The translations under genes and the position numbers were made by a program. A DNA stretch of 64,000 bases. Source: Planctomycetota bacterium. GTDB lineage: Bacteria > Planctomycetota > MHYJ01 > JACQXL01. This document shows positions 1 through 64,000 of this stretch, one piece after another (the first letter of the stretch is position 1; every line of letters starts with the position of its first letter). Where the stretch lies: contig JACRIK010000021.1 of NCBI GenBank assembly GCA_016235865.1, positions 97,226-161,225 on the forward strand, read 5' to 3'. The notes below the pieces were generated by a model. That model was not told the DNA's origin and ran no database searches. It was given only the letters and a program-made list of their open reading frames with translations.

Positions 1-170
1 AAGAGGGATATGAGGGGATTGGAAACAATGGGGATGATAAAAAGCTTTTCTTTATTTGACTCCATCAGGCAGAAGTGGTATTGATTCATTATTAACCGGT
101 GGCGGACGATTGTCTTTGGCAAGGATGCCATTGACGGTGATTTCGTTAAACTTTAACCTGCATAGAGCTA

Positions 171-230
171 AGAGCGTAGAGCGTATAGTAAATTCCTTAA
201 CATCTATGCTATAAGCCCTATGCTCTAAGC
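171..230. repeat. repeat family A (agagcgtagagcgtatag ... ctatgctataagccctatgct)
   Basis: same bipartite architecture as 4479-4534. Confidence 0.7.
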
Positions 231-238
231 TGTAAATT

Positions 239-1783
239 ATGGAAGACAAATTGAAGTTATTGCGCCAGAAGAAGGCCGAGTCGCTCCTGGGCGGCGGTAA
301 GGACAAAATCGCCAAACAACACCAGCAGGGTAAACTCTCGGCCCGGGAACGGATTGACCTGTTGCTGGACAAGGATAGTTTCCAGGAACTGGACGCCTTT
401 GTGGTCCACCAGTGCGACCATTTCGGTATGGAGGATAAAAAGGTCTTGGGCGACGGCGTGGTCACCGGCTACGGCACGATTGACGGCCGGCTGGTCTATG
501 TCTTCAGCCAGGATTTCACGGTCTTCGGCGGCTCGCTGGGCGAGGCCTTTGCCAACAAGATTTGCAAGGTGATGGATTTGGCTATGAAGGTGGGCGCGCC
601 AATCATCGGCATCAACGATTCCGGCGGCGCCAGAATCCAGGAAGGCGTGGTCTCGCTGGGCGGATATGCCGAGATTTTCTTCCGCAATACTTTGGCCTCC
701 GGAGTCATACCACAGCTTTCCATTATTATGGGACCCTGCGCCGGCGGCGCGGTTTATTCGCCGGCACTGACCGATTTCATCGTCATGGTCAAGAACACCA
801 GCCATATGTTTATCACCGGGCCTGAGGTCATCAAGTCCGTGACGGCCGAGGAAATCACCTTTGAGCAATTAGGCGGGGCGATGACCCACAACGCCAAGTC
901 CGGCGTGGCCCATTTTGCGGCTGATGACGAGAAGGCCGGCATCAAACTGATTCGGGAGTTGATGGGATTTATCCCGGCCAATAATATGGAAGAGCCGCCG
1001 TATGCCAAGCCCAAGGACAAGCCCAACCGGATGGCCAAGGAATTGCTCAAGGTCATACCGGATGATTCTAACAAGCCCTATAATATCATTGATGTCATTA
1101 AGCACGTGGTTGACGACGCGGAGTTCCTGGAGATACACAGCGAGTGGGCTAAGAATATGGTCATTGGCTTTGCCCGGCTGAACGGGCACAGTATCGGAAT
1201 AGTGGGTAATCAACCGGCTCATCTGGCCGGATGCCTGGATATCAATGCATCGGTCAAGGCCGGACGCTTTGTCCGGTTCTGCGACGCCTTTAATATTCCG
1301 CTGGTGACCTTTGTGGATGTGCCGGGATTCCTGCCGGGCAGCGCACAGGAATACGGCGGCATTATCCGGCACGGCGCTAAACTACTTTACGCTTATTGCG
1401 AGGCGACGGTGCCGAAGCTGACTGTGATTACCCGCAAGGCCTACGGCGGGGCATACGACGTGATGTGCAGTAAGCATGTCCGGGCGGATATGAATTTCGC
1501 CTGGCCGACGGCTGAGATTGCCGTGATGGGTCCGGATGGCGCGGTGAATATTATTTTCCGTAAGGAGATTATCGAGAGCAAGGACGCCAAGAAGACCAAG
1601 GATAAGCTGGTGTCCGAATACCAGGAAAAGTTTGAGAATCCCTATATCGCGGCCGAGCGCGGGTATATTGACGAGGTGATTGAGCCGCAGGAGACCCGGC
1701 CGAAACTGATTACGGCCCTGGAGAGTTTGTTGAATAAGCGGGAGTCCCGGCCGCCTAAGAAACACGGGAATATACCGCTCTAA
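239..1783 (+). CDS. acyl-CoA carboxylase carboxyltransferase subunit (methylmalonyl-CoA/propionyl-CoA carboxyltransferase, 12S-type)
   Basis: 514 aa ORF; strong family resemblance to PccB/MmdA carboxyltransferases (GGARIQEG..., two CoA-carboxyltransferase halves). Confidence 0.9.
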
Positions 1784-1789
1784 GAAGAG

Positions 1790-2020
1790 ATGAGAGATGA
1801 GAGTGGAGAGATGAGAGAGAATGACCTGGCGCTTATCAGCGCGGCGGTTTATGCGTATCTGTCGGATGGTCAGCCAGTCCTTCAGTCGGCCAGTCAACCG
1901 GCAGACAGGCAGACCGGCAGACCTTTTATCAGGCAAACCGGTAGACGTAACCGCTGGAAGCAGGCGTTTTTCCCTCAGGTAAATGAAAAAGGGATGAGGT
2001 GTAACCAATGGTCAAGATAA
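1790..2020 (+). CDS. putative small acyl-CoA carboxylase epsilon-like subunit
   Basis: 76 aa ORF between the 12S and 5S genes; 'ENDLALISAAVYAYL' resembles the EE(L)AA(I)xAA motif of AccE/PccE-type epsilon subunits; preceded by tandem gagatga repeats; overlaps next gene start by 13 nt. Confidence 0.35.
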   Translation: MRDESGEMRENDLALISAAVYAYLSDGQPVLQSASQPADRQTGRPFIRQTGRRNRWKQAFFPQVNEKGMRCNQWSR

Positions 2021-3864
2021 CCGAAACTGTTTTGCGTGACGGGCACCAGTCATTGATTGCCACCCGGATGGCAACTGAGGATATGCTGCCGATTCTGGAA
2101 AAGATGGACCGGGTCGGATTCTTTTCCCTGGAGATGTGGGGCGGGGCGACCTTTGACGTCTGCCTGCGTTATCTCAAGGAGGATCCCTGGCAACGGCTGA
2201 GGCAAATCCGGGAGCGGGTTAAGTCCACCAAGCTTCAGATGCTCCTGCGCGGCCAGAATCTGGTCGGCTACCGCCATTATCCGGATGATATCGTGGTCAA
2301 GTTTATCCAAAAGTCGCGAGACAATGGCATCGATGTGTTCCGTATCTTTGACGCCCTGAATGATATCCGGAATCTGGAACTGTCCATCAAGACGGCCAAG
2401 AAGACCGGGGCCATGGTGGAAGGCACCATATCATACACGGTCAGTCCGATTCATACCATTGCGAAATTCATCAGTTTCGCCAGCGAGCTCAAGGATGCCG
2501 GGTCTGATATTATCTGCATCAAGGATATGAGCGGGATTATCACGCCGACCGCGGCTTACGACCTGATTAATGCTTTGAAGAAAGAGATTAAACTGCCGGT
2601 GCATCTGCATACCCATTGCACCAGCGGCATGGCGCCGATGGTATATCTGCTGGCTTGTGAGGCCGGGGTTGATTACCTGGACACAGCCATTTCGCCGTTC
2701 GGCTGGGGCACCTCACAGCCGCCGACCGAGAGCATTGTCGGCGCGCTCAAAGGCACGCCGTTTGATACCGGACTTAATTTAGACATTATTGTTGAGATTT
2801 CAGAACATTTCCAGAAGGTGCGCGAGAAATATAAGAGCATTTTAGACCCGATTTCAGAACGGGTGGACCCGAAGATATTAGTGCATCAGACCCCGGGCGG
2901 GATGATTTCCAATCTGATATCGCAGCTCAAGGAGCAGAATGCGCTGGATAAATACGATGAGGCGCTCAAGGAAACCGCGTTGGTGCGCAAGGATTTGGGC
3001 TATCCGCCGCTGGTCACGCCGACCAGCCAGATCGTCGGTACCCAGGCGGTCTTTAATGTCATTCTGGGCGAGCGCTATAAGATGATTTCCAATGAGGTCA
3101 AGGATTACATCAAGGGATTATACGGCCGCTCGCCCGGGCTGATTGACGAGGAGCTGCAGAAGAAGGCTATCGGGAATGAAACTCCGATTACCACCCGGCC
3201 GGCCGAGTCCATTGCGCCGGAATGGGACAAATCGCTTGAGACAGTCAAGGCCTTAAAGCAGACCGACCAGCCGTCAGATGAGGATGTGCTGGCCTATGCG
3301 CTTTTCCCGTTGGTGGCCAAGGAATTCTGGGCTAACCCGGCAGTGGTTGCAGCGCCGGCGCCAGCAGTAAGCCCTGTAGAGGCGAAACAACCCAAGGAGG
3401 AGGTAGATTCATATTCTTCTAAGGCTACATTGGTACTGGAGTTGAACAACAAGAAATATTCGGTCAAGGTTACGCCGGCTTCATCCGGCAGTTTAAAGGT
3501 GGATGTAGAGGGCCGGCCTTATGATGTCAAGGTTTCTTATTCGGGAAAATCCGGATTAAAGAAGCCGGCAGCAGAAATTAAGCCCGAGCCGGCCGCGGTA
3601 AAATCCGCCCAGCCAATAGCGCCGGTTCAGGCTGCGACTGAGGGCGGTATGACCAATGTCACGGTGCCGATGCCCGGCAAGGTGGTAAATATCAAGGTGA
3701 AAATATCAGATAAGGTCAAGAAAGGGGAAGTGCTTTTTATACTTGAGGCGATGAAGATGCAGAATGAAATCTGCGCGCCCGGCGACGGTATTATCAGCGA
3801 GATTTCAATAAAGGTGGGCGATACAGTTGATAACCAAACAATACTGATGAAGATAAAGGGGTAA
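2008..3864 (+). CDS. oxaloacetate decarboxylase alpha / pyruvate carboxylase subunit B-like carboxyltransferase (5S-type) with C-terminal biotinyl domain
   Basis: 618 aa; N-terminal 'VLRDGHQSL' TIM-barrel carboxyltransferase; C-terminal 'EAMKMQNEI' biotin attachment motif. Confidence 0.9.
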   Translation: MVKITETVLRDGHQSLIATRMATEDMLPILEKMDRVGFFSLEMWGGATFDVCLRYLKEDPWQRLRQIRERVKSTKLQMLLRGQNLVGYRHYPDDIVVKFIQKSRDNGIDVFRIFDALNDIRNLELSIKTAKKTGAMVEGTISYTVSPIHTIAKFISFASELKDAGSDIICIKDMSGIITPTAAYDLINALKKEIKLPVHLHTHCTSGMAPMVYLLACEAGVDYLDTAISPFGWGTSQPPTESIVGALKGTPFDTGLNLDIIVEISEHFQKVREKYKSILDPISERVDPKILVHQTPGGMISNLISQLKEQNALDKYDEALKETALVRKDLGYPPLVTPTSQIVGTQAVFNVILGERYKMISNEVKDYIKGLYGRSPGLIDEELQKKAIGNETPITTRPAESIAPEWDKSLETVKALKQTDQPSDEDVLAYALFPLVAKEFWANPAVVAAPAPAVSPVEAKQPKEEVDSYSSKATLVLELNNKKYSVKVTPASSGSLKVDVEGRPYDVKVSYSGKSGLKKPAAEIKPEPAAVKSAQPIAPVQAATEGGMTNVTVPMPGKVVNIKVKISDKVKKGEVLFILEAMKMQNEICAPGDGIISEISIKVGDTVDNQTILMKIKG

Positions 3865-3869
3865 AGATT

Positions 3870-4472
3870 ATGTACAGCAAGATTAGTTTGGAAAAATATC
3901 TGGAGATGATAGCGGCGCCGACGGCCACGCCGGGCGGCGGGAGCGTTTCGGCATACGCCGGAGCCCTGGGCGCATCGCTGGGCAGTATGGCCAGCGGTAT
4001 CGCGCTCAAGAAGGTGCTGGCCCATTCGCATGATTTTGAGACGCTCAAGGAAGCGCAGAAGATATTCCGCCGGAATTATTACGCGCTTTTGAAACTGGCC
4101 GAGGCGGATAGCGCGGCATACGATAAGGTTAGTCAGGCATATAAACTCCCGCATCACGTCCTTAAGCGCCGGGGCGAGATTAACAAGGCCCTTAAAGCCG
4201 CCACAGAAGTGCCGTATAGGACAATGCTCCTGTCGCTGGAAAACCTCAACGAGATAAGCAAGGTCCGGAAACTTCTGCCGGTCCAGATATTGAGCGACAT
4301 CAACGTGGCGGCCCTGCTCAGCAAAGCGGCTTATAACGGGGCCCGGCTGAACGTTATTGTCAACGTCGAATCGCTCACTGACAAGAAGGTCTCGCGCAAG
4401 ATAGAAAAAGATATAGAGAAGGTGGAGCAGGCATTTGCCGAGACCATTCTCTGGCTTGATGATTGGATGTAG
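3870..4472 (+). CDS. cyclodeaminase/cyclohydrolase family protein (formiminotetrahydrofolate cyclodeaminase-like)
   Basis: 200 aa; 'AAPTATPGGGSVSAYAGALGASLGSMA' typical FTCD C-terminal-domain family. Confidence 0.75.
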   Translation: MYSKISLEKYLEMIAAPTATPGGGSVSAYAGALGASLGSMASGIALKKVLAHSHDFETLKEAQKIFRRNYYALLKLAEADSAAYDKVSQAYKLPHHVLKRRGEINKALKAATEVPYRTMLLSLENLNEISKVRKLLPVQILSDINVAALLSKAAYNGARLNVIVNVESLTDKKVSRKIEKDIEKVEQAFAETILWLDDWM

Positions 4473-4478
4473 GAGCAA

Positions 4479-4534
4479 AGAGCGTAGGGCGTATAGCGTA
4501 GAAACTATAAGCTCTATGCTATAAGCTCTATGCT
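4479..4534. repeat. repeat family A copy
   Basis: agagcgtagggcgtatagcgtag...ctataagctctatgctataagctctatgct. Confidence 0.7.
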
Positions 4535-4537
4535 ATT

Positions 4538-5125
4538 ATGTGGCAGATAGAAAAAACCACCAAACGCTGTCAGGAATGTAACTCAACTATAGAGGTCAGC
4601 CAGCATTATTTTTCGGCGCTGTTCCCTAATCCAACGGATAAAACAGGGGAGCCGCGCCTATTGCGCCGGGATTTTTGCGCTAATTGTTGGGAGCGGCGGA
4701 CCGCGGCCGGTGAAGAGCCACCCTTTTCCTTCTGGCAGACTGTCATAGAACCACCGGCTGAGCCGCCCAAGACCCCGCGCGAGGTTCTGCTTAATTTCTT
4801 TGATAACCTATTTAAGGAAGCAACTGAAGTGCCCGCGGCAGAGAATACGTCTGTGCCGGTGGTTCAGGACACCAGATTAAAATCCCAGGTAAAATACCTC
4901 TTTGCTTTGATTATGATGCGCAAGAAATTATTGCGGCTGAAGAGCCCGCTGACCCGGGACAATACCCGGTATCTGGTCCTGGAGCGGTTTGCGAAGCCGC
5001 AGCGGAGTCCCGATAACTTCGGGGGTGATGCTAAGGTTTATGAGGTGGCCGAAGTAAACATTTCGGATGAGGAGTTAGATTCCCTAAGGCAGGAATTTTC
5101 ACAACTCTTTGAATTCAGGATATAA
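4538..5125 (+). CDS. hypothetical protein with N-terminal CxxC...CxxC zinc-ribbon
   Basis: 195 aa ORF; CQEC...CANC; no recognisable family. Confidence 0.5.
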   Translation: MWQIEKTTKRCQECNSTIEVSQHYFSALFPNPTDKTGEPRLLRRDFCANCWERRTAAGEEPPFSFWQTVIEPPAEPPKTPREVLLNFFDNLFKEATEVPAAENTSVPVVQDTRLKSQVKYLFALIMMRKKLLRLKSPLTRDNTRYLVLERFAKPQRSPDNFGGDAKVYEVAEVNISDEELDSLRQEFSQLFEFRI

Positions 5126-5141
5126 TCCGGTCTACTCCAGC

Positions 5142-6269
5142 TTATTTAACCTTGAAATCAAAGTCAGAGGCATCGCCTTTGGTAATCCCGCGCAGTTCCA
5201 GTTTCAGTTCATCAGGCCGGTCCGCAAAGGCCAGGGCATCTTCCACGCTGATGAAATTATTCTGGTAGAGGTACTTTAACGACTGGTTAAAGGTCTGGGT
5301 GCCGTAGTAGGTATTGCCTTCCTTGATGGCATCATATAATTCGCGGGTCTTGCCTTCATAAAGCATATCTTTGATAGTCGGCGTGGCCAGCAGTATTTCA
5401 GCGGCCGGAACCATTCCCTTGCCGTCGTGCCGGGCGATTAACCGCTGGGAAATCACGCCCTGCAGGAGCATCGACAACTGCTGGCGCAGAAGTGGATGCT
5501 GGTGGGGCGGAAAGAAATTGATAATCCGTTCCACGGTCTGGAATGAATTGATGCTGTGCAGGGTGCTGATGACCAGGTGACCGGTTTCGGCCGCACCGAT
5601 GGCCGCTTCCATCGTGTCTTTGTCGCGCATTTCGCCGATCATAATGATATCCGGGCTCTGGCGGACCGCATGTTTCAGCGCCGAGGTGAATGAAAACGTG
5701 TCAATTCCCAATTCTCTCTGGTCAATCAGTGATTTTTCGTCCATAAAGAGGTATTCTATCGGGTCTTCTATGGTGACCACGTGTTTGCGCCAGTTTTTAT
5801 TGATGTAATTTATCAGGGCGGCAATGGTGGTGGATTTTCCGCTGCCGGCGATGCCGGTGACAATGACCAGACCGCGGGTGGTGGTAGCTAATTTCTGCAA
5901 CGGTTTCATTGGTAGTCCCAGTTCTTCTATCGGCGGGATATTGGAGCGGATATAGCGCATGGCCATTCCGATAAAACCTTTTTGCCTGAAAATATTTACC
6001 CGAAACCGGCCCATGCCAAAGACCTCATAAGCAGTATCCACTTCACCCTGGTCCACGAATTTTTGCCTTAATTTTTCAGTGGTGATTTCCAGGAAGAGTT
6101 TTTCTACCATCTCCGGGGTGAGCGGGAAAGTCTGAGGGAGAACTTCCAATTTTCCGGTCAGTCGGATCATGGGTGGGGCGCCGACTTTGATGAACAAATC
6201 AGAGGCGTTCTTGGCCACCACGGCGGCAAATAATCCCTTGACGTCTAATTCCTTTTTAGTTTCAGACAT
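5142..6269 (-). CDS. pilT: type IV pilus retraction ATPase PilT
   Basis: 375 aa; Walker A GSGKSTT, PilT/PilU family signature regions. Confidence 0.85.
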   Translation of the reverse strand: MSETKKELDVKGLFAAVVAKNASDLFIKVGAPPMIRLTGKLEVLPQTFPLTPEMVEKLFLEITTEKLRQKFVDQGEVDTAYEVFGMGRFRVNIFRQKGFIGMAMRYIRSNIPPIEELGLPMKPLQKLATTTRGLVIVTGIAGSGKSTTIAALINYINKNWRKHVVTIEDPIEYLFMDEKSLIDQRELGIDTFSFTSALKHAVRQSPDIIMIGEMRDKDTMEAAIGAAETGHLVISTLHSINSFQTVERIINFFPPHQHPLLRQQLSMLLQGVISQRLIARHDGKGMVPAAEILLATPTIKDMLYEGKTRELYDAIKEGNTYYGTQTFNQSLKYLYQNNFISVEDALAFADRPDELKLELRGITKGDASDFDFKVK

Positions 6270-6315
6270 ATTTGATTCCTTTCAGTTTGACTTCCCGTAC
6301 TCTTAATGTAACAAA

Positions 6316-9294
6316 TTATAGATATTTCTTCAATATTTTTCCAGTATAAGAGCGTTCTTGCCTGGCAATCTCTTCAGGGGTGCCGGAAGCGACTACTCGG
6401 CCGCCTTCATCACCGCCTTCGGGTCCCAGATCAATGATATAGTCAGCCATTTTGATGACGTGCATATTATGTTCGATGACCACAACGCTGTTACCGCGGT
6501 CCACCAGTCGATTGAGGACATTGAGCAGTTTATTGATATCGGAGAAATGCAGGCCGGTAGTCGGCTCGTCAAGTATGTAAAGGGTTTTATTGGTGGCGGT
6601 CTTGCCTAATTCAGCTGATAGCTTGACCCGCTGGGCTTCGCCGCCTGAGAGCGTGATGCTGGATTGGCCCAGGGCGATATAGCCCAGTCCGACGTTATCG
6701 AGTGTCTTGAGGATGCGCACGATATGCGGGAAGTTCTGGAAGAATTCCACGGCGGCTGAGACCTCCATTTCCAGGACATCGGCGATATTCTTACCCCGGT
6801 AGGTGATGTCCAGGGTCTCGCGGTTATATCTTTTGCCTTTGCACTGTTCACAGGTGATGTAGACATCAGGCAGGAAGTGCATCTCGATTAGTTTAGTGCC
6901 TTGGCCCTGGCAGTCGGCGCATCGGCCGGCCTTGAGATTAAAACTAAATCGGCCGGACTGGTAACCCCGTAATCGGGCTTCCTTAGTCATGGTAAAGACC
7001 TTGCGTATCTCGTCAAAGACGCCGGTATAAGTGGCCGGATTTGAACGAGGCGTCCGGCCAATCGGCGACTGGTCAATGATAATTACTTTGTCAACATGTT
7101 CGGCACCGATAATGTCGTCGCATTCACCTGAACGAATCCGGCTCCGGTAAATTTTCTTCATCAGCCCTTTATAGAGGATTTCATTGACCAGCGTGCTTTT
7201 GCCTGAGCCGGATACGCCGGTTACACAGGTAAAGCAACCTAATGGGATGGGTACATTGATGTCTTTCAGGTTGAATTCCCGGGCCCTGATGATGTTTAGC
7301 CAGTTATGTTCGCTCGCGCGGTCTCTGCGGAGTTCGCTGGCGCGGTCACTGCGGCCTTCTGATTTGTCATTTTTTATTTTATTATTAGCAGTATTTGGCT
7401 GCGGGAATAGATTGCGGTCAAAACGCCTTTTCTTTGGCACTTCTATTCTTAATTTATTGGTCAGGTATTGCAGGGTCAGGGAATGGTTATTATTATTTTC
7501 TCCTGAAGTTCCGTTAGGCGGTTTTACAGTATTATTATTGTTTGTCATTTTACCGTTTAGGACATCCTTACTCGGAGCCGAGATGATTACCTGTCCACCC
7601 CGGGTGCCGGCGCCCGGACCGACATCAATCAGATAATCCGATGCCCTGATGGTGTCTTCGTCGTGCTCAACTACAATGACTGTATTGCCTAAGTTTCTTA
7701 ATTTTATCAGGGTATTGAGCAGGCGTTGGTTATCGCGTTGGTGCAGTCCGATGGTTGGTTCGTCAAGGACATAGCAGACCCCGACCAGACCTGAACCGAC
7801 CTGGGAAGCCAGCCGTATCCGTTGGGCCTCGCCGCCTGAAAGCGTCAAACTGCGCCGGTCTAATGTCAGGTAGGACAGTCCCACGTCTATCAGAAATGAA
7901 AGGCGGTTCTTGATTTCCTTTAACGCCATCTGTCCGATAAGCGTCTGTTCAGCGGTTAGGACGAGTTTATCAAAGAAGTGATAGGCGTCCTTAACCGCCA
8001 TCTGAATCACCTCGGAGATATTTTTTCCGCCGATGCGGACGGCCAGTGGCTCTGGTTTTAAGCGCGCGCCTTTGCAGGTTGGGCAGGGCAGTTCGCTCAT
8101 ATATGAGTGTATCCGGTGCTTGACTCCTTCGCTCTGGGTTTTGTAGAACCGGTTCTCCAAGTCCGGTATCACGCCGGTAAAACTGCGTTTATATTTGGCT
8201 TCATCTGGTTGATTGGTGCCGTACATCAGGATCCGTTTCTTATCTTCAGGCAGGTTGTAGAAAGGCGCATCCATAGCTATGTTGAAATCGCCGGCGAACT
8301 CCTTGATAACATACGAATAATAAATAGCCATCCGGTGTCCGGATTTACGCCAAGCCTCGATGGCTCCGTTAGCCAGCGAGAGCGACTTGTCAGGCACAAT
8401 CAGGTCCATATCCAGTTCCATCCGTGTGCCCAGGCCGTTGCAGCGTGGGCAGGCGCCATAAGGTGAATTAAACGAGAATATCCGCGGGCTTAATTCCGAT
8501 AAACTTATCTGGCATTCCGGACAGGCAAAATGCTCCGAGAATACCAGGTCGGAAAACCGTTTGCCCTGGGGCTGATGCGAGATGATGACCAATCCTTCGC
8601 CTAATCTCAATGCGGTTTCGACCGAATCAGCCAGCCGGCTCTTTTCTATGCCGGCAGGCTCAACGCTCAGTCTGTCGATGACTATCTCGATATTATGACG
8701 TTTGTATTTATCCAGTTTAGGGACGGATGAGCCGAGTTCTATAACCTTGTTGTCAACCCGGACTCGGACAAAGCCATTGCGCCGGATGCGTTCAAAGACA
8801 TCCCGATGTTCGCCTTTTTTGCCTCGGATAATCGGAGCCAGGACAATAATCCGGGAATAAGCCGGGAATGATTGGATATGCTGGATAATCTGCTGGGCGG
8901 ACTGTTTGACAATTGGTTTATTGCACTTGGGGCAGAAGGGTTGGCCCAACCGGGCGAAGATAACGCGCAGATAATCATATATCTCGGTAGTGGTAGCCAC
9001 GATCGAGCGAGGTGTGCCGGTTCCGCCCCGTTGTTCTATAGAAATCGTGGGAGGCAGGCCTTCGATAGATTCCACATCCGGTTTGGCAATTTGTTCCAGG
9101 AACTGCCGGGCGTAGGCCGAGAGCGATTCGATATAACGGCGTTGTCCCTCGGCGTAAATGGTATCAAAAGCCAGGGAGGTCTTGCCTGAGCCGGAGACAC
9201 CGGTTACCACAATTAGTTTATCACGCGGGATATCAATGTTGATATTCCTGAGATTATGCTCCTTGGCTCCGCGTATGGATATATGATTGGTCAT
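6316..9294 (-). CDS. uvrA: excinuclease ABC subunit A (UvrA) with internal low-complexity/repeat insertion
   Basis: 992 aa; two ABC ATPase modules, Zn fingers; N-term '[42 protein letters not shown]'. Confidence 0.9.
7311..7356. repeat. dispersed repeat family B (modules X+Y) inserted in-frame in uvrA
   Basis: cgcgcggtctctgcggagttcgctggcgcggtcactgcggcc; translated '[13 protein letters not shown]' on minus strand. Confidence 0.85.
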
Positions 9295-9458
9295 AGGGGT
9301 AATTAATCCTGCAGTATATATTATTTTGTAAACTGTGTCTACGTTTTGGGATTTATTCTTTGACGATGGCTAGTGGTTTTTGGTATAGAATAAAGGTAAT
9401 GAACTAAGCGAAGCGTGAACTCGAAGAGGCCGCGAAGCGTGACCCTGAGCGAAGCGAA

Positions 9459-10304
9459 ATGAAAACCTTAATGCAATGTACTATTAAAAAGCCTGTTTTC
9501 TGTGAAGGCATCGGACTTTTTACCGGGCAGAAAGTGAAATTGTGTTTCCAGCCCGCTAAAGTTAATGATGGCATAACATTCATTGCCAATGGCGCCAGAA
9601 TTTCTGCTTCTATCAGTAACGTGCTGACCCAATACCGCCGCAATGCCATCGGGAAAGACGGCATCATTATCGAGACTATAGAACACCTAATGGCAGCTTT
9701 GAACGGATTAGGTATTACCAATATTGATATCGAGATTTATTCTGATAGTCAATCTGCAACCTATGAGATACCGAATACGGACGGCAGCGCTAAGTTATTT
9801 GTGGATTTATTATTAAAAGCCGGTATTGAGGAACAGCGCGCACCCAGGAGAGTCCTGCGAATAAATGCGCCGGTTAATTACAGGGATGGCGAGTGCTCTA
9901 TTATTGCCTTGCCAGCCGCTGACGATTCATTAACTGTTGACTATACCTTTTCGCATAGCGCCGTGATTATCGGCAATCAGCATTTATCAGTGGAACTGGT
10001 ACAGGATAACTTTATTTCGGAGATAGCCCCGGCCCGAACGTTTTGTATGGCCGACGAAGTGGCGTCTCTTCAGGCACAGGGAATAGGTAAGTCAGCCAAT
10101 TATCAGAATGTTCTGGTGGTGGATAATGACAAAATCGTCCAGAACACCTTGCGCTTTAAAGACGAATTCGTGCGCCATAAAATACTTGATTTAATCGGCG
10201 ATTTATACTTGTTAAATGCCTCGTTATTTGCTAAAATAGCAGCGGTTAAGACCGGCCATAGACAAAATGTAGAATTTGTCAGGAAATTGGTTGGATTACT
10301 CTAA
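9459..10304 (+). CDS. lpxC: UDP-3-O-acyl-N-acetylglucosamine deacetylase
   Basis: 281 aa; LpxC family; gene order lpxC-fabZ-lpxA. Confidence 0.85.
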   Translation: MKTLMQCTIKKPVFCEGIGLFTGQKVKLCFQPAKVNDGITFIANGARISASISNVLTQYRRNAIGKDGIIIETIEHLMAALNGLGITNIDIEIYSDSQSATYEIPNTDGSAKLFVDLLLKAGIEEQRAPRRVLRINAPVNYRDGECSIIALPAADDSLTVDYTFSHSAVIIGNQHLSVELVQDNFISEIAPARTFCMADEVASLQAQGIGKSANYQNVLVVDNDKIVQNTLRFKDEFVRHKILDLIGDLYLLNASLFAKIAAVKTGHRQNVEFVRKLVGLL

Positions 10305-10326
10305 GGCAGCTGAATTAATCAGATAA

Positions 10327-10824
10327 ATGGAGGATAATGTTATGAATCCAGAAAATAGCGAAATTAAATCTTCCGATGGGAATAAAGGCGTGAGGCTTGA
10401 CATCAGGGAAATCCATAATATCCTACCGCATCGGTATCCTTTTCTCCTGGTGGATCGGGTTATAGAAATGGAAGGATACCAGCGTGCGGTCGGGATAAAG
10501 AACGTCACGATGAATGAACCGTATTTCCAGGGGCATTTTCCGGGTATGCCAATTATGCCCGGCGTTCTGCAGATTGAGGCGATGGCGCAGTTGACTGGTA
10601 TTATGCTTCTTTCCCGGGCCGGTAACGAAAAGAAAATAGCCATGTTTTTGTCGATTGACGAGGCTAAGTTCCGGCGATCGGTCATTCCGGGAGACCAGTT
10701 GCGCATAGAAGTCAATACCACCAAGGTCAAGTCCAGAATTGTTGAAGCCGAAGCCAAGATTACCGTGGAAGGAGAGGTGGCTTCAGAATCAAAGTTCAAG
10801 TTTATGCTGGTAGATAAGGAATAA
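10327..10824 (+). CDS. fabZ: 3-hydroxyacyl-ACP dehydratase FabZ
   Basis: 165 aa; 'HRYPFLLVDRV...GHFPGMPIMPGVLQIEAMAQ' hot-dog fold signature. Confidence 0.9.
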   Translation: MEDNVMNPENSEIKSSDGNKGVRLDIREIHNILPHRYPFLLVDRVIEMEGYQRAVGIKNVTMNEPYFQGHFPGMPIMPGVLQIEAMAQLTGIMLLSRAGNEKKIAMFLSIDEAKFRRSVIPGDQLRIEVNTTKVKSRIVEAEAKITVEGEVASESKFKFMLVDKE

Positions 10825-10826
10825 TT

Positions 10827-11642
10827 ATGACAAATATTCATCCGACGGCCATTATTGACAAGAGCGCGGAGATTGACCAGAGCGTTACCATCGGTCCATA
10901 TACGACTATCGGGCCTGATGTCAGAATCGGCGCGGGTAATATTATCGGCCCTTATTGCCATTTTGAATCGCATACCACTATCGGCCGGAATAATAAGTTC
11001 CTGGCCTATTGCAGTGTTGGCACCCCGCCCCAGGATGTCGGCTACAAGAATGAGCCGACCCGCCTGATTATCGGCGATAATAATACCTTCAAGGAATTTG
11101 TCACGCTCAACCGCGGTACTATGAAGGACAGGCAGGAGACGGTTATCGGCAACAATAATTATCTGATGGCATATGCCCATGTCGGACACGACAGCGTTTT
11201 AAGCAATAATATCATTATGGCCAACGCCGTTCAGGTGGGCGGACACGTTCACATAGAGGATTACGCGGCTTTAGGCGGGATGGTCGGGGTTCACCATCTG
11301 GTTACTGTTGGAGCCCATGCTTTTATCGGAGGAATTGCCCGGGTGATTCAGGATGTGCCTCCCTATATGATTGCCGAAGGCCATCCGGCCAAGGTGCGCG
11401 CCCTTAATGCCATCGGCCTGGAAAGAAGAGGGTTCCCGCCGGAGATTATCAGCGCTTTAGAAGCGGCGTACAAACTTATCTGGCGCGGTAAGATAACAAC
11501 CGCCGAGGCATTTCAGAAACTGCTTTCGCCTGAAAAGAATCCCTGCAAAGAGGTTCAGTATCTGATAAAATCACTGCAAAACACCCGGGACGGCAAACAC
11601 GGGCGCTATCGCGAATCGCTCCGCAAGGTGCCGGCCAGGTAG
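10827..11642 (+). CDS. lpxA: acyl-ACP--UDP-N-acetylglucosamine O-acyltransferase
   Basis: 271 aa; left-handed beta-helix hexapeptide repeats, LpxA family. Confidence 0.85.
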   Translation: MTNIHPTAIIDKSAEIDQSVTIGPYTTIGPDVRIGAGNIIGPYCHFESHTTIGRNNKFLAYCSVGTPPQDVGYKNEPTRLIIGDNNTFKEFVTLNRGTMKDRQETVIGNNNYLMAYAHVGHDSVLSNNIIMANAVQVGGHVHIEDYAALGGMVGVHHLVTVGAHAFIGGIARVIQDVPPYMIAEGHPAKVRALNAIGLERRGFPPEIISALEAAYKLIWRGKITTAEAFQKLLSPEKNPCKEVQYLIKSLQNTRDGKHGRYRESLRKVPAR

Positions 11643-11708
11643 TCAATAGTGAATTGTGGAATGCGAATTGTGAATTGACTAATCCGCAATCCGCAATTCG
11701 TATCCATT

Positions 11709-13805
11709 ATGTTCCAAAAAAGGATTACGGTCATTGTCGGATTTATCGCGATAACCTTTTTTATCATTGTCATTAGGTTATTCGCCTTGCAGGTTATCAA
11801 TAATTCTTATTATCGAACCCAGGCGCGTAAATATGCGACTCGGATTGAACTCATCGCCGACCCGCGCGGCAAGATTCTTGACCGTAACGGTAATACCCTG
11901 GTTAGCAACAAACTTGCCTTTGATCTTTTTATCACACCGGCAATATACCTAAAACCGAAGACGCCGGCCGGCAAGACCGCAGTCAGTCCCGCTAATAGCG
12001 ACAAAACCGCCGGCAAGAATGATTTGCCGTCTAAATCTGATGTTTCTAAGGCGGCTGATTACAATACGGATGACGATTTGGTTCAGTGGGAAGTGATCAG
12101 GAAGCTGACCGGGCTGCTAAATATTAAATCAGACTTGTTTATTTCAAAGATAAAAGCCATTCAGGAGAAAATCATTGCTCAGGCCCAGACCAGACCGGAG
12201 CGGGAACAAAAACGTTATATCAAGCAACAATACCGCAATAAATACCGGATTTTCTCGGGCCTGACGCTCAATCAAGCCATGCAGATAGAGTCGCACCCGG
12301 AGATTTTCAGGGGCTTCAGCGTTTCGGAAACCATCTCGCGTAATTATATCTATAACGATCTGGCCTGTCATGTTATCGGATATACCGGTCCGATCTGGAA
12401 AGAGGAATATGACCAGTTTGTGGAGAACGGCTATTTTGACGATATGCTCAACCAGGAGATAGACGAGAATACCTACCAGGCGTTGATTGATATGGGCGAA
12501 TTTAAGAATGTGTTCATCGGCCGGAGCGGTATCGAACGGATGCATAACCGCTTGCTGACCGGGCGATACGGTGTTCGGATGAGTGAATTCGATTTTGCCA
12601 CCAGGCAGAAGGACGAGTTGAGCCGGACCGAGTCCGTTCCGCCGACGGATATTATGCTGACCATTGACCTGAATCTGCAGAAGAAACTGGAAGCGGCGCT
12701 TAAAAATAAGTCAGCCGGCGCCGGAATCGTAATGGATATACATACCGGTGAGATCCTGGCCATGGCCAGCGCGCCGTCGTTTAATCTCAACCTGCTTCAG
12801 CCGCCGGTGGATAGTCAGGTAACCGAGTTTATCTCCAAGTCGCCCCTGAAACCATTGTATAACCGGGCCATTTCCGGCGAATACCCGCCCGGGTCGGTCT
12901 TTAAGATTATCACCGCCCTGGCCGCCTTGGAAGAAGGCAAGATTACGCCTTATACGCCCTTTTACTGCAACGGCCATTTTTCGCCTAAATACAAGAAATT
13001 CAAATGTTGGATTGCCGAGCATAACCGGGAGCATGGTTCTCTTTCTTTAGAAGAGGGTTTCAAGCATTCCTGCAATATTTTCTTCTTTAATGCGGGTAAT
13101 TTAGCCGGCGGTGAGGCGATTACCAGATGGGCGCGGAATATGGGGTTCGGTGAGCGCGCCGGCATAGATGTCTCGGGCGAGAAAAAAGGCCGGGTGCCTA
13201 AGTCGCCGGCTGATAAAGACCTGAAAACAGGTAGACCTAATTGGGCGCTGGCTGATACCCTCAATATGTCCATCGGCCAGGGTGACTTGATGGTTACGCC
13301 GCTCCAGATAGTCCGGATGGTGGCGGCCATTGCCAACGGCGGCACGCTGGTCAAGCCGCGGATTATCAAGACCGATATACCGAAAGAGCCGTTAGAATCA
13401 TTACATGAAAACGATTCAAAACTTTCTGTTTCATTCAAGCCCGGAGACAGCAAGCCGGCTGTGGTTCAAAAGAATGAGCCGCCTCAAAAGATAAATATCT
13501 CCGAAAGCACGCTGACGCATATCCGTAACGGGATGTATAAAGTGGTGCATTCCGAGGGCGGGACCGCCCACGGTAGCGGGGTGCGGAATTTCCCAGCCGC
13601 CGGCAAGACCGGCACGGCCGAGGTCTGGGGCAAGAAATCGCACGCCTGGTTTGCCGGATTCGCGCCTTTTGACAAACCGCAATTCGCCTTTGTGGTCGTG
13701 GTGGAATACGGCGGCAAGGGTTCTGAGGTCTCGGCGCCCATCGTGGCCTCATTCCTGCCCGAAGCCCTGGCCATATATCAGCCGGCCCAACCGCAGGGAA
13801 AATAA
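11709..13805 (+). CDS. mrdA: penicillin-binding protein 2-type peptidoglycan D,D-transpeptidase
   Basis: 698 aa; N-terminal TM, SxxK (SVFK), KTG motifs; PBP dimerisation + transpeptidase domains. Confidence 0.8.
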   Translation: MFQKRITVIVGFIAITFFIIVIRLFALQVINNSYYRTQARKYATRIELIADPRGKILDRNGNTLVSNKLAFDLFITPAIYLKPKTPAGKTAVSPANSDKTAGKNDLPSKSDVSKAADYNTDDDLVQWEVIRKLTGLLNIKSDLFISKIKAIQEKIIAQAQTRPEREQKRYIKQQYRNKYRIFSGLTLNQAMQIESHPEIFRGFSVSETISRNYIYNDLACHVIGYTGPIWKEEYDQFVENGYFDDMLNQEIDENTYQALIDMGEFKNVFIGRSGIERMHNRLLTGRYGVRMSEFDFATRQKDELSRTESVPPTDIMLTIDLNLQKKLEAALKNKSAGAGIVMDIHTGEILAMASAPSFNLNLLQPPVDSQVTEFISKSPLKPLYNRAISGEYPPGSVFKIITALAALEEGKITPYTPFYCNGHFSPKYKKFKCWIAEHNREHGSLSLEEGFKHSCNIFFFNAGNLAGGEAITRWARNMGFGERAGIDVSGEKKGRVPKSPADKDLKTGRPNWALADTLNMSIGQGDLMVTPLQIVRMVAAIANGGTLVKPRIIKTDIPKEPLESLHENDSKLSVSFKPGDSKPAVVQKNEPPQKINISESTLTHIRNGMYKVVHSEGGTAHGSGVRNFPAAGKTGTAEVWGKKSHAWFAGFAPFDKPQFAFVVVVEYGGKGSEVSAPIVASFLPEALAIYQPAQPQGK

Positions 13806-13824
13806 GATATAATCCATAAATTCC

Positions 13825-13913
13825 TTGACCCCGCACATAAATAGTGTTAGAAAACCACACTACAAATAATAACTAAATTAGTACTGTATGTACTGCTTAT
13901 GTGCGGGGTTGAC
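13825..13913. repeat. TTGACCCCGCACATAA...TTATGTGCGGGGTTGAC inverted-repeat element upstream of efp
   Basis: 16/17-bp arms separated by 56 bp. Confidence 0.8.
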
Positions 13914-13976
13914 TAATTACCTTTTACATAAAATGAGCTTGTAATCTCTAACGGGATGAATGAGAAGATTTAACCT

Positions 13977-14549
13977 ATGTCTACTATTAATGCGACCGAG
14001 ATAAAGAAGGGGATGATCATTAAGTTCAATAATGACCTTTACGAGGTGGCGGACTATGACCACGTCACGCCCGGCAACTGGCGGGCCATGATGCAGGTCA
14101 AGATGCGCAGTGTCAAGACCGGCTCCACCCTTGAATACCGTTTCCGTTCGGTGGACAAAGTAGAACAGTTATCCGTGGAAGTAAAGCCGGCAGATTATCT
14201 TTACCAAAAAGGGAATTTCTTCGTATTTATGAGCACTGAGAACTACGAAGAGATTTCCATTGCCCTGGATGTCATTAAGGAAAAAGCCAAGTATATGAAA
14301 GAGAACCAGTCCGTGATGCTGGTTTATTGCGACGGCGGGCTGATTGATGTCCAGTTGCCGGTAACGGTTGACCTGAAAATCACCGAGACTACGCCGCCTT
14401 TGAAGACCGCCACGATTACCAATGTTTCCAAACCCGCCACCCTGGAAACAGGACTGGTGGCTCAGGTACCGGCATTTATCGAGCAGGGGGAAACCATCCG
14501 CATTGATACGCGCGACGGGCGCTACGTGGAACGCGTTAAAGTGGAATAA
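13977..14549 (+). CDS. efp: elongation factor P
   Basis: 190 aa; canonical EF-P N-terminus and three beta-barrel domains. Confidence 0.9.
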   Translation: MSTINATEIKKGMIIKFNNDLYEVADYDHVTPGNWRAMMQVKMRSVKTGSTLEYRFRSVDKVEQLSVEVKPADYLYQKGNFFVFMSTENYEEISIALDVIKEKAKYMKENQSVMLVYCDGGLIDVQLPVTVDLKITETTPPLKTATITNVSKPATLETGLVAQVPAFIEQGETIRIDTRDGRYVERVKVE

Positions 14550-14567
14550 GGTCTCTGCACTTTCTGT

Positions 14568-15263
14568 ATGAAACCATTAACTGTCTTCAAATTGGGCCCT
14601 ACTGCCTATGATGAGGCGCTTTCTTTCCAGTTCGAACTGGTGGAAAGGGTTCGGGAGTCAAAAGGCAAGAATTCATTCCTGATGCTTCTGGAACACCAGC
14701 CGGTTATCACCAAGGGCAAGAATGCCAACGGCAATAATATCCTGGCCTCTCCTGAGGCGCTTAAGAGAAAAGGCATCTCGGTAAAACAGATTGACCGGGG
14801 CGGCGATGTGACATATCACGGCCCGGGACAGCTGGTCGGCTATCCGATAATACAATTAGCATACCACAAGAAAACGCTCCGGGAATATGTCCGCCTGCTC
14901 GAGCAGACCCTGATTAAAACCCTGGCTGGTTTCGGCATAGATGCCCAGACCAATGATAACAGCTCGGCCGGCGTCTGGGTCGGTGATTCCAAAATCGGAT
15001 TCATCGGCATGCGGGTTTCCAAAGGCGTCACTTATCATGGGTTTTCGTTTAATGTCAATAACACTCTCGATGCCTTTGAACTGATTAATCCCTGCGGTAT
15101 GAAAAACCCCCAGATTACCTCGTTGGCCAAACTGCTTAATAAACCGGTGTCAATCAGTGAGGTGACTGCCAAATATCTTGAGGCGTTCCGGGAATTATTT
15201 AATGTCGGGATAACCGAGGTCAAGACCCATCTATCGTATATACCCAAAGAAATACCGTCATAA
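14568..15263 (+). CDS. lipB: lipoyl(octanoyl) transferase
   Basis: 231 aa; 'RGGDVTYHGPGQLVGYPI' LipB motif. Confidence 0.85.
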   Translation: MKPLTVFKLGPTAYDEALSFQFELVERVRESKGKNSFLMLLEHQPVITKGKNANGNNILASPEALKRKGISVKQIDRGGDVTYHGPGQLVGYPIIQLAYHKKTLREYVRLLEQTLIKTLAGFGIDAQTNDNSSAGVWVGDSKIGFIGMRVSKGVTYHGFSFNVNNTLDAFELINPCGMKNPQITSLAKLLNKPVSISEVTAKYLEAFRELFNVGITEVKTHLSYIPKEIPS

Positions 15264-15267
15264 AATT

Positions 15268-16119
15268 ATGTTGCCGTCCTGGTTAAAACAGAATAAACCA
15301 TCGCTGGGCAAATCCATGGCAATTAATAATATCATCAAGAGTCATGGTCTTCATACGGTCTGCCAGAGCGCCAAATGCCCCAATATCTTCGAATGCTTTG
15401 CCAAAGGCACGGCTACCTTTATGATTCTGGGCGATGCCTGCACCAGGCACTGCCGGTTCTGCTCGGTCAAGAAACAAGCGCCTCTGCCGTTGGCTTCCAA
15501 TGAAGCGAAGGAAGTGGCGGATGCCTGTTGCAAGATGAAACTAAAACATGTCGTGATTACTTCGGTTACCCGCGATGATTTGCCGGACGGCGGGGCAGGC
15601 GTATTCTATGATACGATTATGGAAGTGCGTAAGACGTCTCCTGGAGTGGCTATTGAGGTCCTGACTCCGGATTTCCAGGGTAATCAAACAAGCATCCGCC
15701 AGGTTGTCTCAGCCCAACCCGATATATTTAATCACAATATCGAAACCGTGCCCCGGCTTTACTCCGAGATTAGACCCGAAGCGGATTATCAGCGCTCATT
15801 AAAACTGCTGGCCTATGTTAAGGAGTTAAACCCGGCCATGCGGACCAAGTCAGGCCTGATGTTGGGATTAGGAGAAAGAGAAGACGAGGTGCTGTCGGTG
15901 CTCAAAGACCTGAGGGTCGTGGATTGCGATATGGTTACCATCGGTCAATACCTGCGCCCGTCATTAAGCGCCGGAACCGTGGAGGTGGCCAGATTCGTCC
16001 CGCCCGAGGAATTCGAGGCATACCGCGCCAAGGCATCAGAGATGGGTTTTAAGGCCGTGGCCTCGGGTCCTTTTGTTCGCTCGTCATACATGGCTGCGGA
16101 GTTGTACGGAGTTCGCTAG
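15268..16119 (+). CDS. lipA: lipoyl synthase
   Basis: 283 aa; radical-SAM CxxxCxxC (CTRHCRFC) plus N-terminal auxiliary cluster cysteines. Confidence 0.9.
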   Translation: MLPSWLKQNKPSLGKSMAINNIIKSHGLHTVCQSAKCPNIFECFAKGTATFMILGDACTRHCRFCSVKKQAPLPLASNEAKEVADACCKMKLKHVVITSVTRDDLPDGGAGVFYDTIMEVRKTSPGVAIEVLTPDFQGNQTSIRQVVSAQPDIFNHNIETVPRLYSEIRPEADYQRSLKLLAYVKELNPAMRTKSGLMLGLGEREDEVLSVLKDLRVVDCDMVTIGQYLRPSLSAGTVEVARFVPPEEFEAYRAKASEMGFKAVASGPFVRSSYMAAELYGVR

Positions 16120-16138
16120 CGCGGTCACTGCGGTGTTC
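16096..16138. repeat. repeat family B module Y overlapping lipA stop codon
   Basis: gcggagttgtacggagttcgctagcgcggtcactgcggtgttcc. Confidence 0.85.
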
Positions 16139-16275
16139 CGATAATTTCGGGGAAGAATTAGGATTAACCCCTCGACTTCGCTCGGGATAAGACATTGTAA
16201 CGTTCTCCCGCCCCAAAGGGACGGCATAACTAACAATCTCTAAAGTTTAGCCGCTAAACAACCGAGAGTCATATA

Positions 16276-16452
16276 ATGGGTTTTTTCTTTTATCTTATCG
16301 GATTTCTTGCCATTGGAGTGTTTTTTGTTATGCTTTGGAAAACCAGGTCCCGGAAAGAGGCCATGAGGCAAGAAGACGAGTGGATGCAGAGTTTGCCTCC
16401 TGAAGAGTGGGGTAGTAGTGAACATGAAGAAGAAGACGAAGAAAAAGATAGC
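16276..16452 (+). CDS. possible small membrane protein (58 aa, below ORF-track cutoff)
   Basis: ATG at 16276, hydrophobic 'GFFFYLIGFLAIGVFFVMLW' followed by acidic tail; overlaps annotated topA start in another frame. Confidence 0.25.
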
Positions 16453-18988
16453 TAAGGCTTCTGGTGCAGGCGCTAAGGCCAAACCGGCCACCAAGATTAA
16501 GTTCAAGTCGCCAGTTGATGCCTCTGGCGCCCCTGAAGCAAAATCAGAACCGGTAGCTAAGGTCAAAAAAGCCAAGGTGGTGTTGCCGGCAACGAAAGGT
16601 AAGTCACTGGTGATTGTCGAATCGCCGGCCAAAATCAAAACCATCAGCAAGATTCTGGGCAGCGATTATGTCATCACCTCGTCTTACGGCCATATCCGTG
16701 ACCTGCCCAAGAGCAAGCTCGGCATAGATATCGAGGACAATTTCAAGCCCGGCTATATCATCATGCGCAAGCAGATAAAGAATGTCAACGCGCTGAAAAA
16801 GATGGCGGCCGCGTCCAATGGCGTGTATCTGGCCACTGATCCGGACCGGGAAGGCGAGGCCATTGCCTGGCACCTGTCCGAGATTCTGGGCATGCCGCCA
16901 GATAAGTTCTGGCGGGTGAGTTTTGACGAGATTACCGCGCCGGCCGTTAAGGAGGCGTTCAGCCATCCCCGTAAGATTTCCATAACCCTGGTCAATGCCC
17001 AGCAGACCCGGCGTTTCCTGGACCGGATTATGGGCTATAAATTATCACCGCTCCTCTGGGACAAGATAACCCGGGGCCTGTCAGCCGGCCGGGTCCAGTC
17101 CGTGGCGCTTCGGCTGGTGGTGGAACGGGAAAGGGCCATCCGGTCATTCAAGCCCCAGGAGCACTGGAAAATAACGGCTGACCTGTCCCACGCGATGCCG
17201 CATGGCTGTCGCGCCCATCAGGGCAAGGACATATTTAACGCGACACTTTACAAACTTAACGACTCCAATGTCGGCAGTCCGATGGACGGCAGCGCCAATA
17301 TCTGGATTGGCTCGGAAACCGAATCCAAGAAACTGGTCGAGCGCCTCGGGAAAAGCGATTTCAAGGTGCTGGGTATAACCGAACGCGAAAGCAACCAGTA
17401 TCCGGCGCCGCCGTTTATCACCAGCACGCTCCAGCAGACCGCGTCCATCAAGCTCAATTTCAGCCCGCGCAAGACCATGATGATTGCCCAGCAATTATAT
17501 GAAGGCGTGGAACTGCCGGAAGGCCCGGCCGGCCTGATTACCTATATGCGCACCGACTCGGTCCGGGTCAGCGAGGTGGCTATCAAGGAATGCCGGAGTT
17601 TTATCGCTAAGCACTTCGGAGAGGGGTTGCTTAATCCGGAAGCCCGGCATTACAAGCCCAGCAAACAGTCCCAGCAGGCGCACGAGGCCATCCGGCCGAC
17701 CTATCCGGCCAAGATGCCGGATGATATCGCCCAATACCTGACCAGAGACCAGTATAAACTCTACACCCTTATCTGGAAACGGTTCACGGCCACCCAGATG
17801 AAACCGGCGGCCTGGAAGAGCAAATCAGTGGAGATTGAATCGCAGTTGGCGCCAGCACTGGAACTGGAGGTCTTCTCCAATGACAAGCGGCACAAGCTCA
17901 TCGCCGAAAAGATACTCGCCTCAGTTGGGTCCGGCCAGAACGGGGCAGTGCTGGAAAAAATCATAACCATATTAAGCCGGAACAAGCAGGACGATGAGAC
18001 GGCCCGGAAAATCATTGAAGCCCTGGGGCAGAATGTGGAAGACAAGGCATTAACCGCCCGGATAATCGGCATCATGGATGAAACCGTGGACGGTGCTCTG
18101 ATACTTGAGAAGATGAACGTAGCCAGATGCCTTTGGAGCGCCAATGAACGCCGGCTGGTGGCTCCGGGATTTATGACCCTCTATAATCCCGAGGAGCAGT
18201 TATTGCCCGGCTTAAAAGAATCCGGCAAGCTGGACGTAGCGCAAATCATCCCGGCCCAGTCGTTTACCGAACCGCCGCCTTATTACAACGAGGCATCGCT
18301 GGTCAAGGTCCTGGAAAAATACGGCATCGGCCGCCCGTCCACCTACGCGCCGATTATTGCCACCATCCAGGACCGGGGCTATGTCATCAAGCGGGCCCGG
18401 CAGTTGACGCCGACTGATTTAGGCCTGCTGGTCAACGACAAACTCGTGCCGTTCTTTGAGGATATCATCAATACCCAGTTCACGGCCCGGATAGAAGAGG
18501 AACTGGATTTGATTGAGGAAGGCCAGAAGGAATTGGTCCCGACATTAAAGGAATTCTACGCGCCGTTTGCCAAGGACTTGGAAAAGGCCCAGGCCGAGAT
18601 GACCAGCGAAAAGGGCAAGGAGAGCGGCGGGAAATGCCCACTGTGCAATAGTCCGATTGTCGAACGCTGGTCCCGGTTCGGCAAATTCCTATCCTGTTCG
18701 GCATTCCCGGAATGCCGGCATACCGCATCGCTCAAGCCAAAGGCTGAGCCGGAAAAGACCGACCAGGTCTGCGAAAAATGCGGCAAGCCCATGGTCATCC
18801 GGTTCAACCGCCGGCGCAGAACCCGGTTCATCGCCTGCTCCGGATATCCGGACTGCAAAAACGCCAAGCCGTTCAAGAAACCCGGTGAAGAGGCAGAAGC
18901 GGCCCCGGAGCCGGCCCGGAAACAAAGCCCGTCGGTTGAAGAGACCGAAGCCAACGGCACTTCAGCAGAAGAGACAGCCGCTAACTAA
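16418..18988 (+). CDS. topA: DNA topoisomerase I
   Basis: 856 aa; TOPRIM 'VIVESPAKIKTI', C-terminal Zn ribbons; Lys-rich N-terminal extension (true start uncertain). Confidence 0.9.
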   Translation: MNMKKKTKKKIAKASGAGAKAKPATKIKFKSPVDASGAPEAKSEPVAKVKKAKVVLPATKGKSLVIVESPAKIKTISKILGSDYVITSSYGHIRDLPKSKLGIDIEDNFKPGYIIMRKQIKNVNALKKMAAASNGVYLATDPDREGEAIAWHLSEILGMPPDKFWRVSFDEITAPAVKEAFSHPRKISITLVNAQQTRRFLDRIMGYKLSPLLWDKITRGLSAGRVQSVALRLVVERERAIRSFKPQEHWKITADLSHAMPHGCRAHQGKDIFNATLYKLNDSNVGSPMDGSANIWIGSETESKKLVERLGKSDFKVLGITERESNQYPAPPFITSTLQQTASIKLNFSPRKTMMIAQQLYEGVELPEGPAGLITYMRTDSVRVSEVAIKECRSFIAKHFGEGLLNPEARHYKPSKQSQQAHEAIRPTYPAKMPDDIAQYLTRDQYKLYTLIWKRFTATQMKPAAWKSKSVEIESQLAPALELEVFSNDKRHKLIAEKILASVGSGQNGAVLEKIITILSRNKQDDETARKIIEALGQNVEDKALTARIIGIMDETVDGALILEKMNVARCLWSANERRLVAPGFMTLYNPEEQLLPGLKESGKLDVAQIIPAQSFTEPPPYYNEASLVKVLEKYGIGRPSTYAPIIATIQDRGYVIKRARQLTPTDLGLLVNDKLVPFFEDIINTQFTARIEEELDLIEEGQKELVPTLKEFYAPFAKDLEKAQAEMTSEKGKESGGKCPLCNSPIVERWSRFGKFLSCSAFPECRHTASLKPKAEPEKTDQVCEKCGKPMVIRFNRRRRTRFIACSGYPDCKNAKPFKKPGEEAEAAPEPARKQSPSVEETEANGTSAEETAAN

Positions 18989-18991
18989 CGA
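18878..18991. repeat. direct repeat L (topA 3' end), paired with 19949-20047
   Basis: 72-bp core identical but 2 mismatches to 19949-20020, both end in ctaactaacga. Confidence 0.85.
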
Positions 18992-19103
18992 CCTTACCCC
19001 TAAAGACATTCCGATTGACAATTCTTGCCCGGCAAAGGCCAAAATGGTAGGATGGAATAAATGGGTCTTCCGGGAATTCCACTGGTTTCGGAAGGAGTAA
19101 ATT

Positions 19104-19943
19104 ATGAATAATGAACTTGTGCCGGTTACAAAAATAGCCGTTTTTCGCGGCCGGAAAATACGCAAAACCATCCACAAAAACGAATGGTGGTTTTCTATAG
19201 AAGATGTAGTTCGGGTCCTTACAGATTCATTACAACCAGCCGGATATATTAAGGATATGCGGCGCCGGGACCCGGAGATAGCCAAAGGGTGGGGGCAAAT
19301 TGCCACCCCCCTTTTGATTCAAACAGCCGGCGGTCCGCAAAAGGTGAATTGCGCTAATACCGAAGGCATGTTCCGTATTATCCAGTCCATTCCCTCGCCC
19401 AAAGCCGAGCCGTTCAAACGCTGGCTGGCTAAGGTGGGCTACGAGCGGGTCCGGGAGATAGAAGACCCGGAACTCGGCACCAAACGCACCCGGGCATTGT
19501 ATAAAGCCAAGGGCTACAGCGATGACTGGATAGAAAAACGGATGCGCGGCATTGCCATCCGCGAGGAACTGACCGACGAATGGAAAAAGCACGGAGTTGA
19601 AAGGGACAAGGAATACGAGATTCTGACCGCGGAAATCTCCCAAGCGACATTCGGGCTTACCCCGAGCCAGTATAAGAAACTCAAAAACCTGAAGCGTCAA
19701 AACCTGCGCGACCATATGACCGACCTGGAACTGATTTTCTCTATGTTAGGCGAGGCGTCAACCACCCAGATTACCAAGGTGGAACATCCGGACGGATTTG
19801 TGGAAAACAAGAAAGTGGCCCGGCGGGGCGGCAATGTGTCCGGAATAGCCCGCAAGAAACTGGAGCAGGAAACCGGCGGCCGGGTGGTCAGTCCGCAAAA
19901 CTATCTGGCAAATCAGCAGAATAAACGGCTAAAAGATAAGTAA
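19104..19943 (+). CDS. DinD-like DNA-damage-inducible protein with Bro-N-like N-terminal domain
   Basis: 279 aa; N-term 'KIRKTIHKNEWWFSIEDVVRVL' Bro-N-like; C-terminal region resembles E. coli DinD. Confidence 0.6.
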   Translation: MNNELVPVTKIAVFRGRKIRKTIHKNEWWFSIEDVVRVLTDSLQPAGYIKDMRRRDPEIAKGWGQIATPLLIQTAGGPQKVNCANTEGMFRIIQSIPSPKAEPFKRWLAKVGYERVREIEDPELGTKRTRALYKAKGYSDDWIEKRMRGIAIREELTDEWKKHGVERDKEYEILTAEISQATFGLTPSQYKKLKNLKRQNLRDHMTDLELIFSMLGEASTTQITKVEHPDGFVENKKVARRGGNVSGIARKKLEQETGGRVVSPQNYLANQQNKRLKDK

Positions 19944-19948
19944 TGGCA

Positions 19949-20047
19949 AAACCCGGTGAAGAGGCAGAAGCGGCCCCGGAGCCGGCCCGGAAACAAAGCC
20001 CGTCAGTGGAAGAGACCGAAAGCAGCGACGAAGCTACTAACTAACGA
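19949..20047. repeat. direct repeat R (orphan copy of topA 3' tail)
   Basis: copy of aaacccggtgaagaggcagaagcggccccggagccggcccggaaacaaagcccgtc...gagaccgaa...ctaactaacga. Confidence 0.85.
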
Positions 20048-20163
20048 ATCAATTCCCACAACCAGTTAATTGCTGGACATTCCGGGCGGGATTTTCTAAG
20101 TTTAAGGCATAAAATCAACCTCTATCAATAAAGAATTAGTGTATCCCCGGAATTAGAATTCGT

Positions 20164-22026
20164 ATGAATTTTCTGCGTAAAATATTTAAGAAGAAAGCGC
20201 AGGTTGATCCTGCCAATGATCCTAACATGGTAAAGGCCTATGATGGATATGGTCGGGAAATATTTATCTCCAAACAGCAATGGAAGGACAAGGTACTCCT
20301 GAAGAATCTAGAGGAGAAACGCAACAATCCTAATCAGCTTTATGATTGGCTTTTCTTGGCACTGAAAGATGGATTTGTGCAAGATATTGTTCCTTATGCC
20401 GAGCATTTATGGCGCACTGACCCTATTCCATCCAGGGGAGCCGCAGTACTCGGTATTGTCTATATGAAGAATAACCGCTTGGATGAGGCGGAACGAGTAT
20501 TAAATGATTTCCTGTCAGCACATGGCGATAATGGGGTTGTTCTGACTAACTTGGCAAAGGTATACGATAAACGGGGGGATAAAGCAAAAGCCGAATCAAT
20601 TCTTTGGCATGCCTTGGAGGTTGACCCTAATCAGGAAAATGGGCTTGCTTGGTATATTGCAATTCAGAGTGAGCGGGGAGGCGAAGCGTCGGTACTCGAT
20701 GCCTATCATCATATCGCCGCTTGGCCCAAAAGCTGGAGGGTCCAGCTTTGGTTGGCGCGTGAGGCGCTTGCACGCAAAGATTTGCCAGCTGCGGAGGCAT
20801 TTTACGCGGAAGTATTTGCCAGGGCTGAGCGTCCGGTTCCCGATTATGTCCTTACACAAATAAGTGGAGACTTAGGTAAGAACGGATATCTGGCAGAGAT
20901 GTTTCGTCTGGTCGAGCCTCATTTTGACCCGGCTATTCACGGCTTTAATGTTGGAAATAATCTTATAATGGCCAATCGTGAACTTGGTCGCACAGATATT
21001 GCCCGGCGTATTCTAAATCAGCTTTATGCCCAGAAACGTCCTGATTGGCAGCATGCGTTAAAGTACTGGGACACTGAACTTGCCAAAGACGAAGTAGCGC
21101 GCAAGGCGCAACAAAACCCCGGACAATCTATTGTTTTCATTTCAACAGAAGGTCCGTTATGGGCAAGTAAGGAATCCCCATTTGCAGTTCTCATGCCGGC
21201 TAAATCTGGTAACACACCGCAGATTGCCGTTTTGGGAAGCATGGCCTTGTTTTCGGAGTTATCCAAAAAGCCTGTGCCTCAACTCAGCGATGCTCCGGGC
21301 CGTATCAGCCGGATTGTTGCTCTTTTTCTGGCTGAAAAAATCCACCTTCAAACCGATGCGGTTGGTATAGCTTTAACTCCTTGGGCGCAAAAACTAGGGT
21401 TTGCTGTTTTTGGTAATCCCTACGGCGACAAGGATCTCTGTGAAGTTGCATGTAAGAGTGTGAAAGTTCCGCATTTTATCGTTGCTGTCAATTTTGATGC
21501 TACCCAGTTAAAATGGAAAATGATACTACGCTTATTGAGGGTGAGTGATTGTGTGCGTGTTGCAGAAGAACAGATTGAAGCCGATCCGCTGAATCCCGGA
21601 CCAGCTATTGAGCTTTTAGCTCAAACGCTTCAACAGTTGCTTGCTAAATACGCCGGGGTGCATATTACGGCACATCCGCAATGGTACCAGAATCTATCCG
21701 GACCGGATTTATCTGACTATCTTCTGCGGCTTGAGCAACAACTTGCAGTAATATGTAAAAATCTCGATTTCCTCGAAGGAGGAGGTTTGTTCGGGGAACA
21801 TGAAATCATTGATGGTGTTTTGCAACTCTGTCTAAGTCAGCCGGCAAGCCAATTGGTTAGAATGGTTCTGGCCCAAACGCTCCGGCAGATGAGCAAATTG
21901 CACCCGGAACTTATTTCCGAATATAAAGATAAGATTAATTTACTCCAACGGACTCATCTTCTGACAGGAGAAGTTGGCGAATTGATTAATAAAGCCATTA
22001 ATCAGACAATGACACGGACGGCTTAG
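20164..22026 (+). CDS. hypothetical protein, TPR-like N-terminal region; atypical codon usage
   Basis: 620 aa ORF; codon usage (cgt/gca/ctt, lower GC3) differs from neighbours. Confidence 0.55.
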   Translation: MNFLRKIFKKKAQVDPANDPNMVKAYDGYGREIFISKQQWKDKVLLKNLEEKRNNPNQLYDWLFLALKDGFVQDIVPYAEHLWRTDPIPSRGAAVLGIVYMKNNRLDEAERVLNDFLSAHGDNGVVLTNLAKVYDKRGDKAKAESILWHALEVDPNQENGLAWYIAIQSERGGEASVLDAYHHIAAWPKSWRVQLWLAREALARKDLPAAEAFYAEVFARAERPVPDYVLTQISGDLGKNGYLAEMFRLVEPHFDPAIHGFNVGNNLIMANRELGRTDIARRILNQLYAQKRPDWQHALKYWDTELAKDEVARKAQQNPGQSIVFISTEGPLWASKESPFAVLMPAKSGNTPQIAVLGSMALFSELSKKPVPQLSDAPGRISRIVALFLAEKIHLQTDAVGIALTPWAQKLGFAVFGNPYGDKDLCEVACKSVKVPHFIVAVNFDATQLKWKMILRLLRVSDCVRVAEEQIEADPLNPGPAIELLAQTLQQLLAKYAGVHITAHPQWYQNLSGPDLSDYLLRLEQQLAVICKNLDFLEGGGLFGEHEIIDGVLQLCLSQPASQLVRMVLAQTLRQMSKLHPELISEYKDKINLLQRTHLLTGEVGELINKAINQTMTRTA

Positions 22027-22077
22027 TGATACGACTTTCTAGTCCAGGGACACAACAAATTATCCTCCATCCTTACA

Positions 22078-22455
22078 GCGACCATAGAGTATCCCCTAAG
22101 CGGGGGCGGTCTATCCCCTAAGCGGGGATGGGCTATCCCCTAAGCGGGGAGGGGCTATCCCCTAAGCGGGGACGGGCTATCCTCTAAGCGGGGAGGGACT
22201 ACCCCCTAAGCGAGGGTGGACTATCCCCTAAGCTGGGAGGGGCTACCCCCTAAGCGGGGTGGGGCTACCCCCTAAGCGGGGATGGGCTATCCCCTAAGCG
22301 AGGTGGGGCTATCCCCTATGCGAGGTAGGGCTATCCCCTAAGCGAGGTGGGACTATTCCCTAAGCCGGGACGGGCTATCCCCTAAGCGGGGACGGACTAT
22401 CCCCTAAGCCGGGAGGGGCTACCCCCTAAGCGGGGATGGGCTATCCCCTATGCGA
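22078..22455. repeat. tandem array, ~17 copies of 22-bp unit CTATCCCCTAAGCGGGGATGGG
   Basis: head-to-tail copies with point variation, no spacers; stops in all frames. Confidence 0.9.
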
Positions 22456-22661
22456 GGATGGGGTATCACGGGTGCGGGGATGGGGGGAGGGGGGAGGGGG
22501 GATACCCCACCCCCCACCGTCTGAACCGGTTTTTGAGATAATAACTTTATGGATAAATGGTTACGCCAAAACCCGAGTGATTTTGGTAGCAGATTTCAGC
22601 CCGGATTACTTATTTAACGAGACATTAGACGACTTTTGGGGGTCGATATTGGCCTTTTGTT

Positions 22662-23636
22662 CTATGTCCCGCCAGAAGATAGGGCCAATGCGGCTGCGCC
22701 TAAGAGGCCGGCATCCTCGCCTAATTTGGCCGGGACAATCAGGGGCTTGCGATAGGGGTGTTTCATTATACTTGCCTTGACTACCTGACGCAGGGGTTTG
22801 AACAGAATCTCACCGGCCTGAGCCACTCCGCCGCCGATTACCACCATCTCCGGGTCAAAGATGTTAATCAGCGATGCGCAGGCCAGACCGAGATAATGGG
22901 CGGTGTCTTGAACAACTTCGCGGGCGAGTTTGTCGCCTTTTCTGGCTTTGTCAAATATTGTTTTAGCAGTAATGTCGTGCGTCTTGCGTCCTACGTCTTG
23001 CGTCCGGACGCCCAACGCATAACGCCCAACGCATAACGCATAGCGTTCTACAATGGCCGGTGCGCTGACCAGCGCTTCCAGATGCCCGGGTTTCCCGCAA
23101 CTGCAGTCCGGGCCATTGGGGTCTACGTTCATATGCCCGATTTCAGCGGCATAGAAATGCGAGCCGCGATATATCTGGTTGTCAATGATAATCCCGCCGC
23201 CTACGCCGGTGCCTAAGGTCAGGCAGATGAGATTCGTTGCTTTCTTCCCAGCGCCCCAGCATTTCTCACCCCAGCCGGCCAAATTGGCATCGTTGTCTAT
23301 GAAGACGGGTATTTTGAGCGCCTTCTCAAGCTCCTGTTTTACCTTCGTGCCTTTCCAGCCAATCAGATTGGGGGAGTCAGCCAGGATAATGCCTCTTTCA
23401 GCGTCAATAGAGCCGGGACAGGCGAGGCCGACACCGCGAACGGAATGACGAATGACGAATGACGAATGACGAATAACTTGATTGACTAATTGGGCAATGA
23501 GCCGGATGCCTTGTTTGCCATTGGGTGCTTTCGAGAAAGAGACCTTTTTCCTGGCCTTGATATGGCCGTTTTGGTCCACCAGCGCCGCGGTGATGTGGCT
23601 GCCGCCTAAATCGATACCAATAGCAAATTTGGTCAT
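22662..23636 (-). CDS. ROK family sugar kinase (glucokinase-like)
   Basis: 324 aa; 'KFAIGIDLGGSHITAALVD', CxCGxxGHLE zinc motif; contains in-frame repeat insertions. Confidence 0.8.
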   Translation of the reverse strand: MTKFAIGIDLGGSHITAALVDQNGHIKARKKVSFSKAPNGKQGIRLIAQLVNQVIRHSSFVIRHSVRGVGLACPGSIDAERGIILADSPNLIGWKGTKVKQELEKALKIPVFIDNDANLAGWGEKCWGAGKKATNLICLTLGTGVGGGIIIDNQIYRGSHFYAAEIGHMNVDPNGPDCSCGKPGHLEALVSAPAIVERYALCVGRYALGVRTQDVGRKTHDITAKTIFDKARKGDKLAREVVQDTAHYLGLACASLINIFDPEMVVIGGGVAQAGEILFKPLRQVVKASIMKHPYRKPLIVPAKLGEDAGLLGAAALALSSGGT

Positions 23637-23653
23637 AAGATGTATATAGTAAA

Positions 23654-23696
23654 ATCCCCCTTAATCCCCCTTTTGCAAAGGGGGAAGGGGGATTAG
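23654..23696 (-). terminator. nested poly-C/poly-G palindrome, candidate terminator for por operon
   Basis: atcccccttaatcccccttttgcaaagggggaagggggat, perfect nested inverted repeat directly downstream of porB. Confidence 0.4.
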
Positions 23697-23715
23697 AGCA
23701 AATAGTCCTATAACC

Positions 23716-24717
23716 TTAAGTGCCAACCGTCTCAAGGTCAGGTTTTTTGTCGCCCTGATTACACTTCTTGAGCAGTTTTTCCCATTCCTTATCCACATTG
23801 GCCTGGAGTTTGTTGATAAGCTCCTGGTTCGGTCCGCTCCGGTGGGTGCTCCCGGTCTCTGCGGAGTTCCCGCCCTTGGCGAAGATGTGCTTGAACCGGC
23901 CCTGGGGCTTGAGCCATTCGGTGATGGGTTTCTTTTCCTTGGGGATATAATTGAGTTTGTATTCCCCGTTTTCCACTTCATAAAGCGGCCAGTAGCAGGT
24001 ATCAGCCGCAATCCGGGCCAGGTTGATGGAGTCCTTCATCTCGTTTCGCCAGCCCCGGTGGCAGGGCGAGAGGATATTCAGGAAGCTCGGGCCGTCAGCG
24101 GCCAGTGCCTTTTTGACCTTGGTCATCAGGTCGCGCCAATGGGCCGGCGTGGTCTGGGCCAGGTAGGGGATATTATGGGCTGCCACGATGCCGGTCAGGT
24201 CCTTGCGGAAGACCGGTTTGCCGTAACTGGCCGAGCCGGCCGGGGTAGTGGTGGTGGAAGCGCCCATTGGGGTGGCGCCGGAGCGCTGGATGCCGGTATT
24301 CATATAGGCCTCGTTGTTGTAGCAGACATAGAGGAACTTGTGGCCGCGTTCCAATGCGCCGGAAAGCGCCTGCAAGCCGATATCAAAGGTCCCGCCGTCG
24401 CCGCCCACGGCGATGAATTTAATGGTCTTGGTAACCTTGCCCTGGCGTTTGAGCGACTGGTAAGCGGCCTCGATGCCGGAGATGGTCGCGGCCGAATTCT
24501 CGAAGGCGCTGTGAATCCAGTTGCATTTCCAGGCCGTATACGGATAGGTGGCGGTGGCCACATAGAGACAGCCGGTAGCCACGGACATAACCACCGGGTC
24601 TTCGGCGGCCATCAATATCTGGCGGAAGGTGGTTCCGGCGCCGCAACCGGCGCAAAGCCGGTGTCCGGAGACGAATGTTTCTTCCTTCTTGGATAATTCT
24701 TTTAAACTTAGTGCCAT
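23716..24717 (-). CDS. porB: pyruvate:ferredoxin oxidoreductase beta subunit (TPP-binding)
   Basis: 333 aa; 2-oxoacid:ferredoxin oxidoreductase beta family. Confidence 0.85.
   Translation of the reverse strand: MALSLKELSKKEETFVSGHRLCAGCGAGTTFRQILMAAEDPVVMSVATGCLYVATATYPYTAWKCNWIHSAFENSAATISGIEAAYQSLKRQGKVTKTIKFIAVGGDGGTFDIGLQALSGALERGHKFLYVCYNNEAYMNTGIQRSGATPMGASTTTTPAGSASYGKPVFRKDLTGIVAAHNIPYLAQTTPAHWRDLMTKVKKALAADGPSFLNILSPCHRGWRNEMKDSINLARIAADTCYWPLYEVENGEYKLNYIPKEKKPITEWLKPQGRFKHIFAKGGNSAETGSTHRSGPNQELINKLQANVDKEWEKLLKKCNQGDKKPDLETVGT
23828..23874. repeat. repeat family B module X inside porB 3' coding region
   Basis: ttcggtccgctccggtgggtgctcccggtctctgcggagttcccgcc. Confidence 0.85.
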
Positions 24718-24758
24718 AAAATTCCTTTCTTACTTAATTTTTGCGAAACGCCCCTTCC

Positions 24759-24827
24759 GTCATTCCCGTGTAAACGGGAATCCAGTAATCACATGGGGTC
24801 TGGATTCCTGCTTTCGCAGGAATGACA
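24759..24827. repeat. compound palindromic element (ATTCCC-N8-GGGAAT + ATTCCT-N8-AGGAAT) between porB and porA
   Basis: gtcattcccgtgtaaacgggaatccag...tggattcctgctttcgcaggaatgaca. Confidence 0.85.
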
Positions 24828-24838
24828 TAAAAGGGAAA

Positions 24839-26074
24839 TTATTCTCTTACCGTTAAATAGTCAAACACCTTATCAACCTTGCCGGCCTTGGCCACATCAA
24901 ACAATTTCTGGAATACCTTGTTGATGTCTTCCAGCCGGATATCGCGTCCGCCGATTCCATAGATGTAATTAATCATCAGGGGCTGTTTGGGCAGTCCGTA
25001 CATGGCAGACCTGACCTCGGTAAAGGTCGGGGTGCCGCCGGCGCCGAAGGCATCGACCCGGTCCATAACCGCGATGGCCTTGAGATGTTTCAGCGCGTTC
25101 TTGATTTCCTCTGCCGGGAACGGCCTGAAGATGCGGGGCTTGAGCAGCCCGACCTTGACGCCCTTGGCCCGGAGTTCATTGACCACCATCTTGGCCACGC
25201 CGGCCGCGGAATTGATGATGACCAGCGCGTATTCGGCGTCATCCAATTTGTAGGATTCGAACAGCCCGTATTTCCGGCCGGACATCTTGGCGAATTCCTC
25301 GGCCACCTCAAGTATCTTGGCCTTGCTGTTTATAATCGCCTCGGAATGCTGGCGTTTGTGTTCGGTATAATAATCCTGCAGGGCGCAGGCGCCGATAGTC
25401 ACCGGGTTATCCACATCCAGCAGTGAATTTATGGCTTTGAACTCGCCCACGAATTTCCTGACCGCCTCGTCATCGAGCAGGTCAACCCGTTCCACGGAAT
25501 GGGTGGTGATGAATCCGTCCATCGAGACCATGACCGGCAGGCGGATGTCCATATCTTCGCCGATGCGGACGGCCTGGATGAGGTTGTCATACATCTCCTG
25601 GGCGTTTTCGGAGTATATTTGGATCCAGCCGGAATCGCGTCCGCCCATGGTATCATCGTGCCCGCAGTGGATATTTAGCGGCGCGCTTAAGGAGCGGTTG
25701 GCTACATACATTATCACCGGTGTGCGCAGTCCGGCGGCGATGGGCAGCATCTCCCACATCAGGGCGAATCCGGCTGATGAGGTGGCGGTCATGGTCCGGG
25801 CGCCGGCGGCTGAAGAGCCGATACAGGCGCTCATGGAACTATGCTCGCTTTCCACCGGCACGTATTGGGTCTTGACCAGTCCGTTGGCCACGAACTCGGC
25901 GAATTCCTCCACGGCCTCGGTCTGGGGCGTAATCGGATAGGCGGCCACCACGTCCGGATTAATCTGGCGCATGGCCTCGGATACCGCGTTGTTTCCGGTC
26001 ATTGCAGCTATTCGGTTCGCTCCGGTAGGTGCTCCCGGTCTCTGCGGAGTTCTGGCGTTTTTGTTGTCTGTCAT
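24839..26074 (-). CDS. porA: pyruvate:ferredoxin oxidoreductase alpha subunit
   Basis: 411 aa; POR alpha family; repeat-derived N-terminal extension. Confidence 0.85.
   Translation of the reverse strand: MTDNKNARTPQRPGAPTGANRIAAMTGNNAVSEAMRQINPDVVAAYPITPQTEAVEEFAEFVANGLVKTQYVPVESEHSSMSACIGSSAAGARTMTATSSAGFALMWEMLPIAAGLRTPVIMYVANRSLSAPLNIHCGHDDTMGGRDSGWIQIYSENAQEMYDNLIQAVRIGEDMDIRLPVMVSMDGFITTHSVERVDLLDDEAVRKFVGEFKAINSLLDVDNPVTIGACALQDYYTEHKRQHSEAIINSKAKILEVAEEFAKMSGRKYGLFESYKLDDAEYALVIINSAAGVAKMVVNELRAKGVKVGLLKPRIFRPFPAEEIKNALKHLKAIAVMDRVDAFGAGGTPTFTEVRSAMYGLPKQPLMINYIYGIGGRDIRLEDINKVFQKLFDVAKAGKVDKVFDYLTVRE
26011..26057. repeat. repeat family B module X inside porA 5' coding region
   Basis: ttcggttcgctccggtaggtgctcccggtctctgcggagttctggcg (about 2 mismatches vs 23828-23874). 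Confidence 0.85.
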
Positions 26075-26134
26075 CTTAACGTCCCTTCTATAAGATACTT
26101 ACTTTTTTTACCGCGTCATTCCCGCCCCGTGTTT

Positions 26135-26227
26135 GTCATTCCCGCGAAAGCGGGAATCCACGGGATAAACTCCAGCGGGAATCTATACTTCTGGATTCCT
26201 GCCTACGCAGGAATGACAGAGAGTGAA
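26135..26227. repeat. compound palindromic element between porA and porD
   Basis: gtcattcccgcgaaagcgggaatcca...ctggattcctgcctacgcaggaatgaca. Confidence 0.85.
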
Positions 26228-26230
26228 TAG

Positions 26231-26524
26231 TTACTTCTTATCCTCCACCATCTGGATGGCCTTGACTTTATCCGGGCATTCCTCGGCGCAGATGCCGCAA
26301 CCCTTGCAGTATTTCAGGTCAAACTCGGCAATCTTGCCGTCCTTGACCTTGATGCAGCCATCCGGGCAGTAAATCCAGCAGAGCAGGCAGTTGGTGCATT
26401 TCTTGTTATCGTGCACCGGCTTGAGGTTGCGCCAGCCGCCGGTTTCATACTGCATACTACAGCCCGGGTCTTTGATAATTGAGCCGATAGGCATCTCGTG
26501 GCGATTCATTGTCTTCTTTGCCAT
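26231..26524 (-). CDS. porD: pyruvate:ferredoxin oxidoreductase delta subunit (2x[4Fe-4S] ferredoxin)
   Basis: 97 aa; two CxxCxxCxxxCP motifs. Confidence 0.85.
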   Translation of the reverse strand: MAKKTMNRHEMPIGSIIKDPGCSMQYETGGWRNLKPVHDNKKCTNCLLCWIYCPDGCIKVKDGKIAEFDLKYCKGCGICAEECPDKVKAIQMVEDKK

Positions 26525-26607
26525 ATTATTAATCTCCTTTTTAGAGCCAGTTAGGAACAGAGTGACTTACTGGGTCTTATCCCGGCAGTTTTTGCCGGGA
26601 CACCTCA

Positions 26608-27177
26608 TTATTCCTTTACTTCTGCGAAACCCTTTTTAATAGAGTTCAGGTTGCCCTCGACCACCTTGGCGGCGAATTTCTCGCCGAATGAATGTTTGAT
26701 ATCAGCCAGCAGACCGTCCAGCGAAACCACGTTGGTGGTCTTGACGATAGCGCCCATTATCGGCGTATTGGGCATGGTCCGGCCCAGTTCTGCGATGGAG
26801 ATGCCGGTGGCGTCCACGGTATAGATTTTATTGCCGTCCATCTTAAGTTTAGCGCGAAGTTCGGCCGGTGTCTTGGTGGTATTGACGATGATAATTCCGC
26901 CTTTATTAAGGCCTTCGGCCACGTTGACCGTATCCAGCAGCGAATCATCCAGCACCACCACCACATCCGGGTTGACCACGGAGCAGTAGAGCGAGAAATT
27001 ATCCTGGCTGACCCGGTTATAGGCGCGCATCGGAGCGCCCATCCGTTCCGGCCCGAACTCCGGCATGCCCTGGGCGTATTTGCCTTCGGTAATGGCGATT
27101 CTGGCCAGGGTCCGGGCGGCTAACATCGCTCCTTGCCCGCCCCGGGCGTGCCATCTGATTTCTGTTATTTTAGACAT
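26608..27177 (-). CDS. porG: pyruvate:ferredoxin oxidoreductase gamma subunit
   Basis: 189 aa; POR gamma family; gene order porG-D-A-B. Confidence 0.85.
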   Translation of the reverse strand: MSKITEIRWHARGGQGAMLAARTLARIAITEGKYAQGMPEFGPERMGAPMRAYNRVSQDNFSLYCSVVNPDVVVVLDDSLLDTVNVAEGLNKGGIIIVNTTKTPAELRAKLKMDGNKIYTVDATGISIAELGRTMPNTPIMGAIVKTTNVVSLDGLLADIKHSFGEKFAAKVVEGNLNSIKKGFAEVKE

Positions 27178-27207
27178 GTTTAGCGCTCCATTCTATTTCG
27201 TCTAAAT

Positions 27208-27237
27208 GTCATTGCGAGTATAGTCCCTCGCAATGAC
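27208..27237. repeat. related hairpin (gtcattgcgag..ctcgcaatgac) between porG and accD
   Basis: gtcattgcgagtatagtccctcgcaatgac. Confidence 0.6.
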
Positions 27238-27262
27238 AGAAAGAGGGTCTTTCAATAATCTC

Positions 27263-28102
27263 CTACACCAAATATTCTAACATCTTGGCCAGTTCTGCCT
27301 TCATATTCTTGCGGTCGATGACCCGGTCCACCAAACCGTGCTGGAGCATAAATTCCGAGGTTTGGAAACCCTCGGGCAGTTCCTTGCCGATGGTTTGGGC
27401 AATGACTCTCGGACCGGTGAATCCGATAAGCGCCCTGGGTTCGGCCAGGATGATATCGCCCAATCCGGCGAAACTGGCCATCACGCCGGCCATGGTCGGA
27501 TTGGTTAATATTGAGATATAAGCCACGCCGGCATCGTGCAAACGGGCCAGGGCAGCCGAGGTCTTGGCCATCTGCATCAGGGAGATGCAACCCTCATACA
27601 TCCGGGCGCCGCCGCCGGAGCCGGATACGAATATAAACGGAATCTTGAGTTCCATGGACTTTTCCGCGGCCCGGGCGAATTTCTCGCCTACCACCGAGCC
27701 CATCGAACCCATAATAAAACGGGAATCGGTCACGCCGAACATCACGTCTATGCCGTTGATTTTACCCTTGCCGACTATAACCGCGTCATTCATGCCCGTG
27801 GCCTTCTGGTCTTCGGCAACCTTATCCTTATAGGTGGACAGGGCCTTAAAACCGAGCGGGTCTTTGGAAACCATATCAGTCCAGTATTCCTCAAAGCTTC
27901 CCTTATCCATGGTTAGGGCGACGCGTTCCCGGGCGGTGATGGAGAAATGGTAATGGCATTCCGGGCAGACATTGAGCAGTTCCTTGACCTCGTTCTTGCG
28001 GACCAGGTTCTTGCAACCATCGCACTTGGTCCACTGGCCGTCCGGCATCTCCTTCTGGCGCTGGAGCACGAACTTCTTAAGGTTTCCCCATCCTTCAGAC
28101 AT
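27263..28102 (-). CDS. accD: acetyl-CoA carboxylase carboxyltransferase beta subunit
   Basis: 279 aa; N-terminal CxxC...CxxC zinc finger, AccD family. Confidence 0.85.
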   Translation of the reverse strand: MSEGWGNLKKFVLQRQKEMPDGQWTKCDGCKNLVRKNEVKELLNVCPECHYHFSITARERVALTMDKGSFEEYWTDMVSKDPLGFKALSTYKDKVAEDQKATGMNDAVIVGKGKINGIDVMFGVTDSRFIMGSMGSVVGEKFARAAEKSMELKIPFIFVSGSGGGARMYEGCISLMQMAKTSAALARLHDAGVAYISILTNPTMAGVMASFAGLGDIILAEPRALIGFTGPRVIAQTIGKELPEGFQTSEFMLQHGLVDRVIDRKNMKAELAKMLEYLV

Positions 28103-28191
28103 AGTTAGTGTTCTCCTTTATTGGTAAATTAATTTATGTAGTGTATCAAACACCAATGACCGGGTCAAGAGAAATCCTGATAAATAATTAC

Positions 28192-28220
28192 TTGACCCTG
28201 GCAGGACGGGCTGATATATA
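28192..28220 (+). promoter_or_regulatory. sigma70-like promoter TTGACC-N17-TATATA upstream of rimO
   Basis: TTGACC 28192-28197, 17-nt spacer, TATATA 28215-28220, ATG at 28231. Confidence 0.45.
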
Positions 28221-28230
28221 AAGGGCTAAT

Positions 28231-29616
28231 ATGCCAAAAAAGCCAAATGTTAGATTTGTCAGTTTGGGATGTCCCAAGAATCTGGTGGATTCTGAGGTGA
28301 TGTTAGGCCATTTGACCGGCGCCGGTTATCGGATATGTCCGGACAACCAGTTAAATCAGGCCCAAAGCGACCTGTTTATGGTCAATACCTGTTGTTTTAT
28401 CAACGAGGCCGAGCAGGAGTCGCGGGATATCATTGGACAGGCCATAGATATCAGGGATAAATTCCGCAAAGCGCATCCGGGCCGGAGCGGTTATAAGATA
28501 GTGGTCAGCGGATGCCTGGCCCAGCGGTATGCCGACCGTTTGAATAATGATTTTAAAGGACAGATTGACGGCATTATCGGGATATCCGAACGGGATAAGG
28601 TTATTGACCTATGCGATGGTTTGGTGAATAATGGGCATAGTAAAAATACCGTGTACCGGGCTAAGCCCAATACCGGATGCCGGACCGATGGTCAACGTCT
28701 GAGAATCACGCCGGCGCATTATGCCTATCTGCGGATAGCCGAGGGGTGCGACAACCGATGCAGTTATTGCGTGATTCCGGCGTTGCACGGCGCGTATCGC
28801 AGTAAGCCACTGGATAAGGTGATAGCCGAGGCATCATCATTGGTAGCAGGCGGGGCCATGGAGATTAATCTGATTGCCCAGGACATTTCTTCTTACGGCA
28901 AGGACATCGGCAGTTCCCTGCCAAAGTTGCTTGAGAAACTGTCCGGCATCAAAGGCCTAAAATGGATTCGGCTGTTATATACCCATCCGGCCCATTTTAC
29001 GGATGAATTGATATATGCCATACGCGATATTGACAAGGTGGTCAAATATGTGGATCTGCCGATTCAGCATATCAGCGACCGGATGCTGGCCTCAATGGGT
29101 CGGCACACAACCTCAGCCCGGGTCAGGCGCCTGATAGACAAAATCAGGCAGGAGATACCGGGCGTATTCATCAGGACCTCGGTGATTGTCGGGTTTCCGG
29201 GCGAGACCGCCCAGGATTTCCGGGAACTGATGAACTTTATCAAGGATACGGAATTTGAACGGCTGGGGGCATTTGAATATTCTCGGGAAAAGGATACCTT
29301 GGCCTATAAGATGGCGCATCAGGTTCCGGCTAAGATTAAAAAGCAGCGGCTGGACAAGGTGATGTTATTACAGCAGGGCATTGCCTTCAGGCAGAATCAG
29401 GCGCTCAAGGGTAAATTAATGGATGCTATTATTGATAAGTCCGGTAAGAACGGGTTTTATTTAGGGCGGATTTATGGAGACGCGCCTGACGTGGATGGTA
29501 ATATTATTATCAAGCCAAAAACTAAACTTTCAGCCGGGGATATTGTAAATATTAAAGTCACCGGCAGTAAAGGTTATGATCTTAAAGGAGAATTAGCAGA
29601 TGAACATACCAAATAA
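28231..29616 (+). CDS. rimO: ribosomal protein S12 methylthiotransferase RimO (MiaB-family radical SAM + TRAM)
   Basis: 461 aa; MTTase N-domain cysteines, radical SAM CDNRCSYC, C-terminal TRAM. Confidence 0.75.
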   Translation: MPKKPNVRFVSLGCPKNLVDSEVMLGHLTGAGYRICPDNQLNQAQSDLFMVNTCCFINEAEQESRDIIGQAIDIRDKFRKAHPGRSGYKIVVSGCLAQRYADRLNNDFKGQIDGIIGISERDKVIDLCDGLVNNGHSKNTVYRAKPNTGCRTDGQRLRITPAHYAYLRIAEGCDNRCSYCVIPALHGAYRSKPLDKVIAEASSLVAGGAMEINLIAQDISSYGKDIGSSLPKLLEKLSGIKGLKWIRLLYTHPAHFTDELIYAIRDIDKVVKYVDLPIQHISDRMLASMGRHTTSARVRRLIDKIRQEIPGVFIRTSVIVGFPGETAQDFRELMNFIKDTEFERLGAFEYSREKDTLAYKMAHQVPAKIKKQRLDKVMLLQQGIAFRQNQALKGKLMDAIIDKSGKNGFYLGRIYGDAPDVDGNIIIKPKTKLSAGDIVNIKVTGSKGYDLKGELADEHTK

Positions 29617-30202
29617 GATTACGGTATCGCGGTTGGTGCTGGCTATAATTTATTTTATCCTGCTCTATCTGGCCGGCCTGGATACGATACCCGAGAAGTT
29701 TGACAAGGCCATATTCTACGCCGGGATGGTGGTTTTTAGCGTTGCGGCCCTGACCGATGTTTTGGACGGCTACCTGGCCCGGCGTTACAATATTGTGACC
29801 AAGTTCGGCCGGATAGCCGACCCGTTCGTGGATAAGGTCCTGATTTGCGGCTCGTTTATATTCTTCGTGAGCTGGCCGTCGCTGAAGCCGTTTATCAGCA
29901 GCTGGATGGTGCTGGTGATTGTCTTCAGGGAATTCCTGGTGCACGGCCTGAGGACCATTGCCGAGTCCAAGGGTATATCTTTCGGCAGCACTGTCTGGGG
30001 CAAGCAGAAGACCTTTACCCAGTGCATCACCGTTATCTGGACGCTGTTCTACCTGGTCTATATGAGATATACCGAGGGACAATGGTGGAGCGCGGTGCTG
30101 TTGAAGTCCCTGGTCTGGCTGACTCTGTTCTCCACGGTTTTTTCCGCCCTGACTTATTTTTATAAGATAAGAAAGATGCTCAGGGAAGTAGTGGATGAAT
30201 AA
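29600..30202 (+). CDS. pgsA: CDP-diacylglycerol--glycerol-3-phosphate 3-phosphatidyltransferase
   Basis: 200 aa; CDP-alcohol phosphatidyltransferase motif DGxxAR...G...D...D. Confidence 0.8.
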   Translation: MNIPNKITVSRLVLAIIYFILLYLAGLDTIPEKFDKAIFYAGMVVFSVAALTDVLDGYLARRYNIVTKFGRIADPFVDKVLICGSFIFFVSWPSLKPFISSWMVLVIVFREFLVHGLRTIAESKGISFGSTVWGKQKTFTQCITVIWTLFYLVYMRYTEGQWWSAVLLKSLVWLTLFSTVFSALTYFYKIRKMLREVVDE

Positions 30203-30653
30203 GCTGTTAGTTATTATCGGGAGCGGGGGAGTGGGGTACAAATTGCCCCTGATGCAGGGTACAGTCGGCACCCTGGAGGCCGTGGTTTTGTATCTGGCGG
30301 TATTAAATTGGGCGCCGAAACAGGTTAATCTCTGGGCCTACGGTTTCATTGTTCTGTTTACGGTTTTGAGCTTGGCTTTGGGCGGTCTGGCTGAAGAGTA
30401 TTTTAAGGCCAGAGACCCGCGTCCCTTTGTGCTGGATGAATTAGCAGGATTTTTCTGCGCGGTAATATTTTTACCGGCCACATATTTTTATATAATATGC
30501 GCGTTTATCCTGTTCCGGATATTTGATGTCTGGAAACCTTTCCCGGTCAGGAGATTGCAGGATTTGCCGGCCGGGGTGGGCATCGTGGCTGATGATTTAT
30601 GGGCCGGTTTTTATGCTAATATCTGTTGCCAGATAATCAGGTATTTGATTTAA
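30195..30653 (+). CDS. pgpA: phosphatidylglycerophosphatase A
   Basis: 152 aa; PgpA family. Confidence 0.75.
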   Translation: MNKLLVIIGSGGVGYKLPLMQGTVGTLEAVVLYLAVLNWAPKQVNLWAYGFIVLFTVLSLALGGLAEEYFKARDPRPFVLDELAGFFCAVIFLPATYFYIICAFILFRIFDVWKPFPVRRLQDLPAGVGIVADDLWAGFYANICCQIIRYLI

Positions 30654-32422
30654 TATTACGTATGCAAAAAGGTAAACCAACATCGTCTTCGGTTAGTGGC
30701 GCTTCCGGCATCAATAAGCCTGGTAGTGCTTCCAAGGTTGTTCGTCCGGGCCGGCCGGACAGTCGACCGGGCGGACCTTCAGGCAAATCTTCCAAGATAA
30801 TGCCGGTTCCGGCTAATCTTGCCCCGGCCCAGAATGACAAGGCTACACCCGCCACGCATAAGGGGATATCATTGGGTATCAAATATGCCTTGCTGACCGC
30901 CCTGACCGTTAGTTTGGCCGTGATTTTACTGGTGGTTATCTATAATAATTTTTCCAGCAAAGTGATAGATGAGAATATTACCGAACAAGGTGTTAGATTC
31001 GTTCAATGGGCTGCCACCTTTAAGCCTTCCTATTGGAAATCAGCTGATAAAGACACCATAGAACTCCTGGCATCCAAAAAAGGTGATGCGATGGGTCTTA
31101 ATGTGCCGAATATTTTAAATCTGGTGATTACCGATTTGGATAAGCGCCCACTGGCCGGGATAGACCAAAGCGAGACTACTTTGAGGAATCCTAAGAAATT
31201 GCCATTGGTGACATCAGAGACTATCACGCTAATGGAAGGCGAATACCAGGATAAAATAACCGGACGCTGGGTTCGGACCAGGTTGTTCATAAAGAAGATT
31301 GTTGATTCCGAACTGAAAGGCCAGGGTTATGTCATCCTGTTTCTTGATGCCAGAAAGATAGATGAGCAGTTGAGTAAGATACTGGCGGCGTCTATATTCC
31401 CGGCAATACTGGCAATTATCATTGGCGGGATTATCGGGTTCTTTATGGCCCGCTGGGTAACCAGGCCGGTCCAGGTCCTGATGGAGGATATGGCCATCGT
31501 CAGCGCCGGTGACCTGACCCATAAAAGCCGGGTGGAGAGCACTGATGAAGTGGGTGTTCTGGCGTCGTCATTTGATAAGATGACCAATAGTTTAAAGGTG
31601 GCTCACCAGCGGGAACTCGAGAGCAAGGCATTGGAACATGAACTTAACATCGCCCGGGAAATCCAGTATAACCTTTTACCCAAGGAGATTCCGACCATTC
31701 CCGGGTACGATATCGCGGCCCGCTATTTCCCCTGTTTTGAGGTCAGCGGCGATTATTATGATATTATGCAGCTTGATAACGATAATCTGGGCATTATTGT
31801 GGCCGACGTTTCCGGTAAGGGCGTGCCGGCTTCGATGATTATGACCATGGCCCGGAGTCTGGTCCGGATGGAATCGGAACGGAATCTTTCCACAGCCGAT
31901 ACCCTGAAGAAGGTCAACCGCATCTTAGCCCGGGACCTCAGGCGCGGGATGTTTGTCACCGCCATGTATTGTATCCTGAATATCAAGACCGGAATGATTA
32001 AGGTTTCCAGCGCCGGACATAATCCGCTGGTGGTCTGGCGCAATGATCAGCAGCGCTATGAATTGTTCAACCCCAACGGTATTGCCCTGGGCTTTGACCG
32101 CGGGCCGGTCTTTGACCGGACCATCAAGGAGGAAACTATCATGATTAATCCGGGTGATTTGGTGGTGGGTTTTACGGACGGCGTTACCGAGTCAATGGAT
32201 ACGGACGATAACGAATTGGGCGGGGATAAATTTTATAAGTTAGTCGGCGAACTGCATCATCTGGAATCACAGCGTGTTATTGACAGCGTGATGAAATTCC
32301 TGAGTGATTTTAAGGGCAGCGCGCCCCAGCATGATGATATTACACTAGTTTGCGTCAAGCGGACGGCTATCCCGGCCGGAAATGTTCCGGTGACGGAAGG
32401 GCTGAAACCGCCGGACGCATAA
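30626..32422 (+). CDS. membrane-anchored HAMP-domain PP2C-type phosphatase (RsbU/SpoIIE-like)
   Basis: 598 aa; TM + HAMP + PPM phosphatase ('VADVSGKGVPASMIMTMARS'). Confidence 0.8.
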   Translation: MPDNQVFDLILRMQKGKPTSSSVSGASGINKPGSASKVVRPGRPDSRPGGPSGKSSKIMPVPANLAPAQNDKATPATHKGISLGIKYALLTALTVSLAVILLVVIYNNFSSKVIDENITEQGVRFVQWAATFKPSYWKSADKDTIELLASKKGDAMGLNVPNILNLVITDLDKRPLAGIDQSETTLRNPKKLPLVTSETITLMEGEYQDKITGRWVRTRLFIKKIVDSELKGQGYVILFLDARKIDEQLSKILAASIFPAILAIIIGGIIGFFMARWVTRPVQVLMEDMAIVSAGDLTHKSRVESTDEVGVLASSFDKMTNSLKVAHQRELESKALEHELNIAREIQYNLLPKEIPTIPGYDIAARYFPCFEVSGDYYDIMQLDNDNLGIIVADVSGKGVPASMIMTMARSLVRMESERNLSTADTLKKVNRILARDLRRGMFVTAMYCILNIKTGMIKVSSAGHNPLVVWRNDQQRYELFNPNGIALGFDRGPVFDRTIKEETIMINPGDLVVGFTDGVTESMDTDDNELGGDKFYKLVGELHHLESQRVIDSVMKFLSDFKGSAPQHDDITLVCVKRTAIPAGNVPVTEGLKPPDA

Positions 32423-32468
32423 TCGGACGCCGGAGAAGCTGTTTTGAGTCAGCGAGATAGGAGAAAGA

Positions 32469-32903
32469 ATGACAGACAATGTTAAAGACCGGTTGGTTAT
32501 TAACAGTGAACTGAAGCATCTGAATTTAGCGCGGCATTTTATCGTCAGGACTATCAGGAAGGTTAACCTGGCCCCGAGCGACGAGAATAAGATAGTCCTG
32601 GCTACTGATGAGGCATTGAGCAATATTGTTGAGCATGCCTACGAGTTTAACAAGAGCGGGTATATTGATATCAATGTCGAGGTTACCCCCAAGCAGTTCC
32701 AGATTCGGATACTGAACGGAGGGCGGGATTTTGATCTGGAGAAGGTGAAAATTAAGGATATTATGGAGCACGTCAAACAGGGGAAGAGGAGGGGACTGGG
32801 TATTTTTCTGATGAGACGGATAATGGACGAGGTGAAATACTCATTCAAGAACGGGCAGAATCAATTAATTCTAATAAAATATTTGACAACTTCCGATAGA
32901 TAA
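32469..32903 (+). CDS. anti-sigma regulatory factor, Ser/Thr kinase (RsbW/SpoIIAB-like GHKL ATPase)
   Basis: 144 aa; 'DEALSNIVEHAY' HATPase_c N-box. Confidence 0.75.
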   Translation: MTDNVKDRLVINSELKHLNLARHFIVRTIRKVNLAPSDENKIVLATDEALSNIVEHAYEFNKSGYIDINVEVTPKQFQIRILNGGRDFDLEKVKIKDIMEHVKQGKRRGLGIFLMRRIMDEVKYSFKNGQNQLILIKYLTTSDR

Positions 32904-32933
32904 TTAGATTGTTTGAGAAATAAGGAGGAATGA

Positions 32934-33281
32934 ATGGCAGAAATCAAGATAGAAATGCAGAAATTACCCAACGGAGCTATTCTTGTTAAGCTTAAAGGTT
33001 TTCTGGATGCTTACACTTACGGCGAGTTCGAGCAAACGATAAATAATTTATTTAACCAGAAAATGTACAGGTTGATTGTGGATATGTCAGCGGTGGATTA
33101 TATTTCCAGCGCCGGGGCCGGCGTTTTTATCGGTTCCATCGGCGTGGCTCAGGAAAATCAGGGTAATATCGTCATCGTCCGTCCCAAGCCGGCTGTTAAA
33201 GAGGTTTTTGACCTTCTGGGATTGTCGCAGATATTTACTATCGTTGAGAATATGGAATCCGCTCTGACCGCTCTGGCATAA
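32934..33281 (+). CDS. STAS-domain anti-sigma factor antagonist (RsbV/SpoIIAA-like)
   Basis: 115 aa; STAS fold with conserved phosphorylatable Ser region 'DYISSAGAGV'. Confidence 0.75.
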   Translation: MAEIKIEMQKLPNGAILVKLKGFLDAYTYGEFEQTINNLFNQKMYRLIVDMSAVDYISSAGAGVFIGSIGVAQENQGNIVIVRPKPAVKEVFDLLGLSQIFTIVENMESALTALA

Positions 33282-33302
33282 CAGGATTCTCATTGGAGCG
33301 TT

Positions 33303-34589
33303 GTGCATAAAATAAAACTCCCTTACGGCAAGAAATATCAGTATTTCCGTATTCCTTCATCGGTAAAATACAGGATATTGGAGGTGCGCGAGCCGGTACC
33401 GATTACTGATTTTTCAGGCAATTTGATACATGCCGTCAATCACCCGATTAATTCAGCTCGATTTGATTCTTTCTTTAACGTCCAGGATAAAATAGCCATT
33501 CTTATCCCGGATAAAACCCGTCGGTGCCCATCTGATAAGGTGCTTGATATTGTTATCAAACGCCTTACTGGTATGGGCGTGGACCGGGCAAATATCACCG
33601 TTATTCTGGCCCGGGGTTCTCATTCTGCTCACGCCCCGGCGGAGATAACTAAATTGGTTGGTCGGAGTACTTCCCGGGCTATAAAAGTCATAGACCACGA
33701 TGCCAATAAATCCACCGAGCTATCATATATCGGGACGACCTCAAGAGGTACGCAGGTAAGAATTAACAAGCATTGCGCCGATGCCGATAAAATCATTATT
33801 ATCGGGACAGTTGGCTATCATTATTACGCCGGCTTTTCAGGCGGCCGGAAACTCATCCTGCCCGGTATTTCCGCCTATCAGACCATCCAGCAGAATCACA
33901 GTTTGGTCCTGAATAAACCGCCTCTGAAAGGCAAGAATTCTGATGCCTGCCTAGGTAAACTTGACGGCAATCCGGTAAATGAGGATATGATAGAAGCCGC
34001 CCGGTTAGCCGGACGGGGAAGAGTTTTCTCCATCAATCTGGCGATTAATAGCCGGGATGAAATAATCAGAATGTTTTGCGGTGATATTATTGATGCGCAT
34101 CGTCGCGGGTGTGACTTTGTGGACAGGATTTATCAAGTACCGCTTAAAGGTAAGGCGGATTATATTATTGCTTCGGCAGGCGGGTATCCTACGGATGTTA
34201 ATTTTATTCAGACTCATAAAGCAATAGAAAACGCTGTTTATGCCTTAAAGGATAGAGGGAAAATGCTGATTTTGGCCGAATGCAAAGAGGGCATTGGTTC
34301 GGATATATTTATGGGTTTTTTGCAGCACCGGACACCGGAAAAAATGGAAGCCGAACTGCGCAAGAAGTTTGTGGTTTCAGGCCATACGGCCTTATGCACC
34401 TTGATAAAGGCAAATAGGTTTGATATCTACCTTTATTCTGGGCTCAAGGATTCTCTTGTCAGGAATTTACACTTTACGCCGATGGATGACGTCCAGCGGG
34501 CGATGGATATTTTCTTCAGGCAGATGCCTGATGACGCGACGGTATTTGTTCTGCCCAAGGGGTGCGGTGTCAGGCCGGTTGTTTCTTAG
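33303..34589 (+). CDS. LarA-like (nickel-dependent lactate racemase family, DUF2088) protein
   Basis: 428 aa; LarA N- and C-terminal domain family resemblance. Confidence 0.65.
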   Translation: MHKIKLPYGKKYQYFRIPSSVKYRILEVREPVPITDFSGNLIHAVNHPINSARFDSFFNVQDKIAILIPDKTRRCPSDKVLDIVIKRLTGMGVDRANITVILARGSHSAHAPAEITKLVGRSTSRAIKVIDHDANKSTELSYIGTTSRGTQVRINKHCADADKIIIIGTVGYHYYAGFSGGRKLILPGISAYQTIQQNHSLVLNKPPLKGKNSDACLGKLDGNPVNEDMIEAARLAGRGRVFSINLAINSRDEIIRMFCGDIIDAHRRGCDFVDRIYQVPLKGKADYIIASAGGYPTDVNFIQTHKAIENAVYALKDRGKMLILAECKEGIGSDIFMGFLQHRTPEKMEAELRKKFVVSGHTALCTLIKANRFDIYLYSGLKDSLVRNLHFTPMDDVQRAMDIFFRQMPDDATVFVLPKGCGVRPVVS

Positions 34590-35032
34590 ATGGCTTTTTG
34601 CTCATCCTGTAGTTCAGAAGGATGTTCCTTAAAATCACCTGGTTTATAACCAGGTTTTTTAGCCCGTTCCACTTCATCCTTATATGCCTGCAGGACTTTG
34701 TTTTGAATCATATCACGGCATTGAGTATTAATCGGGTGGCAGATATCGGCGAATACCTGAATCCGTCCGTTCAGATCACGAGGTCCTCGTCCGGAATCTA
34801 ATTTACAGCCGCACTCGCAGCAGAATCTTGAGAGCATGGTATTCTTACCACGGCATTTGGGGCAATGGTCTGTTATCTTGCGGCTGGGCATAGCCACAAA
34901 AATCCCGTTGGATCCTTCAATAACCTTCAAATCCCTGACGACAAAGGCATTGTCAAAAGTGATGCTGCAGAATGCCTTCAGCCGGTCTGCGGCCCGTCCC
35001 AGTAATCTTACTCTTGTCTCTGTTATTTCCAT
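34586..35032 (-). CDS. spoVG: SpoVG-family protein with inserted zinc-ribbon
   Basis: 148 aa; 'ITFDNAFVVRDLKVIEGSNGIFVAMPSRK...HPIN' SpoVG core interrupted by CPKCRGKNTMLSRFCCECGC. Confidence 0.7.
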   Translation of the reverse strand: MEITETRVRLLGRAADRLKAFCSITFDNAFVVRDLKVIEGSNGIFVAMPSRKITDHCPKCRGKNTMLSRFCCECGCKLDSGRGPRDLNGRIQVFADICHPINTQCRDMIQNKVLQAYKDEVERAKKPGYKPGDFKEHPSELQDEQKAI

Positions 35033-35122
35033 AAGAACACTGTCTTCTCCAGTTTATCCGGATACAAAAATGCCTCTTTTAGGATGTTTAATCTATGGAA
35101 GTATATACTTAAGAGACGTTTA

Positions 35123-35157
35123 CCCAGCCCTTGCATGCAAAGGCTGGGTTTATTTAT
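35123..35157 (+). terminator. rho-independent terminator-like hairpin + T-tract
   Basis: cccagcccttgcatgcaaaggctggg followed by tttatttat. Confidence 0.4.
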
Positions 35158-35162
35158 CAGCC

Positions 35163-36047
35163 CTAATCAAGGCCGTTAACAATAAAGGATTGGCCTAAAT
35201 TCCTTCTAGATAGTACGGTAGCCAGAGTTTTGGCTTCGGTTCGGCTACTGCATAGTTTAAAAATGGTAGACCCGCTGCCGGAAAGCAATATTCCCGGGTG
35301 GGATATTTTCTGGAATGCTCGGTGCGTGTCTTTTAAAACAGGATATAGTTTCATCGCCACGTTCTCTAATCTATTGTATAGCAACTTCTGGATTTCTTTG
35401 TAACCTGCCTGTTTCTGTTGGAGTTTATTAACTAATGGTAATATACCATTAGAGGCCGGTTTTGTCAAGTAGAATCTGATATTTTTGTAAATATTTTTGG
35501 TCGGGATGGATATCGGCGGTTTGAGTAGGAGATAGTGAAATTTTGCACTAATCATTAATGGCAAGATAATCTCACCCCGGCCTTTGACCAGGGCGGTTCC
35601 GCCGTATGTGAAAAAAGGTACGTCAGAGCCCAATCTGGCGCCCAGAAAAGACATTTCTTCCTGGCTTAATCCCAGGTTCCAGAGCCGGTTCAGGCCTAAT
35701 AAAACAGCGGCCGCATTGCTGCTCCCGCCGCCTAATCCGCCGCCTATCGGGATTCGTTTCTCCAGGATTATCCGAACGCCTTTCCCGATACCGTATTCCT
35801 TCTTTACAAGTTCAGCCGCTTTATAAACCAGGTTAGCCCTGCTTGATGCCAGTTCCGGATGGGTGGTTACTACTTCGATTCCTTTGCTTATTGGATGCAG
35901 GTAGAGCGTATCAAAGAGGGAGACTGTTTGCATGATGCTTTCTATCTCGTGGAATCCGTCCTGGCGCTTACCCAGCACCTCGAGAAACAGGTTAATCTTG
36001 GCCGGCGAAAGTATCTTCAGTCCTTTTCGGGTCTTTGTGATTAGCAT
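35163..36047 (-). CDS. ispE: 4-diphosphocytidyl-2-C-methyl-D-erythritol kinase
   Basis: 294 aa; GHMP kinase, 'KINLFLEVLGKRQDGFHEI'. Confidence 0.85.
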   Translation of the reverse strand: MLITKTRKGLKILSPAKINLFLEVLGKRQDGFHEIESIMQTVSLFDTLYLHPISKGIEVVTTHPELASSRANLVYKAAELVKKEYGIGKGVRIILEKRIPIGGGLGGGSSNAAAVLLGLNRLWNLGLSQEEMSFLGARLGSDVPFFTYGGTALVKGRGEIILPLMISAKFHYLLLKPPISIPTKNIYKNIRFYLTKPASNGILPLVNKLQQKQAGYKEIQKLLYNRLENVAMKLYPVLKDTHRAFQKISHPGILLSGSGSTIFKLCSSRTEAKTLATVLSRRNLGQSFIVNGLD

Positions 36048-36880
36048 AAAATATTATCTATCAGCCTGGTCTTACCTGCATATACGGCCAGGGCAATAAG
36101 CGTATGCCCCTTTTTTATCTTTTCTATAGTTTTAAGCGTTTCCGGGTCTGCGATTTCCACATAGTCAATCCGGCTGCCGGGGATGGTTTTGATGACGGCC
36201 AGCATGGCATCTCGGATTTTCCTGCAGTCCTTCTCGCCCGATATAATCAATTCCTTTGCCTTGAGCAATGACCGGTAAAGGCGCTGGGCATAATATCGTT
36301 CTGGCACACTCAGGTATTTATTGCGTGAACTCATGGCCAATCCGTCCGGTTCGCGGACCGTGGGCAGGGTTTTTATCTCAAGATTCATATCCAGGTCTCT
36401 GGCCATTTTTCTTATAATCAGCGCTTGCTGGAAATCCTTCTGTCCGAAATAGGCGACATCCGGCTGGACAATATTTAATAACTTGGTCACCACGGTCATC
36501 ACACCCCGGAAATGACCGGGCCGGGACTGGCCGCAGAGTTTATCGGTCAGGTTAGACATGTCAACGAAGGTAGAGGTGTTATGATACATTGCTTTTACAG
36601 TCGGTGCAAAGATGATATCTACTCCGGCCGTTTTGGCCAATTTGGCATCACCTTTGAGATTACGGGGATAGCGCTTGAAATCTTCTTTGGGCCCGAATTG
36701 GAGCGGGTTGACGAATATGCTGATGACCACCAGGTCGTTATCCTTCTTTGCCTGCCGCATCAGTTCCAGGTGTCCCTGATGCAATGCCCCCATGGTCGGC
36801 ACAAAACCAATCATTAATCCCTTGCGTCTGGCCCGGTTGATTTCTGTCCTGATGCTTTTGAGCGTGGTGATTATTTTCAT
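36041..36880 (-). CDS. panC: pantoate--beta-alanine ligase
   Basis: 279 aa; 'FVPTMGALHQGHLEL' HIGH-type motif. Confidence 0.9.
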   Translation of the reverse strand: MKIITTLKSIRTEINRARRKGLMIGFVPTMGALHQGHLELMRQAKKDNDLVVISIFVNPLQFGPKEDFKRYPRNLKGDAKLAKTAGVDIIFAPTVKAMYHNTSTFVDMSNLTDKLCGQSRPGHFRGVMTVVTKLLNIVQPDVAYFGQKDFQQALIIRKMARDLDMNLEIKTLPTVREPDGLAMSSRNKYLSVPERYYAQRLYRSLLKAKELIISGEKDCRKIRDAMLAVIKTIPGSRIDYVEIADPETLKTIEKIKKGHTLIALAVYAGKTRLIDNILC

Positions 36881-36881
36881 A

Positions 36882-37340
36882 TTACAGTTTTTTTAGCAAA
36901 GCGCATATCGGTTTATTCAGCACCGGGTGCATCAATTCCGGGGCCAGCTCGCAGAGCGGCTCCAGGACAAATCTGCGTTTGTGCATCCGCGGATGCGGTA
37001 TGGTCAGATGTGGCAGGCGATATATTTTTTGTCCATACAGTAAGATATCCAGGTCAATGGTCCTGGGTAATAATCTGTCGTTAATCCTGACCCGGCCCAG
37101 TGTCTTTTCTATCCGTGATGATTCCTTTAGCAGGGCTATTGCGGACAGCGATGTTTTCATCTCAATTACCGCATTGATATAATTAGGCTGCTGGATATTG
37201 CCTTCAGCCGGCGTCCGGTAAATCCCGGAAACGCCTGTGACCCGGGTGTCTTTTATTTGTTTTATAGAGCGGATGGCTATTTTGATATTCTGTTGCTTAT
37301 CACCCAGGTTGGAACCCAAAGCAATATAGGCGGTTATCAT
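36882..37340 (-). CDS. folK: 6-hydroxymethyl-7,8-dihydropterin pyrophosphokinase
   Basis: 152 aa; HPPK family 'YIALGSNLGD'. Confidence 0.85.
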   Translation of the reverse strand: MITAYIALGSNLGDKQQNIKIAIRSIKQIKDTRVTGVSGIYRTPAEGNIQQPNYINAVIEMKTSLSAIALLKESSRIEKTLGRVRINDRLLPRTIDLDILLYGQKIYRLPHLTIPHPRMHKRRFVLEPLCELAPELMHPVLNKPICALLKKL

Positions 37341-37345
37341 TTATT

Positions 37346-38104
37346 CTAACCTGATTCATTCGATTCAGCCGTAGCCGCGCGCCGGGTGAATATCTTTAGC
37401 TTGAAATGGTTGGCCACTCCGCTCAGGGCGTATAATAAAAAAGTTACGCTCAGGGTAATCTCAAACCACTGGAGCAGGGAAAATCCGACCACGATTATTT
37501 CCACCAGTTTGATAAGCGGGCGCGCTTTCAGGAACCGGTTCATAAAATGGGAATAACGAAAACGACTGATCATCAATGCGGAAATCAACAGTAATATGAA
37601 AGGCAGTGCTGTGATGATTATTTTAAGCTGGAGATGCTGGTAGAGGATAACCAAACTGGCCACCACGGCCGCGGCCCCGGGGGTGGGCAGCCCGAAGAAA
37701 AACTGGTGGTCCTCTTCCTTGGTGGTGGTTTCGGTGTTAAAACGGGCCAGCCGCAGAGTGGCGCAGACCAGATAAAACGCCGCCAGCGCCCAGATAAGCC
37801 GAACCGGGAAATTAGCGGAGTTGACTACCAGCTTCAGGGCTATAAATGCCGGCACCAGCCCGAATGAGATGACATCGGCCAGTGAATCCAGATGCACTCC
37901 GAATTGCGATGACGAATTGGTGAACCGGGCCATCTTGCCGTCCAGCATATCAAAGGCCATGGCCACGAATATCATCCAGGCCGCCGTGGCATAATCCATC
38001 TTCATCAGGTAGTATAATGACGCGAATCCGGACAGCAGATTGCCTATGGTCAGCAATGACGGCAGAATCGGCACAACTTTCAGCTTTCTAAATTTTACTT
38101 TCAT
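37346..38104 (-). CDS. pssA: CDP-diacylglycerol--serine O-phosphatidyltransferase
   Basis: 252 aa; CDP-alcohol phosphatidyltransferase motif 'DMLDGKMAR...G...DSLADVISFG'. Confidence 0.75.
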   Translation of the reverse strand: MKVKFRKLKVVPILPSLLTIGNLLSGFASLYYLMKMDYATAAWMIFVAMAFDMLDGKMARFTNSSSQFGVHLDSLADVISFGLVPAFIALKLVVNSANFPVRLIWALAAFYLVCATLRLARFNTETTTKEEDHQFFFGLPTPGAAAVVASLVILYQHLQLKIIITALPFILLLISALMISRFRYSHFMNRFLKARPLIKLVEIIVVGFSLLQWFEITLSVTFLLYALSGVANHFKLKIFTRRAATAESNESG

Positions 38105-38754
38105 TTCTTGTATACTCCTATGATACTTTCACCGCCTTTGACCTTGTCGTTAACCTTAACCTCCAGCCGCTCTAATTTATTCTTGGATATATAGACCTCG
38201 GTGCGCGAGCCGAATTTTATCATTCCGATTCGGTCGCCCCGCTTGACTTGCTGATTCATCTCCAGGCCGCAGACGATCCGTTGGGCAATGATGCCGGCGA
38301 TCTGGCGGACCAGGATTTTGAGGGAATGGCCGGCCGTTATGCCGATGCTGTTGCGCTCGTTCTGGCTGGACGCCTCGGGTTCGGATGCCACCAGAAACCG
38401 GCCCTTGCGGTAATCCAGCAGGGTGATTTTGCCGTCACAGGGCGCCCGGTTGATGTGGACATTGAACACCGACAGGAATATCGCCACCTTGACCGACGGC
38501 TCCTTGATAAAGGTGTCCTCATTAACATCGGCAATTTCTATGATGGTGCCGTCGGCCGGGGATACAATCAGGTTATCGCCCTCAGGAATCTTGCGATAGG
38601 GGTCGCGGAAGAAATAGAGCGTGAACAGGAATAACAAGGCCGGTAATATGACCAAAACCGGCATCATCTGGTAGAGCACATAGCCCATTACTCCGGTGAT
38701 GACCAGCATCACCGCTATCTCTCCGGCCGAATATTTTGCTAAAGGTAAACGCAT
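38101..38754 (-). CDS. psd: phosphatidylserine decarboxylase proenzyme
   Basis: 217 aa; Psd family with GSR/T self-cleavage region 'FGSRTEV'. Confidence 0.8.
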   Translation of the reverse strand: MRLPLAKYSAGEIAVMLVITGVMGYVLYQMMPVLVILPALLFLFTLYFFRDPYRKIPEGDNLIVSPADGTIIEIADVNEDTFIKEPSVKVAIFLSVFNVHINRAPCDGKITLLDYRKGRFLVASEPEASSQNERNSIGITAGHSLKILVRQIAGIIAQRIVCGLEMNQQVKRGDRIGMIKFGSRTEVYISKNKLERLEVKVNDKVKGGESIIGVYKK

Positions 38755-38857
38755 GTATTTAACAATTAATTAAAGGTTTAGAAATATAATGACGATATAC
38801 CAAACACTCTGAGAGGGGTCAACTAATTGTGGATAGTTTTAGATAAAGCGGGGATAT

Positions 38858-39163
38858 ATGAATACCTACTATTCTTCTCAGAGGCCCAGGACATCCGGCG
38901 TAACCAAATACTTCTGGCATTTCATCTTCGGCGCTATTATCATATTCCTGGTCACCAGTTCGCTGGCGGCTTATATCAAGAATAACCGTCTGGAGAATTA
39001 CATCCGGACGCTTGATAACGAGATAGCGGCCATCAAGAGTGAAAACATCTCTTTGGCCAGACAGGTGAACGCCATTTCCAGTGACCCGGTCTATCGCGAA
39101 GCGGTGATTCGCCGGGAACTCAAACTCGGCCTGCCCGGCGAGATGATTATCCTGCCCCGGTAG
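38858..39163 (+). CDS. septum formation initiator family protein (FtsB/DivIC-like)
   Basis: 101 aa; N-terminal TM + coiled coil. Confidence 0.55.
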   Translation: MNTYYSSQRPRTSGVTKYFWHFIFGAIIIFLVTSSLAAYIKNNRLENYIRTLDNEIAAIKSENISLARQVNAISSDPVYREAVIRRELKLGLPGEMIILPR

Positions 39164-39198
39164 ATATAAAACGTTATTCTGTCATTCCAGTCCCGCTT

Positions 39199-39330
39199 GT
39201 CATTCCCGTGAAAACGGGAATCCAGAGGGATAAACTCCGGCGGGAAGCCAGTCCCTCTGACGGGATGGTGGGAACCGTAAGCCCAAAGATGTCTGGATTC
39301 TGTGTCAAGCACGGAATGCCAGTTTAATAG
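39199..39330. repeat. compound palindromic element (partly degenerate) between ftsB-like and ruvB
   Basis: gtcattcccgtgaaaacgggaatccagagggataaactccggcgggaagcc...tggattctgtgtcaagcacggaatgcc. Confidence 0.7.
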
Positions 39331-39354
39331 AATAGATTCATTGTGCAAGCAGCA

Positions 39355-40359
39355 CTAAAATAATCTCGGCTCTTTGGGATGCTTACCAAGATGCTCGTGC
39401 GCCTTGGAGGTGGTCTTGCGGCCGCGCGGGGTCTTTTCCAGCATACAGCACTTAATCAGATACGGCTCATAGACATCCTCAATCGTATCTTCTTCCTCGC
39501 CGATGGAGATGGAAATGGTTTTCAGCCCGATTGGTCCGCCGCCGTTGTCAATAATAGTCTGGAGAATCTTGCGGTCGGTCTGGACCAGGCCATATTCATC
39601 TATGCCCAGCATCTTCAGGCCCTCTTCAGCCGTTTCCTTGGTGATGAAATTATTGGTCTTGACCTGGGCCACGTCCCGGACTCGCTTGAGAATCTGATTA
39701 GCAATCCGGGGTGTGCCCCGGCTGCGTGAGGCCACCATCTTTAACGCCTCTTCATCGCCCTGGACGTTCAGAATCCGGGCTGAGCGCTTGATAATCTTCA
39801 AGAGGTCGGCTTCCGGATAGAGTTCCAGTTTCTCAAAGATGCCGAATCTGGAACGGAACGGGTCGGTCAGGAGTCCTTCCCGGGTGGTGGCGCCAATCAG
39901 AGTGAATGGCGCGATAGTCAACTGGACCGTCCGAGCGTGCGGGCCTTGGTCTATCATGATATTTAAGTTGAAATCCTCCATGGCCGAATAGAGATATTCA
40001 GCCACGGTTACCGGAATCCGGTGAATCTCGTCGATGAATAGGACGTTCCGATTCTCCAGTCCGGTCAGAATCCCGGCCAGGTCAGCCGGCCTTTCCAGAG
40101 ACGGTCCCTGGATGACCTTGATATTGGTGCTCATCTCCTTGGCCACCAGATATGATAGGGTGGTTTTGCCCAGTCCCGGTCCGCCGGAAAAGAGGATATG
40201 GTCCAACGATTCCTGTCTTTTCTGGGCAGCGGTGATGTAGATTTTGAGATTGCTGACTATTTTGGGCTGGCCGACGAATTCCGAGAAATCAGCCGGCCTT
40301 AAAGTAGAGTCCAGTTTGAGGTCGTCTTCGGGCTTGTTGATGGAGATAGCTTTGCCCAT
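39355..40359 (-). CDS. ruvB: Holliday junction branch migration DNA helicase RuvB
   Basis: 334 aa; AAA+ Walker A 'GPPGLGKTTL', RuvB C-terminal winged helix. Confidence 0.9.
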   Translation of the reverse strand: MGKAISINKPEDDLKLDSTLRPADFSEFVGQPKIVSNLKIYITAAQKRQESLDHILFSGGPGLGKTTLSYLVAKEMSTNIKVIQGPSLERPADLAGILTGLENRNVLFIDEIHRIPVTVAEYLYSAMEDFNLNIMIDQGPHARTVQLTIAPFTLIGATTREGLLTDPFRSRFGIFEKLELYPEADLLKIIKRSARILNVQGDEEALKMVASRSRGTPRIANQILKRVRDVAQVKTNNFITKETAEEGLKMLGIDEYGLVQTDRKILQTIIDNGGGPIGLKTISISIGEEEDTIEDVYEPYLIKCCMLEKTPRGRKTTSKAHEHLGKHPKEPRLF

Positions 40360-40371
40360 AACAAGATAGAA

Positions 40372-40839
40372 TTATTTCTTAGCCTCTTCAGCCGGTTTCT
40401 CGTGCGTCTTGGGCTCTTCTGCCTTTGGGGTTTCGGCCTTAGGCGCTTCTGGCAGAGGGGCTTCTTCCTCAATGGTCTCAAAGCCTGGAATCGCGCCCAG
40501 CTGTTCCCTGACCTTGGCTGACTTGCCGGTCCGGTCCCTGAGATAATATAACTTGGCCCGGCGGACTACGCCTCTCTTTTTGACCACGATATTAGCCACC
40601 ACCGGCGCATGGACCGGGAATACCCGTTCTACGCCTTCGCCGTGCACGATCCGGCGTACTGTAAAGGTCTCGTGGATGCCGCTGCCTTTGCGGCCGATGA
40701 CCACGCCGTTGAATATCTGTATTCTCTCCTTGTCGCCTTCCTTAATCTTGACGTGCACATCCACGATATCGCCGATATCAAAGTGGGGCACCTTCTTCTT
40801 GCGTTGTTCTTTGTCGATTTCCTGCATCAGGTTTAACAT
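40372..40839 (-). CDS. rplS: 50S ribosomal protein L19 with Lys/Glu-rich C-terminal tail
   Basis: 155 aa; L19 core plus charged extension. Confidence 0.85.
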   Translation of the reverse strand: MLNLMQEIDKEQRKKKVPHFDIGDIVDVHVKIKEGDKERIQIFNGVVIGRKGSGIHETFTVRRIVHGEGVERVFPVHAPVVANIVVKKRGVVRRAKLYYLRDRTGKSAKVREQLGAIPGFETIEEEAPLPEAPKAETPKAEEPKTHEKPAEEAKK

Positions 40840-40921
40840 ACACTTACTCCTATTCTTACTGGCTGTTAGACCGAAGGTCGTTACAGCCAGTTAGACCCCG
40901 CAGAATTGCGGGGCATTCATT

Positions 40922-41563
40922 CTATTTACCTTTTCTCCATTTTTCTATCTGCTGGTGATTACCCGAAACCAGCACCTCCGGGACAGTATGGCCCCGGAAA
41001 TCGCGCGGCCTGGTGTATTGGGGGTAATCCAGTTCATTTCCCTTGCTAAACGACTCCTGTTCAGCCGACGAAGCGTTACCCAAGACGCCGGGTATCAGCC
41101 GGATGACGCTGTCCATCACGACCATTGAAGGCAATTCGCCGCCGCTTAGCACATATCGGCCGATGGATATAATATCATCAAATTTAATAATGTCAAAGAT
41201 TCTCTGGTCAAATCCTTCATAATGTCCGCAGAGAATAATCAGCCCCTTTTTCTTACTCAAGGCCCGGGCCTTGGGCTGTCCAAAGGTCTTTCCGGCCGGG
41301 GTCAGGACAATCTTATGGGCATCTGAGCGCCCGTTGGCCTTAAGATACTCAAAAGCCCGGACAATCGGCTCGGCCAGCAGGAGCATTCCCGGCCCGCCCC
41401 CGAACGGACGGTCATCCACCTTATGGTGTTTGTCCGTTGAAAAGTCCCGCAGGTCATGGAGATTGATTTTAACCAGCCGCTTTGCCTGGGCCCGCTTGAT
41501 GATGCTCTCCTTTAAGAACCCCTTGAACATCCCGGGGAACAGGGTAATTACGTCAATGACCAT
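40922..41563 (-). CDS. trmD: tRNA (guanine37-N1)-methyltransferase
   Basis: 213 aa; SPOUT knot family 'MVIDVITLFPGMF'. Confidence 0.85.
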   Translation of the reverse strand: MVIDVITLFPGMFKGFLKESIIKRAQAKRLVKINLHDLRDFSTDKHHKVDDRPFGGGPGMLLLAEPIVRAFEYLKANGRSDAHKIVLTPAGKTFGQPKARALSKKKGLIILCGHYEGFDQRIFDIIKFDDIISIGRYVLSGGELPSMVVMDSVIRLIPGVLGNASSAEQESFSKGNELDYPQYTRPRDFRGHTVPEVLVSGNHQQIEKWRKGK

Positions 41564-41619
41564 AACCGGTAATCAATATCAAATATCCTGGATGTAGTCA
41601 ACAAAATGCAACCACAGAT

Positions 41620-41697
41620 TTCGCGGATGACACAGATTAAAAATAATCAGTGAAATCTGTGAACACCGCAGTGACCGCGACAGCGAAATCTGTGGTT
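41620..41697. repeat. AACCACAGAT...ATCTGTGGTT terminal-inverted-repeat element
   Basis: 10-bp perfect TIRs, internal cacagatt/aatctgtg sub-repeats. Confidence 0.8.
41663..41693. repeat. repeat family B module Y (reverse orientation), intergenic, nested in AACCACAGAT element
   Basis: RC = ttcgctgtcgcggtcactgcggtgttcac. Confidence 0.8.
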
Positions 41698-41709
41698 ACG
41701 AGGTTTCCC

Positions 41710-41738
41710 TTGACATTTCCGGCGGAATAATCTATATT
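41710..41738 (+). promoter_or_regulatory. sigma70-like promoter TTGACA-N17-TATATT
   Basis: TTGACA 41710-41715, TATATT 41733-41738; upstream of OM-barrel gene. Confidence 0.45.
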
Positions 41739-41866
41739 ATCCACACCTACATTGAGACAGCACCATTGATTTAACCAAACTTATACTTGTAATCCGTGGA
41801 AAACCTTATGTTCCTTCAGGGGTATATATAATAGAGGGAATTCCCCGACATTCAGAGGTTTCAACA

Positions 41867-42601
41867 ATGCAAGTAATAAGAAATCTTACTGTTCTTATAG
41901 TTTTAGGATGTTTTATCTCAGCCAGCGGCTGCACAAGCATGATAAATCGATCCAGTTATTCTTTAAGGACTTTAAGCACGTTAAGTGGAGCAGGTCTTAC
42001 CGTTACTGGTACCAAAGAAAGTAATGCCGTAAACCCCCAGTCACAAACCACCAGTTCAGTCAACAAGCAATCGGGAACAGAAAAGCCGGGCGGGAATGAG
42101 AACCAGTCCACATTCGCCTTGAGATTCGGTGATTATGTTTTTTATAATAAAAGCAATCGGGAATATTATGGCAGTAGCGTGGGCGATAATTCATTGGATA
42201 TGACTTTCGGAACGGCTAATCCCAATATTTCTTGGCGGATTGCGATTGACGGCGCGGCCACGGAATCAGACGAACTGTTTTTCGGCGGATTTTCCGGCTC
42301 GGTTGTTTTTCACACTTCACGGGCAGAAATGGTAAGATGGTTCGGCGGATTAGGTTTGGGCTCCTATTCGGCCGAAGAATATGGCGTAGATAACTATGGC
42401 TATTCCGTTTTGTATGAAGGACGCGGCATCGGCTATAAGGCGTTCGGAGGCGTTGAAGTTGCCTTATCATCCGGATTTGCTCTAAGTATGGAGCTGGCCC
42501 TGAGAGAACTGACAGCCAGAATGGCGGCTTCTAACGCATCAACTACAAATGTAAGTTACAGCGGACAGGCGTTACTTTTCGGATTAAACTTTAGTTTCTG
42601 A
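41867..42601 (+). CDS. putative outer-membrane beta-barrel lipoprotein
   Basis: 244 aa; signal peptide + lipobox-like SASGC; alternating beta-strand pattern; C-terminal ...LNFSF aromatic terminus. Confidence 0.5.
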   Translation: MQVIRNLTVLIVLGCFISASGCTSMINRSSYSLRTLSTLSGAGLTVTGTKESNAVNPQSQTTSSVNKQSGTEKPGGNENQSTFALRFGDYVFYNKSNREYYGSSVGDNSLDMTFGTANPNISWRIAIDGAATESDELFFGGFSGSVVFHTSRAEMVRWFGGLGLGSYSAEEYGVDNYGYSVLYEGRGIGYKAFGGVEVALSSGFALSMELALRELTARMAASNASTTNVSYSGQALLFGLNFSF

Positions 42602-42623
42602 GCCGGAGCGGAGGTAATAATAT

Positions 42624-43853
42624 ATGCCAATAAAGTTTATTAAGGTGGTTGCATCAGTATTGATTATAATCTGTGCTTTTATTCTTAACTATGGTTGCCT
42701 TGACAGTGGCGGGCATACACCGCATACTTCTCCTTCCGAACCGCCTCCCAAGATACCCATAATAGACGGCTGGGCTAAGATTTCAGCCGGATACGGGCAT
42801 ACCCTGGCCCTGCAAACCGACGGTACGCTCTGGGCTTGGGGAGATAATTCTTATAATCAATTAGGTTTGGGGGAATATTACTATTATTATGGGGATTATT
42901 ATGCGGGCAGTTCCGGTTATTATAACTATTATTCTAAAAATATTCCGACCATAGTTGGGAGCGATACGGATTGGGTTTCTGTGGCGGCCGGCGAGAAACA
43001 TAGTGCGGCCCTGAAAACCGACGGCACGCTCTGGGTTTGGGGCAACAACTCCGATGGCCAATTGGGCGACGCGACTCATACGTATAAAAGCACTCCGACC
43101 AAGATTAGCGACACTGATTGGGCAACTATCGCGGTTGGTTACAATCACACCATTGCGCTTAAAACCGGCGGCACGCTCTGGGCCTGGGGCAAGAATGATT
43201 TCGGGCAGGTAGGCGACGGCACAACCTTCAGCAAGAGCATTCCCACCCAGATTGGAATAGATACGAATTGGTCGGCGATTACCGCCGGGCAGGGGCATAC
43301 CATAGCATTGAAAAGCAATGGCGAACTCTGGGCCTGGGGCAAGAATGATTTCGGGCAATTAGGCGATGGAACAACGACATCTATAAACCAGCCAATTAAG
43401 ATAACCGGCACCAACTGGTCCGCGGCGGCTTGCGGCGCCAATCACACGGTAGCGCTGAAAAGCGACAATTCGCTCTGGGTTTGGGGCGACAACACCAGCG
43501 GCCAATTAGGCGACGGCACAATCATATCCCGGACCCAGCCCACCCAGATAACTGGCACCAACTGGGCCGGGATTGCCTGCGGCGCAAATCATACCCTGGC
43601 TACCAAGGCCGATGGCACTTTCTGGGCCTGGGGCTATAACTACTATGGTCAATTAGGCAATGGCATACCGGACAATACAAGCAATCCGATTCAAATTACC
43701 GGCACAACCTGGTCAATTATTGCGGCCGGCAGTGACCGTTCATCTGCCATTAAATCAGATGGCACGCTCTGGTCCTGGGGCAAAAATTATAGTGGCGCTT
43801 TAGGATTAGGCAATTATGCCGATAAATTTATCCCAACCCAGGTCGGGGAATAA
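42624..43853 (+). CDS. RCC1-repeat (beta-propeller) lipoprotein with Tyr-rich insertion
   Basis: 409 aa; seven 'DGTLWAWGxNxxGQLGDG' RCC1 repeats; N-terminal signal/Cys; 'YYYYGDYYAGSSGYYNYY' segment. Confidence 0.8.
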   Translation: MPIKFIKVVASVLIIICAFILNYGCLDSGGHTPHTSPSEPPPKIPIIDGWAKISAGYGHTLALQTDGTLWAWGDNSYNQLGLGEYYYYYGDYYAGSSGYYNYYSKNIPTIVGSDTDWVSVAAGEKHSAALKTDGTLWVWGNNSDGQLGDATHTYKSTPTKISDTDWATIAVGYNHTIALKTGGTLWAWGKNDFGQVGDGTTFSKSIPTQIGIDTNWSAITAGQGHTIALKSNGELWAWGKNDFGQLGDGTTTSINQPIKITGTNWSAAACGANHTVALKSDNSLWVWGDNTSGQLGDGTIISRTQPTQITGTNWAGIACGANHTLATKADGTFWAWGYNYYGQLGNGIPDNTSNPIQITGTTWSIIAAGSDRSSAIKSDGTLWSWGKNYSGALGLGNYADKFIPTQVGE

Positions 43854-43879
43854 CCGGAATTCTAAGAAAGGATGCGATT

Positions 43880-44575
43880 ATGTCCGACTTCACTAAGAAA
43901 TCCTGGAAGTGCGTTGATATCAAGGATATTGATTGGGGCCAGAGGTTTGAGTTTAACGAGGATAAGGTGGATACCTATGTGTCGGACCTGCCCGGGGTCT
44001 ATCGCCTGGTTTATCGGACAATCCATGAGGGCAAGGATGGGTATTTTGTATTTTATAACGGCGAGACGGATGATTTATACAAGACACTGTGCGGGCATCT
44101 TAATCTCCTGAAGATTGAACTGCCACCGCCCAAGAATCCCTATAATGCCCCGGAGCATTGCATACAAAAGACCCTGCAGGAATACCCGTGCTATTTCAGG
44201 TTTATAATAGTCCGTTCAAAAAAGGAGCGGGTCCGGATTAAGAAGGAGCTTGATGATTCCATTATCCCCAAGGGCGAGATGGAATTCGCGGCCTGGGCCG
44301 ATAATTTCTTCCGGGTGTTGTCGGCCAACGCGGACAAGTGGTTTCCTCCGGCGGAGCGTCCTGCTGATTTTAGCGATGCTCTTGATAAATTTAATGACAA
44401 GCACAAGAAGTTTATGGCGTCCTATGATGAGCATCTCAAGGTGCAGATTAATCTTAGGGCCGCTGAGAAGAAACTGAAAGACGCCGAGCAGAAACTCAAG
44501 GATGAACAGCAGAAACGCAAGGAAGCTGAGAATGAAGGCGAGGAGTGGAAAGAGGGGAAGAATAAGCCGGACTGA
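43880..44575 (+). CDS. hypothetical protein with C-terminal coiled coil
   Basis: 231 aa ORF; weak GIY-YIG-like 'PGVYRL...GYFVFYNGETDDLYKTL'. Confidence 0.45.
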   Translation: MSDFTKKSWKCVDIKDIDWGQRFEFNEDKVDTYVSDLPGVYRLVYRTIHEGKDGYFVFYNGETDDLYKTLCGHLNLLKIELPPPKNPYNAPEHCIQKTLQEYPCYFRFIIVRSKKERVRIKKELDDSIIPKGEMEFAAWADNFFRVLSANADKWFPPAERPADFSDALDKFNDKHKKFMASYDEHLKVQINLRAAEKKLKDAEQKLKDEQQKRKEAENEGEEWKEGKNKPD

Positions 44576-44745
44576 TGATTAAAGCAACCCCCTGGACGGC
44601 TCAGGGGGACTGACCGATGACTGAAGCAACCCCCTGGATGACTCAGGGGGACTGACGGATGACTGAAGCAACCCCCTGGATGGCTCAGGGGGGCTGCGGA
44701 ATGACTGAATAAACCCCCTGGACGGTCCAGGGGAGCCATTTGCGG
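44574..44745. repeat. 4 tandem copies of ~42-bp unit each containing a CCCCCTGG..CCAGGGGG hairpin
   Basis: tgactgaagcaaccccctggatgactcagggggactgacgga x4 with point variation. Confidence 0.85.
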
Positions 44746-44788
44746 AGCGACAGCGGAGTCCCGACCAAATCGGGGAAGGAGTTTTGAT

Positions 44789-45490
44789 ATGCCACAACAC
44801 GATTTTATCCCTAAATCAGACCCGGGTATGGCTGCTTTCCTGCGGAATTTGGCCAATAAGATAGGCGGATATGCGGCTACCTTTAATCTGACCCCGGCTG
44901 AAGTGGCTTCGGCCAAGAACGATGCGGCCAGGTTTACCTATATCCTCAAGGTTCAGGAGGCGTATAAGACATTTAAGCAGGCGATTTCAGGGTATAAGGA
45001 TATGCTCCGGGATGGTCCTGGCGACGCTCCTGTAGGCGATCTGGTTTTTCCGACCATGCCGGCGGCTCCGGCCCTGGTTAACTCCGGTATTTTTCCCCGC
45101 ATTCGCAAACTAGTGGGCCGCATCAAGGCCACGCCTGGTTATACCGAGGCCATCGGCGAGGACCTCGGGCTGGTGGCAGATGAAGAGGCGATTGATATCC
45201 TAAACCTGAAACCGGTGTTGAAGAGCCGTCTGGATGGCGGGCGTCCGGTGATTATCTGGACCAAGGGGGCGGCTGGTTTCCTGGTCATCTACGTTGACCG
45301 GAAGGACGGCAAGGGATTTGTCTATCTGACCACCGATATGTATCCGGATTATATGGATAAATTCCCGGTGCCGGACGGCAAGGATGCGGTGGTCTGGGAT
45401 TATAAGGCCATTTACAAAATCGGTGATGAACAGGTCGGGCAATTCTCGGAGCCGATTTCGGTCACCGTGACCAGGCAACCCGGGGGGTAG
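44789..45490 (+). CDS. hypothetical protein
   Basis: 233 aa ORF with host-like codon usage; no recognisable motifs. Confidence 0.45.
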   Translation: MPQHDFIPKSDPGMAAFLRNLANKIGGYAATFNLTPAEVASAKNDAARFTYILKVQEAYKTFKQAISGYKDMLRDGPGDAPVGDLVFPTMPAAPALVNSGIFPRIRKLVGRIKATPGYTEAIGEDLGLVADEEAIDILNLKPVLKSRLDGGRPVIIWTKGAAGFLVIYVDRKDGKGFVYLTTDMYPDYMDKFPVPDGKDAVVWDYKAIYKIGDEQVGQFSEPISVTVTRQPGG

Positions 45491-45595
45491 AATTAAGGAA
45501 AGATTCACCACAAAGGACACAAAGAATTAATTTTTCTGCGTAATCTGTGGTCGAATTTACTTGACATTTCTTGCCTTCTGTTTCACAATTGAATT

Positions 45596-46168
45596 ATGAA
45601 TATCCAGACCCCGTTAACTGATGGGATAGTGGAGAATCTGCATATCGGCGACAAGGTGTTACTTTCCGGGGTAATCTACACAGCCCGGGACGCGGCCCAT
45701 AAGCGTATCTTTGACGAGATTCAATTAGCCCGCACCGAGAAACGCGCACCCAAACTGCCTTTTGACCTTAATGGCGCTGTAATCTATTATGTCGGTCCCA
45801 CCCCAGCCAAGCCGGGTCAGGTTATCGGCTCGGCCGGTCCGACCACGGCTTACCGGATGGACCCCTACACGCCCGCGTTGCTGGAACTGGGCCTGAAGGC
45901 CAGTATTGCCAAGGGCGAACGTTCTCCAGCTGTGTTAGAGGCGATGAAGAAATATAAGGCGGTTTATTTCGTGGCGGTCGGTGGCGCCGGGGCGCTCCTG
46001 AGCCAGCGGATTGTCAAGGCCGAGGTGATTGCCTATGACGACCTCGGGGCTGAGGCGGTTCGGAGACTGGAAGTGAAGGATTTTCCGGTCACCGTGGCCA
46101 ATGATATGCACGGCGGCGATTTATACAAGGTCGGGGTAAAGCAATACGCAAGGACAAGTCCCCCTTAA
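45596..46168 (+). CDS. Fe-S hydro-lyase beta subunit (class I fumarate hydratase/tartrate dehydratase beta-type)
   Basis: 190 aa; FumB-C/TtdB family resemblance; no adjacent alpha subunit. Confidence 0.7.
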   Translation: MNIQTPLTDGIVENLHIGDKVLLSGVIYTARDAAHKRIFDEIQLARTEKRAPKLPFDLNGAVIYYVGPTPAKPGQVIGSAGPTTAYRMDPYTPALLELGLKASIAKGERSPAVLEAMKKYKAVYFVAVGGAGALLSQRIVKAEVIAYDDLGAEAVRRLEVKDFPVTVANDMHGGDLYKVGVKQYARTSPP

Positions 46169-46228
46169 CAAAGGGGGATTAAGGGGGTTATAACCCCCTC
46201 GCCCCCTTTAATAAGGGGGAATGGGGAC
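46159..46228 (+). terminator. cluster of three poly-C/poly-G hairpins overlapping stop codon
   Basis: cccccttaacaaaggggg, gggggttataaccccc, ccccctttaataaggggg. Confidence 0.4.
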
Positions 46229-46435
46229 GAGAATAATTTATACAGGGTATGCAGTTTTTCGACCCTCTCAAACATTCTATATATTAGGAAATGCCCCGAT
46301 GTCGCTATGCTCATCGGGGTCTAAGAGCCAGTAACTCGCTACGTTGACCTGCGCGCCCCGACCCCGAAAGCATTCGGGGCGGGGTTCTCGGAGTCACGCT
46401 TCGCTTAGTTCTAACTGGCTCTAAGAGAGGAATAT

Positions 46436-48460
46436 ATGAGTAAAAGGTTAGTTGCCATATTTGTTATCGGTATATTTTTGAGTTTTGGCATAATATCAAT
46501 GGATACTTACGGCTGGTGCCCGAATCCGCCCAAGATGGGTGGATACACTCCGCCGCCCAGGCCCAAGCCGCCTGACCCTGCGCCAGAGGCGCCTAAGGAA
46601 CAACCTAGGCCGCCCGAGGCGCCCAAGGAGGCGCCCAAGACACCCGAGTCACCCAAGGAACAGCCCAAACAGTCCGAGACACCCAAGGAGTCCGAGACGC
46701 CAAAGCAACCCGAGGCGCCCAAGGACCAGCCGGCAACCCCGCCGGTTCCGGCAACACCGGAAGCTCCTAAGGATACTACGCCACCACCGCCTCCTCCTCC
46801 GACCACGGATACGCCTTTTGACCCCAATAGTTCTGTCGGAGGCACAGGAGGCAAGAGGCCAACCAGCGGAGGCGCATCTGTTACCCGTCCGCCATTGGAT
46901 TTCGGACTGCAACCCCGCATTCAGGCAATGACCCAGGGCACCTCTAATCTCCTGGGATATGTTGAACCCTGGGAGGTCTGGTGGACCCGTAACCGGGCCA
47001 AGTACCTGAAATTCCGCCAGCCCATAGAATTTATCAGTAAAACAAACGACGGCTATGTTAACGTGGCCAAGGAATACGACGAGATTTTCAATCTCTTCAA
47101 CAAAGCGCTGCACGACAAGGACCTCTATGTCCGGGTGGCGGCCGCCCAGGGATTGAGCAAGATGGGCGATAACAAGGTCAATCCCATCCTTAAAAAGGCA
47201 TTTTACGATGAGAAGCAGTTGTACGTGGAGAATAACATTATTTTTGCCATGGGCCTGATGGGCGATGCGACAAACGCCATTGTCCTGAAAGAGATAGCGG
47301 TCAATAAGCAGGAGACCGAGATAAACCGCGCCTATGCCATCCTGGCTTTAGGGTATGTCAAGAACAATGAAGAGGTGATTAAGGTATTAAAGGAATTAGC
47401 CGGCCAGCCGGACAAGGATGAGGTGGTGGCCAGCGCGGCCCTGGCACTGGGCAATCTTAAAGAAGCGTCCGCCGTTCCGATCCTGGCCAAACTTATCCAG
47501 CGGGGCGTTCTTTACCAGGGTGAGAAAAGTGACCGCAAGGTTAGGACGTATGCGGCCTTGGGCCTTGGCCGCATCGGCACTAAAGAGGCCGTGAACGAGC
47601 TGAAGAAATCGTTGGACGATAAGGATAAGGATGTCCAGGAATGCGTGGCCATTGCCCTGGGCTCAACCAAATTGCCCGAGGCCCTGAATCCGTTGATTCA
47701 ACTGCTATCAGACCGCGATTTGTCGGTCCGGGGATTCGCCGCCATTTCTCTAAGCCAGATATTGGATAAGGCGGTGTATCCTTTGCTATCTGATGCTTAC
47801 CGGAATGCCAAAGACCCGCAGGTAGACGGTATGATTGTCCTGGCCATGGGCTTGAACGGCGATAAGCGGGCCATCCCTGAACTGCAGAAGATTCTCACCA
47901 CCAAGACCAAGCGGTCCCTGATTAAAGGTGCAGCGGCTATTGCCCTGGGGCTCTTGAAGGATACCTCATCCGTCCAGATTATCTCCGACCTGCTGGACAA
48001 GAGCAATGACCCGGTGCTGGCGGCTCACCTGACCCTGAGTTTGGGGATGATCGGCGATATTAAGGCCGTGGATGTCATCAAGAAGAAGTGGGCGGATGTC
48101 GGAAGCAAGACGACCAATATTGCCTATACCAATATGGCCGTGGCCCTAACGATGCTGGGCGCCAGGGATGAGCTGGTGCTGCCGATGATTCGCAAGCACT
48201 TTGATAAGAAAGAAATGACCGCCCTGCGCCAGCATGCGATTCATTCGGCCGGACTGATCGGCGGCAAGGATATTATCAGCGATGTGGCCAAATTATATGA
48301 TGACGAGACCAACCCGCAGGTGCGTAATTACATCGTCAGTTCGCTGGGTTTTGTGGTTGACGTCAATGAAACCCCGCTGCTTACCAAGGTTACCGCAGAC
48401 AATGACTACAATGTCTTTATGTGGATTATGGAACACCTTCTGCCGCTGCCGCTGTGGTAA
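46436..48460 (+). CDS. secreted HEAT-repeat (PBS-lyase-type) protein with Pro/Lys/Glu-rich N-terminal linker
   Basis: 674 aa; signal peptide; 'PEAPKEQPRPPEAPKEAPKTPESPKE' repeats; multiple 'VRxxAAxALGxxGD' HEAT-like repeats. Confidence 0.75.
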   Translation: MSKRLVAIFVIGIFLSFGIISMDTYGWCPNPPKMGGYTPPPRPKPPDPAPEAPKEQPRPPEAPKEAPKTPESPKEQPKQSETPKESETPKQPEAPKDQPATPPVPATPEAPKDTTPPPPPPPTTDTPFDPNSSVGGTGGKRPTSGGASVTRPPLDFGLQPRIQAMTQGTSNLLGYVEPWEVWWTRNRAKYLKFRQPIEFISKTNDGYVNVAKEYDEIFNLFNKALHDKDLYVRVAAAQGLSKMGDNKVNPILKKAFYDEKQLYVENNIIFAMGLMGDATNAIVLKEIAVNKQETEINRAYAILALGYVKNNEEVIKVLKELAGQPDKDEVVASAALALGNLKEASAVPILAKLIQRGVLYQGEKSDRKVRTYAALGLGRIGTKEAVNELKKSLDDKDKDVQECVAIALGSTKLPEALNPLIQLLSDRDLSVRGFAAISLSQILDKAVYPLLSDAYRNAKDPQVDGMIVLAMGLNGDKRAIPELQKILTTKTKRSLIKGAAAIALGLLKDTSSVQIISDLLDKSNDPVLAAHLTLSLGMIGDIKAVDVIKKKWADVGSKTTNIAYTNMAVALTMLGARDELVLPMIRKHFDKKEMTALRQHAIHSAGLIGGKDIISDVAKLYDDETNPQVRNYIVSSLGFVVDVNETPLLTKVTADNDYNVFMWIMEHLLPLPLW

Positions 48461-48483
48461 TAATTACGATAGGAGTGATCAAA

Positions 48484-48969
48484 ATGTGCCTCAAGTGCGG
48501 TTGTCAGGGGGTGGTTAACCTCAATCAGCGGGAATATCTTAAAATAATCTCTTTACATCCATTCAAGGACAAGGTCATCCATAATAGCGGATATGATTTT
48601 TATATTACGGTTTCGGAGCCGGCGCCTCAGGTGATTGACCTTATTTTCTATGTAGAGAATCCCTTTTTCAAGAGGCCGGTCCATTCAGTCAAGGAGATAT
48701 TATTGTATCCCGATGGTTCTTCAACACCGCAGCGGTTTACTTTAGATACGGATATCGCCGGTGTTTCGTCATTGAGATACCGCTATCAGGAACCATTTGA
48801 GGCGAAACTAAAGATAATAACCGTAGCGTCTGACCGGCAGAATCTTTCGGCAGAAACGACTGTTCAAATCGGCTCGCCCAAGCCGTCTTATTTTTTCCTT
48901 ATTACCTTTGTGATAACAATCCTGCTTGCTGTTGCTTTTGTCTCTCTGAAGAGAGGACGGCGTAGTTAA
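48484..48969 (+). CDS. hypothetical protein with C-terminal TM anchor
   Basis: ORF track gives 48421-48969; Met at 48484 avoids overlap with upstream gene; C-terminal hydrophobic 'YFFLITFVITILLAVAFV'. Confidence 0.4.
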   Translation: MCLKCGCQGVVNLNQREYLKIISLHPFKDKVIHNSGYDFYITVSEPAPQVIDLIFYVENPFFKRPVHSVKEILLYPDGSSTPQRFTLDTDIAGVSSLRYRYQEPFEAKLKIITVASDRQNLSAETTVQIGSPKPSYFFLITFVITILLAVAFVSLKRGRRS

Positions 48970-49008
48970 GCACATATATGATGCCTGTTGCCTGCCGCTT
49001 TCTGAAGT

Positions 49009-50307
49009 ATGAATATCCTTAAATACAGATTCATCCATCGGTTGCTGATAAACCCGGTGTTCATATCTATTATCCGCTTTCCATTTGTCGTTGCCTTTTT
49101 CCTGATAATCTTCAGTGGATTATTCGGCAGTATCTATAGGAATTCCGTTAATCTTATGGTCGGTGTCATCTGGCTGGTCTTTATTTCGTTCACCGCTATT
49201 ATTGGAGGCAAAATCTGGTGTCTGGTCTGCCCCTGGAATACCCTGGCCGAATGGATGCAGTATATCCTACGCCTGCCTGATGCCAAATTCCAGGTTCCAA
49301 GGATATTTCGTAATCTCTGGATCGCCGTCTTTTTCTTCCTGTTAATTATTTGGCTGGAATATGCAATAGGGCTGGCTAACAATGCGCGGTTTATTGCTTA
49401 TCTGGCAATAATTATTTTTGGTATAACATTTATCTCGGTGTTATTATTTCCCAGAAAGTCATTCTGTCGTTATGGCTGTCCGGTCGGCGCCATCTGTGGG
49501 TTATACGGGCTTTTTGCGCCGCTCGAACTGCGCAGCGCTGATAAGGAGACCTGCCGGCAATGCCTGACCAAGGATTGTATTAAGGGCAATGATAAGGGAA
49601 ATGCCTGTCCTGTCTTTGAGTATCCCGGCACGATGGACGATAATCTGTATTGTATCCTCTGCACCGAATGCATCAAAACCTGCCCGAATGACAACATTGC
49701 CGTTAATATCAGGAAGCCCGTCGCAGACCTCTTAAAATTCAGGGTGTTATCATTCAGCGAGATATTTATGATTGTGACCATGCTGGCCTTATCCATATTC
49801 GGCGCAATGAATATAAGCCGCATTTATTTCCTGATAATAGATTGGTCGTTGGCAAAATTGGCATTACCCGAAATAGTTTCTTTATTATTCTTGATACTGA
49901 TACTGGTTCTTATTATTTTATTCCTCTTTTATGCCTTATCGCGTATTTATCGCACAAATCTATCTGTCGTTACCTATACATTTTTGCCAATCGCATTGTT
50001 TAACCATCTGGCAAATACCGTAAAACTGTTCTCTATCAGGGCCGAGGAGGTAATTCCGCTTATCTCAGATCCGCTGGGTTTATCCTGGAATCTCTTTGGC
50101 AGCGCCGGGTACCTGCCCAAACCGCTTTTTGATGCCGGGACTCTTCAGTACATAGCCGGGCCGGTGATGATTATCGGGCTGTTATATTCCATATATCTGG
50201 CATATCGGCTGGTTAGGATGCAATCTAAATCAAAGGCGGCGCTTGTTTTATTGTTAATGCCGATGGCCCTGTTGGTTTGGTTCAACTGGTGGCTGATACC
50301 GCAATAA
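49009..50307 (+). CDS. polytopic membrane 4Fe-4S ferredoxin-type protein (NapH/MauN-like polyferredoxin)
   Basis: 432 aa; multiple TMs; 'CLVCPWN', 'CRYGCPVGAICG', 'CRQCLTKDC...CPVF', 'CILCTECIKTCP'. Confidence 0.65.
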   Translation: MNILKYRFIHRLLINPVFISIIRFPFVVAFFLIIFSGLFGSIYRNSVNLMVGVIWLVFISFTAIIGGKIWCLVCPWNTLAEWMQYILRLPDAKFQVPRIFRNLWIAVFFFLLIIWLEYAIGLANNARFIAYLAIIIFGITFISVLLFPRKSFCRYGCPVGAICGLYGLFAPLELRSADKETCRQCLTKDCIKGNDKGNACPVFEYPGTMDDNLYCILCTECIKTCPNDNIAVNIRKPVADLLKFRVLSFSEIFMIVTMLALSIFGAMNISRIYFLIIDWSLAKLALPEIVSLLFLILILVLIILFLFYALSRIYRTNLSVVTYTFLPIALFNHLANTVKLFSIRAEEVIPLISDPLGLSWNLFGSAGYLPKPLFDAGTLQYIAGPVMIIGLLYSIYLAYRLVRMQSKSKAALVLLLMPMALLVWFNWWLIPQ

Positions 50308-50311
50308 AATC

Positions 50312-51376
50312 TTGCTAAAACAAATCTATCTTGATAAAATAGCAGATATGAGAAGATATAATATCGCCATTGTCGGTGCCACGGGTATTGTCGGGCTGGA
50401 GTTGCTTAAGATACTGGTGGAACGCAGATTCCCGGTAAGAGAATTGCGCCTGTTTGCTTCTGCCGGATCGGCTGGGAAAAGTATGAGGTATAAAGGTAAA
50501 GGGTTGAAAGTAAACAATATAACCAATAACTCATTTGAGGGCATAGATATCGCCTTCTTTGCTGTTGATGGTTCAATCAGTAAAAAATGGGCGCCGGTGG
50601 CGGTGAAAAGCGGGGCGGTGGTGATTGATAAGTCCAGCGCCTTCAGGATGGGCAAGAATGTGCCGCTGGTTATTCCGGAAATTAATGCCGATGCTATTAA
50701 CACAAACTCCCCTTTAGTAAGAGGGGGTAGGGGGTGTGTTATCGCCAGCCCTAATTGCTCGACCACGCCTCTGGCCATGGCCTTAAAGCCGCTCAATGAT
50801 TACGCTAAGGTGAAACGGGTGGTCGTGTCCACATATCAATCAGTCTCCGGCGCCGGTCTGCAGGCAGTGCAAGCGTTGACCGAACAAACAAAGCAAGTAT
50901 TAAATCTGAAATCTAAAATCTTAAATCTTAAATCTCAAAGATACGCCTTCAACGCCATCCCGCAGATTGATTCGTTCTGCGAGGACGATTATACCGGTGA
51001 AGAAGTCAAGATGATTAACGAGACCCGCAAGATACTCAATGATTATTCCATAAAGATAACCGCCACATGTGTGAGGATTCCGGTCTATTGCGGGCATAGC
51101 GAATCAGTCAATATCGAAACAGCCAGACCCATAACTGTTGCCCAGGCTAGGAATCTGTTAAGCAGGGCAAAGGGTATTAAGGTAATGGACAATCCTTTAA
51201 AGGGTAGTTATCCTATGCCGATTGATGTTGCAGGTAAGGACGAAGTATTCGTGGGCCGGATTCGCAAAGACCGGTCCGTCAGGAACGGAATCAACCTTTG
51301 GCTGGTTTCTGACAACCTTCGCAAAGGCGCGGCCTTGAATGCGGTGCAAATAGCGGAATATCTGATAAAAACATGA
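50312..51376 (+). CDS. asd: aspartate-semialdehyde dehydrogenase
   Basis: 354 aa; 'IAIVGATGIVG', active-site 'NCSTT'; contains two short in-frame repeat insertions. Confidence 0.85.
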   Translation: MLKQIYLDKIADMRRYNIAIVGATGIVGLELLKILVERRFPVRELRLFASAGSAGKSMRYKGKGLKVNNITNNSFEGIDIAFFAVDGSISKKWAPVAVKSGAVVIDKSSAFRMGKNVPLVIPEINADAINTNSPLVRGGRGCVIASPNCSTTPLAMALKPLNDYAKVKRVVVSTYQSVSGAGLQAVQALTEQTKQVLNLKSKILNLKSQRYAFNAIPQIDSFCEDDYTGEEVKMINETRKILNDYSIKITATCVRIPVYCGHSESVNIETARPITVAQARNLLSRAKGIKVMDNPLKGSYPMPIDVAGKDEVFVGRIRKDRSVRNGINLWLVSDNLRKGAALNAVQIAEYLIKT

Positions 51377-51415
51377 GTTATGAATTAATAATTGATAACT
51401 TATAATTCATAATTT

Positions 51416-53227
51416 ATGGTTCTCTATGATGTTGTTGTAGTCGGTGCCGGACATGCCGGAATAGAAGCCGCTCTGGTCTCTGCCCGAATGGGCTGTCAGA
51501 CCCTTCTCCTGACTATATCCTTTGACACCATTGCTCAGATGTCCTGCAATCCGGCTATCGGTGGATTAGCCAAAGGGCAATTGGTCCGTGAGATTGATGC
51601 CCTGGGCGGCGAGATGGCTAAGGCCACGGATGCCACCGGCATCCAATTCCGTATGCTCAATACCGGCAAGGGTCCGGCCGTTCAATCACTCCGCGCCCAG
51701 TGCGATAAGAAACAATATCACCTTTACATGAAGAAAGTTTTGAAGAATCAGGATAATCTCATCCTGCAAGAGGATATGGTTAACGAGATTATGGCCAAAG
51801 GCAATTGCGCAGTCGGCGTAAAGGGTAAAAAGGAGTCATACTACGGAAAAGCTGTGATTATTACCACCGGTACCTTTATGAAAGGGCTGATTCATATCGG
51901 TGAAGACAAGACCAAGGGCGGGAGAATCAATGAGCCGTCAGCCGAAAACATTTCGGATAGTCTGGTTAAGCTTGGCTTGGAATTAGGCCGCTTGAAGACC
52001 GGCACGCCGCCCCGGCTGGATACCAAAAGTATAGATTACCCCGGGCTGATAGAGCAGCCCGGCGATGAGATGCCGAAACCATTTTCATTCTCTACTGAAA
52101 AGATTATTCAGAAACAGATTCCTTGTTACATCACGCATACAAATAATAAGACGCACGAGATAATTCGCAAGAATCTTGATCGGGCGCCGCTTTATACCGG
52201 TCAGATTAAGGCCATCGGCCCGCGGTATTGTCCTTCCATTGAAGATAAGATAGTCAGATTCGCCGGCCGGGAACAGCATCAGGTTTTCCTGGAGCCGGAA
52301 GGCCGCAAGATTCCTGAGGTCTACTGCAACGGAATTTCCACCAGTTTGCCCAAGGATGTCCAGGAAGAAATGGTGCATTCTATCGAGGGGCTGGAGGATG
52401 CTGAATTTATCCGTTATGGTTATGCCATAGAATATGATGTGGTCCTGCCGCACCAGATAAAGCCGACATTGGAAACCAAGAAAGTGGAGAACCTTTTTGT
52501 AGCCGGTCAGATAAATGGCACATCCGGTTATGAGGAAGCCGGGGCCCAGGGGTTGATGGCCGGCATCAATGCGGTACTGAAGATAAGAAATGACCCGTCA
52601 TTTATTCTCGGGCGGGATGAAGCATATATCGGGGTTTTGATAGATGATTTAGTCACGCTCGGGCCGACCGAACCGTATCGGATGTTTACCTCGCGGGCCG
52701 AATATCGCCTGCTTCTGCGTTCTGATAACGCCGACCGGCGCCTGATGCCTTATGCGAATAAATTGGGATTGCTTGATAGGGCGCTGAAAAAGAGATTAGA
52801 TAATAAGGAACGCTTGATAAGAGATACGCTCAACGTATTAAGTCGGACGTTCAAGGGAACTAAGAATTTGAAGACGCTGCTCAAACAGCCGGAGATTACG
52901 CTGAAGGAATTAGAACATAAGTCAGCACCTTTGCGTAAGCTTAAACTGACCGACGATATCCGGGAACAGGTGGAGATTGAGGCTAAATATGAAGGGTATA
53001 TCCAGCGCCAATTGCGCCAGATTGAAAAGGCCAGAAAGATGGAGGATTATCCGTTGCCGCCTGGTTTTGATTACGGCAAGATAGGGCATCTCAGCAAGGA
53101 AGCCCGGACCCAACTCAATAAATTCAAGCCGGCTTCATTAGGCCAGGCATCGCGTATTGCCGGCGTCTCTCCGGCAGATATCACAGTTCTGATGGTATAT
53201 TTTCTATATGGCAGGAGAGCGCCATAA
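51416..53227 (+). CDS. mnmG: tRNA uridine-5-carboxymethylaminomethyl synthesis enzyme MnmG
   Basis: 603 aa; FAD-binding 'YDVVVVGAGHAGIEAA', GidA family. Confidence 0.9.
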   Translation: MVLYDVVVVGAGHAGIEAALVSARMGCQTLLLTISFDTIAQMSCNPAIGGLAKGQLVREIDALGGEMAKATDATGIQFRMLNTGKGPAVQSLRAQCDKKQYHLYMKKVLKNQDNLILQEDMVNEIMAKGNCAVGVKGKKESYYGKAVIITTGTFMKGLIHIGEDKTKGGRINEPSAENISDSLVKLGLELGRLKTGTPPRLDTKSIDYPGLIEQPGDEMPKPFSFSTEKIIQKQIPCYITHTNNKTHEIIRKNLDRAPLYTGQIKAIGPRYCPSIEDKIVRFAGREQHQVFLEPEGRKIPEVYCNGISTSLPKDVQEEMVHSIEGLEDAEFIRYGYAIEYDVVLPHQIKPTLETKKVENLFVAGQINGTSGYEEAGAQGLMAGINAVLKIRNDPSFILGRDEAYIGVLIDDLVTLGPTEPYRMFTSRAEYRLLLRSDNADRRLMPYANKLGLLDRALKKRLDNKERLIRDTLNVLSRTFKGTKNLKTLLKQPEITLKELEHKSAPLRKLKLTDDIREQVEIEAKYEGYIQRQLRQIEKARKMEDYPLPPGFDYGKIGHLSKEARTQLNKFKPASLGQASRIAGVSPADITVLMVYFLYGRRAP

Positions 53228-53279
53228 TGGCGCCATGGCGCTTCGGCACCAAAAGACAATCTGGTTTCCAAGCAATAGG

Positions 53280-54449
53280 TTATCCGACTATCTTATGGCT
53301 GTCCGACAGGAATATGCCTTTTATCAGCATCTTCAGTTGTTCGGGATTAGGAGAATATTTTAATCCGGTTTCCTCCCTGATTAACCCATCCTTGATTAGT
53401 TGATGGAGTGATTGGTTGAAATCCTGCATTCCTTCTTCTTCGCTGGAGCGCATTATGTCGGTGATTTTCTTGTCTTCCTTGTTCTGAATCAGTTTCTGGA
53501 TGGAAGGATTATTCAGCAGCACCTCCACAGCCGGAACCAGGCGGGCCTCTTTCTTGGCGCCGGGCAGCAGCCGCTGGCAGAATATGGCCCTGAGATTCAT
53601 CATCAAACTTTGGCGAATCAACTCCTGCCGTTCGGTCGGGAACAGGTCCAGGATGCGCGAGACGCTCTGGGCGGCCGTCGAGGCGTGCAGCGTGCCCAAT
53701 ACCAGATGCCCGGTCTCAGCCGCCATCAGGCCGGCTTCCAGGCTTTCCGAATCGCGCATCTCGCCCATCAGGATGACATCTGGATTCTGGCGCACGATAT
53801 ACCTCAGCGCATCGTGGAATGAAGCCACGTCAATGCCGACCTCGCGTTGGTTGACAAATGATTTGATATCCGTAAAGAGATATTCTATCGGGTCTTCCAC
53901 GGTAATAATATGGCATTTGCGGTTTTCGTTGATGTATTGCAGCATCGAGGCCAGGGTGGTGGATTTCCCCGATGAGGTCGGGCCTGAAACAATAACCAAT
54001 CCTTCCTTATAAGAAACCACCTTCTGAACAGCCGTCGGCAGGTTCAGCTCTTTGAAATTCGGTATCTGGGTGTTGACCCGCCGGGCGGCCAGGGCAATAT
54101 TGCCGCGTTCCTTGAAGACGTTGACCCGGAACCGGCCCGTGCTTTCAACGCTATAGGCAAAGTCAAGGTTGTTGTGTGCCTCAAAATGCGTCCGCTGTTC
54201 ATCGGTCAGTATTTCGTAAACTATCTTCTTGATATCTTCATTGCTCAGGGCGCGGCTGCCGACTTCATAAAGGACCGTGGAAATCCGGAATACCGGTTTC
54301 ATGTCGGCCTTGAGATGCAGGTCAGAACCCTTGTTTTTGGCTAATCCCACAAATAGTTTTTCCATATCCTTTAGGTTCGCCGGAGCCGAAATATCTGGTT
54401 GAACTGTCTGGGATTGGGAAGCCGGATGTTCTTTCTTGGATTCTGTCAT
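53280..54449 (-). CDS. PilT/PilU-family type IV pilus retraction ATPase (second paralog)
   Basis: 389 aa; Walker A 'GPTSSGKSTT'; N-terminal extension. Confidence 0.8.
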   Translation of the reverse strand: MTESKKEHPASQSQTVQPDISAPANLKDMEKLFVGLAKNKGSDLHLKADMKPVFRISTVLYEVGSRALSNEDIKKIVYEILTDEQRTHFEAHNNLDFAYSVESTGRFRVNVFKERGNIALAARRVNTQIPNFKELNLPTAVQKVVSYKEGLVIVSGPTSSGKSTTLASMLQYINENRKCHIITVEDPIEYLFTDIKSFVNQREVGIDVASFHDALRYIVRQNPDVILMGEMRDSESLEAGLMAAETGHLVLGTLHASTAAQSVSRILDLFPTERQELIRQSLMMNLRAIFCQRLLPGAKKEARLVPAVEVLLNNPSIQKLIQNKEDKKITDIMRSSEEEGMQDFNQSLHQLIKDGLIREETGLKYSPNPEQLKMLIKGIFLSDSHKIVG

Positions 54450-54460
54450 AAGGTTTCACC

Positions 54461-55873
54461 TCATTTCCATTCGATAACAGGTGGAATATCCTGAACGCTA
54501 AGCCAGGTTTTATTCGCAAGCGTTAGGGTGGTTCGTGTGTTATCAGGAAGAGTATAGGTAATTGTTTTTTTGCCATTTATGACTTCTTGTACCTGCGCAT
54601 CCGGGTATAATTTATTCAGAACCTTTTGATACGCATTAAACGATTCGTAGGCATCGTTATCTGAATCCCATATGGTCGAGAGGAATAAAACAATATCCTT
54701 GGTTTTATTGTTTTGGAGCAGGAAATATTTATCGCCATCCCAGCCCTCCGATGCCTCGCCGGCTTTTCCTTTGGCATAACTGCTGAATAGAATCCAAAAG
54801 CCGAATTCCCCCATGGTGTTTTCGGCCAGTATGGTCCATTCATCGCCAGCCTGGGGCGGTGTAATCGATTCAGGGGTATCGCGCGGTTCGGCCAATTTTT
54901 TGGTATGAATCATCTGTTCGGTTGATATAGGCGGATTCTTATATGTCCCGCTAACCAGCTGCCAGTTTTTTTGCTTCTCATCAATGGTCACCATGGTATG
55001 AATGGAGTAGGCGCCGTGGTAATAAGGCGCTATCAGCAGCCAGAAAAGATAATCCGGCACATCCTTGAGGGCTATTATGGATTCATATAAGTCAGGCGCT
55101 GTTTCTTTATACTGTTCAGCCATTGATGTTGATAACTCCAGTAAATCTTTGCGCCCCAGATTTTTGTAGCGGCTGAAAGCCATTTCCATCATCGGGCTGT
55201 CCGGCGCAAAGGTGATGCCCATTTTCTCTAACTGGGCAATGGTCATGACATAAGTGGCTTCTCCTTCTACCAGATATCTGATAGCGGTTTCCTGGTCGCT
55301 ATTATTCGCTGTTTTGATCAGTTTTCCCAGGTCATAATACTGGTCCTGGAGGGCGTGAGTCAGTTCGTGGATAACCATGGTTTCCATTTCCATCTGCGGC
55401 ATATTGATTTTTATGAAATACATACACTTGGTTTCGGGGTCATAATAAGCTCCGGCCTGGCTGACCAGCAGGTTTTCCAGTCCTTTTTTCATGTCATAAT
55501 TCTTGGGTAACAATCCCAGTTTAGATAATGCCAGCTGGTTCCATCTGCTTTCCTCATCAAATGATTTATCCAGGTCTTTTTTCACGAAAGTCCTAAATTC
55601 CTCAACGGATTGTACCGCTCCTTTGACATCAGACTTAAACTTCTTGCCGCTGATTCTTTCCACGATTTCCTGGCAGGATTTCAGGTTGACCGGGATTCCC
55701 GGCGTAGCAGCGGCGGAGTCCGCCGGCGCGGTCACTGCGGTTGTTCCCCGAAGGCTTTCGGGGGGCGCAGCGGCTGATTTGTCATCCGGTTTATTACTGC
55801 CGCCAGCGCAGCTAATAGAGGCGATAGAAATTAGTGTCAATGCTAATACTAAGGCAATATGTTTTTTATGCAT
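54461..55873 (-). CDS. putative lipoprotein zinc metallopeptidase (HExxH)
   Basis: 470 aa; lipoprotein signal 'LISIASISCAG'; 'MVIHELTHALQDQ' HExxH motif. Confidence 0.5.
   Translation of the reverse strand: MHKKHIALVLALTLISIASISCAGGSNKPDDKSAAAPPESLRGTTAVTAPADSAAATPGIPVNLKSCQEIVERISGKKFKSDVKGAVQSVEEFRTFVKKDLDKSFDEESRWNQLALSKLGLLPKNYDMKKGLENLLVSQAGAYYDPETKCMYFIKINMPQMEMETMVIHELTHALQDQYYDLGKLIKTANNSDQETAIRYLVEGEATYVMTIAQLEKMGITFAPDSPMMEMAFSRYKNLGRKDLLELSTSMAEQYKETAPDLYESIIALKDVPDYLFWLLIAPYYHGAYSIHTMVTIDEKQKNWQLVSGTYKNPPISTEQMIHTKKLAEPRDTPESITPPQAGDEWTILAENTMGEFGFWILFSSYAKGKAGEASEGWDGDKYFLLQNNKTKDIVLFLSTIWDSDNDAYESFNAYQKVLNKLYPDAQVQEVINGKKTITYTLPDNTRTTLTLANKTWLSVQDIPPVIEWK
55709..55765. repeat. 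repeat family B module Y inside lipoprotein peptidase gene, plus poly-C/G hairpin
   Basis: gcggcggagtccgccggcgcggtcactgcggttgttccccgaaggctttcgggggg. Confidence 0.85.
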
Positions 55874-55886
55874 TATGTTGTTGTCT

Positions 55887-56894
55887 TCAACGTTGGTAGT
55901 GTTTATGATAGAATTTCATGTATTCGCCGGTTTTTATCTGCTGCCACCACGCCTGATTATTCAGGTACCATAATATGGTTTTCTTGATGCCGTCCTCAAA
56001 CCGGTATTTGGGCCGCCAGCCCAGTTGCCGTTTGATTTTGGAGATATTGAGCGCATACCGGCGGTCATGCCCGGGCCGGTCCTTGACATAGGTAACCAGC
56101 GATATGGGCTGGTTCAGGAGTTTTAAGATAGTCTTGGTGATATAAAGGTTGGTCTGCTCGCAGTTGCCGCCGATATTATAAATTTCGCCCGGTTGGCCCT
56201 TGAGCATAACCGTCGCGATGGCCCGGCAGTTATCCTCGACATAGAGCCAGTCCCGGACATTGAGCCCGTCTCCGTAAAGCGGCAGCGGTTTGTCCGACAT
56301 GGCGTTGGTGACAAAAAGCGGTATCACCTTTTCCGGGAACTGGTATGGCCCGTAATTATTACTGCTTCGGGTGATAAGCGCCTTGTAGCCAAAGGTTTTT
56401 TCGTACGACTTGACCAGCAGGTCAGCCGCGGCCTTGCTGGCGGAATACGGACTGCTGGCTTCAAGCGGATAATCCTCCCTGAAGGCTGGCTCGTTTGGTT
56501 TTAGCGACCCATAGACCTCATCGGTTGATATCTGGATGAATCGTTTGATGTTATGCTGGCGGGCTGATTCCAGCATGGTCTGGGCGCCCAATATATTGGT
56601 GCTAAGGAACTCGGCCGGTTTGTATAAACTCCGGTCCACATGCGACTCGGCCGCGAAATTTATCACCACATCAGGATATTCACCCATCAGGCGATTGACC
56701 AATTTGCCGTCTCGGATATCGCCCCGGACGAATTTGTATCTTTTGTCCCTGCGGATATTTTCAAGGTTAGCCGGATTGCCCGCATAGGTCAGCAGGTCAA
56801 GATTGGTTATTTTTACGGAAAGGTAGTTTTTGAGAATGAATCTGATGAAATTAGAGCCGATAAATCCGCATCCGCCGGTCAGTAATATTTTCAT
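55887..56894 (-). CDS. rfbB: dTDP-glucose 4,6-dehydratase
   Basis: 335 aa; 'MKILLTGGCGFIGSNF' Rossmann, SDR-extended. Confidence 0.85.
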   Translation of the reverse strand: MKILLTGGCGFIGSNFIRFILKNYLSVKITNLDLLTYAGNPANLENIRRDKRYKFVRGDIRDGKLVNRLMGEYPDVVINFAAESHVDRSLYKPAEFLSTNILGAQTMLESARQHNIKRFIQISTDEVYGSLKPNEPAFREDYPLEASSPYSASKAAADLLVKSYEKTFGYKALITRSSNNYGPYQFPEKVIPLFVTNAMSDKPLPLYGDGLNVRDWLYVEDNCRAIATVMLKGQPGEIYNIGGNCEQTNLYITKTILKLLNQPISLVTYVKDRPGHDRRYALNISKIKRQLGWRPKYRFEDGIKKTILWYLNNQAWWQQIKTGEYMKFYHKHYQR

Positions 56895-56972
56895 CCTGGT
56901 AATTTAATAATTTCTATTATCTCTGGTCAAGAAAAGGACGATTTTATATAACGATAAGCATATAACCAAGAT

Positions 56973-58064
56973 ATGAAAATCATCTTTGCAGGCGGCGGAA
57001 CCGGCGGTCATCTTTTCCCGGGTATTGCTCTGGCCCAGGCGCTGTCTTCTAAATCATCAATCCTTTTTCTCTGCACCAACCGTCCGTTTGACAAGGCTCA
57101 GCTCGACCGCTATAAGTTTGCTTATCAGGCGCTGTCATCGCCGCGCCTGCCTTCAATAAAGAGACCCTGGACCGTTATTAGTTTCATTATTAATGTTTGG
57201 GCGGCTCTCTATCGAACAAACAGGTGTTTCTCTGGTTTTAAACCTGATATCGTAGTCGGATTGGGCGGTTACGGCGCATTCAGTTCATTAATCATTGCGC
57301 TGTTAAGAGGGGTGCCGTTTGTGTTATTGGAGCAGAATGTTCTGCCCGGTCGAATCTCGCGCCTGTTTTCACCCTTTGCCAGGCAGGTCTTCTGCCAGCG
57401 GGAAAAGTCACTGCGTCATCTCAGGAATAGAAAGAGCCTTATGGCAACCGGCAGTCCAATCCGCCAGGAGATTCTTTCCCATGTTAATCGCGGCAAGGCA
57501 GATGCCCGGAAGCAGCTTGGATTAACCCGGGAGCATATTATGCTGGTTATCGGCGGTAGCCAGGGCGCTGAGGCGTTAAATAGGGCAGTAGTAGATAACA
57601 TGGAACATCTTAAGAGACTGTCTGATAGATTAGGCATCGTTCATCTGACCGGCCAAAGGGATTATCAGCGTATTAAAGAGGCGTATGGGAAATCAGGCAT
57701 AGAGCATCTGGTAAAACCATTCAGCGATGATATGGGCTTGATATATGCCGCCTCGGACCTGGCGTTCAGCCGGTCCGGCGGGATTGCCATTTCTGAGATG
57801 ACGCTCTTCGGTCTGTCCATGTTTTTGGTGCCTTACCCGCAGGCCGCGGATAATCACCAGTTCTTCAATGCAATGGACGTCTATCAAAAAGGCGCCGGGA
57901 TTTTGGTTAGCCAAAACGAGCTCACCAGAAAGATGGCGTATATTCTATCTGATATAGAACGAAACGGCTTTCGGACATTAGGAGGAATTTCTCTTAAAGC
58001 CAAAATGATGGCTCGGCCCGGAGCCGCAGAAGAGATTATAGATTCTCTGCCTGCCCAACGATAA
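56973..58064 (+). CDS. murG: undecaprenyldiphospho-muramoylpentapeptide beta-N-acetylglucosaminyltransferase
   Basis: 363 aa; 'IIFAGGGTGGHLFPGIALAQ' MurG N-terminus. Confidence 0.85.
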   Translation: MKIIFAGGGTGGHLFPGIALAQALSSKSSILFLCTNRPFDKAQLDRYKFAYQALSSPRLPSIKRPWTVISFIINVWAALYRTNRCFSGFKPDIVVGLGGYGAFSSLIIALLRGVPFVLLEQNVLPGRISRLFSPFARQVFCQREKSLRHLRNRKSLMATGSPIRQEILSHVNRGKADARKQLGLTREHIMLVIGGSQGAEALNRAVVDNMEHLKRLSDRLGIVHLTGQRDYQRIKEAYGKSGIEHLVKPFSDDMGLIYAASDLAFSRSGGIAISEMTLFGLSMFLVPYPQAADNHQFFNAMDVYQKGAGILVSQNELTRKMAYILSDIERNGFRTLGGISLKAKMMARPGAAEEIIDSLPAQR

Positions 58065-58088
58065 AAGTTATGATACGGGTGTTCGGGA

Positions 58089-58553
58089 TTACTCGGAATT
58101 TGCTTCTAACGGGGACAGATATTTTATAAGGGTGAGTTTATTACCCGGCGGGGTAAAGATGAGTTCATTAATGCACTTCCTCATCAGGGCCAGGCCCAAG
58201 CCGCCCGGCGATCCGTATTTAACCGTCTTTTCTATCAATTTCGGGGCCTCGAATTCAATCAGCGGAACCTCCAGATGTTTGGTGAAATCGAACCCGTTTC
58301 CCTCGTCCTTGACCGTCAGGGTGATTTTAGACGCCTCATAAATATATTCCACCTCAACGAATTTGGCTGGCGAGAATTTATTTCCGTGAATGACCGCATT
58401 ATCAATGGCCTCGCCCACGGCCAGCATAAATTTCCGTTTGACATCGTCGGCTATTTTCTGGCCATCCAGGCATTTGTTAATCAGTTCAAAAACCCCGCGT
58501 GACATTTCCGGTGAAGTGCTGAATTTTACCTGTAGCTGCTGACGGTTTTTCAT
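58089..58553 (-). CDS. orphan anti-sigma regulatory factor Ser/Thr kinase (RsbW-like GHKL ATPase)
   Basis: 154 aa; 'AVGEAIDNAVIHGN' N-box. Confidence 0.65.
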   Translation of the reverse strand: MKNRQQLQVKFSTSPEMSRGVFELINKCLDGQKIADDVKRKFMLAVGEAIDNAVIHGNKFSPAKFVEVEYIYEASKITLTVKDEGNGFDFTKHLEVPLIEFEAPKLIEKTVKYGSPGGLGLALMRKCINELIFTPPGNKLTLIKYLSPLEANSE

Positions 58554-58768
58554 AAGCTAAGTTGCTTTCTTTCTCGGCACTGTCTCTAACCGCCGTTTGT
58601 GAAACAATATACTAACTCATCGCTAATTAGTTGTCAAGGTTTTTCTGTAAGTTTATTGTGATTATCGCTGGTGCAAATTTATCCGGCGGCGGATAATCCG
58701 CTGATTAGGAAGCGATGGATTTTCGTTGACTCGGGCGGGCATTTTTGATATACTTTGATGCGATTAGG

Positions 58769-58850
58769 GCGCGGGTGGTGGAACTGGCAGACACGTAGGT
58801 TTTAGGAGCCTATGCCTCACGGCTTGCGGGTTCAACTCCCGCCCCGCGCA
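58769..58850 (+). tRNA. tRNA-Leu (anticodon TAG)
   Basis: acceptor gcgcggg/cccgcgc, anticodon stem taggt/gccta with loop ttTAGga, long variable arm, T-loop ttcaact; no encoded CCA. Confidence 0.7.
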
Positions 58851-58886
58851 TTAGAATCTGTTAAGCCGAAGGCTGTTACAGATTCT

Positions 58887-58942
58887 TATCCCGCACATAA
58901 CCAGATTCTGCGCATCAGCAAAGCAGTAGATTATGTGCGGGA
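58887..58942. repeat. ATCCCGCACATAA...TTATGTGCGGGAT inverted-repeat element between tRNA-Leu and clpB
   Basis: 13-bp perfect arms, 30-bp spacer. Confidence 0.8.
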
Positions 58943-58977
58943 TTAGAACGGGGAGAACAAAGAGGATAAATAGAACT

Positions 58978-61578
58978 ATGCGTTTTGATAAATTTACCAT
59001 TAAGTCACAGGAGGCCATGCATCAGGCTGAAACCATTGCCGAGAAAAACGGCCATCAGGAGCTCCAGCCCGAACATCTTCTGCTGGCTTTATTGGAACAG
59101 CCCGAAGGATTGGTTACGCCTATCCTACAAAAAGTCGGCGTTAATATCCAGCAACTGACTCAGCGTATCCAGGACGAGTTCAAGAAATTGCCTAAAATAG
59201 AGGGTTTTATCGGACAGATTTATATCTCTCCCCGCTTAAAGCATATTCTGGAATCGGCGGTCAAGGAAGCCGAACGACTCAAGGACGAATATATTTCGAC
59301 CGAGCATATTCTGCTTGGTATCTTTGAAGACAAACAGGGCGCTCTGGTTAACACGCTCAACGGCTTGGGTATAAGCAAGGACCGTATCTATGCGGCCCTG
59401 ACTGAGGTGCGTGGCTCGCAGCGGGTGACGGACCAGCAGCCGGAGAGCAAATACCAGACCATGGAAAAGTACTGCCGTGACCTGACCAAGCTGGCCCGGG
59501 AGGGCAAACTGGACCCGGTCATCGGACGGGAAGACGAAATCAGGCGGGTGATGCAGGTGCTCTCGCGCCGCACCAAGAACAATCCGGTCCTGATTGGCGA
59601 ACCGGGTGTGGGCAAGACTGCGATTGCCGAAGGTTTGGCTCGGAGAATTATCCAGGGCGACGTGCCGGAGCCATTAAAGAATAAGCGGGTGATGGCTTTG
59701 GATTTAGGTGCGTTGGTGGCCGGCACCAAATACCGGGGTGAGTTTGAAGACCGCCTCAAGGCGCTACTCAAGGAAATCGGCCAGTCCGAAGGCGAAATCA
59801 TATTATTCATAGACGAACTCCACACCGTGGTCGGCGCCGGAGCAGCCGAGGGCGCCCAGGACGCATCAAATATGCTCAAGCCGGCCCTGGCCCGCGGTGA
59901 ATTGCGATGCATCGGCGCCACCACGCTCAATGAATACCGCAAATACATAGAAAAAGACGCGGCCCTGGAACGCCGGTTCCAGCAGGTTCTGATCGGCGAG
60001 CCGACAGTTGAGGATACCATTTCCATCCTGCGCGGATTAAAGGAACGTTATGAGGTCCATCACGGCGTGCGCATTCAGGATGCGGCCCTGGTTGCAGCGG
60101 CAACATTATCGCAGCGCTATATCTCGGACCGGTTTCTGCCGGACAAGGCCATTGACTTGGTGGACGAGGCGGCCTCAGCCCTTCGGTTGGAACTGGACAG
60201 CATGCCCCAGGAGATTGACAACCTCCAGCGCCGGATAATGCAGCTGGAAATCGAAATGCAGGCGCTTAAGAAAGAAACCGATCCGGCCAGCAAAGAGCGT
60301 TTCGCCAAGGCCGACAAGGAGCGCAAGGATCTGAACGAGCAGGTTACCGGTCTGAAGGCCCAATGGCAGAACGAAAAGAAACTGATTCAGGAAACCAGCG
60401 GGCTTAAAGAAAAGATAGAAACTGAAAAGTTAAAATTGGAAGACCTGATGCGCAAGGGTAGTTTGGACAAGGTGGCCGAAATCCAATACGGAATTCTGCC
60501 CGGCCTGCAAAAGCAGCTCGAAGCCCAGAACAAGAAATTAGCCGAGGTTCAGAAGAAATCCCAGATGCTCCGTGAAGAAGTGACTGAGGAGGATATTGCC
60601 GAGGTGGTGGCCAAATGGACCAAGATACCGGTGGCGCGGCTGGTCGAAAGTGAGGTTCAGAAACTGCTCAAGATGGAAGAGCGCTTGAGCCAGCGTGTGG
60701 TTGGCCAGGATGAGGCGCTCAAGGCGATTTCCGATACCATCCGCCGGGCCCGGGCCGGACTCCAGGACCAGAATAAGCCCATTGGTTCATTCATCTTCAT
60801 CGGGCCGACCGGCGTGGGCAAAACCGAACTGGCCAAGGCCTTGGCCGAATTCCTGTTTGATACCGAAGCTGCGCTGGTGCGCATAGATATGTCCGAGTAT
60901 ATGGAAAAGCACACGGTTTCCCGGCTGGTCGGCGCGCCGCCCGGATATGTCGGCTACGAGGAAGGCGGGCAGCTGACCGAGGCCATTCGCCGCCGGCCCT
61001 ATGCCGTGGTCCTGTTCGACGAGATAGAAAAAGCCCATCCTGAGGTGTTCAACGTTTTTCTCCAAATCCTGGACGACGGACGCTTGACTTCCGGGCAGGG
61101 CAAGGTGGTTAATTTCAAGAATACTATTGTCATCATGACATCGAATATTGCCTCTGATGTCATGAAGGAGTATGCTGAGGCCAAATCACCGGACCCGGTC
61201 AAGGTCAGGCAAAAAGTCATGGAAGTCCTGCGCCAGGGTTTCAAGCCGGAATTTATCAACCGGATTGACGATATCATTATCTTCCGTCCGCTGGACAAAG
61301 CAAATATCATCAAGATAGTGGATATCCAGATCGGTCTGTTGCAGAAACGTCTGGATGAGCGCAAGATAAAAATCAGTTTGAACAAGGAGGCCAAGGAAAT
61401 GCTGGTTCTGGACGGCTATGACCCGGTCTACGGGGCCCGGCCGTTAAAGCGCCTGATTCAGCACAAGATCCAGGACCCGCTGGCGCTCCAGATGCTGGAC
61501 GGTGAATTCAAGGCCGGCGATACCATCAAGATTACCCCGAGTAAAAAAGATATCGGTGAGTTTGAGTTTAGCAAGTAA
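58978..61578 (+). CDS. clpB: ATP-dependent chaperone ClpB
   Basis: start at '[18 protein letters not shown]'; two AAA+ modules with coiled-coil middle domain; ORF-track start 58933 lies inside an upstream palindrome. Confidence 0.9.
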
Positions 61579-61603
61579 GATGGTGTTGGCAGAACAATAA
61601 ACC

Positions 61604-61708
61604 TTGACCCCGCGCATAATATTTGTATACTTATGTAATGGGTGTCAGATAAGATTGTTTATTAAAACTACTGACGAATGAATAAAAGGGTTTATGTGCG
61701 GGGTTGAC
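61604..61708. repeat. TTGACCCCGCGCATAA...TTATGTGCGGGGTTGAC inverted-repeat element downstream of clpB
   Basis: 16/17-bp arms separated by 72 bp. Confidence 0.8.
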
Positions 61709-61721
61709 ATCAAGAGGATAA

Positions 61722-62798
61722 TTGGCTACTCTAAATAATATGCAGATTCAGGAATCAATTGTTAATGCGGTGAGTTTGTTGAACGGATGCAAGGATTATT
61801 CCGAGGCGTTATTGAATATCTCGGAGGAAATACTGAATCATCTCAGTGCGGATAGCTGCGTCTTTTTCTCGGTTGATGCGGACGAGGTCATTCCCGATAT
61901 GTTCGCCGTGGTTGGAAGAAAGCCGCAGGCCCTGACCAATAAACTTTCTGCCAATAGTCGAAATACCATGTCATCCTGGGTGGTCCAGAACGGTGAGACT
62001 ATAATACTGGATGCTTCCAGTAATGACCCGCGTTATAGCGAGGAGTTAAAATTACTCGGGGCAATGGCCCAGATCGCGCCGGTTATTATAAGTATCCCGC
62101 TGGTCTGCGTTGGTTCTTTGGTCGGGGTGATGGATGTTATGGTCACCAGCCGGCGACATGTCAATAATGAAGAATTGATTCCGGTTAATCCGCTGATTAA
62201 TATTGCGTCATTGATTTACTCGCGGCGCTATAGCAACGGCCTGACCAAGCTGGCCGAGATATCGGTCCAGCTGCTGGAAGGCCGGGATTATTACACGCAC
62301 GGACACTCTATGCGGGTGGCTAATTATTCCCTGGCCATTGCCGATAAATTGGGGTTGACCGAATTGCAGAAACAAAAAATCAGGTTGGCATCTATCTTGC
62401 ACGATATCGGAAAACTCACCTTCAGCGATACGCTCTTTAAGGCCGACCGGGCCCTGACCAAGTTAGAGCTGAAGATTATCGAGATGCACCCGATTATCGG
62501 TGCCAATATCATCTCGGAAATCAATAAAAGCATCGCCACTGTCATCCGCTCCCATCACGAGCATTATGACGGCTCGGGATACCCGGATGGTTTAAAAGGC
62601 AAGGCCATACCGTTGTTATCCATGATTATTGCCATCAGCGATGCCTTTGACGCCATGCTGACCGAGCGGCCTTACCAGCAGGCCACCGATGTTAAGACGG
62701 CGCTTGAGGAAATCAAAAATAAGAGCGGCACGCAATTCGATCCTGAGGTTGTCAATGTCATGCTGGAATGCTACAACTCCGGGAAATTGCAGTGCTAA
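61722..62798 (+). CDS. GAF-domain HD-GYP phosphodiesterase (c-di-GMP signalling)
   Basis: 358 aa; N-terminal GAF-like; 'HDIGKL' and 'HHEHYDGSGYPDGL' HD-GYP motifs. Confidence 0.75.
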   Translation: MATLNNMQIQESIVNAVSLLNGCKDYSEALLNISEEILNHLSADSCVFFSVDADEVIPDMFAVVGRKPQALTNKLSANSRNTMSSWVVQNGETIILDASSNDPRYSEELKLLGAMAQIAPVIISIPLVCVGSLVGVMDVMVTSRRHVNNEELIPVNPLINIASLIYSRRYSNGLTKLAEISVQLLEGRDYYTHGHSMRVANYSLAIADKLGLTELQKQKIRLASILHDIGKLTFSDTLFKADRALTKLELKIIEMHPIIGANIISEINKSIATVIRSHHEHYDGSGYPDGLKGKAIPLLSMIIAISDAFDAMLTERPYQQATDVKTALEEIKNKSGTQFDPEVVNVMLECYNSGKLQC

Positions 62799-62813
62799 AT
62801 ATCAAGAATAGTA

Positions 62814-62858
62814 ACCACAGATAAACACAGATTAACACTGATTTTATCTAATCTGTGC
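62814..62858. repeat. AACCACAGAT-family palindromic element
   Basis: aaccacagataaacacagattaacactgattttatctaatctgtgc. Confidence 0.7.
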
Positions 62859-62920
62859 TACTCCATTGCCATAGTAATAATTCATATCTGGTATCGACCA
62901 GGAGTTTTTCTCTCCATTAT

Positions 62921-63019
62921 CGTCATTTCCGTGTAAACGGGAATCCAGTATTAGGTTTTTGGATTCTTCCTGAGTTTAATACGTAAATGCCTGGACTCCT
63001 GCCTTCGCAGGCGTGACAA
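62921..63019. repeat. compound palindromic element between GAF-HD-GYP gene and valS
   Basis: gtcatttccgtgtaaacgggaatccag...ctggactcctgccttcgcaggcgtgaca. Confidence 0.75.
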
Positions 63020-63079
63020 ACACGTGGTTGGAATGGTATGGGGAATAAGCTTGATAGATTATGGTGATTTGCGGCTAAT

Positions 63080-63123
63080 AACCACAGATTTAATTATCTG
63101 TGTATATCTGTGTAATCTGTGGT
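63080..63123. repeat. AACCACAGAT-family palindromic element abutting valS stop
   Basis: aaccacagatttaattatctgtgtatatctgtgtaatctgtggtt (3 direct ATCTGTG + inverted CACAGAT). Confidence 0.8.
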
Positions 63124-64000
63124 TTATAGTTCTCTTAGCGATTCCTTCAGATTTGCTTCCTGTTTGGCCAGTTCTTCCTGCCTGAGCAATTCTTTTTGGA
63201 GAATGGCCTGGGGCGCCCGTGATTTGAAATTCTCGTCGGATAATTTATTGGTCACTAAAGCCAGTTGTTCCTTGATTTTGATCAGGCGCTGTTCCAGCCG
63301 TTTTTTCTCCGCCTCCGGGTCAATAATTCCCTCCAACGGTATGAAAAGCTGCAAAGCATTGACGATTTCGGTGGCCGAGTGTTTGGGTTTGGCCAGTTTT
63401 ACGCCCATCTCTATCTTACCCAGATTAGCCTGATGCTTAATCAGTTCTTCATGCGGCCGAATGCCGTCCAGCGCTTTGCTCACTTCAGCCGAGATAATCA
63501 GGTCTAACGCCTGCTTGCGCTCGATTGTCATCTTATTGCGGATATTCCGGACACTCCGGATGATGCCGATATTTATTTCCATTGTCTGCTCAATCTGCTC
63601 GTCTATCTGCTTGGGCTCGGCCGACGGCCAGGTTGCACTCATCACTGATTCGCTCTGGAAATGTTCCGGATATTGCTCCTTAAACTTCTGCCAGAGTTCC
63701 TCGGTGATAAACGGGATGAAGGGATGGAGCATGCGCAGGGTATTGCTGAAGAGATAAAAAAGCGTAGAGCGTGTAGCGTTGAGCGTAGAGGCGTCTTGGC
63801 TGTATAATCTTGGCTTGATGATTTCCAGATACCAGTCGCACAAATCGCTCCAGAAGAAGTGGTAAATCAAGTGGGCCGCCTCGCTGAATTGGTAGGTCTC
63901 TAAGGCCTTGGTATAATCGCGGATGGTGGTGTTCAGGCGGGAGAGAATCCAGCGGTCTTCGAATGTGTCGTGCGTTGTGGGTTGTGTGTCTTGGGTTTTT
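63124..64000 (-). CDS. valS: valine--tRNA ligase, C-terminal part (gene continues beyond window end)
   Basis: 'DRWILSRLN...SEAAHLIYHFFWSDLCDWYLEIIKP' and C-terminal coiled coil; frame stays open to 64000. Confidence 0.8.
   Translation of the reverse strand, partial: KTQDTQPTTHDTFEDRWILSRLNTTIRDYTKALETYQFSEAAHLIYHFFWSDLCDWYLEIIKPRLYSQDASTLNATRSTLFYLFSNTLRMLHPFIPFITEELWQKFKEQYPEHFQSESVMSATWPSAEPKQIDEQIEQTMEINIGIIRSVRNIRNKMTIERKQALDLIISAEVSKALDGIRPHEELIKHQANLGKIEMGVKLAKPKHSATEIVNALQLFIPLEGIIDPEAEKKRLEQRLIKIKEQLALVTNKLSDENFKSRAPQAILQKELLRQEELAKQEANLKESLREL

Follow-up and report, generated by a model that had tools for sequence, protein, structure and literature searches.

Results

A Bro-N gene lies between two copies of the topA 3′ end

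The DNA analysed here, a stretch of 64 kb referred to as the window, carries topA, which encodes DNA topoisomerase I, followed by a single small gene and a second copy of the topA 3′ end (Table 1). An earlier note on this DNA had claimed that the topA tail is duplicated (18878-18991 and 19949-20047), that the copies bracket a 957-bp insert (18992-19948) with one 279-aa Bro-N ORF, and that they give alternative C-termini, all of which is confirmed by our analysis. A repeat search returns the tails as a 79-nt direct repeat of 94% identity with a spacing of 1071 nt, plus a terminal 16-mer. In a MAFFT alignment the first 73 nt (18878-18950 and 19949-20021) differ by 2 mismatches, with 56 nt identical, whereas the rest of the copies, 41 nt in A and 26 nt in B, differ by 8 substitutions and a 15-nt in-frame indel. 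CTAACTAACGA closes both copies and has no other occurrence in the 64 kb, where 0.01 occurrences are expected. Copy A now terminates TopA; copy B is displaced and silent. A 33-aa ORF over copy B starts with an ATG that overlaps the Bro-N stop codon (TAATG, 19941-19945) and ends at 20044. The repeat opens at 19949, and ...TTCAAG precedes the equivalent position in the resident topA. Within the 64-kb window there are no further copies of the Bro-N gene or of the topA tail.

Table 1. Features at the topA locus, in window coordinates.
Feature	Position	Strand	Description
topA, DNA topoisomerase I, 856 aa	16418..18988	+	TIGR01051 E 2.4e-220; Toprim, Topoisom_bac and Zn_ribbon_Top1 domains
topA tail, copy A	18878..18991	+	114 nt; in-frame functional end of topA, KPGEE...ETEANGTSAEETAAN-stop; putative incoming allele
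Leader, topA stop to Bro-N ATG	18992..19103	+	112 nt; AAGGAG ribosome-binding site 8 nt before ATG
Solitary Bro-N / PDC-S13 gene, 279 aa	19104..19943	+	Pfam Bro-N, PADLOC PDC-S13, PHROG 15286
Trailer TGGCA	19944..19948	+	5 nt; putative illegitimate joint between 19948 and 19949
topA tail, copy B	19949..20047	+	99 nt; displaced silent tail, ...ETESSDEATN-stop; putative resident allele
Strain-variable region, topA tail to ROK-kinase gene	20048..22661		compared with L163 and L164
TPR gene	20164-22026		within strain-variable region
22-nt tandem array	22090-22470		within strain-variable region

The inserted gene belongs to the PDC-S13 family

The protein encoded by the insert matches Pfam Bro-N (PF02498) over residues 19-110 (E 1.8e-12; 48.2 bits against a gathering cutoff of 25.6), the PADLOC PDC-S13 HMM over its full length (E 2e-112; residues 9-275 on profile positions 5-274 of 286) and PHROG 15286 (E 1.7e-88). 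An AF2 model has a confident N-domain (residues 6-115, pLDDT about 88) and a helical C-terminal half of low confidence. A sequence search of the PDB gave no match, Foldseek returned nothing below E 0.2, and no catalytic domain was recognised in the protein. The insert is a solitary, operon-embedded PDC-S13 gene, whose product is predicted to combine a Bro-N DNA-binding domain with a conserved helical C-terminal half.

The description of the protein as DinD/Bro-N-like stands for the Bro-N part; the DinD part comes down to a common architecture and a short motif. E. coli DinD is SOS-inducible and is a reported inhibitor of RecA. It is of similar size, has an N-terminal Bro-N domain (Pfam Bro-N 1.5e-7) followed by about 170 aa, and has the motif K.LK..Q.L.DHM..EL in common with the window protein. 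In contrast, sequence similarity between the two is marginal (BLASTP E 0.01 over 90 aa at 27% identity; hhalign probability 1.2%), and SOS regulation is not in evidence at the window locus.

The leader contains neither a + strand terminator nor a consensus promoter, and its RNA fold shows no excess structure over shuffles (z 0.44). By BLAST, neither the leader nor the sequence after copy B has a significant match among all fetched homologous loci, and the motif GTGTCCCCRGA is not more frequent in the window than expected by chance. The GC content of the Bro-N gene (51.8%) equals that of its flank (52.0%), which points to an intra-clade donor.

The PADLOC PDCs are predictions by embedding, or ‘guilt-by-embedding’ (Payne et al. 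2024, bioRxiv 10.1101/2024.01.29.577857). Relatives of the window gene are likewise embedded and co-oriented, inside defence operons (type I cas operons in the loci analysed here), but the window gene itself sits behind topA and outside any defence system. In the searchable text no anti-phage activity is reported for PDC-S13. A literature search found no paper that mentions PDC-S13, and nothing specific on Bro-N/DinD in defence. The PDC-S13 protein is a candidate for phage defence.

The two tails resemble different relatives

All sequences used are metagenome assemblies. Two close relatives, L163 and L164, were found via a protein search; a metagenome scan with the TopA C-terminus gave nothing closer than 55% identity. 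L163 (91% nt identity) has a single topA tail and no Bro-N gene, as the empty-site check proposed in the earlier note would have it, but the place downstream of topA is taken up by an R-M system and by a tandem array unlike that of the window, and no clean empty site was found. Since this one-tailed relative carries an R-M system at the very same spot, the region downstream of topA is a hot spot for strain-variable cargo.

In L164, whose topA is 91.9% identical to that of the window at the nucleotide level, topA is followed by repeat-rich DNA that holds a 178-nt Bro-N fragment about 340 nt downstream of topA; the contig ends soon after the fragment. The fragment is 100% identical to window positions 19206-19383. 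By our own arithmetic the odds of 178 nt at 100%, given 92% identity, are about 4e-7, and thus the Bro-N cargo shares more recent ancestry than the topA flank does.

The relatives also separate the two tails. At both mismatches in the first 73 nt, copy B has the ancestral state, as in L163 and L164, and no derived change; copy A is the sole carrier of derived changes there, two in number and both synonymous. After ETE, copy A has GCC and the end ...AAN-stop, resembling L164, and copy B has AGC and the end ATN-stop, resembling L163. From their uneven divergence and their opposite affinities to L163 and L164, the latter on the strength of two codon characters within a low-complexity tail, tails A and B are read as different topA alleles, in line with the suggestion that a replacement end had been brought in. 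Furthermore, the informative sites of topA are L163-like or L164-like in a ratio of 47:32 at 16713-17912 vs. 36:61 at 17913-18991 (Fisher p=0.004), in a region that is generally mosaic. The last third of topA, beginning near 17.9 kb, may therefore have come in with imported DNA.

Search for integrases and transposases around the insert

The ORFs that adjoin the insert are housekeeping genes. Ten of the ORFs at 5-40 kb (5142-40359) that are at least 230 aa long and had lacked an annotation include no integrase and are all housekeeping genes, nor did an integrase turn up in those 8-kb neighbourhoods of homologous loci that were inspected. The remark that no integrase is present therefore holds for the insert, the adjoining ORFs and the ten ORFs tested at 5-40 kb. 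No transposase domain was found at the window locus, and there are no terminal inverted repeats around the insert. A transposon or IS was rejected as a candidate, there being neither transposase nor inverted repeats and the duplication length being variable.

Flanking repeats recur across the PDC-S13 family

The PDC-S13 family is patchily distributed over at least 15 phyla at 65-85% amino-acid identity, and its members are almost always solitary, chromosomal and co-oriented with their neighbours. They are found after tRNA-Ser genes, between housekeeping genes and inside cas operons. Relatives from Omnitrophota lie 68-71 nt behind tRNA-Ser genes of three isoacceptors, a placement that resembles integrase behaviour, and others are placed precisely between operon genes, type I cas operons included. 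The GC content of family genes tracks that of the host (r=0.85), i.e. they are ameliorated. Copies in the same genome are only 68-85% identical to each other, which argues against recent bursts of the family. Tandem Bro-N remnants are almost absent from the homologous loci searched, and no leader or trailer was found to be conserved across family loci.

Flanking direct repeats are present at 9 of 77 family loci (about 12%), compared with 5 of 269 shifted control intervals (2%; OR 7, p=7e-4). The architecture of the window is thus a family trait, and a search for other cassettes flanked by target duplications, as proposed in the earlier note, is answered family-wide. In the window the repeat is the 3′ segment of topA through its stop codon; likewise, the repeats at L026, L047, L081, L035 and L074 are copies of the end of the upstream gene, tRNA or terminator and run to the end of that feature, L035 being the tRNA locus (15 nt of the tRNA-Ser 3′ end are duplicated) and L074 the terminator locus. 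The downstream copies keep frame and stop codon in the window, L026, L047 and L081. Two loci are of other types: at L080 the repeat lies within the upstream gene, and at L027 it duplicates the 5′ end of the downstream gene. The targets (topA, another gene end, an MTase, a terminator, a tRNA, a gene 5′ end) are unrelated, and the repeats differ between loci in sequence and in length (14-214 nt). In addition, short near-identical repeats are found at L003 (11-12 nt), L005 (22 nt) and L027 (41 nt).

In the repeat-bearing loci the downstream copy mostly starts 0-40 nt after the Bro-N stop codon. This is tighter than random illegitimate joints predict and hints at a defined right end. Synonymous and non-synonymous changes between repeat pairs, pooled in a tally that includes the hand-framed L015 and L080, number about 18:20 and do not discriminate between models. 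A tblastx search for older displaced tails at lenient thresholds was swamped by noise (19 of 78 real loci vs. 26 of 139 controls) and added only L038.

Discussion

The duplicated tail is most likely a recombination scar, and not the footprint of a transposition or of an integrase. We give about an even chance to the reading that a homology-anchored import from a related strain displaced the resident topA tail. The incoming DNA would already have carried a topA 3′ end, the leader and the Bro-N gene. On its left side it would have undergone homologous recombination with the resident topA, and on its right side it would have been joined illegitimately between 19948 and 19949, a point that lies 111 nt before the resident stop codon. 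Copy A would then be the incoming tail, which now terminates TopA, and copy B the resident tail, pushed downstream and silenced. Such a process would be homology-facilitated illegitimate recombination (HFIR; de Vries & Wackernagel 2002 and Prudhomme et al. 2002, as cited in PMC5361080), also known as ‘C-terminal displacement’. An identical product would result if the fragment had circularised and been integrated by a Campbell-type single crossover. Since neither a donor nor a true empty-site haplotype (topA-tailB-TPR) was found, we infer the direction of import and the right-hand joint, as we do the incoming copy, the mode of DNA entry and the function of the protein.

Import is suggested by several lines of evidence taken together: the tails as different alleles with affinities to L164 and L163, the cargo shared with L164, the possible left crossover within topA alongside the Bro-N-free L163, and the lack of any integrase, transposase, terminal inverted repeat, conserved leader or conserved trailer. 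It is also suggested by repeats that run to the end of the upstream feature, which is where homology between donor and recipient would stop. The tight right end, the repeat types of L080 and L027 and the placement behind tRNA-Ser genes weigh against it.

The same topology has been proposed for the displacement of Rhs and T6SS effectors (Kirchberger et al. 2017, PMC5361080). As in the Rhs, CDI and T6SS effector-immunity arrays, incoming DNA would be anchored through shared homology with the conserved, upstream portion of a gene and would bring a new 3′ end and cargo, leaving a direct repeat and an orphaned resident tail downstream (PMC5361080). In these arrays the target is a polymorphic toxin, whereas here it is the non-toxic acidic tail of a housekeeping gene; the cargo here is a complete gene in its own right, and the pattern is met again in other phyla, at many genes and tRNAs that are unrelated to each other. 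Campbell integration and transformation-induced merodiploidy are similar in that host homologous recombination with a partly homologous fragment yields direct duplications with no dedicated recombinase (Johnston et al. 2013, PMC3784515). The duplications described there, however, span 100-900 kb and are bordered by IS elements, whereas the repeat here is about 100 nt long and sits beside a single gene.

The earlier note had read the locus as the signature of an integrative element that targets a gene 3′ end and carries a replacement end, perhaps miniature, decayed or mobilised in trans. In a site-specific version of this reading, a CIME-like element would have been inserted at an att site within the 3′ end of topA by an integrase encoded elsewhere. 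Two copies of a gene 3′ end, one of them a divergent replacement, are indeed what attL and attR classically look like, and integrase islands and CIMEs at gene and tRNA 3′ ends have such repeats, with the 3′ end reconstituted by element-borne sequence. Family relatives often lie beside tRNA-Ser genes, at the Omnitrophota spacing in particular, and L035 duplicates the end of one. We nevertheless consider site-specific integration unlikely, because no integrase is found in the ORFs or loci inspected, the element would be a single 0.96-kb gene, and the repeats, at unrelated targets, share neither a common core nor conserved element ends. No att core is reused between related loci; many unrelated targets and repeats of such variable length fit poorly with one site-specific recombinase. 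The proposed core ctaactaacga also fails, CTAACTAACGA being merely the conserved topA stop region of the clade (L164 has CTAACTAACGC).

Alternatively, the gene could be an autonomous single-gene element whose PDC-S13 protein promotes insertion at gene and tRNA ends with target duplications of variable length. Its patchy spread at high identity, the narrow start of the downstream repeat, the precise insertion between operon genes and the DNA-binding N-domain would all suit such an element. It nevertheless has little chance of being correct, given a protein with no recognised catalytic domain and a C-terminal half predicted to be all-helical with no structural or PDB match, the lack of conserved termini, the ameliorated GC content, the divergence of same-genome copies and the fact that the two tails of the window were not identical at origin.

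PDC-S13/Bro-N might also be a new kind of selfish gene that has no recombinase of its own and spreads with part of a former neighbour attached, which would act as a portable homology arm, with the DinD-like protein possibly biasing host RecA-dependent recombination to insert the cassette behind conserved genes; we regard this as rather improbable. The arm would be a conserved gene end or the 3′ half of a tRNA-Ser gene, with displaced gene ends left behind.

An assembly artefact, in which two haplotypes (topA-tailA-BroN... and topA-tailB-TPR...) were chimerically joined via the 56-72-nt repeat, deserves consideration in that the window and every comparison locus come from metagenome assemblies, typical reads are longer than the repeat and the L164 contig breaks off near its Bro-N fragment. 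We hold it to be improbable as well: a chimera via the repeat would not create the unique BroN-TGGCA-AAACCC joint, and the architecture recurs in independent assemblies of other phyla, 7-fold over controls. Finally, the tail could have been duplicated in situ when the gene inserted, through a staggered break or through replication slippage, with the copies diverging afterwards. This would account for direct repeats flanking the insert and for the short near-identical repeats at L003, L005 and L027, but is very improbable for the window, where gradual decay could not produce a copy B that is underived over its first 73 nt yet so divergent at its end, and where the two tail ends match different relatives.

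If homology-anchored import is the true reading, the end of a housekeeping gene would serve as a landing pad for accessory and defence-candidate genes by way of ordinary host recombination. Each event would leave a dated, readable scar showing which DNA entered, and a genome-wide search for such scars could reveal how genes have recently moved within uncultivated lineages. As for the family, PDC-S13 is a 280-aa protein conserved across phyla beyond most defence genes, and its family-wide repeat pattern merits follow-up: the recurrent flanking duplications offer a concrete handle on how ‘embedded’ genes enter operons without breaking them.

Duplicated topA tail and the enclosed gene

The 3′ end of topA is present twice, as copy A, the present end of the gene, and as copy B, a displaced second tail. 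A repeat search returned the two as a direct repeat of 79 nt (94% identity) plus a terminal 16-mer, with no inverted repeats around the insert; together with alignment and Pfam, this confirms the earlier note's duplicated tail bracketing a 957-bp insert with a 279-aa Bro-N ORF. Over the first 73 nt the aligned copies have 2 mismatches, with 56 nt identical, and beyond this point there are 8 substitutions and a 15-nt in-frame indel. The 11-mer CTAACTAACGA closes both copies and occurs exactly twice in the window vs. 0.01 expected. The predicted ends of the tails match the two alternative C-termini read previously. The ORFs adjoining the insert are housekeeping genes, as are all ten previously unannotated ORFs tested at 5-40 kb.

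An ATG overlapping the stop codon of Bro-N (TAATG) opens a 33-aa ORF (MAKPGEE...DEATN*; 19941-20044) that reads the displaced tail in its original frame. This ORF is probably incidental; the overlap could couple its translation to that of Bro-N. Further upstream, 8 residues of the window's TopA (HAMPHGCR; residues ~258-265, ~17190-17215) are missing from its 94%-identical relatives (..ADLSAHQGKD..) and form a small in-frame insertion.

Coordinates and nature of the features; L-numbers in this table denote homologous Bro-N loci in other genomes
Feature	Locus	Coordinates	Strand	Remark
topA	window	16418-18988	+	TIGR01051, E 2.4e-220
topA tail, copy A	window	18878-18991	+	last 114 nt of topA, 3 nt beyond stop included
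topA tail, copy B	window	19949-20047	+	recurrence of copy A
Bro-N ORF	window	19104-19943	+	279 aa; sole ORF of 957-bp insert; Pfam Bro-N, 1.8e-12
Bro-N gene in cas operon	L016	3953-4813		
Bro-N gene in cas operon	L019	3995-4840		
Bro-N gene in cas operon	L028	3992-4840		
Bro-N gene in cas operon	L056	3995-4816		
Flanking repeat	window, L026, L047, L081			upstream ORF 3′ end through stop
Flanking repeat	L035			tRNA-Ser 3′ end, 15 nt
Flanking repeat	L074			terminator
Flanking repeat	L027			5′ end of downstream gene
Flanking repeat	L038			decayed aminotransferase tail

Comparison with close relatives

A protein search identified two TopA proteins 94% identical to that of the window, encoded at loci L163 and L164 (topA nucleotide identity 91.2% and 91.9%, respectively). 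The related genome without the insert that the earlier note envisaged is found in part: L163 has a single tail (...SNGASSEEATN*) and no Bro-N gene, TPR gene or second tail, but its site is occupied by a two-gene restriction-modification-like module (N6_N4 methyltransferase and MutH-like endonuclease; L163:4861-6413), followed by a tandem array and a ROK-kinase gene. In L164, the tail (...EANGVDATESR*) ends at a premature stop with the relic ...GCTAACTAACGC downstream, and repeat-rich DNA holds a 178-nt Bro-N fragment 100% identical to window 19206-19383. At 92% identity, a run of 178 matching nt would occur by chance with a probability of ~4e-7 by our own arithmetic; the Bro-N cargo is thus more alike between strains than topA. 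Since the contents of L163 and L164 differ there, the space after topA is a strain-variable, multi-cargo hot spot, and Bro-N is linked to topA in the window's clade.

Direct repeats of ~40 nt (TACAGCGCACCGGGTACAGGATGG...AAATAAATT; 380 nt spacing; L164:7812-8229) and GTGTCCCC motifs flank the L164 fragment, which points to either a small repetitive element or a rearrangement mediated by repeats. In window 22090-22470 a 22-nt unit (CTATCCCCTAAGCGGGGATGGG-like) is repeated in tandem ~17 times, the array ending in a G-rich/C-rich palindrome, and a different 22-nt array lies at the equivalent position ahead of the L163 ROK-kinase gene (L163:6566-7027). The inverted pair GTATCCCCGGA / GTGTCCCTGGA (20141-20151, +; 22043-22053, -) brackets the TPR gene (20164-22026); the motif's count in the window is not above chance. 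A similar pair in L163 (6448-6570), its right-hand sequence homologous to window 22050-22080, surrounds only ~100 nt, so that the window's TPR gene may represent another cargo, independent of Bro-N.

In a four-way alignment of copies A and B with the L163 and L164 tails, copy B agrees with both relatives at each of the two early mismatches; copy A is derived, and both changes are synonymous. In the last 41 nt, copy A has GCC and ...AN* in common with L164, and copy B has AGC and ATN* in common with L163. In-situ duplication with gradual divergence cannot explain the tails, because copy B is free of decay for 73 nt but the copies diverge massively in the last 41 nt; nor does it account for the affinities to different relatives. 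The tails are thus different alleles, one of them probably imported, as the earlier idea of a 'replacement end' rightly had it, although the allelic signal comes from a small number of characters and the tail is of low complexity. Within topA, the 3′ third leans towards L164 (61:36) and the middle towards L163 (32:47; p=0.004), a shift that a crossover near 17.9 kb could produce. Pooled codon statistics of the repeat pairs do not separate the competing models.

The Bro-N/PDC-S13 family

The 279-aa protein matches the PADLOC candidate PDC-S13 over its full length (E 2e-112) as well as PHROG 15286; no NCBIfam model or solved-structure relative was found. PDC systems are predicted via 'guilt-by-embedding' in defence operons (Payne et al. 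2024). In the AF2 model the Bro-N domain (residues 6-115) is confident, whereas the C-terminal half is helical and of low confidence; Foldseek gave nothing significant. As for the proposed likeness to DinD, the E. coli protein shares the Bro-N-plus-170-aa architecture, but sequence similarity is marginal (BLASTP E 0.01, hhalign probability 1%).

The best 120 of at least 8000 database matches are 74-100% identical, and at least 590 relatives were confirmed among 600 pattern matches listed (64-80% identity, one genome per species). Taxa among the matches listed include Planctomycetota, Omnitrophota, many CPR lineages, Gamma-, Beta- and Alphaproteobacteria, Desulfobacterota, Verrucomicrobiota, Chlamydiota, Bacteroidota, Fibrobacterota, Elusimicrobiota, Nitrospirota, others and one Methanosarcinales MAG. 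A full-library search gave 650 representatives at 50% clustering (E<=1e-30); phages (4 records), plasmids (21) and IMG/VR (13 loci) rarely carry the gene. Because its GC content follows that of the flanks (r=0.85, mean difference 0.04 points), most copies are long-term residents. Upstream and downstream ORFs are co-oriented in 69/78 and 64/79 loci, often with gaps of few nt, as between folD and panB in L002. The family is remarkably conserved and operon-embedded.

Omnitrophota copies begin at a constant distance of 68-71 nt past tRNA-Ser genes of three isoacceptors (anticodons GCT, GGA, CGA; L013, L024, L034, L060, L061, also L020, L025, L035, L049) in the context tadA-tRNA-[BroN]-dnaX-recR, with no integrase near these loci. 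A conserved leader with a hairpin precedes the gene, directly behind an additional degenerate tRNA 3′ end in L020 and L025. In Desulfobacterota, it lies within type I cas operons (Cas6e|Cas1, Cas5|Cas1, Cas7|Cas4, Cas4|Cas1; neighbours confirmed by Pfam in four loci), in every case where the adaptation module borders the rest of the operon, and often with start/stop codons overlapping its neighbours'; L044, L066, L072 and L008 are further cases. Two MAGs each carry two copies in differing contexts, CAIOPG01 (L005, L060; 68% amino-acid identity) and JACPEW01 (L009, L021; 85%); such copies are either old paralogues or were acquired independently, and do not stem from recent transposition.

Flanking duplication is a trait of the family. 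Comparing 300 nt on either side of the ORF, direct repeats were found in 9/77 loci vs. 5/269 shifted control intervals (odds ratio 7, p=7e-4), bearing out the expectation of further Bro-N genes flanked by duplications; wider windows add L015, L050, L068 and L081. The repeats consist of local sequence and are 14-214 nt long; their downstream copy mostly starts 0-40 nt past the Bro-N stop. No conservation of leaders or trailers between loci was found.

Origin of the duplication

The simplest account is homology-facilitated illegitimate recombination, i.e. C-terminal displacement. In this scenario, DNA carrying the topA 3′ part, tail A, the leader and Bro-N entered and was anchored in the resident topA by homology, and its far end was presumably joined at 19948|19949. 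This joint would lie ahead of the resident stop codon and leave tail B behind as an orphan. The identical product would arise if a circularised fragment integrated by a Campbell-type crossover. Rhs and T6SS effector arrays have been proposed to undergo displacement of this topology (PMC5361080), and transformation is known to yield duplications via host recombination (PMC3784515). C-terminal displacement explains the variable repeat lengths and unrelated targets, the absence of a recombinase from the ORFs tested, and why repeats extend as far as the upstream feature itself, be it a gene, a tRNA or a terminator (window, L026, L047, L081, L035, L074).

Random illegitimate joints do not fully explain the right-hand joint tightly beside the Bro-N stop or the recurrent tRNA-Ser association. 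Both observations keep alive an integrase acting in trans, which is nevertheless unlikely: the integrative element with an att core that the earlier note had proposed is unsupported, as repeat lengths vary, targets are unrelated and no recombinase was found among the ORFs adjoining the insert or the ten tested at 5-40 kb. They also sustain a self-mobilising Bro-N gene, a still more doubtful reading. An assembly chimera is just as improbable.

The locus is most likely a new form of an already known kind of recombination scar. It is notable chiefly since the flanking-duplication architecture recurs across phyla, and the scar carries a member of this conserved gene family, candidate PDC-S13.

Follow-up and report, generated by a model that had tools for sequence, protein, structure and literature searches.

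A single-gene islet behind topA in a Planctomycetota genome encodes a TPR protein whose C-terminal half resembles the CadC sensor

Several described proteins resemble parts of the protein analyzed here. In CadC, the sensor domain is periplasmic and is preceded by a winged-helix DNA-binding domain and a membrane helix. The alpha/beta fold of the TolB N-terminal domain, and of PelC, LpoB, CsgG and FlgT, belongs to proteins that are periplasmic or associated with the outer membrane. The TPR domains of O-GlcNAc transferase (OGT) and of the co-chaperone-type proteins Sgt2, Hop/Sti1 and PP5 bind peptides. As for gene organization, the anticodon nuclease PrrC is encoded by an accessory gene that is nested between the hsd genes of a type I restriction-modification (R-M) operon.

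Here we analyzed an open reading frame (ORF) of a Planctomycetota genome together with the 64,000-nucleotide stretch of DNA in which it lies (the window). As a feature of the genome, the low-GC segment containing this ORF is an ordinary single-gene islet, and what it means for this genome is modest: an accessory gene marks a rearrangement and insertion hotspot just 3' of topA. Of broader interest is the family to which its product belongs, with about 670 clusters of a fixed 600-650-aa architecture.

Layout of the locus and architecture of the encoded protein

The features of the region are collected in Table 1. ORF 20164-22026 is genuine: it starts with ATG, encodes 620 aa, and its start position matches that of the homologs. 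The initial annotation placed it between a DinD-like gene on one side and a 22-bp tandem array on the other, and both flanks are present. The low-GC segment begins directly after the second copy of the topA tail and stops about 60 nt short of the array. A promoter and terminator scan of the AT-rich leader gave nothing convincing above the shuffled expectation, and no Rfam family matched across positions 18800-22800. Each unit of the array bears a CCCC-N5-GGGG mini-palindrome, and the array is followed by a G-rich and then a C-rich stretch up to about position 22510. Two other repeats are present in the window, a 42-nt tandem repeat of 3.9 copies between ORFs (44570-44733) and an imperfect 30/18-nt repeat inside ORF 46436-48460 (46612-46731). 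In topA itself, about 115 aa (aa ~477-591, positions 17846-18190) gave no tblastn alignment to the topA genes of distant Planctomycetota (L027, L028 and L030); the close sisters do have this stretch, which may constitute a lineage-specific insertion.

Table 1. Features of the region from topA to the ROK glucokinase gene, in coordinates of the window
Feature	Position	Strand	Remarks
topA	16418-18988		upstream of the Bro-N gene
topA 3' tail, first copy	18878-18991		
Bro-N ('DinD-like') gene, 279 aa	19104-19943		PADLOC candidate PDC-S13 (2e-112); phrog_15286
topA 3' tail, second copy	19949-20047	+	in frame to TAA stop; left edge of low-GC segment
AT-rich leader, 116 nt, GC ~0.38-0.40	20048-20163	+	part of low-GC segment
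ORF, 620-aa soluble protein	20164-22026	+	identical to protein of MAG Planctomycetes bacterium HZA49_06445
N-terminal beta-hairpin, aa 22-36	20227-20271	+	AlphaFold2 model; family-conserved D27, Y29, G30, E32
TPR-type helical solenoid, aa 37-317	20272-21114	+	most conserved part
alpha/beta domain, aa ~318-500	21115-21663	+	TolB-N / PelC / LpoB-like fold
C-terminal helical bundle, aa ~501-620	21664-22023	+	with alpha/beta domain resembles CadC sensor
22-nt tandem array, 17.2 copies	22090-22467		consensus TATCCCCTAAGCGGGGAGGGGC; GC ~0.65; right edge of low-GC segment
ROK glucokinase, then PFOR subunits	3' of array		ROK on minus strand

Pfam and NCBIfam searches with the 620-aa protein detected only TPR repeats, around aa 90-160, plus weak matches near aa 270-300, and gave no match over aa 318-620. 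A PDB profile search returned TPR matches only, and the sole match in PHROGs was a weak one (E 1.1e-4), over the TPR part, to a family of unknown function. Structure prediction, which had been suggested as a check, produced a confident model (AlphaFold2, 50-sequence alignment; pLDDT 89.6, pTM 0.79) with a helical solenoid, an alpha/beta domain (aa ~323-497 in the model) and a helical bundle (aa ~513-619) behind a short beta-hairpin. The solenoid consists of seven to eight repeats of the TPR superfamily type, that is, helix-turn-helix repeats of ~34 aa that are detectable with TPR profiles. The earlier description as a TPR-like protein thus holds for aa ~37-317, but not for the other half, which forms a two-lobed module like the periplasmic domain of CadC. 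This half is unannotated and confidently modelled, and has the appearance of a sensor fold from the periplasm that has been put to use in the cytoplasm; it falls into no curated family, and the literature searched contained no description of it.

No catalytic signature or enzymatic domain was found in the protein, in agreement with the initial annotation. Neither a signal peptide nor a membrane helix could be identified in it (maximum Kyte-Doolittle value 1.2), and a hydrophobic N-terminal stretch is present in only two of 50 family members. The protein is probably a soluble, cytoplasmic and non-enzymatic binding protein. Conservation is concentrated in the solenoid, where 91 of the 281 positions are at least 90% conserved among 50 homologs, and is lower in the alpha/beta domain. 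The conserved motifs of the TPR part include LTNLAK, DPNQxNG, SWRxxLWLAR, SGDLG, HGxxVGNNLI and RPDW, and N129, N156/Q157, W191/R192 and N265/N266 are conserved residues of the putative groove.

Family distribution and association with type I R-M operons

A profile search of 1.84 billion representatives retrieved 670 clusters (50% identity) at E<=1e-30, nearly all of which have a size of 590-660 aa and align end to end. Longer members (676-850 aa) were considered as domain fusions; they contain no extra Pfam domain, and are probably the result of mis-called starts. The family is present in at least four phyla, its hosts being Planctomycetota (including Planctomicrobium piriforme), a gammaproteobacterial metagenome-assembled genome (MAG), Thermoanaerobaculia and Verrucomicrobiae. 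Searches of IMG/VR contigs, of phage records and of the plasmids in PLSDB retrieved no relatives, and thus point to no vector. The GC3 of family members spans 0.30-0.87, so that most copies have been ameliorated to their hosts; at seven of 56 loci the homolog lies more than 0.10 below its flanks, with a difference of -0.195 in P. piriforme. Overall, the family behaves like an old solitary accessory gene that has been transferred repeatedly.

Genomic context was surveyed at 84 loci, 68 of which are non-redundant, by clustering the flanking ORFs, and the 149 immediate neighbours of family members were scanned against Pfam and PADLOC. No universal neighbour or partner gene emerged across the surveyed loci, and at most of them the neighbours are ordinary non-defence genes, for example thrS, proS, and sulfatase and RraA-like genes. 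In L109 (1068-3116), L110, L126 and L108, thrS is located directly upstream and overlaps the start of the homolog by 1 nt, and in L176 proS (5239-6948) is located 52 nt upstream. Adjacency to these genes for class II aminoacyl-tRNA synthetases may be a coincidence or may reflect shared synteny within a lineage.

One clade shows a distinct organization. Its members (L116/118/119, L127, L128, L129, L132 and L175) lie inside a type I R-M operon, where hsdR precedes and hsdS follows them, and in most cases stop and start codons overlap by 4 nt. Their products share 54-86% identity among themselves and 43-45% with the window protein. The homolog is followed by genes encoding a CBASS cyclase and a TIR-STING effector in L116 (440-10021), by genes for an Mrr-like nuclease and HerA in L128, and by homologs of PD-Lambda-3_A in L127 and L132. 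Directly upstream of the homolog are a KilA-N gene (PDC-S22) in L129 and a Fic gene in L175; in the latter locus (4697-13470) hsdR is split into fragments. On a contig of Verrucomicrobiae, hsdR lies 2 kb from the homolog. Altogether, and as a raw count, at least seven non-redundant loci combine type I R-M with CBASS, HerA, PD-Lambda-3 or PDC-S22. In a neighbour-joining tree, the smallest clade that holds the R-M members has 30 leaves and includes non-R-M contexts. PADLOC-DB v2 contained no match for the window protein or for the R-M-embedded homolog of L116, and the literature searched held no relevant report of TPR proteins within type I R-M systems. Part of the family is truly associated with defence, whereas for the window gene such an association is only suggested: the window contains no hsd genes, but the gene upstream is a defence candidate. 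A defence or conflict role of the 620-aa protein itself is a tentative proposal, and somewhat unlikely when judged in isolation.

It is conceivable that the protein is instead a housekeeping-type adaptor, that is, a co-chaperone-like or translation-linked TPR protein that has no role in conflict. The resemblance of its TPR part to the peptide-binding domains of Sgt2, PP5 and Sti1/Hop would fit such a function, and the very high conservation of this region across phyla suggests a universal partner. The mostly non-defence neighbourhoods, and the position of thrS (L109/L110/L126) or proS (L176) directly upstream, point in the same direction. However, the family is distributed patchily, and the gene is missing from sister genomes and foreign in composition (see below), all of which fits an accessory gene. 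That family members recur tightly enclosed by type I R-M operons, together with variable defence cargo, also argues against a housekeeping function. We therefore regard this explanation as unlikely.

Foreign composition and lineage-specific position

The reading as an acquired accessory gene draws first on composition. With a GC3 of 0.415, ORF 20164-22026 has the lowest value among the 48 long non-overlapping ORFs of the window, the other 47 having a mean of 0.609 (sd 0.070, minimum 0.457; z = -2.8), and its GC3 is evenly low along its length (0.36-0.48 per 100 codons). When the synonymous codons of each ORF were compared with those of the pooled rest of the window in a G test, calibrated by multinomial simulation with the same amino-acid composition, this ORF reached z = 17.3 and the runner-up z = 8.1. 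The initial annotation had described an abrupt shift in codon usage, with richness in cgt, gca, ctt and ttt set against a dominance of cgg, ccg and gcc elsewhere in the window. The scan bears this out in each respect: the ORF is the most deviant of the 48, all four codons are enriched in it (CGT 0.29 versus 0.09 in the rest of the window, GCA 0.25 versus 0.11, CTT 0.27 versus 0.11, TTT 0.76 versus 0.48), and CGG (0.36), CCG (0.55) and GCC (0.52) are the preferred codons elsewhere. ACC (0.11 versus 0.58) and GGC (0.17 versus 0.50) are depleted. GC content, in 200-nt windows, is 0.38-0.49 over positions ~20000-22090, except for a brief rise to 0.53-0.55 at ~20600-20900, and climbs sharply to 0.57-0.67 inside the adjoining array. 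The codon-usage z-score is a stronger signal of foreignness than GC3. Low GC3 alone is not sufficient proof of a foreign origin, because ORF 9459-10304 has the second-lowest GC3 of the 48 (0.457), and yet has a syntenic, 75% identical ortholog in a sister genome, Planctomycetota MAG219.

Secondly, the gene stands apart from its neighbours when related genomes are compared. The exact protein is on record only from Planctomycetes bacterium HZA49_06445, a MAG, and in a search of 5.8 billion clustered proteins the best non-self homolog was 61-62% identical. The flanking genes have orthologs of 70-92% identity in MAG219 (L008) and of 69-72% identity in a second MAG (L009), and the collinearity of both with the window continues to the topA stop codon and then breaks. 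The ROK side is conserved in MAG219 on another contig (L168), which carries accD, the POR gamma, delta, alpha and beta genes and ROK; the genes after ROK are a radical-SAM gene and a permease gene in L168 and gidA in L169. Synteny thus breaks at the 3' end of topA in all three related Planctomycetota genomes (L008/L009/L168), with downstream content that differs in each. A clean empty-site alignment was ruled out, since the sisters lose synteny exactly at this point. The gene for the 620-aa protein is absent from both block ends in MAG219, as well as from L009 and L169, and the ~52 kb of sister sequence analyzed encodes no relative; the junction at which Bro-N, the TPR gene and the array lie is therefore peculiar to this genome. 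A 639-aa unannotated gene near the MAG219 ROK block was considered as an ortholog and rejected, as it encodes an unrelated repeat protein.

These data agree with the horizontal acquisition suggested in the initial annotation: there is no ortholog at the level of identity seen for the neighbours, the gene is missing at the sister block ends, and the family is patchy over phyla. Lateral acquisition of the region ~20000-22090 is well supported, the comparison of absence being one between incomplete MAGs and not a clean empty site, and the gene is very likely an acquired accessory gene. Of the properties that characterize islets, atypical composition is present, as are absence from relatives, here with broken synteny and incomplete MAGs, and a patchy distribution over phyla. 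The hallmarks of mobility are lacking: we found no integrase- or transposase-sized ORF between topA and ROK, no tRNA target near the low-GC segment (the sole tRNA in the window is at 58769), and no pair of flanking direct repeats that delimits the segment. The closest homologs (58-60% identical; L088 and L090) have a GC3 of 0.72-0.74 in GC3-rich contexts, and hence point to no donor lineage for the window gene.

Could the gene nevertheless be native and vertically inherited, its odd codons resulting from low expression or relaxed codon selection? GC content is heterogeneous across the whole window (0.42-0.59), the low-GC3 ORF 9459-10304 is clearly orthologous to a sister gene, and mobility genes are absent, all of which would be compatible with a native gene. 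In addition, the GC3 of the homologs everywhere averages 0.036 below that of their flanks, which hints at a bias intrinsic to the family. Against this, no other ORF reaches more than about half its codon deviation, and the GC edges coincide with the intergenic boundaries of the gene. Moreover, no homolog exceeds 62% identity, while the 70-92% identical orthologs of the neighbours come from NCBI MAGs in the same database, and neither end of the two blocks in MAG219 carries the gene. Vertical inheritance is thus quite improbable.

Another view, in line with the horizontally acquired module suggested in the initial annotation, is that the TPR gene constitutes one mobile module together with the Bro-N/DinD gene and the 22-nt array; this module would have been integrated at the 3' end of topA. 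All three are located at the junction unique to this genome, the topA tail is duplicated, as it would be at an att site, and a KilA-N candidate defence gene (PDC-S22) directly precedes the family member in L129. The duplication concerns the final ~110 nt of topA; its core of 79 nt is 94% identical and has a common stop context, and the second copy still translates KPGEEAEAAPEPARKQSPSVEETE...N* in frame. However, the two copies enclose the 1-kb Bro-N gene only, and there is no third copy within the window. Because the duplicated tails bracket Bro-N alone, ORF 20164-22026 lies outside the Bro-N insertion. Furthermore, the GC3 of the Bro-N gene is host-like (0.60, the TPR gene having 0.415), and its product is barely similar to the KilA-N protein of L129 (E 0.006 over 54 aa). 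The array unit recurs neither elsewhere in the window nor in any of the 172 related loci analyzed, none of the homologs retrieved has it as a neighbour, and no conserved Bro-N partner was found among the 68 non-redundant homolog loci. The three-part module does not hold up, and is as improbable as a native origin. The arrangement of Bro-N between the topA tails resembles a Campbell-type or site-specific insertion of a single gene, without an integrase.

Finally, a chimeric contig in which a 2-kb alien piece was joined at repeats is very improbable. In its favor, the source is a MAG, repeats lie at both edges of the segment (the duplicated topA tail on one side, the tandem array on the other), and the sister MAG has the two flanking blocks on different contigs. 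However, both flanks belong to the same lineage with their best orthologs in MAG219, and a 2-kb insert between them would require mis-joining twice independently. Moreover, a single contig, 241,667 bp in length, carries the exact protein on record, and neither repeat recurs elsewhere in the window.

Proposed role and comparison with known systems

We favor the reading that the low-GC segment is a laterally acquired single-gene islet whose product is an adaptor or sensor, with inter-genomic conflict as its most likely setting; taken as a whole, this explanation has about an even chance of being correct. The islet would be located at a lineage-specific junction between two conserved blocks, one ending in topA and the other comprising ROK, PFOR and accD. 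Its product, built from a beta-hairpin, a TPR solenoid and a two-lobed CadC-like module, would function as an adaptor or sensor and not as a catalyst. Going beyond the observed composition, boundaries, synteny, family distribution and fold, we infer a binding mode, a partner and a biological role as follows. The unusually conserved TPR groove may bind a conserved protein or peptide partner, and the more variable CadC-like module may bind a ligand or a second protein; we propose this combination of a constrained groove and an adaptable second module because conservation is higher in the TPR part than in the alpha/beta domain. An accessory role in conflict or defence would be the most likely setting, as part of the family is located in R-M operons and the window gene adjoins the defence candidate PDC-S13, and it is the weakest step of the proposal.

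A more specific possibility, which we consider unlikely at present, is that the family constitutes an undescribed, effector-less cytoplasmic sensor or adaptor of conflict. The hsdR-X-hsdS member would then be a translationally coupled third or fourth component of the R-M operon that could control or divert restriction, or link it to other systems encoded at the same locus, and the window copy would be a free-standing version, recently transferred beside a Bro-N candidate. If the link to R-M operons is functional, R-M biology would gain a regulatory or sensor component that is not an enzyme, and there would be a handle on the many 'TPR repeat protein' annotations in defence islands. It is the hsdR-X-hsdS clade, rather than the window locus, that merits follow-up.

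How, then, do the gene and its product compare with the described systems? With respect to gene organization, the parallel is PrrC: one clade of the family is nested in a similar way, flanked by hsdR and hsdS, where stop and start codons overlap and variable defence cargo is present. Unlike PrrC, the 620-aa protein has no nuclease or other effector domain, and the window gene adjoins no hsd gene. With respect to the TPR part, the resemblance is to the peptide-binding TPR domains of OGT and of the co-chaperones Sgt2, Hop/Sti1 and PP5, but, unlike those proteins, the 620-aa protein has no enzyme or chaperone domain attached.

The C-terminal half takes the comparison to the bacterial envelope. 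Its alpha/beta domain resembles the fold of TolB-N, PelC, LpoB, CsgG and FlgT, the envelope location of which is not shared by the 620-aa protein, as it has no export signal. The closest fold to the entire C-terminal half is the periplasmic sensor of Escherichia coli CadC (PDB 3LY7/3LY8/3LY9), with which it shares the two subdomains, an alpha/beta lobe and a helical-bundle lobe. The similarity does not extend to the sequence, with 11-12% identity in structural alignments and no sequence-profile match, or to the ToxR-like topology: the 620-aa protein has no hydrophobic segment, its N-terminal half is TPR, and there is no winged helix-turn-helix. Because both sequence and topology differ, the protein should not be filed as a member of the CadC family. 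Its CadC-like module is cytoplasmic, is located C-terminal to the TPR solenoid and has no output domain. Based on the model, we rate the protein as a putative TPR-based binding protein that would use an envelope-type sensor fold in the cytoplasm.

Follow-up and report, generated by a model that had tools for sequence, protein, structure and literature searches.

The window, by which we mean the whole 64,000-nt stretch of Planctomycetota DNA analysed here, carries on its minus strand a gene for a ROK-family sugar kinase (Table 1). The encoded protein of 324 amino acids matches the Pfam ROK family with an E-value of 4.7 × 10−76, has the glucokinase 2qm1 as its best solved match (E=1.5 × 10−57) and is identical to the NCBI protein MBI5779080.1 ('MAG: Planctomycetes bacterium'). 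Its motifs are intact (GIDLGGSH, EIGH and CSCGKPGHLE, corresponding to the N-terminal DxGGT-like motif, ExGH and the CxCGxxG[CH]xE zinc motif), and the AlphaFold model of the kinase has a mean pLDDT of 89. Inside this conserved ORF, three in-frame arrays of tandem heptamers were detected by TRF at two sites. Site B holds a single array that encodes residues 55–65, IRHSSFVIRHS; site A is composed of two arms that together encode residues 198–221, RYALCVGRYALGVRTQDVGRKTHD. Reverse-complementing the 5′ arm of site A roughly yields the 3′ arm, with the cores TGCGT and ACGCA, and on the mRNA strand the two inverted arrays fold into a hairpin of −35.1 kcal/mol (z=−4.35), a stability that none of 200 shuffles equalled. 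A first-pass annotation of this DNA had reported two separate repeats in the kinase gene, at 22975–23045 and 23440–23470. The heptamers are real and are translated as it described; the positions were off by a few bases, and the first of the two 'separate' repeats proved to be the hairpin-forming inverted pair.

Table 1. Heptamer arrays and palindromic elements in the window, with the ROK kinase gene (TRF, tandem-repeat detection; fold, RNA folding).
Feature	Positions	Strand	Basis and remarks
Inverted pair TAGAGCG... / CTATGCT ATAAGCC..., hairpin upstream of carboxyltransferase gene	158–236	plus	TRF, fold (z=−4.71); intergenic
Single array AGAGATG ×4.7, immediately 3′ of carboxyltransferase stop codon	1786–1818	plus	TRF
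Inverted pair AGAGCGT ×3.4 and CTATAAGCTCTATG ×2.3, hairpin filling the whole intergenic gap	4479–4536	plus	TRF, fold
Intergenic inverted pair AATTGTG ×4.7 / AATCCGC ×2.4, hairpin upstream of penicillin-binding-protein gene	11645–11697	plus	TRF, fold (z=−4.72)
ROK-family sugar kinase gene, 324 aa	22662–23636	minus	ORF and Pfam match; hosts arrays
Site A, 3′ arm, GACGCAA ×4.4, aa 211–221	22974–23004	minus	TRF, period 7
63-nt imperfect hairpin of the two inverted site-A arrays, mRNA strand	22978–23040	minus	Fold
Site A, 5′ arm, alternating TATGCGT/TGGGCGT, about 5 units, aa 199–210	23008–23042	minus	TRF, period 7/14, 100% at period 14
Site B, single perfect array, gene-strand ATTCGTC ×4.6	23443–23474	minus	TRF, 100% matches, score 64
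Palindromic element AATCCCCC..GGGGGATT between ROK gene and POR beta-subunit gene	23653–23692	plus	Fold (−29.6 kcal/mol, z=−4.03)
TTAAATC ×5.7 in asd, aa 196–209, VLNLKSKILNLKSQ	50900–50939	plus	TRF; in frame
AT-rich period-7/14 palindromic array in the asd–mnmG intergenic gap	51383–51417	plus	TRF
valS array, coding-strand CTACGCT family, ...DASTLNATRSTLF	63761–63790	minus	TRF; in frame
Second valS period-7 stretch, TQDTQPTTHDT	63962–63999	minus	Lag-7 scan; in frame

Similar repeats had also been noted in valS and asd, and both genes indeed contain them, in frame. The array region of asd aligns without gaps to the structure 2qz9, and the valS array at 63761–63790 aligns to 4xkz with a two-residue gap. 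Orthologues of asd carry differing heptad alleles at the array site, including LKSKILNLKSQR, RSTLHALRSTHP, FQLPTSNFQLHY and RTTSNEQRTTKP, and contain more heptad-periodic segments elsewhere in the protein. Among the intergenic features, the elements at 158–236 and 4470–4542 align as homologous copies of one element, the second of which contains a hairpin at 4479–4536 of −29.9 kcal/mol (z=−5.35). The palindromic element AATCCCCC..GGGGGATT is intergenic in the window but lies in frame inside site A of an orthologous kinase gene (L004). An inverted-repeat architecture that folds into a hairpin is common to site A and four intergenic elements (z from −4.0 to −5.35); the arrays at 1786–1818, in asd at 50900–50939, in valS at 63761–63790 and at site B of the kinase gene are single and showed no structure on folding (z=+0.83 for site B). 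Two further features of the window were considered and set aside: a set of 10-mer arrays at 62.8–63.1 kb was ruled out as DnaA boxes or oriC by its gene context (HD-GYP, ClpB and valS), and the long SpoVG is not another repeat insertion, its insert being Cys-rich, zinc-ribbon-like and non-repeat.

The first-pass annotation regarded the kinase arrays as insertions, a description that is not supported for this protein. The spacing between the DxGG and GxGxPG motifs is 61 residues, compared with a mode of 60 among 91 distant ROKs, and that between CxCG and GGG is 89 residues, compared with a mode of 89 in the same set; the alignment to 2qm1 likewise needs a single gap position at site B and is gap-free at site A. 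Compared with ROK kinases at large, the arrays thus bring no net gain in length. In a multiple alignment of 30 ROKs both array sites are unconserved. In the structural model, site B comprises the end of a helix (residues 40–56) and the loop before a strand (66–73), with pLDDT values of 81–85, and site A lies in a helix-loop-helix (192–207 and 212–221) after the zinc motif and is the least confident part of the model (pLDDT 66 and 48 for residues 201–220). Because motif spacing equals the family norm, the arrays occupy native, already variable and poorly constrained surface segments. The term 'insertion' applies only to some relatives (L001, L004 and L006), in which site A carries extra small palindromic elements; within the immediate clade this site is length-polymorphic, with 26–57 residues between its anchors.

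The arrays were compared with chance expectation across the window by TRF, using 30 second-order Markov shuffles of the window as the reference. Period-7 rows numbered 15 against 1.23 expected, an excess of ~12-fold, and period-14 rows 5 against 0.27, with other periods remaining near expectation. A lag-match scan (threshold, at least 15 of 21 matches) gave 13 segments at lag 7 compared with 0.45 expected, and 1–4 segments at lags 5–11. A stricter array detector with a mismatch penalty of −4 recovered only three arrays and was replaced by these two approaches. The excess is a property of the lineage: arrays reached a density of 30 per 100 kb in this lineage and of 6.7 per 100 kb (~4-fold lower) in a control of 859 kb surrounding unrelated ROK genes of 80 other genomes (distant ROKs with 32–42% identity), in which no period-7 peak was seen. 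The feature is not particular to the kinase gene; it is spread through the genome of this lineage. Most arrays are intergenic, with approximately 7 of the 13 lag-7 segments falling in the non-coding ~10% of the window. A typical array consists of ~4.5 units spanning ~32 nt, and array lengths show a narrow mode near 32 nt, which may partly reflect the TRF detection threshold.

The same families of units recur at unrelated loci, in the 64-kb window and in ~50 kb of DNA from relatives. The ACGCTCN family is found in the window at the intergenic positions 163 and 4479 and at 63761 in valS, and in relatives at site A of the kinase genes L003 and L006, at site B in P0027 and P0020, and in the asd gene of P0127. 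The AGAGATG family occurs at 1786 and at site B of L007, and the ACGCAAG family in the 3′ arm of site A and in valS at 63962–63999. A periodic GCGTNNNGCGTNNNGCGT (GCGT) pattern has eight matches at four loci, compared with 0.10 expected. This recurrence, together with the two intergenic copies of one element, points to dispersal or templated copying beyond simple local slippage. Pfam searches with the 50 ORFs of the window returned mostly housekeeping or signalling families, with seven ORFs lacking a match, and detected no transposase, integrase or reverse-transcriptase domain; an Rfam search of the window returned only a tRNA and no match at the arrays. A diversity-generating retroelement was rejected as the source, as no reverse-transcriptase domain was found among these 50 ORFs and the differences between alleles are unit-wide rather than A-specific.

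Seven orthologous ROK genes (L001 and L003–L008; eight genes with that of the window) were compared together with their DNA; a search of genome contigs was dominated by distant ROKs and produced no close relative, and one of metagenome contigs yielded only three close loci (L089, L091 and L093). Synteny with pyruvate:ferredoxin oxidoreductase is kept wherever the retrieved flank reaches it (L003, L004, L006 and L007). With the arrays excluded, the kinase gene of the window is 76–84% identical to its relatives at the nucleotide level and 53–69% at third codon positions. The same two sites carry arrays in these genes, and a site-B array of 4.4–4.7 units is present in all seven orthologues. The unit itself differs, with four different units across the window and its orthologues: ATTCGTC (the window, L001 and L004), ATTCATA (L003 and L008), ACTAATA/TCTCATC (L005 and L006) and TCTCATC (L007). 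P0027 and P0020 have yet another allele at site B, the fifth, which reads RSTL[YH]A. In L005, an array immediately upstream of the start codon of the gene itself has the same unit as site B. The first-pass annotation had suggested a search for length polymorphism in related genomes; in these relatives the sites are polymorphic in sequence as well as in length. No orthologue examined has the same residues without the nucleotide repeat, a pattern that the first-pass annotation had named as evidence against its account; those with the same residues carry the same nucleotide repeat, and the remaining orthologues carry different repeats.

Sequence identity in and around the arrays separates into distinct classes. 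The 150 nt downstream of site B are 80–93% identical among these genes, whereas the array columns are 31–66% identical between alleles. Array identity between genomes is bimodal, reaching 92–97% where an allele is shared and 29–70% otherwise, and the shared-allele arrays exceed the identity of third codon positions (66–69%). The sites therefore carry discrete alleles, and gradual concerted evolution is a poorer fit to the bimodality than the replacement of discrete alleles or recombination. The alleles are also combined as mosaics: the window shares its site-A allele with L005 and its site-B allele with L001 and L004, while L005 shares its site-B allele, but not its site-A allele, with L006. 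Between the window and L005, the units of site A are reshuffled with the length unchanged. Where a change is present in every unit of an array, homogenisation of the units is implied. All eight kinase genes are in frame with an approximately constant copy number of 4.4–4.7, and neither frameshift nor copy-number variants were found among them. In most of the orthologues the site-A hairpin does not occur, which makes a conserved RNA function of this structure unlikely.

Taken together, we consider it probable (at roughly 60%) that the arrays are lineage-wide heptanucleotide simple-sequence repeats resembling the STRRs of cyanobacteria (short tandemly repeated repetitive sequences), made by slippage and conversion and filtered by selection where they fall in genes, rather than insertions specific to one gene. 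According to this interpretation, short arrays with 7-nt units would arise across the genome of an uncultured Planctomycetota clade. We infer that slipped-strand mispairing and short-patch gene conversion, within an array or ectopic, would generate them and keep them homogeneous, and some arrays would form inverted pairs and hence hairpins. Survival within a gene would require a length that keeps the frame, an orientation without a stop codon in any of the three phases and a poorly constrained position at the protein surface. Traces of such filtering can be recognised in the units. The reverse complements of the coding-orientation units ATTCGTC and ACGCTCT (GACGAAT and AGAGCGT) give stop codons, which leaves such an array a single viable orientation within a gene. 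In asd, the units that deviate, TAAAATC and TCAAAGA, sit exactly where the consensus TTAAATC would read as an in-frame TAA. In the kinase, two permissive segments, namely the end of helix 1 with its loop and the helix-loop-helix after the zinc motif, would have been overwritten by arrays, and the encoded peptides IRHSSFVIRHS and RYALCVGRYALGVRTQDVGRKTHD probably represent tolerated filler rather than functional modules. Purely local slippage is an ill fit to the discrete alleles, the recurring unit families and the length mode near 32 nt, so copy-paste events or ectopic conversion may also have played a part. A more far-reaching reading, in which an active, sequence-family-specific process of the clade overwrites permissive segments of essential genes as well as spacers with cassettes of ~32 nt made of a few kinds of heptamer unit, by ectopic short-patch conversion between arrays or by a dedicated enzyme, appears decidedly unlikely. 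If it were true, proteins that are otherwise conserved would carry, at fixed sites, peptide alleles that are discrete and exchangeable, and the process would constitute a previously undescribed form of protein-sequence turnover instead of passive slippage.

Several other explanations bear on the same observations. The arrays could be dispersed cassettes instead of local slippage products: palindromic elements of a REP/MITE-like kind, small, non-autonomous and either mobile or copy-pasted, that were inserted or converted into permissive segments. Site A does have the architecture of the intergenic hairpins at 158–236, 4470–4542 and 11644–11702, the first two of which are homologous to each other, and the AATCCCCC..GGGGGATT element occupies both a spacer in the window and site A of L004; the match between the L005 site-B unit and the array just 5′ of its start codon, the unit families shared by unrelated loci, the discreteness of the alleles and the 26–57 residues spanned by site A in the clade also speak for such cassettes. 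Yet, measured against the ROK family norm, the window arrays cause no net lengthening, no target-site duplications, conserved termini or defined ends were seen, and the arrays at site B and in asd and valS are single, with no inverted partner. Moreover, site A resembles the intergenic elements only in its periodic GCGT core and has no donor copy in the window, and no transposase is encoded among the 50 ORFs. We regard this origin as unlikely. Selection for function in cis is improbable. It would entail either proteins that bind the arrays in steps of 7 nt, such as cold-shock-type OB folds, or regulation of translation or mRNA decay by the site-A hairpin, and would agree with the conservation of shared-allele arrays above that of neighbouring third codon positions, the persistence of the periodicity while unit sequences change, the location of many arrays immediately 5′ of start codons or 3′ of stops, the significant stability of the hairpins and the regulatory roles proposed for TAACTGA repeats (PMC4679880). 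Against it, the sequence of the units varies at any one site, the site-A hairpin is missing from most orthologues, the single arrays are unstructured, and neither a candidate reader protein nor an Rfam match at the arrays was identified.

A coding array with a 7-nt unit shifts the frame unless its copy number changes by a multiple of three, and the perfect site-B array would be prone to slippage, so that phase variation at contingency loci, with copy-number slippage switching the frame as in NeuO, had to be weighed as well; NeuO provides the precedent for a coding heptanucleotide switch (PMC13001214). All eight kinase genes are nevertheless in frame at 4.4–4.7 units, unlike neuO (PMC13001214), most arrays are intergenic and those in genes are internal rather than 5′-proximal. 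Their hosts, the ROK kinase, asd and valS, are housekeeping genes and not surface or restriction-modification genes. Given the constant copy number, the in-frame state of all alleles and the essentiality of two of the host genes (asd and valS), a phase switch is very improbable. Chance similarity or an error of sequencing or assembly, for which the metagenome-assembled origin of the genome is the one argument, can be practically dismissed: the arrays strongly exceed the numbers in shuffles, each fits within a single read, and arrays recur at these sites in independent assemblies (ENA, JGI, Logan and NCBI). Lineage-wide simple-sequence repeats filtered by selection therefore remain our preferred account of the arrays.

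Repeats of this kind have already been described but are little studied, and they are reported here for the Planctomycetota; our literature search found no paper tying heptanucleotide repeats to Planctomycetes. They touch on a general puzzle of heptamer repeats, namely the reason for a unit of 7 nt and for approximately four units per array, and the role of the arrays. The clade offers a clean comparative series, in which the same sites of conserved single-copy genes (ROK, asd and valS) carry differing units in genomes that are ~80% identical, so turnover, homogenisation, allele exchange and selective filtering can be measured against a coding-sequence clock. For annotators and protein modellers, the odd heptad-periodic peptides in proteins from these metagenome-assembled genomes would be by-products of DNA-level repeats, and neither errors nor functional motifs.

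The closest parallel is provided by the STRR heptanucleotide sequences of cyanobacteria, reportedly described by Mazel and colleagues in 1990 and said, in work of Vioque from 1997, to occur inside the cyanobacterial RNase P RNA gene. As in that system, the arrays described here consist of tandem 7-nt units, belong to a few families spread over many loci, are mostly intergenic and occasionally occupy a tolerant position in a gene. They differ from the STRR sequences of heterocystous cyanobacteria in their host phylum, in their units and in being translated in frame within protein genes, and also in their short, near-constant length and in the many inverted pairs. More generally, heptanucleotides are the most abundant class of long simple-sequence repeats in many bacteria, for which polymerase slippage has been proposed (Mrazek et al. 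2007, as summarized in PMC4679880). Geobacter metallireducens contains elements of four tandem heptanucleotides (GGACCGG), present in 49 copies within and between genes and predicted to be regulatory RNA elements (PMC2700814); those elements belong to one family that BLAST can align and that has a single GC-rich consensus, in contrast to the several unit families and site-specific alleles observed here. The heptameric repeats of Xanthomonas and Nostoc (GGGNATC), for which a four-unit preference and inverted pairs were reported, are similar in their lineage-specific period-7 excess, intergenic over-representation, approximately four units and occasional inverted pairs (PMC4692102). Those repeats, however, are G-rich, form G-quadruplexes and occur less often than expected in coding sequence, whereas the units here are not based on G-tracts, and G-quadruplex formation thus cannot explain their four-unit preference.

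Two further systems resemble the arrays in how they relate to reading frames. Direct repeats of TAACTGA occur in marine Beggiatoaceae, cyanobacteria and Bacteroidetes in 2–6 copies just upstream of start codons (PMC4679880), and share with the present arrays a short length, a position upstream of starts and a restriction of orientation within ORFs by stop codons; in that case one favoured heptamer ends ORFs in one orientation, and TAACTGA arrays do not occur here. In neuO, as in the ROK kinase gene, a heptanucleotide repeat is translated within a coding sequence and the frame is kept in one of three length classes. The neuO repeat numbers 3–53 units, is out of frame in 65.6% of genomes and sits in the 5′ region of a surface-modification gene that is phage-borne and that it switches on and off (PMC13001214), whereas the arrays of this Planctomycetota clade have a copy number of ~4.6 that is stable across orthologues and occupy internal segments of housekeeping genes.

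The intergenic palindrome AATCCCCC(TT)AATCCCCCTTTTGCAAAGGGGGAAGGGGGATT of the window was also detected at two relatives' loci, upstream of the ROK sugar-kinase gene in L001 and, in L004, at site A of the ROK gene itself, where it is read in frame as IPPSPFCKGGERGI. Since an element that is intergenic in the window is translated in the L004 kinase, this comparison shows that coding sequence does get entered by the small hairpin elements of this lineage. The spacer between the pyruvate:ferredoxin oxidoreductase (POR) genes and ROK, upstream of the latter, was wholly different in each of four relatives (L003, L004, L006 and L007) and each time packed with its own small palindromic element (for example, GGGTCATTCCTGCGAAAGCAGGAATCC), the differences indicating that intergenic turnover in the clade is very fast.

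Repeat and insertion features of the window and of related loci
Feature	Locus	Position	Details
Palindrome	Window	23653-23692	Intergenic; fold -29.6 kcal/mol
22-nt tandem array	Window	22090-22467	17 copies; between convergent TPR-protein and ROK genes
Period-22 array	L091	700-1015	
Period-22 array	L093	8057-8219	
Period-22 array	L089	5996-6094	
SpoVG homologue	Window	34586-35032	148 aa
42-nt repeat, GACGGATGACTGAAGCAACCCCCTGGACGGCTCAGGGGGACT	Window	44570-44733	3.9 copies; gap between two ORFs without Pfam match
In-frame 18/30-nt repeats	Window	46612-46731	Close to N-terminus of 674-aa HEAT-repeat protein
Inverted 10-mer arrays, TAAACACAGA / TATCTGTGTA	Window	62812-62843 and 63095-63121	Between HD-GYP gene and valS
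Matching 10-mer arrangement	L089	3459-3485 and 3790-3815	

At L093, a close locus from a metagenome contig, homology to the ROK frame (~7400-7862) starts only at residue 221, breaking off exactly at site A beside a CCCCC-type hairpin, with an unrelated gene upstream of the break; one of two things accounts for this, a chimeric assembly or a rearrangement whose breakpoint lies at the repeat. Just 3' of ROK, both L093 and L091 carry a period-22 array, as the window does, with a unit sequence unlike that of the window (CTATCCCCTAAGCGGGGANGGG), every copy of which forms a CCCC/GGGG mini-hairpin; in L089 the array lies ~4.6 kb further downstream. The 42-nt unit likewise contains an internal hairpin (CCCCC/GGGGG).

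The 10-mer arrays near valS enclose ~250 nt holding a GTCATTTCC...GGAATCCAG-type palindrome, and together with this segment they may constitute a MITE-like element; the possibility of an origin of replication (oriC) at this position was discarded because of the gene context.

Within proteins, the 18/30-nt repeats encode a PKE-rich low-complexity segment, and several asd relatives have a 25-30-aa insertion, EEKMIDERKKMKDNNQKLSSLTSHLSSFP, with a heptad-periodic tail, following EINAxAI (columns ~212-240 of the orthologue alignment), at which the window asd carries a shorter, different segment, NTNSPLVRGGRGC. The SpoVG domain is interrupted by a ~37-aa Cys-rich, zinc-ribbon-like insert (CPKC...CCECGC), for which a repeat origin was considered and rejected.

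In an alignment with ROK proteins, the zinc motif of the window kinase (CSCGKPGHLE; 23080-23110, aa 178-187) was found to have His in place of the third Cys (GCLE) of most ROKs; this His is common to the nearest relatives, while the Cys is kept by more distant members of the clade.

Follow-up and report, generated by a model that had tools for sequence, protein, structure and literature searches.

How does one short run of DNA come to lie within two genes of a single operon and to be read there as two different peptides? In the 64-kb window (the whole stretch of planctomycete DNA analysed here) a 42-nt repeat occurs at 23828-23869 and again at 26011-26052, both in minus-strand sense and identical at 40 of 42 positions; the two copies are separated by two transitions, C/T and G/A on the sense strand. 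A sequence-only reading of the window had reported this pair, and its presence and near-identity stand, but the end coordinates given, 23874 and 26057, were 5 nt too long: similarity is lost abruptly outside both ends of the 42 nt. No match at three or fewer mismatches arose in 100 dinucleotide-preserving shuffles, and such identity is not expected by chance. Both copies are on the sense strand of a minus-strand operon with the order porG-porD-porA-porB. Its four adjacent ORFs (Pfam E-values of 1e-40 to 2e-19, and 8e-10 for delta) together have the composition of a four-subunit 2-oxoacid:ferredoxin oxidoreductase, with PF01558 in gamma, 2x[4Fe-4S] in delta, PF01855 and PF17147 in alpha and PF02775 in beta. 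From these domains the operon is predicted to be of the POR type, with pyruvate or another 2-oxoacid as its putative substrate.

The copy in porB is an insertion relative to homologs. This gene (23716..24717, minus strand) encodes the TPP-binding beta subunit of 333 aa, as indicated by PF02775 (E = 2e-19) and by its homologs, and the module within it (23828..23869, minus strand) consists of GAA, a 36-nt core CTCCGCAGAGACCGGGAGCACCCACCGGAGCGGACC and a second GAA. It begins at codon position 3, keeps the frame and is read GNSAETGSTHRSGPN, so that PorB gains the peptide NSAETGSTHRSGP as residues 284-296. Every PorB homolog of up to 83% identity shows a clean 13-column gap at this point, and among aligned alleles of at least 94% identity the module is present in 6 of 14 and absent from the other 8. 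One filled allele (P0001) and one empty allele (P0149) are identical at all 320 other PorB residues. At the DNA level the empty site reads GGCGG-GAAC-CAGGAG (in loci L029 and L030) and the filled site GGCGG-GAAC[39 nt]CAGGAG, which makes GAAC the junction repeat in porB. The filled alleles form no clade, and one of them (L002) has an empty allele, L030, as its nearest relative (17/963 nt); recombination alone can explain this non-monophyly. An AF2 model places the insert (283-294) between two helices as coil with pLDDT below 50.

The copy in porA lies near the start of the gene. The alpha subunit (PF01855 and PF17147) has a longest ORF of 411 aa (24839..26074, minus strand), and its module copy (26011..26052, minus strand), with the two transitions relative to porB, is likewise a net 39-nt insertion; it splits the conserved N-terminus MPR|IAAM between the codons for R and I. 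In the longest ORF the first module nucleotide falls at codon position 2, for a reading of RTPQRPGAPTGANRI, whereas the porB copy starts at codon position 3; the earlier claim that the two copies are read in different frames is therefore upheld for this ORF. The peptide TPQRPGAPTGANR holds only with a translation start at ATG 26074, which has an SD-like GAAGGGA 8 nt ahead of it. The NCBI annotation of the source MAG begins PorA at M25 (ATG 26000-26002, 387 aa), and with that start the module would sit in the 5' leader. Translation of the porA copy hinges on this choice of start codon and we consider it likely. Three relatives (L002, L025 and L028) carry the empty site CCAAGAATAGCTGCAATG in their DNA, and comparison of empty CCAAGAATAGC with filled CCAGAA[C...39 nt...GAA]TAGC delimits the insertion. 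In the 90% cluster of PorA the window allele alone is filled, and nine members begin MPRIAAMTGNN.

The surroundings of the porA copy are also specific to this lineage. Comparison with relatives delimits a lineage-specific porD-porA spacer and leader at 26053..26230 (minus strand), and the distance from the porD stop to GAATAGC is 217 nt in the window vs 25 nt in relatives. This segment holds a CGTC/TGTC-tagged, REP-like hairpin pair, a new SD and ATG and seven codons, with the module at its 3' edge. Hairpins with CGTC/TGTC tags are found in the por spacers at 24762-24823 and 26138-26214 and constitute a repeat family separate from the module.

An assembly or chimera artefact would account for a repeat of this kind, and the porA copy, known from a single sample only, would suit it. 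Two different assemblers nevertheless reproduced this allele, in the NCBI MAG and in the Logan assembly of SRR12113407. The porB copy recurs in independent assemblies of separate projects, among them ENA ERZ27254807 and the Hainich MAG JBBTIZ01, and the insert keeps the reading frame exactly and has the family's GAA at its borders, so we judge an artefact very improbable. The species-representative MAG has the porB copy only.

In both genes the net gain is 39 nt, or 13 codons; the identity extends over 42 nt because GAA stands on both sides of the insertion, and the module accordingly starts with GAAC and finishes with CGAA. It is richer in G+C than the window (69% vs 50%) and is open to reading in six of six frames. 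The two encoded peptides are hydrophilic and belong to the same enzyme complex, as would be expected of a conserved or convergently selected POR peptide motif, but the differing frames yield unrelated peptides, no other POR homolog has the block, nor do most alleles of at least 94% identity, and genes outside POR as well as intergenic stretches carry the same DNA. The alignment with orthologs that the sequence-only reading had called for shows neither peptide to be conserved in the POR subunits of other taxa, and these alignments already refute a peptide motif, to which we attach practically no probability.

The same 42 nt recur, with 41 or 42 positions identical, in unrelated contexts on other contigs from related groundwater Planctomycetota: in a GcvT-like ORF (L008) and at three intergenic sites, which lie upstream of hicAB (L011 and L016), on the 3' side of a beta-CASP gene (L018) and upstream of mnmG (L019). 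At two positions the porA copy is unlike all other module copies. The 42-nt boundaries are identical at four or more unrelated sites, and the long variant is rare, with six distinct sites in all from one scan of each large collection. Across L011, L018 and L019 none of the 42 module columns varies, against 18 of 48 columns in the surrounding repeat (p = 2e-6), a pattern that may point to recent spread or to constraint. Extended intergenic versions adjoin a hairpin with compensatory changes, and the intergenic regions are mosaic, their units shuffled like cassettes between shared anchors. L019 and L028 might pass for the filled and empty states of one orthologous site, but their composite repeats are oppositely oriented relative to mnmG; they represent a related mosaic repeat in two copies rather than one locus, and are not counted as presence/absence. 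Viral contigs gave only chance 19-mer matches (25/42 identity), and the other metagenome matches and a Streptomyces match are chance matches to the core.

Shorter relatives of the module, of 21 nt plus GAA, populate the window itself. Their core CCGCAGWGACCG has 7 exact occurrences there, vs 0.46 expected, and long and short units share the 5' core C[T/A]CCGCAG[A/T]GACC. Two tandem short units lie in uvrA (7309..7359, minus strand; GAA-21 nt-GAA-21 nt-GAA) and are read in a third frame as residues 646-663 of UvrA, in an inter-domain linker of 37 residues vs about 2 in solved UvrA structures. A linker search for UvrA relatives with 0, 1 or 2 units gave only distant fragments of at most 73% identity; the 90% clusters of UvrA, the lipoprotein described below and LipA are singletons. 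A further unit, GAA-CACCGCAGTGACCGCGCTAGC-GAA (16112..16138, minus strand), is antisense to lipA and overlaps its last codons and stop, and another occupies the trmD/41867 intergenic spacer (41661..41687, plus strand), with the 10-nt direct repeat GAAATCTGTG on either side. A predicted lipoprotein (54461..55873) has a diverged short unit (55718..55746, minus strand) in its N-terminal linker, where it is read GTTAVTAPADS. Units stand singly or in arrays with one shared GAA, as in uvrA and L028. Three frames are in use across the family: ELRRDR in UvrA, NSAET in PorB and TPQRP in PorA and GcvT. With the 39-nt gains and the same DNA in unrelated contexts, this third frame bears out the earlier proposal that a nucleotide element is propagated here and not a protein motif.

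Nine of ten family members are sense to their host or adjacent gene. The count of same-strand copies (6/7, p = 0.125) is not significant; we set aside a replication-strand bias, for which the GC skew is uniformly positive, yet the strand count falls short of significance. The junction repeats differ between sites (GAA, GAAC and the 10 nt at 41661), and such variation is as compatible with microhomology as with target duplication.

The module itself lacks the signatures by which small repeats are usually recognized. Folding of both copies on both strands gave no z stronger than -1.6; the minimum free energies have z = -1.44 and -0.88 relative to shuffles, which falls short of a REP stem-loop, and one of the two porA substitutions destroys the only candidate stem. 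Terminal inverted repeats are absent: the ends read CTCCGC... and ...GCGGACC, with at most 5 complementary nt, and these are lost in the porA copy. Neither module end carries a GTAG or CGTC tag. Rfam returned no match at E of 1 or below for six loci, or at 10 or below for the module and the extended element, and the related loci contain no tRNA or tmRNA according to ARAGORN. Within the 64-kb window there is no transposase, RAYT (HUH/Y1) included, and no reverse transcriptase; the ORFs checked for transposase encode Bro-N, TPR, RCC1, HEAT or HD-GYP proteins or have no match. Several other classes were considered and rejected. For the TR/VR pair of a diversity-generating retroelement, the repeat has 42 nt in place of about 100, its differences are not at adenines and the window has no RT; for an intein, an integron attC site or CRISPR repeats, the unit is too small and is not arrayed with spacers. 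Ribosomal bypassing in porA would involve an in-frame stop and matched take-off and landing codons, and neither is present. Matches to the motif in the literature are coincidental only, within a Mycobacterium avium CRISPR spacer.

A functional cis-acting motif, that is, a protein or small-RNA site or an RNA-processing signal that coordinates porA and porB and is translated incidentally, would agree with the invariance of the module amid diverging surroundings, with the sense orientation of both por copies and most of the family, and with the compensatory-change hairpin beside the extended intergenic versions. We nonetheless give it little credence, as the module is dispensable, being polymorphic among otherwise identical alleles; most strains are without the porA copy and many also without the porB copy, the module occurs in unrelated genes, and it has neither a fold of its own nor an Rfam match.

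More deserving of attention, though still unlikely in our view, is template switching during replication or repair, or short-patch gene conversion, at GAA(C) microhomology, with the porB copy, at a distance of 2.2 kb, as the template for the patch in porA. Junction identity of only 3-4 nt (once 10 nt), the absence of inverted repeats, hairpin and transposase alike, the mosaic shuffling of intergenic units and the occurrence of a rare variant twice within one operon all speak for such an origin. Random switches should vary in their end points, and the constant boundaries at four or more unrelated sites run counter to this; 3 nt is scant homology for priming twice, and the two positions that set the porA copy apart from all others are unexpected in a fresh local copy.

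We therefore favor, as the probable explanation, independent insertions of one discrete GAA-bounded DNA unit that is passively translated according to its site. This unit would comprise a 36-nt G+C-rich core with GAA at both junctions and would represent the long variant of a short interspersed repeat family that appears to populate a lineage of groundwater Planctomycetota. The filled and empty sites show copying of the unit as DNA into sites that contain GAA. Our best guess is a non-autonomous element mobilised in trans with a 3-nt GAA target duplication; alternatively, insertion may be strand-specific, 3' of GAA. Genic copies would persist only where the frame is kept, no stop codon is introduced and the site is tolerant; those observed are at an N-terminus, in a C-terminal loop and in inter-domain linkers. 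The site dictates the frame, and hence porB and porA read different peptides from the same unit. The porB copy is the older, since several strains have it in common, and the porA copy, confined to this genome, probably derives from the porB copy or from a sibling 2.2 kb away. That the unit is mobile we infer from presence/absence and dispersal; with a long variant this rare, and with only the porB copy in the species-representative MAG, to speak of an active transposon goes beyond the data.

A bolder proposal, which we hold to be possible but doubtful, is that these units of 21 or 36 nt plus GAA are undescribed, ultra-small, non-palindromic mobile modules inserted strand-specifically at GAA by an enzyme or an RNA-guided activity, that their near-perfect conservation between genomes 5-19% divergent reflects ongoing activity or a sequence-specific function, and that they routinely remodel the essential proteins POR, UvrA and GcvT in uncultured Planctomycetota. 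Were a dedicated mobilising activity to exist, its substrate would be unusually small and free of hairpins.

On the favored reading of passive, independent insertions, these units provide a natural example of proteins gaining a loop and terminal residues from non-coding DNA. They also pose an annotation hazard, both in the choice of the porA start codon and in spurious ORFs at intergenic copies, and offer a tractable marker for the strain-level population genetics of groundwater Planctomycetota.

Short repeats that settle inside bacterial genes are known from intragenic REPs and Rickettsia palindromic elements, and the module adds a small new example. The in-frame selfish repeats described in Rickettsia and in REP-rich bacteria are palindromic and usually longer; here a 39-nt non-palindromic unit with fixed ends and a GAA junction is present in one and absent from another of two alleles, alike in all else, of an essential anaerobic enzyme, and its frame of reading changes from site to site. 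Such a non-palindromic, GAA-bounded family appears to be undescribed, and with neither inverted repeats nor a significant hairpin it has no recognition feature of the known small elements. GTAG- and CGTC-tagged REPs are 20-40 nt long, single or clustered and strain-polymorphic; some lie within ORFs, notably in uvrA and at either terminus of a protein, to which they add a few residues, and the CGTC class has no dedicated transposase (Di Nocera et al. 2013, PMC3733652). REPs and the module are alike in being short, interspersed and sometimes intragenic, but the module is missing the REP stem-loop and terminal tag. Rickettsia palindromic elements (Ogata et al. 2000, reviewed in PMC10969869) are selfish repeats found in frame in housekeeping genes unrelated to one another, at points that the protein fold can accommodate. 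The module shares their in-frame insertion, but they are palindromic, about 100-150 bp long, restricted to Rickettsia and conserved as one peptide per family, whereas the module is a non-palindromic 36 nt plus GAA in Planctomycetota, read in three frames. The GC clusters of yeast mitochondria, such as GC42, are dispersed G+C-rich sequences of about 42 nt with flanking direct repeats of 2-3 nt that resemble target duplications, single or arrayed, present or absent by strain and with no known transposase (PMC4478555). The G+C-richness, GAA flanks and strain polymorphism of the module match this pattern; the clusters, however, have conserved hairpins and lie mostly between genes in AT-rich organelle genomes, while the module has no significant fold and sits in the coding sequence of a Planctomycetota chromosome. 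MITEs are 70-300 bp long with terminal inverted repeats of 15-30 bp (PMC3733652), dimensions from which the module departs with its 39 nt and its lack of inverted repeats. In other respects the likeness is close: GAA (GAAC in porB) stands on both sides of filled sites and once in empty ones, and MITEs, like the module as we interpret it, are non-autonomous and dispersed, make short target duplications and can give rise to in-frame fusions.

Pfam matches assign four neighbouring minus-strand ORFs of the window to the subunits of a 2-oxoacid:ferredoxin oxidoreductase (POR): gamma (26608-27177), a 2x[4Fe-4S] delta subunit (26231-26524), alpha with POR_N and PFOR_II domains (porA, 24839-26074) and a TPP-binding beta subunit (porB, 23716-24717). 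Two copies of a 42-nt module lie on their sense strand, one in porB (23828-23869, TTCGGTCCGCTCCGGTGGGTGCTCCCGGTCTCTGCGGAGTTC) and one, two transitions away, in porA (26011-26052), giving the sense-strand sequence GAACTCCGCAGAGACCGGGAGCACC[C/T]ACCGGAGCG[G/A]ACCGAA. A search allowing up to three mismatches matched exactly these two sites in the window and none in 100 dinucleotide-preserving shuffles, and in an ungapped comparison the similarity of the flanks drops abruptly at both ends. The near-identical repeat described by the sequence-only reading is thus real and its start positions were correct, although its ends had been placed 5 nt too far. The reading frames of the two copies indeed differ, as had been claimed; the module starts at codon position 3 in porB (...GNSAETGSTHRSGPN...) and at codon position 2 in the longest porA ORF (...RTPQRPGAPTGANRI...).

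Alignment of both subunits with their orthologs, the check proposed by that reading, identifies the encoded blocks as lineage-specific insertions. Among 23 homologs, the 13-residue PorB block is found only in the window and one 98%-identical protein, and all homologs at 83% identity or less have a clean gap in its place. Within the 90% cluster of PorB (18 members, 14 aligned) six alleles are filled and eight empty; apart from the block, the filled allele P0001 and the empty allele P0149 match at all 320 residues. The filled alleles are not monophyletic, and the filled porB of locus L002 differs from the empty L030 at 17 of 963 nt, compared with 34 of 1002 for the filled window allele. The closest backgrounds with an empty site, L029 and L030, have the DNA sequence GGCGG-GAAC-CAGGAG where the filled site reads GGCGG-GAAC[TCCGCAG...GGACCGAAC]CAGGAG, an exact 39-nt gain. 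Nine cluster members share the PorA N-terminus MPRIAAMTGNN, and an insert of TPQRPGAPTGANR between R and I is confined to the window allele in the cluster alignment; the empty porA site (L002, L025 and L028) is ATGCCAAGAATAGCTGCAATG, and the filled site is GCCAGAA[C...39 nt...GAA]TAGCTGCAATG. The net gain at both sites is 39 nt (13 codons), and the identity spans 42 rather than 39 nt because GAA stands on each side of the filled site and once in the empty site. The module is free of stop codons in each of its six frames, so that insertion in either orientation would add none. An AF2 model of PorB (24-sequence alignment, pTM 0.75) places residues 283-294 in a coil with pLDDT below 50 that separates helix 276-279 from helix 298-320, compatible with a surface loop in which extra residues are tolerated.

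The start of PorA (24839-26074) differs by gene caller, with 387 aa from M25 at NCBI, 411 aa in Logan and 393 aa (MPRIAAM...) in relatives. The relatives have a strong Shine-Dalgarno sequence before MP(R/K)I(A/S)A (AAGGAGG in L003, AGGAGG in L005), and most of the variation in this stretch is synonymous (ATA/ATT/ATC, GCA/GCT, CCA/CCG); the insertion point therefore lies within translated sequence in these relatives. The porD-porA junction is 217 nt long in the window versus 25 nt in relatives; within the 217 nt lie a pair of REP-like hairpins, an A-rich stretch, and GAAGGGA with a new start codon (ATG, 26074), followed by seven codons and the module. Since GAAGGGA lies 8 nt before the ATG at 26074, whereas M25 has only GGAG at 17 nt, the sequence makes the 411-aa reading the more likely one.

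The spacers of the operon hold further repeats. REP-like hairpin pairs (ATTCC[C/T]G..loop..[C/T]GGGAAT) carrying a CGTC/TGTC tag occur at 24756-24827 and 26126-26220, and another hairpin at 39202-39221; of the window's five, four sit in the two spacers on either side of porA (porD-porA and porA-porB), both of them far shorter or different in relatives. In the close relatives L002 (3825-4271, intact) and L030 (5010-5545, apparently disrupted), a PF05635 (23S-rRNA-intervening-sequence-type) gene occupies the exact place between porA and porB that the hairpin pair takes in the window. Two more spacers, accD-porG (27178-27262) and porG-porD (26525-26607), have hairpins that the relatives lack (GTCATTGCGAGGGACTATACTCGCAATGAC; CCCGGCAAAAACTGCCGGG); in L002 and L030 the porG-porD gap is 1 nt and the accD-porG spacer has a different AT-rich palindrome. 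On this sequence comparison, the spacers of the por operon appear to be hot spots at which small insertions occur. The palindromic element downstream of porB (23645-23712, ...AATCCCCCTTAATCCCCCTTTTGCAAAGGGGGAAGGGGGATTAG...) is also conserved in L002, and L011 and L016 have a similar one next to their copy of the module; a terminator-like repeat family may be represented here.

Copies of the module are also found outside por. A scan with the 20-mer core over one genome per species recovered the porB copy, unchanged, in a Planctomycetota MAG from Hainich groundwater (DNA identity about 95%) and no further copies in that MAG. A 19-mer scan of metagenome contigs yielded five more full-length copies (41-42/42 identity) in contexts unrelated to por, all of them bounded at the same 42 nt: within a GlyA-GcvT-like ORF, in its C-terminal part (L008, read TPQRPGAPTGADR), upstream of a hicB/hicA pair (L011 and L016), immediately 3' of the stop of a beta-CASP/MBL gene (L018), and upstream of mnmG, adjoining a 21-nt tandem array (L019). 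In L011, L018 and L019 the module lies within a larger repeat (...GCGAAGCnnTGGTCGG-module-C-ATT-hairpin-AAGCGCACCGGG...), the hairpin of which shows compensatory changes at three of seven pairs. Across these three loci 18 of 48 flanking columns vary versus none of 42 in the module (Fisher p = 2e-6), which would reflect either recent entry of the module into existing, diverged repeats or constraint on its sequence. The array of L019 (2595-2800) differs from a 22-nt array in the window (22011-22538, about 24 copies, consensus roughly CTATCCCCTAAGCGGGGAnGGG), which is flanked by the genes for a TPR protein (20164..22026) and a ROK kinase; L028 has related C-rich motifs in the equivalent position (5490-5570). 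L019 (2860-3015) and L028 (5860-5960) also carry copies of a composite repeat with common anchors (GGATTGTG.A.CCCTTTGCG, CAATGGTCGG, AAGCGCACCGGGTAC) and differing internal cassettes, both upstream of mnmG in opposite orientations.

The module belongs to a wider family of the form GAA-[C(T/A)CCGCAG(A/T)GACC...]-GAA. Its core CCGCAGWGACCG has seven exact matches in the window, versus 0.46 expected even with one mismatch allowed; two belong to the por copies and five to smaller or diverged units. Short units of 21 nt plus GAA are found as a tandem pair in uvrA (7309-7359, GAA-21-GAA-21-GAA, translated as 18 residues), singly at 16112-16138 (antisense, overlapping the lipA stop) and in intergenic DNA at 41661-41687, and a diverged unit encodes part of the N-terminal linker of a lipoprotein (55718-55746). 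L028 carries the variants GAA-CTCCGCAGAGACCACGTAGT-GAA-CTTTACTGAGACCACGTAGT-GAA, and the long form looks like a short one that has gained an internal duplication of 15 nt (ACCGGGAGCAC / ACCGGAGCGGAC). UvrA has 37 residues here versus about two at the same place in solved structures, and this region is therefore also a lineage-specific insertion. Upstream of the two units, the UvrA linker (7360-7500, residues about 600-645) has more lineage-specific low-complexity sequence, with NNNN runs and a 21-residue stretch, absent from solved UvrA structures. A unit plus GAA measures 24 or 39 nt in coding sequence, except for the diverged lipoprotein unit (26 nt), whereas 23 nt is possible in intergenic DNA; this suggests that frame preservation is a survival filter and not a built-in property. 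The 41661-41687 unit is enclosed by a 10-nt direct repeat (41648-41697, GAAATCTGTG; 13/14 if extended to CAG[T/C]GAAATCTGTG), far longer than the GAA or GAAC at other copies.

The module is a discrete unit gained precisely at GAA-containing sites, dispersed over unrelated loci and genomes differing by 5-19%, polymorphic within populations and read in three frames, all of which supports the earlier proposal that a nucleotide element, not a protein motif, is being propagated. We propose a non-autonomous element moved in trans, which would either duplicate a 3-nt GAA target or insert 3' of GAA, its own end providing the second GAA. With GAA regenerated at each end, arrays with one common GAA (uvrA, L028) would follow naturally, an argument also made for yeast mitochondrial GC clusters (PMC4478555). 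The reconstructed targets of porB and the three extended loci (L011, L018 and L019) are partly alike, GG(G/T)CGG-GAA-C. Its chief competitor is a process without dedicated machinery, either template switching or short-patch conversion at GAA microhomology; the variable junction length, the mosaic intergenic arrangements and the lack of recognition features in the module fit such a process, and the boundaries, fixed at four or more sites, speak against it. The module has no significant fold on either strand, no inverted termini, no GTAG or CGTC tag, no Rfam match even with permissive thresholds and no tRNA or tmRNA nearby, and neither a transposase nor a reverse transcriptase was recognised among the genes of the window. 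A diversity-generating origin (DGR) is excluded because the two differences between the por copies are not at adenines. A selected cis-acting function is a less likely alternative; the module's invariant sequence and sense-strand bias are in keeping with it, but presence and absence between otherwise identical alleles are hard to reconcile with it. Six of seven copies are on the minus strand, a suggestive but not significant bias, and the GC skew of the window is uniformly positive.

The hairpins of the window fit the 'CGTC-tagged REP' type (PMC3733652). In L008 the same kind of REP-like hairpin (GTCATTCCCGCGCAGGCGGGAATCC, about 2180-2225 in ORF 14..2494) is read in frame as SSSVIPAQAGIQS in the GcvT-like domain, about 190 nt upstream of the module, so that one gene holds two different repeat families. 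With such hairpins both here and, beside the module, in the por spacers, several small-repeat families are therefore present in this lineage. Published cases of intragenic REPs include some in uvrA and some at protein termini, and REPs of the CGTC type have no transposase dedicated to them (PMC3733652); RPEs form in-frame insertions in many Rickettsia genes (PMC10969869). Our literature search found no published description of the GAA-bounded motif. Like intragenic REPs and RPEs, its units are selfish or neutral short repeats surviving in permissive parts of proteins; unlike them, they do not have the defining palindrome, tag, size or inverted repeats. The phenomenon is of a known kind, and the GAA-bounded element appears to be an undescribed variant of it.
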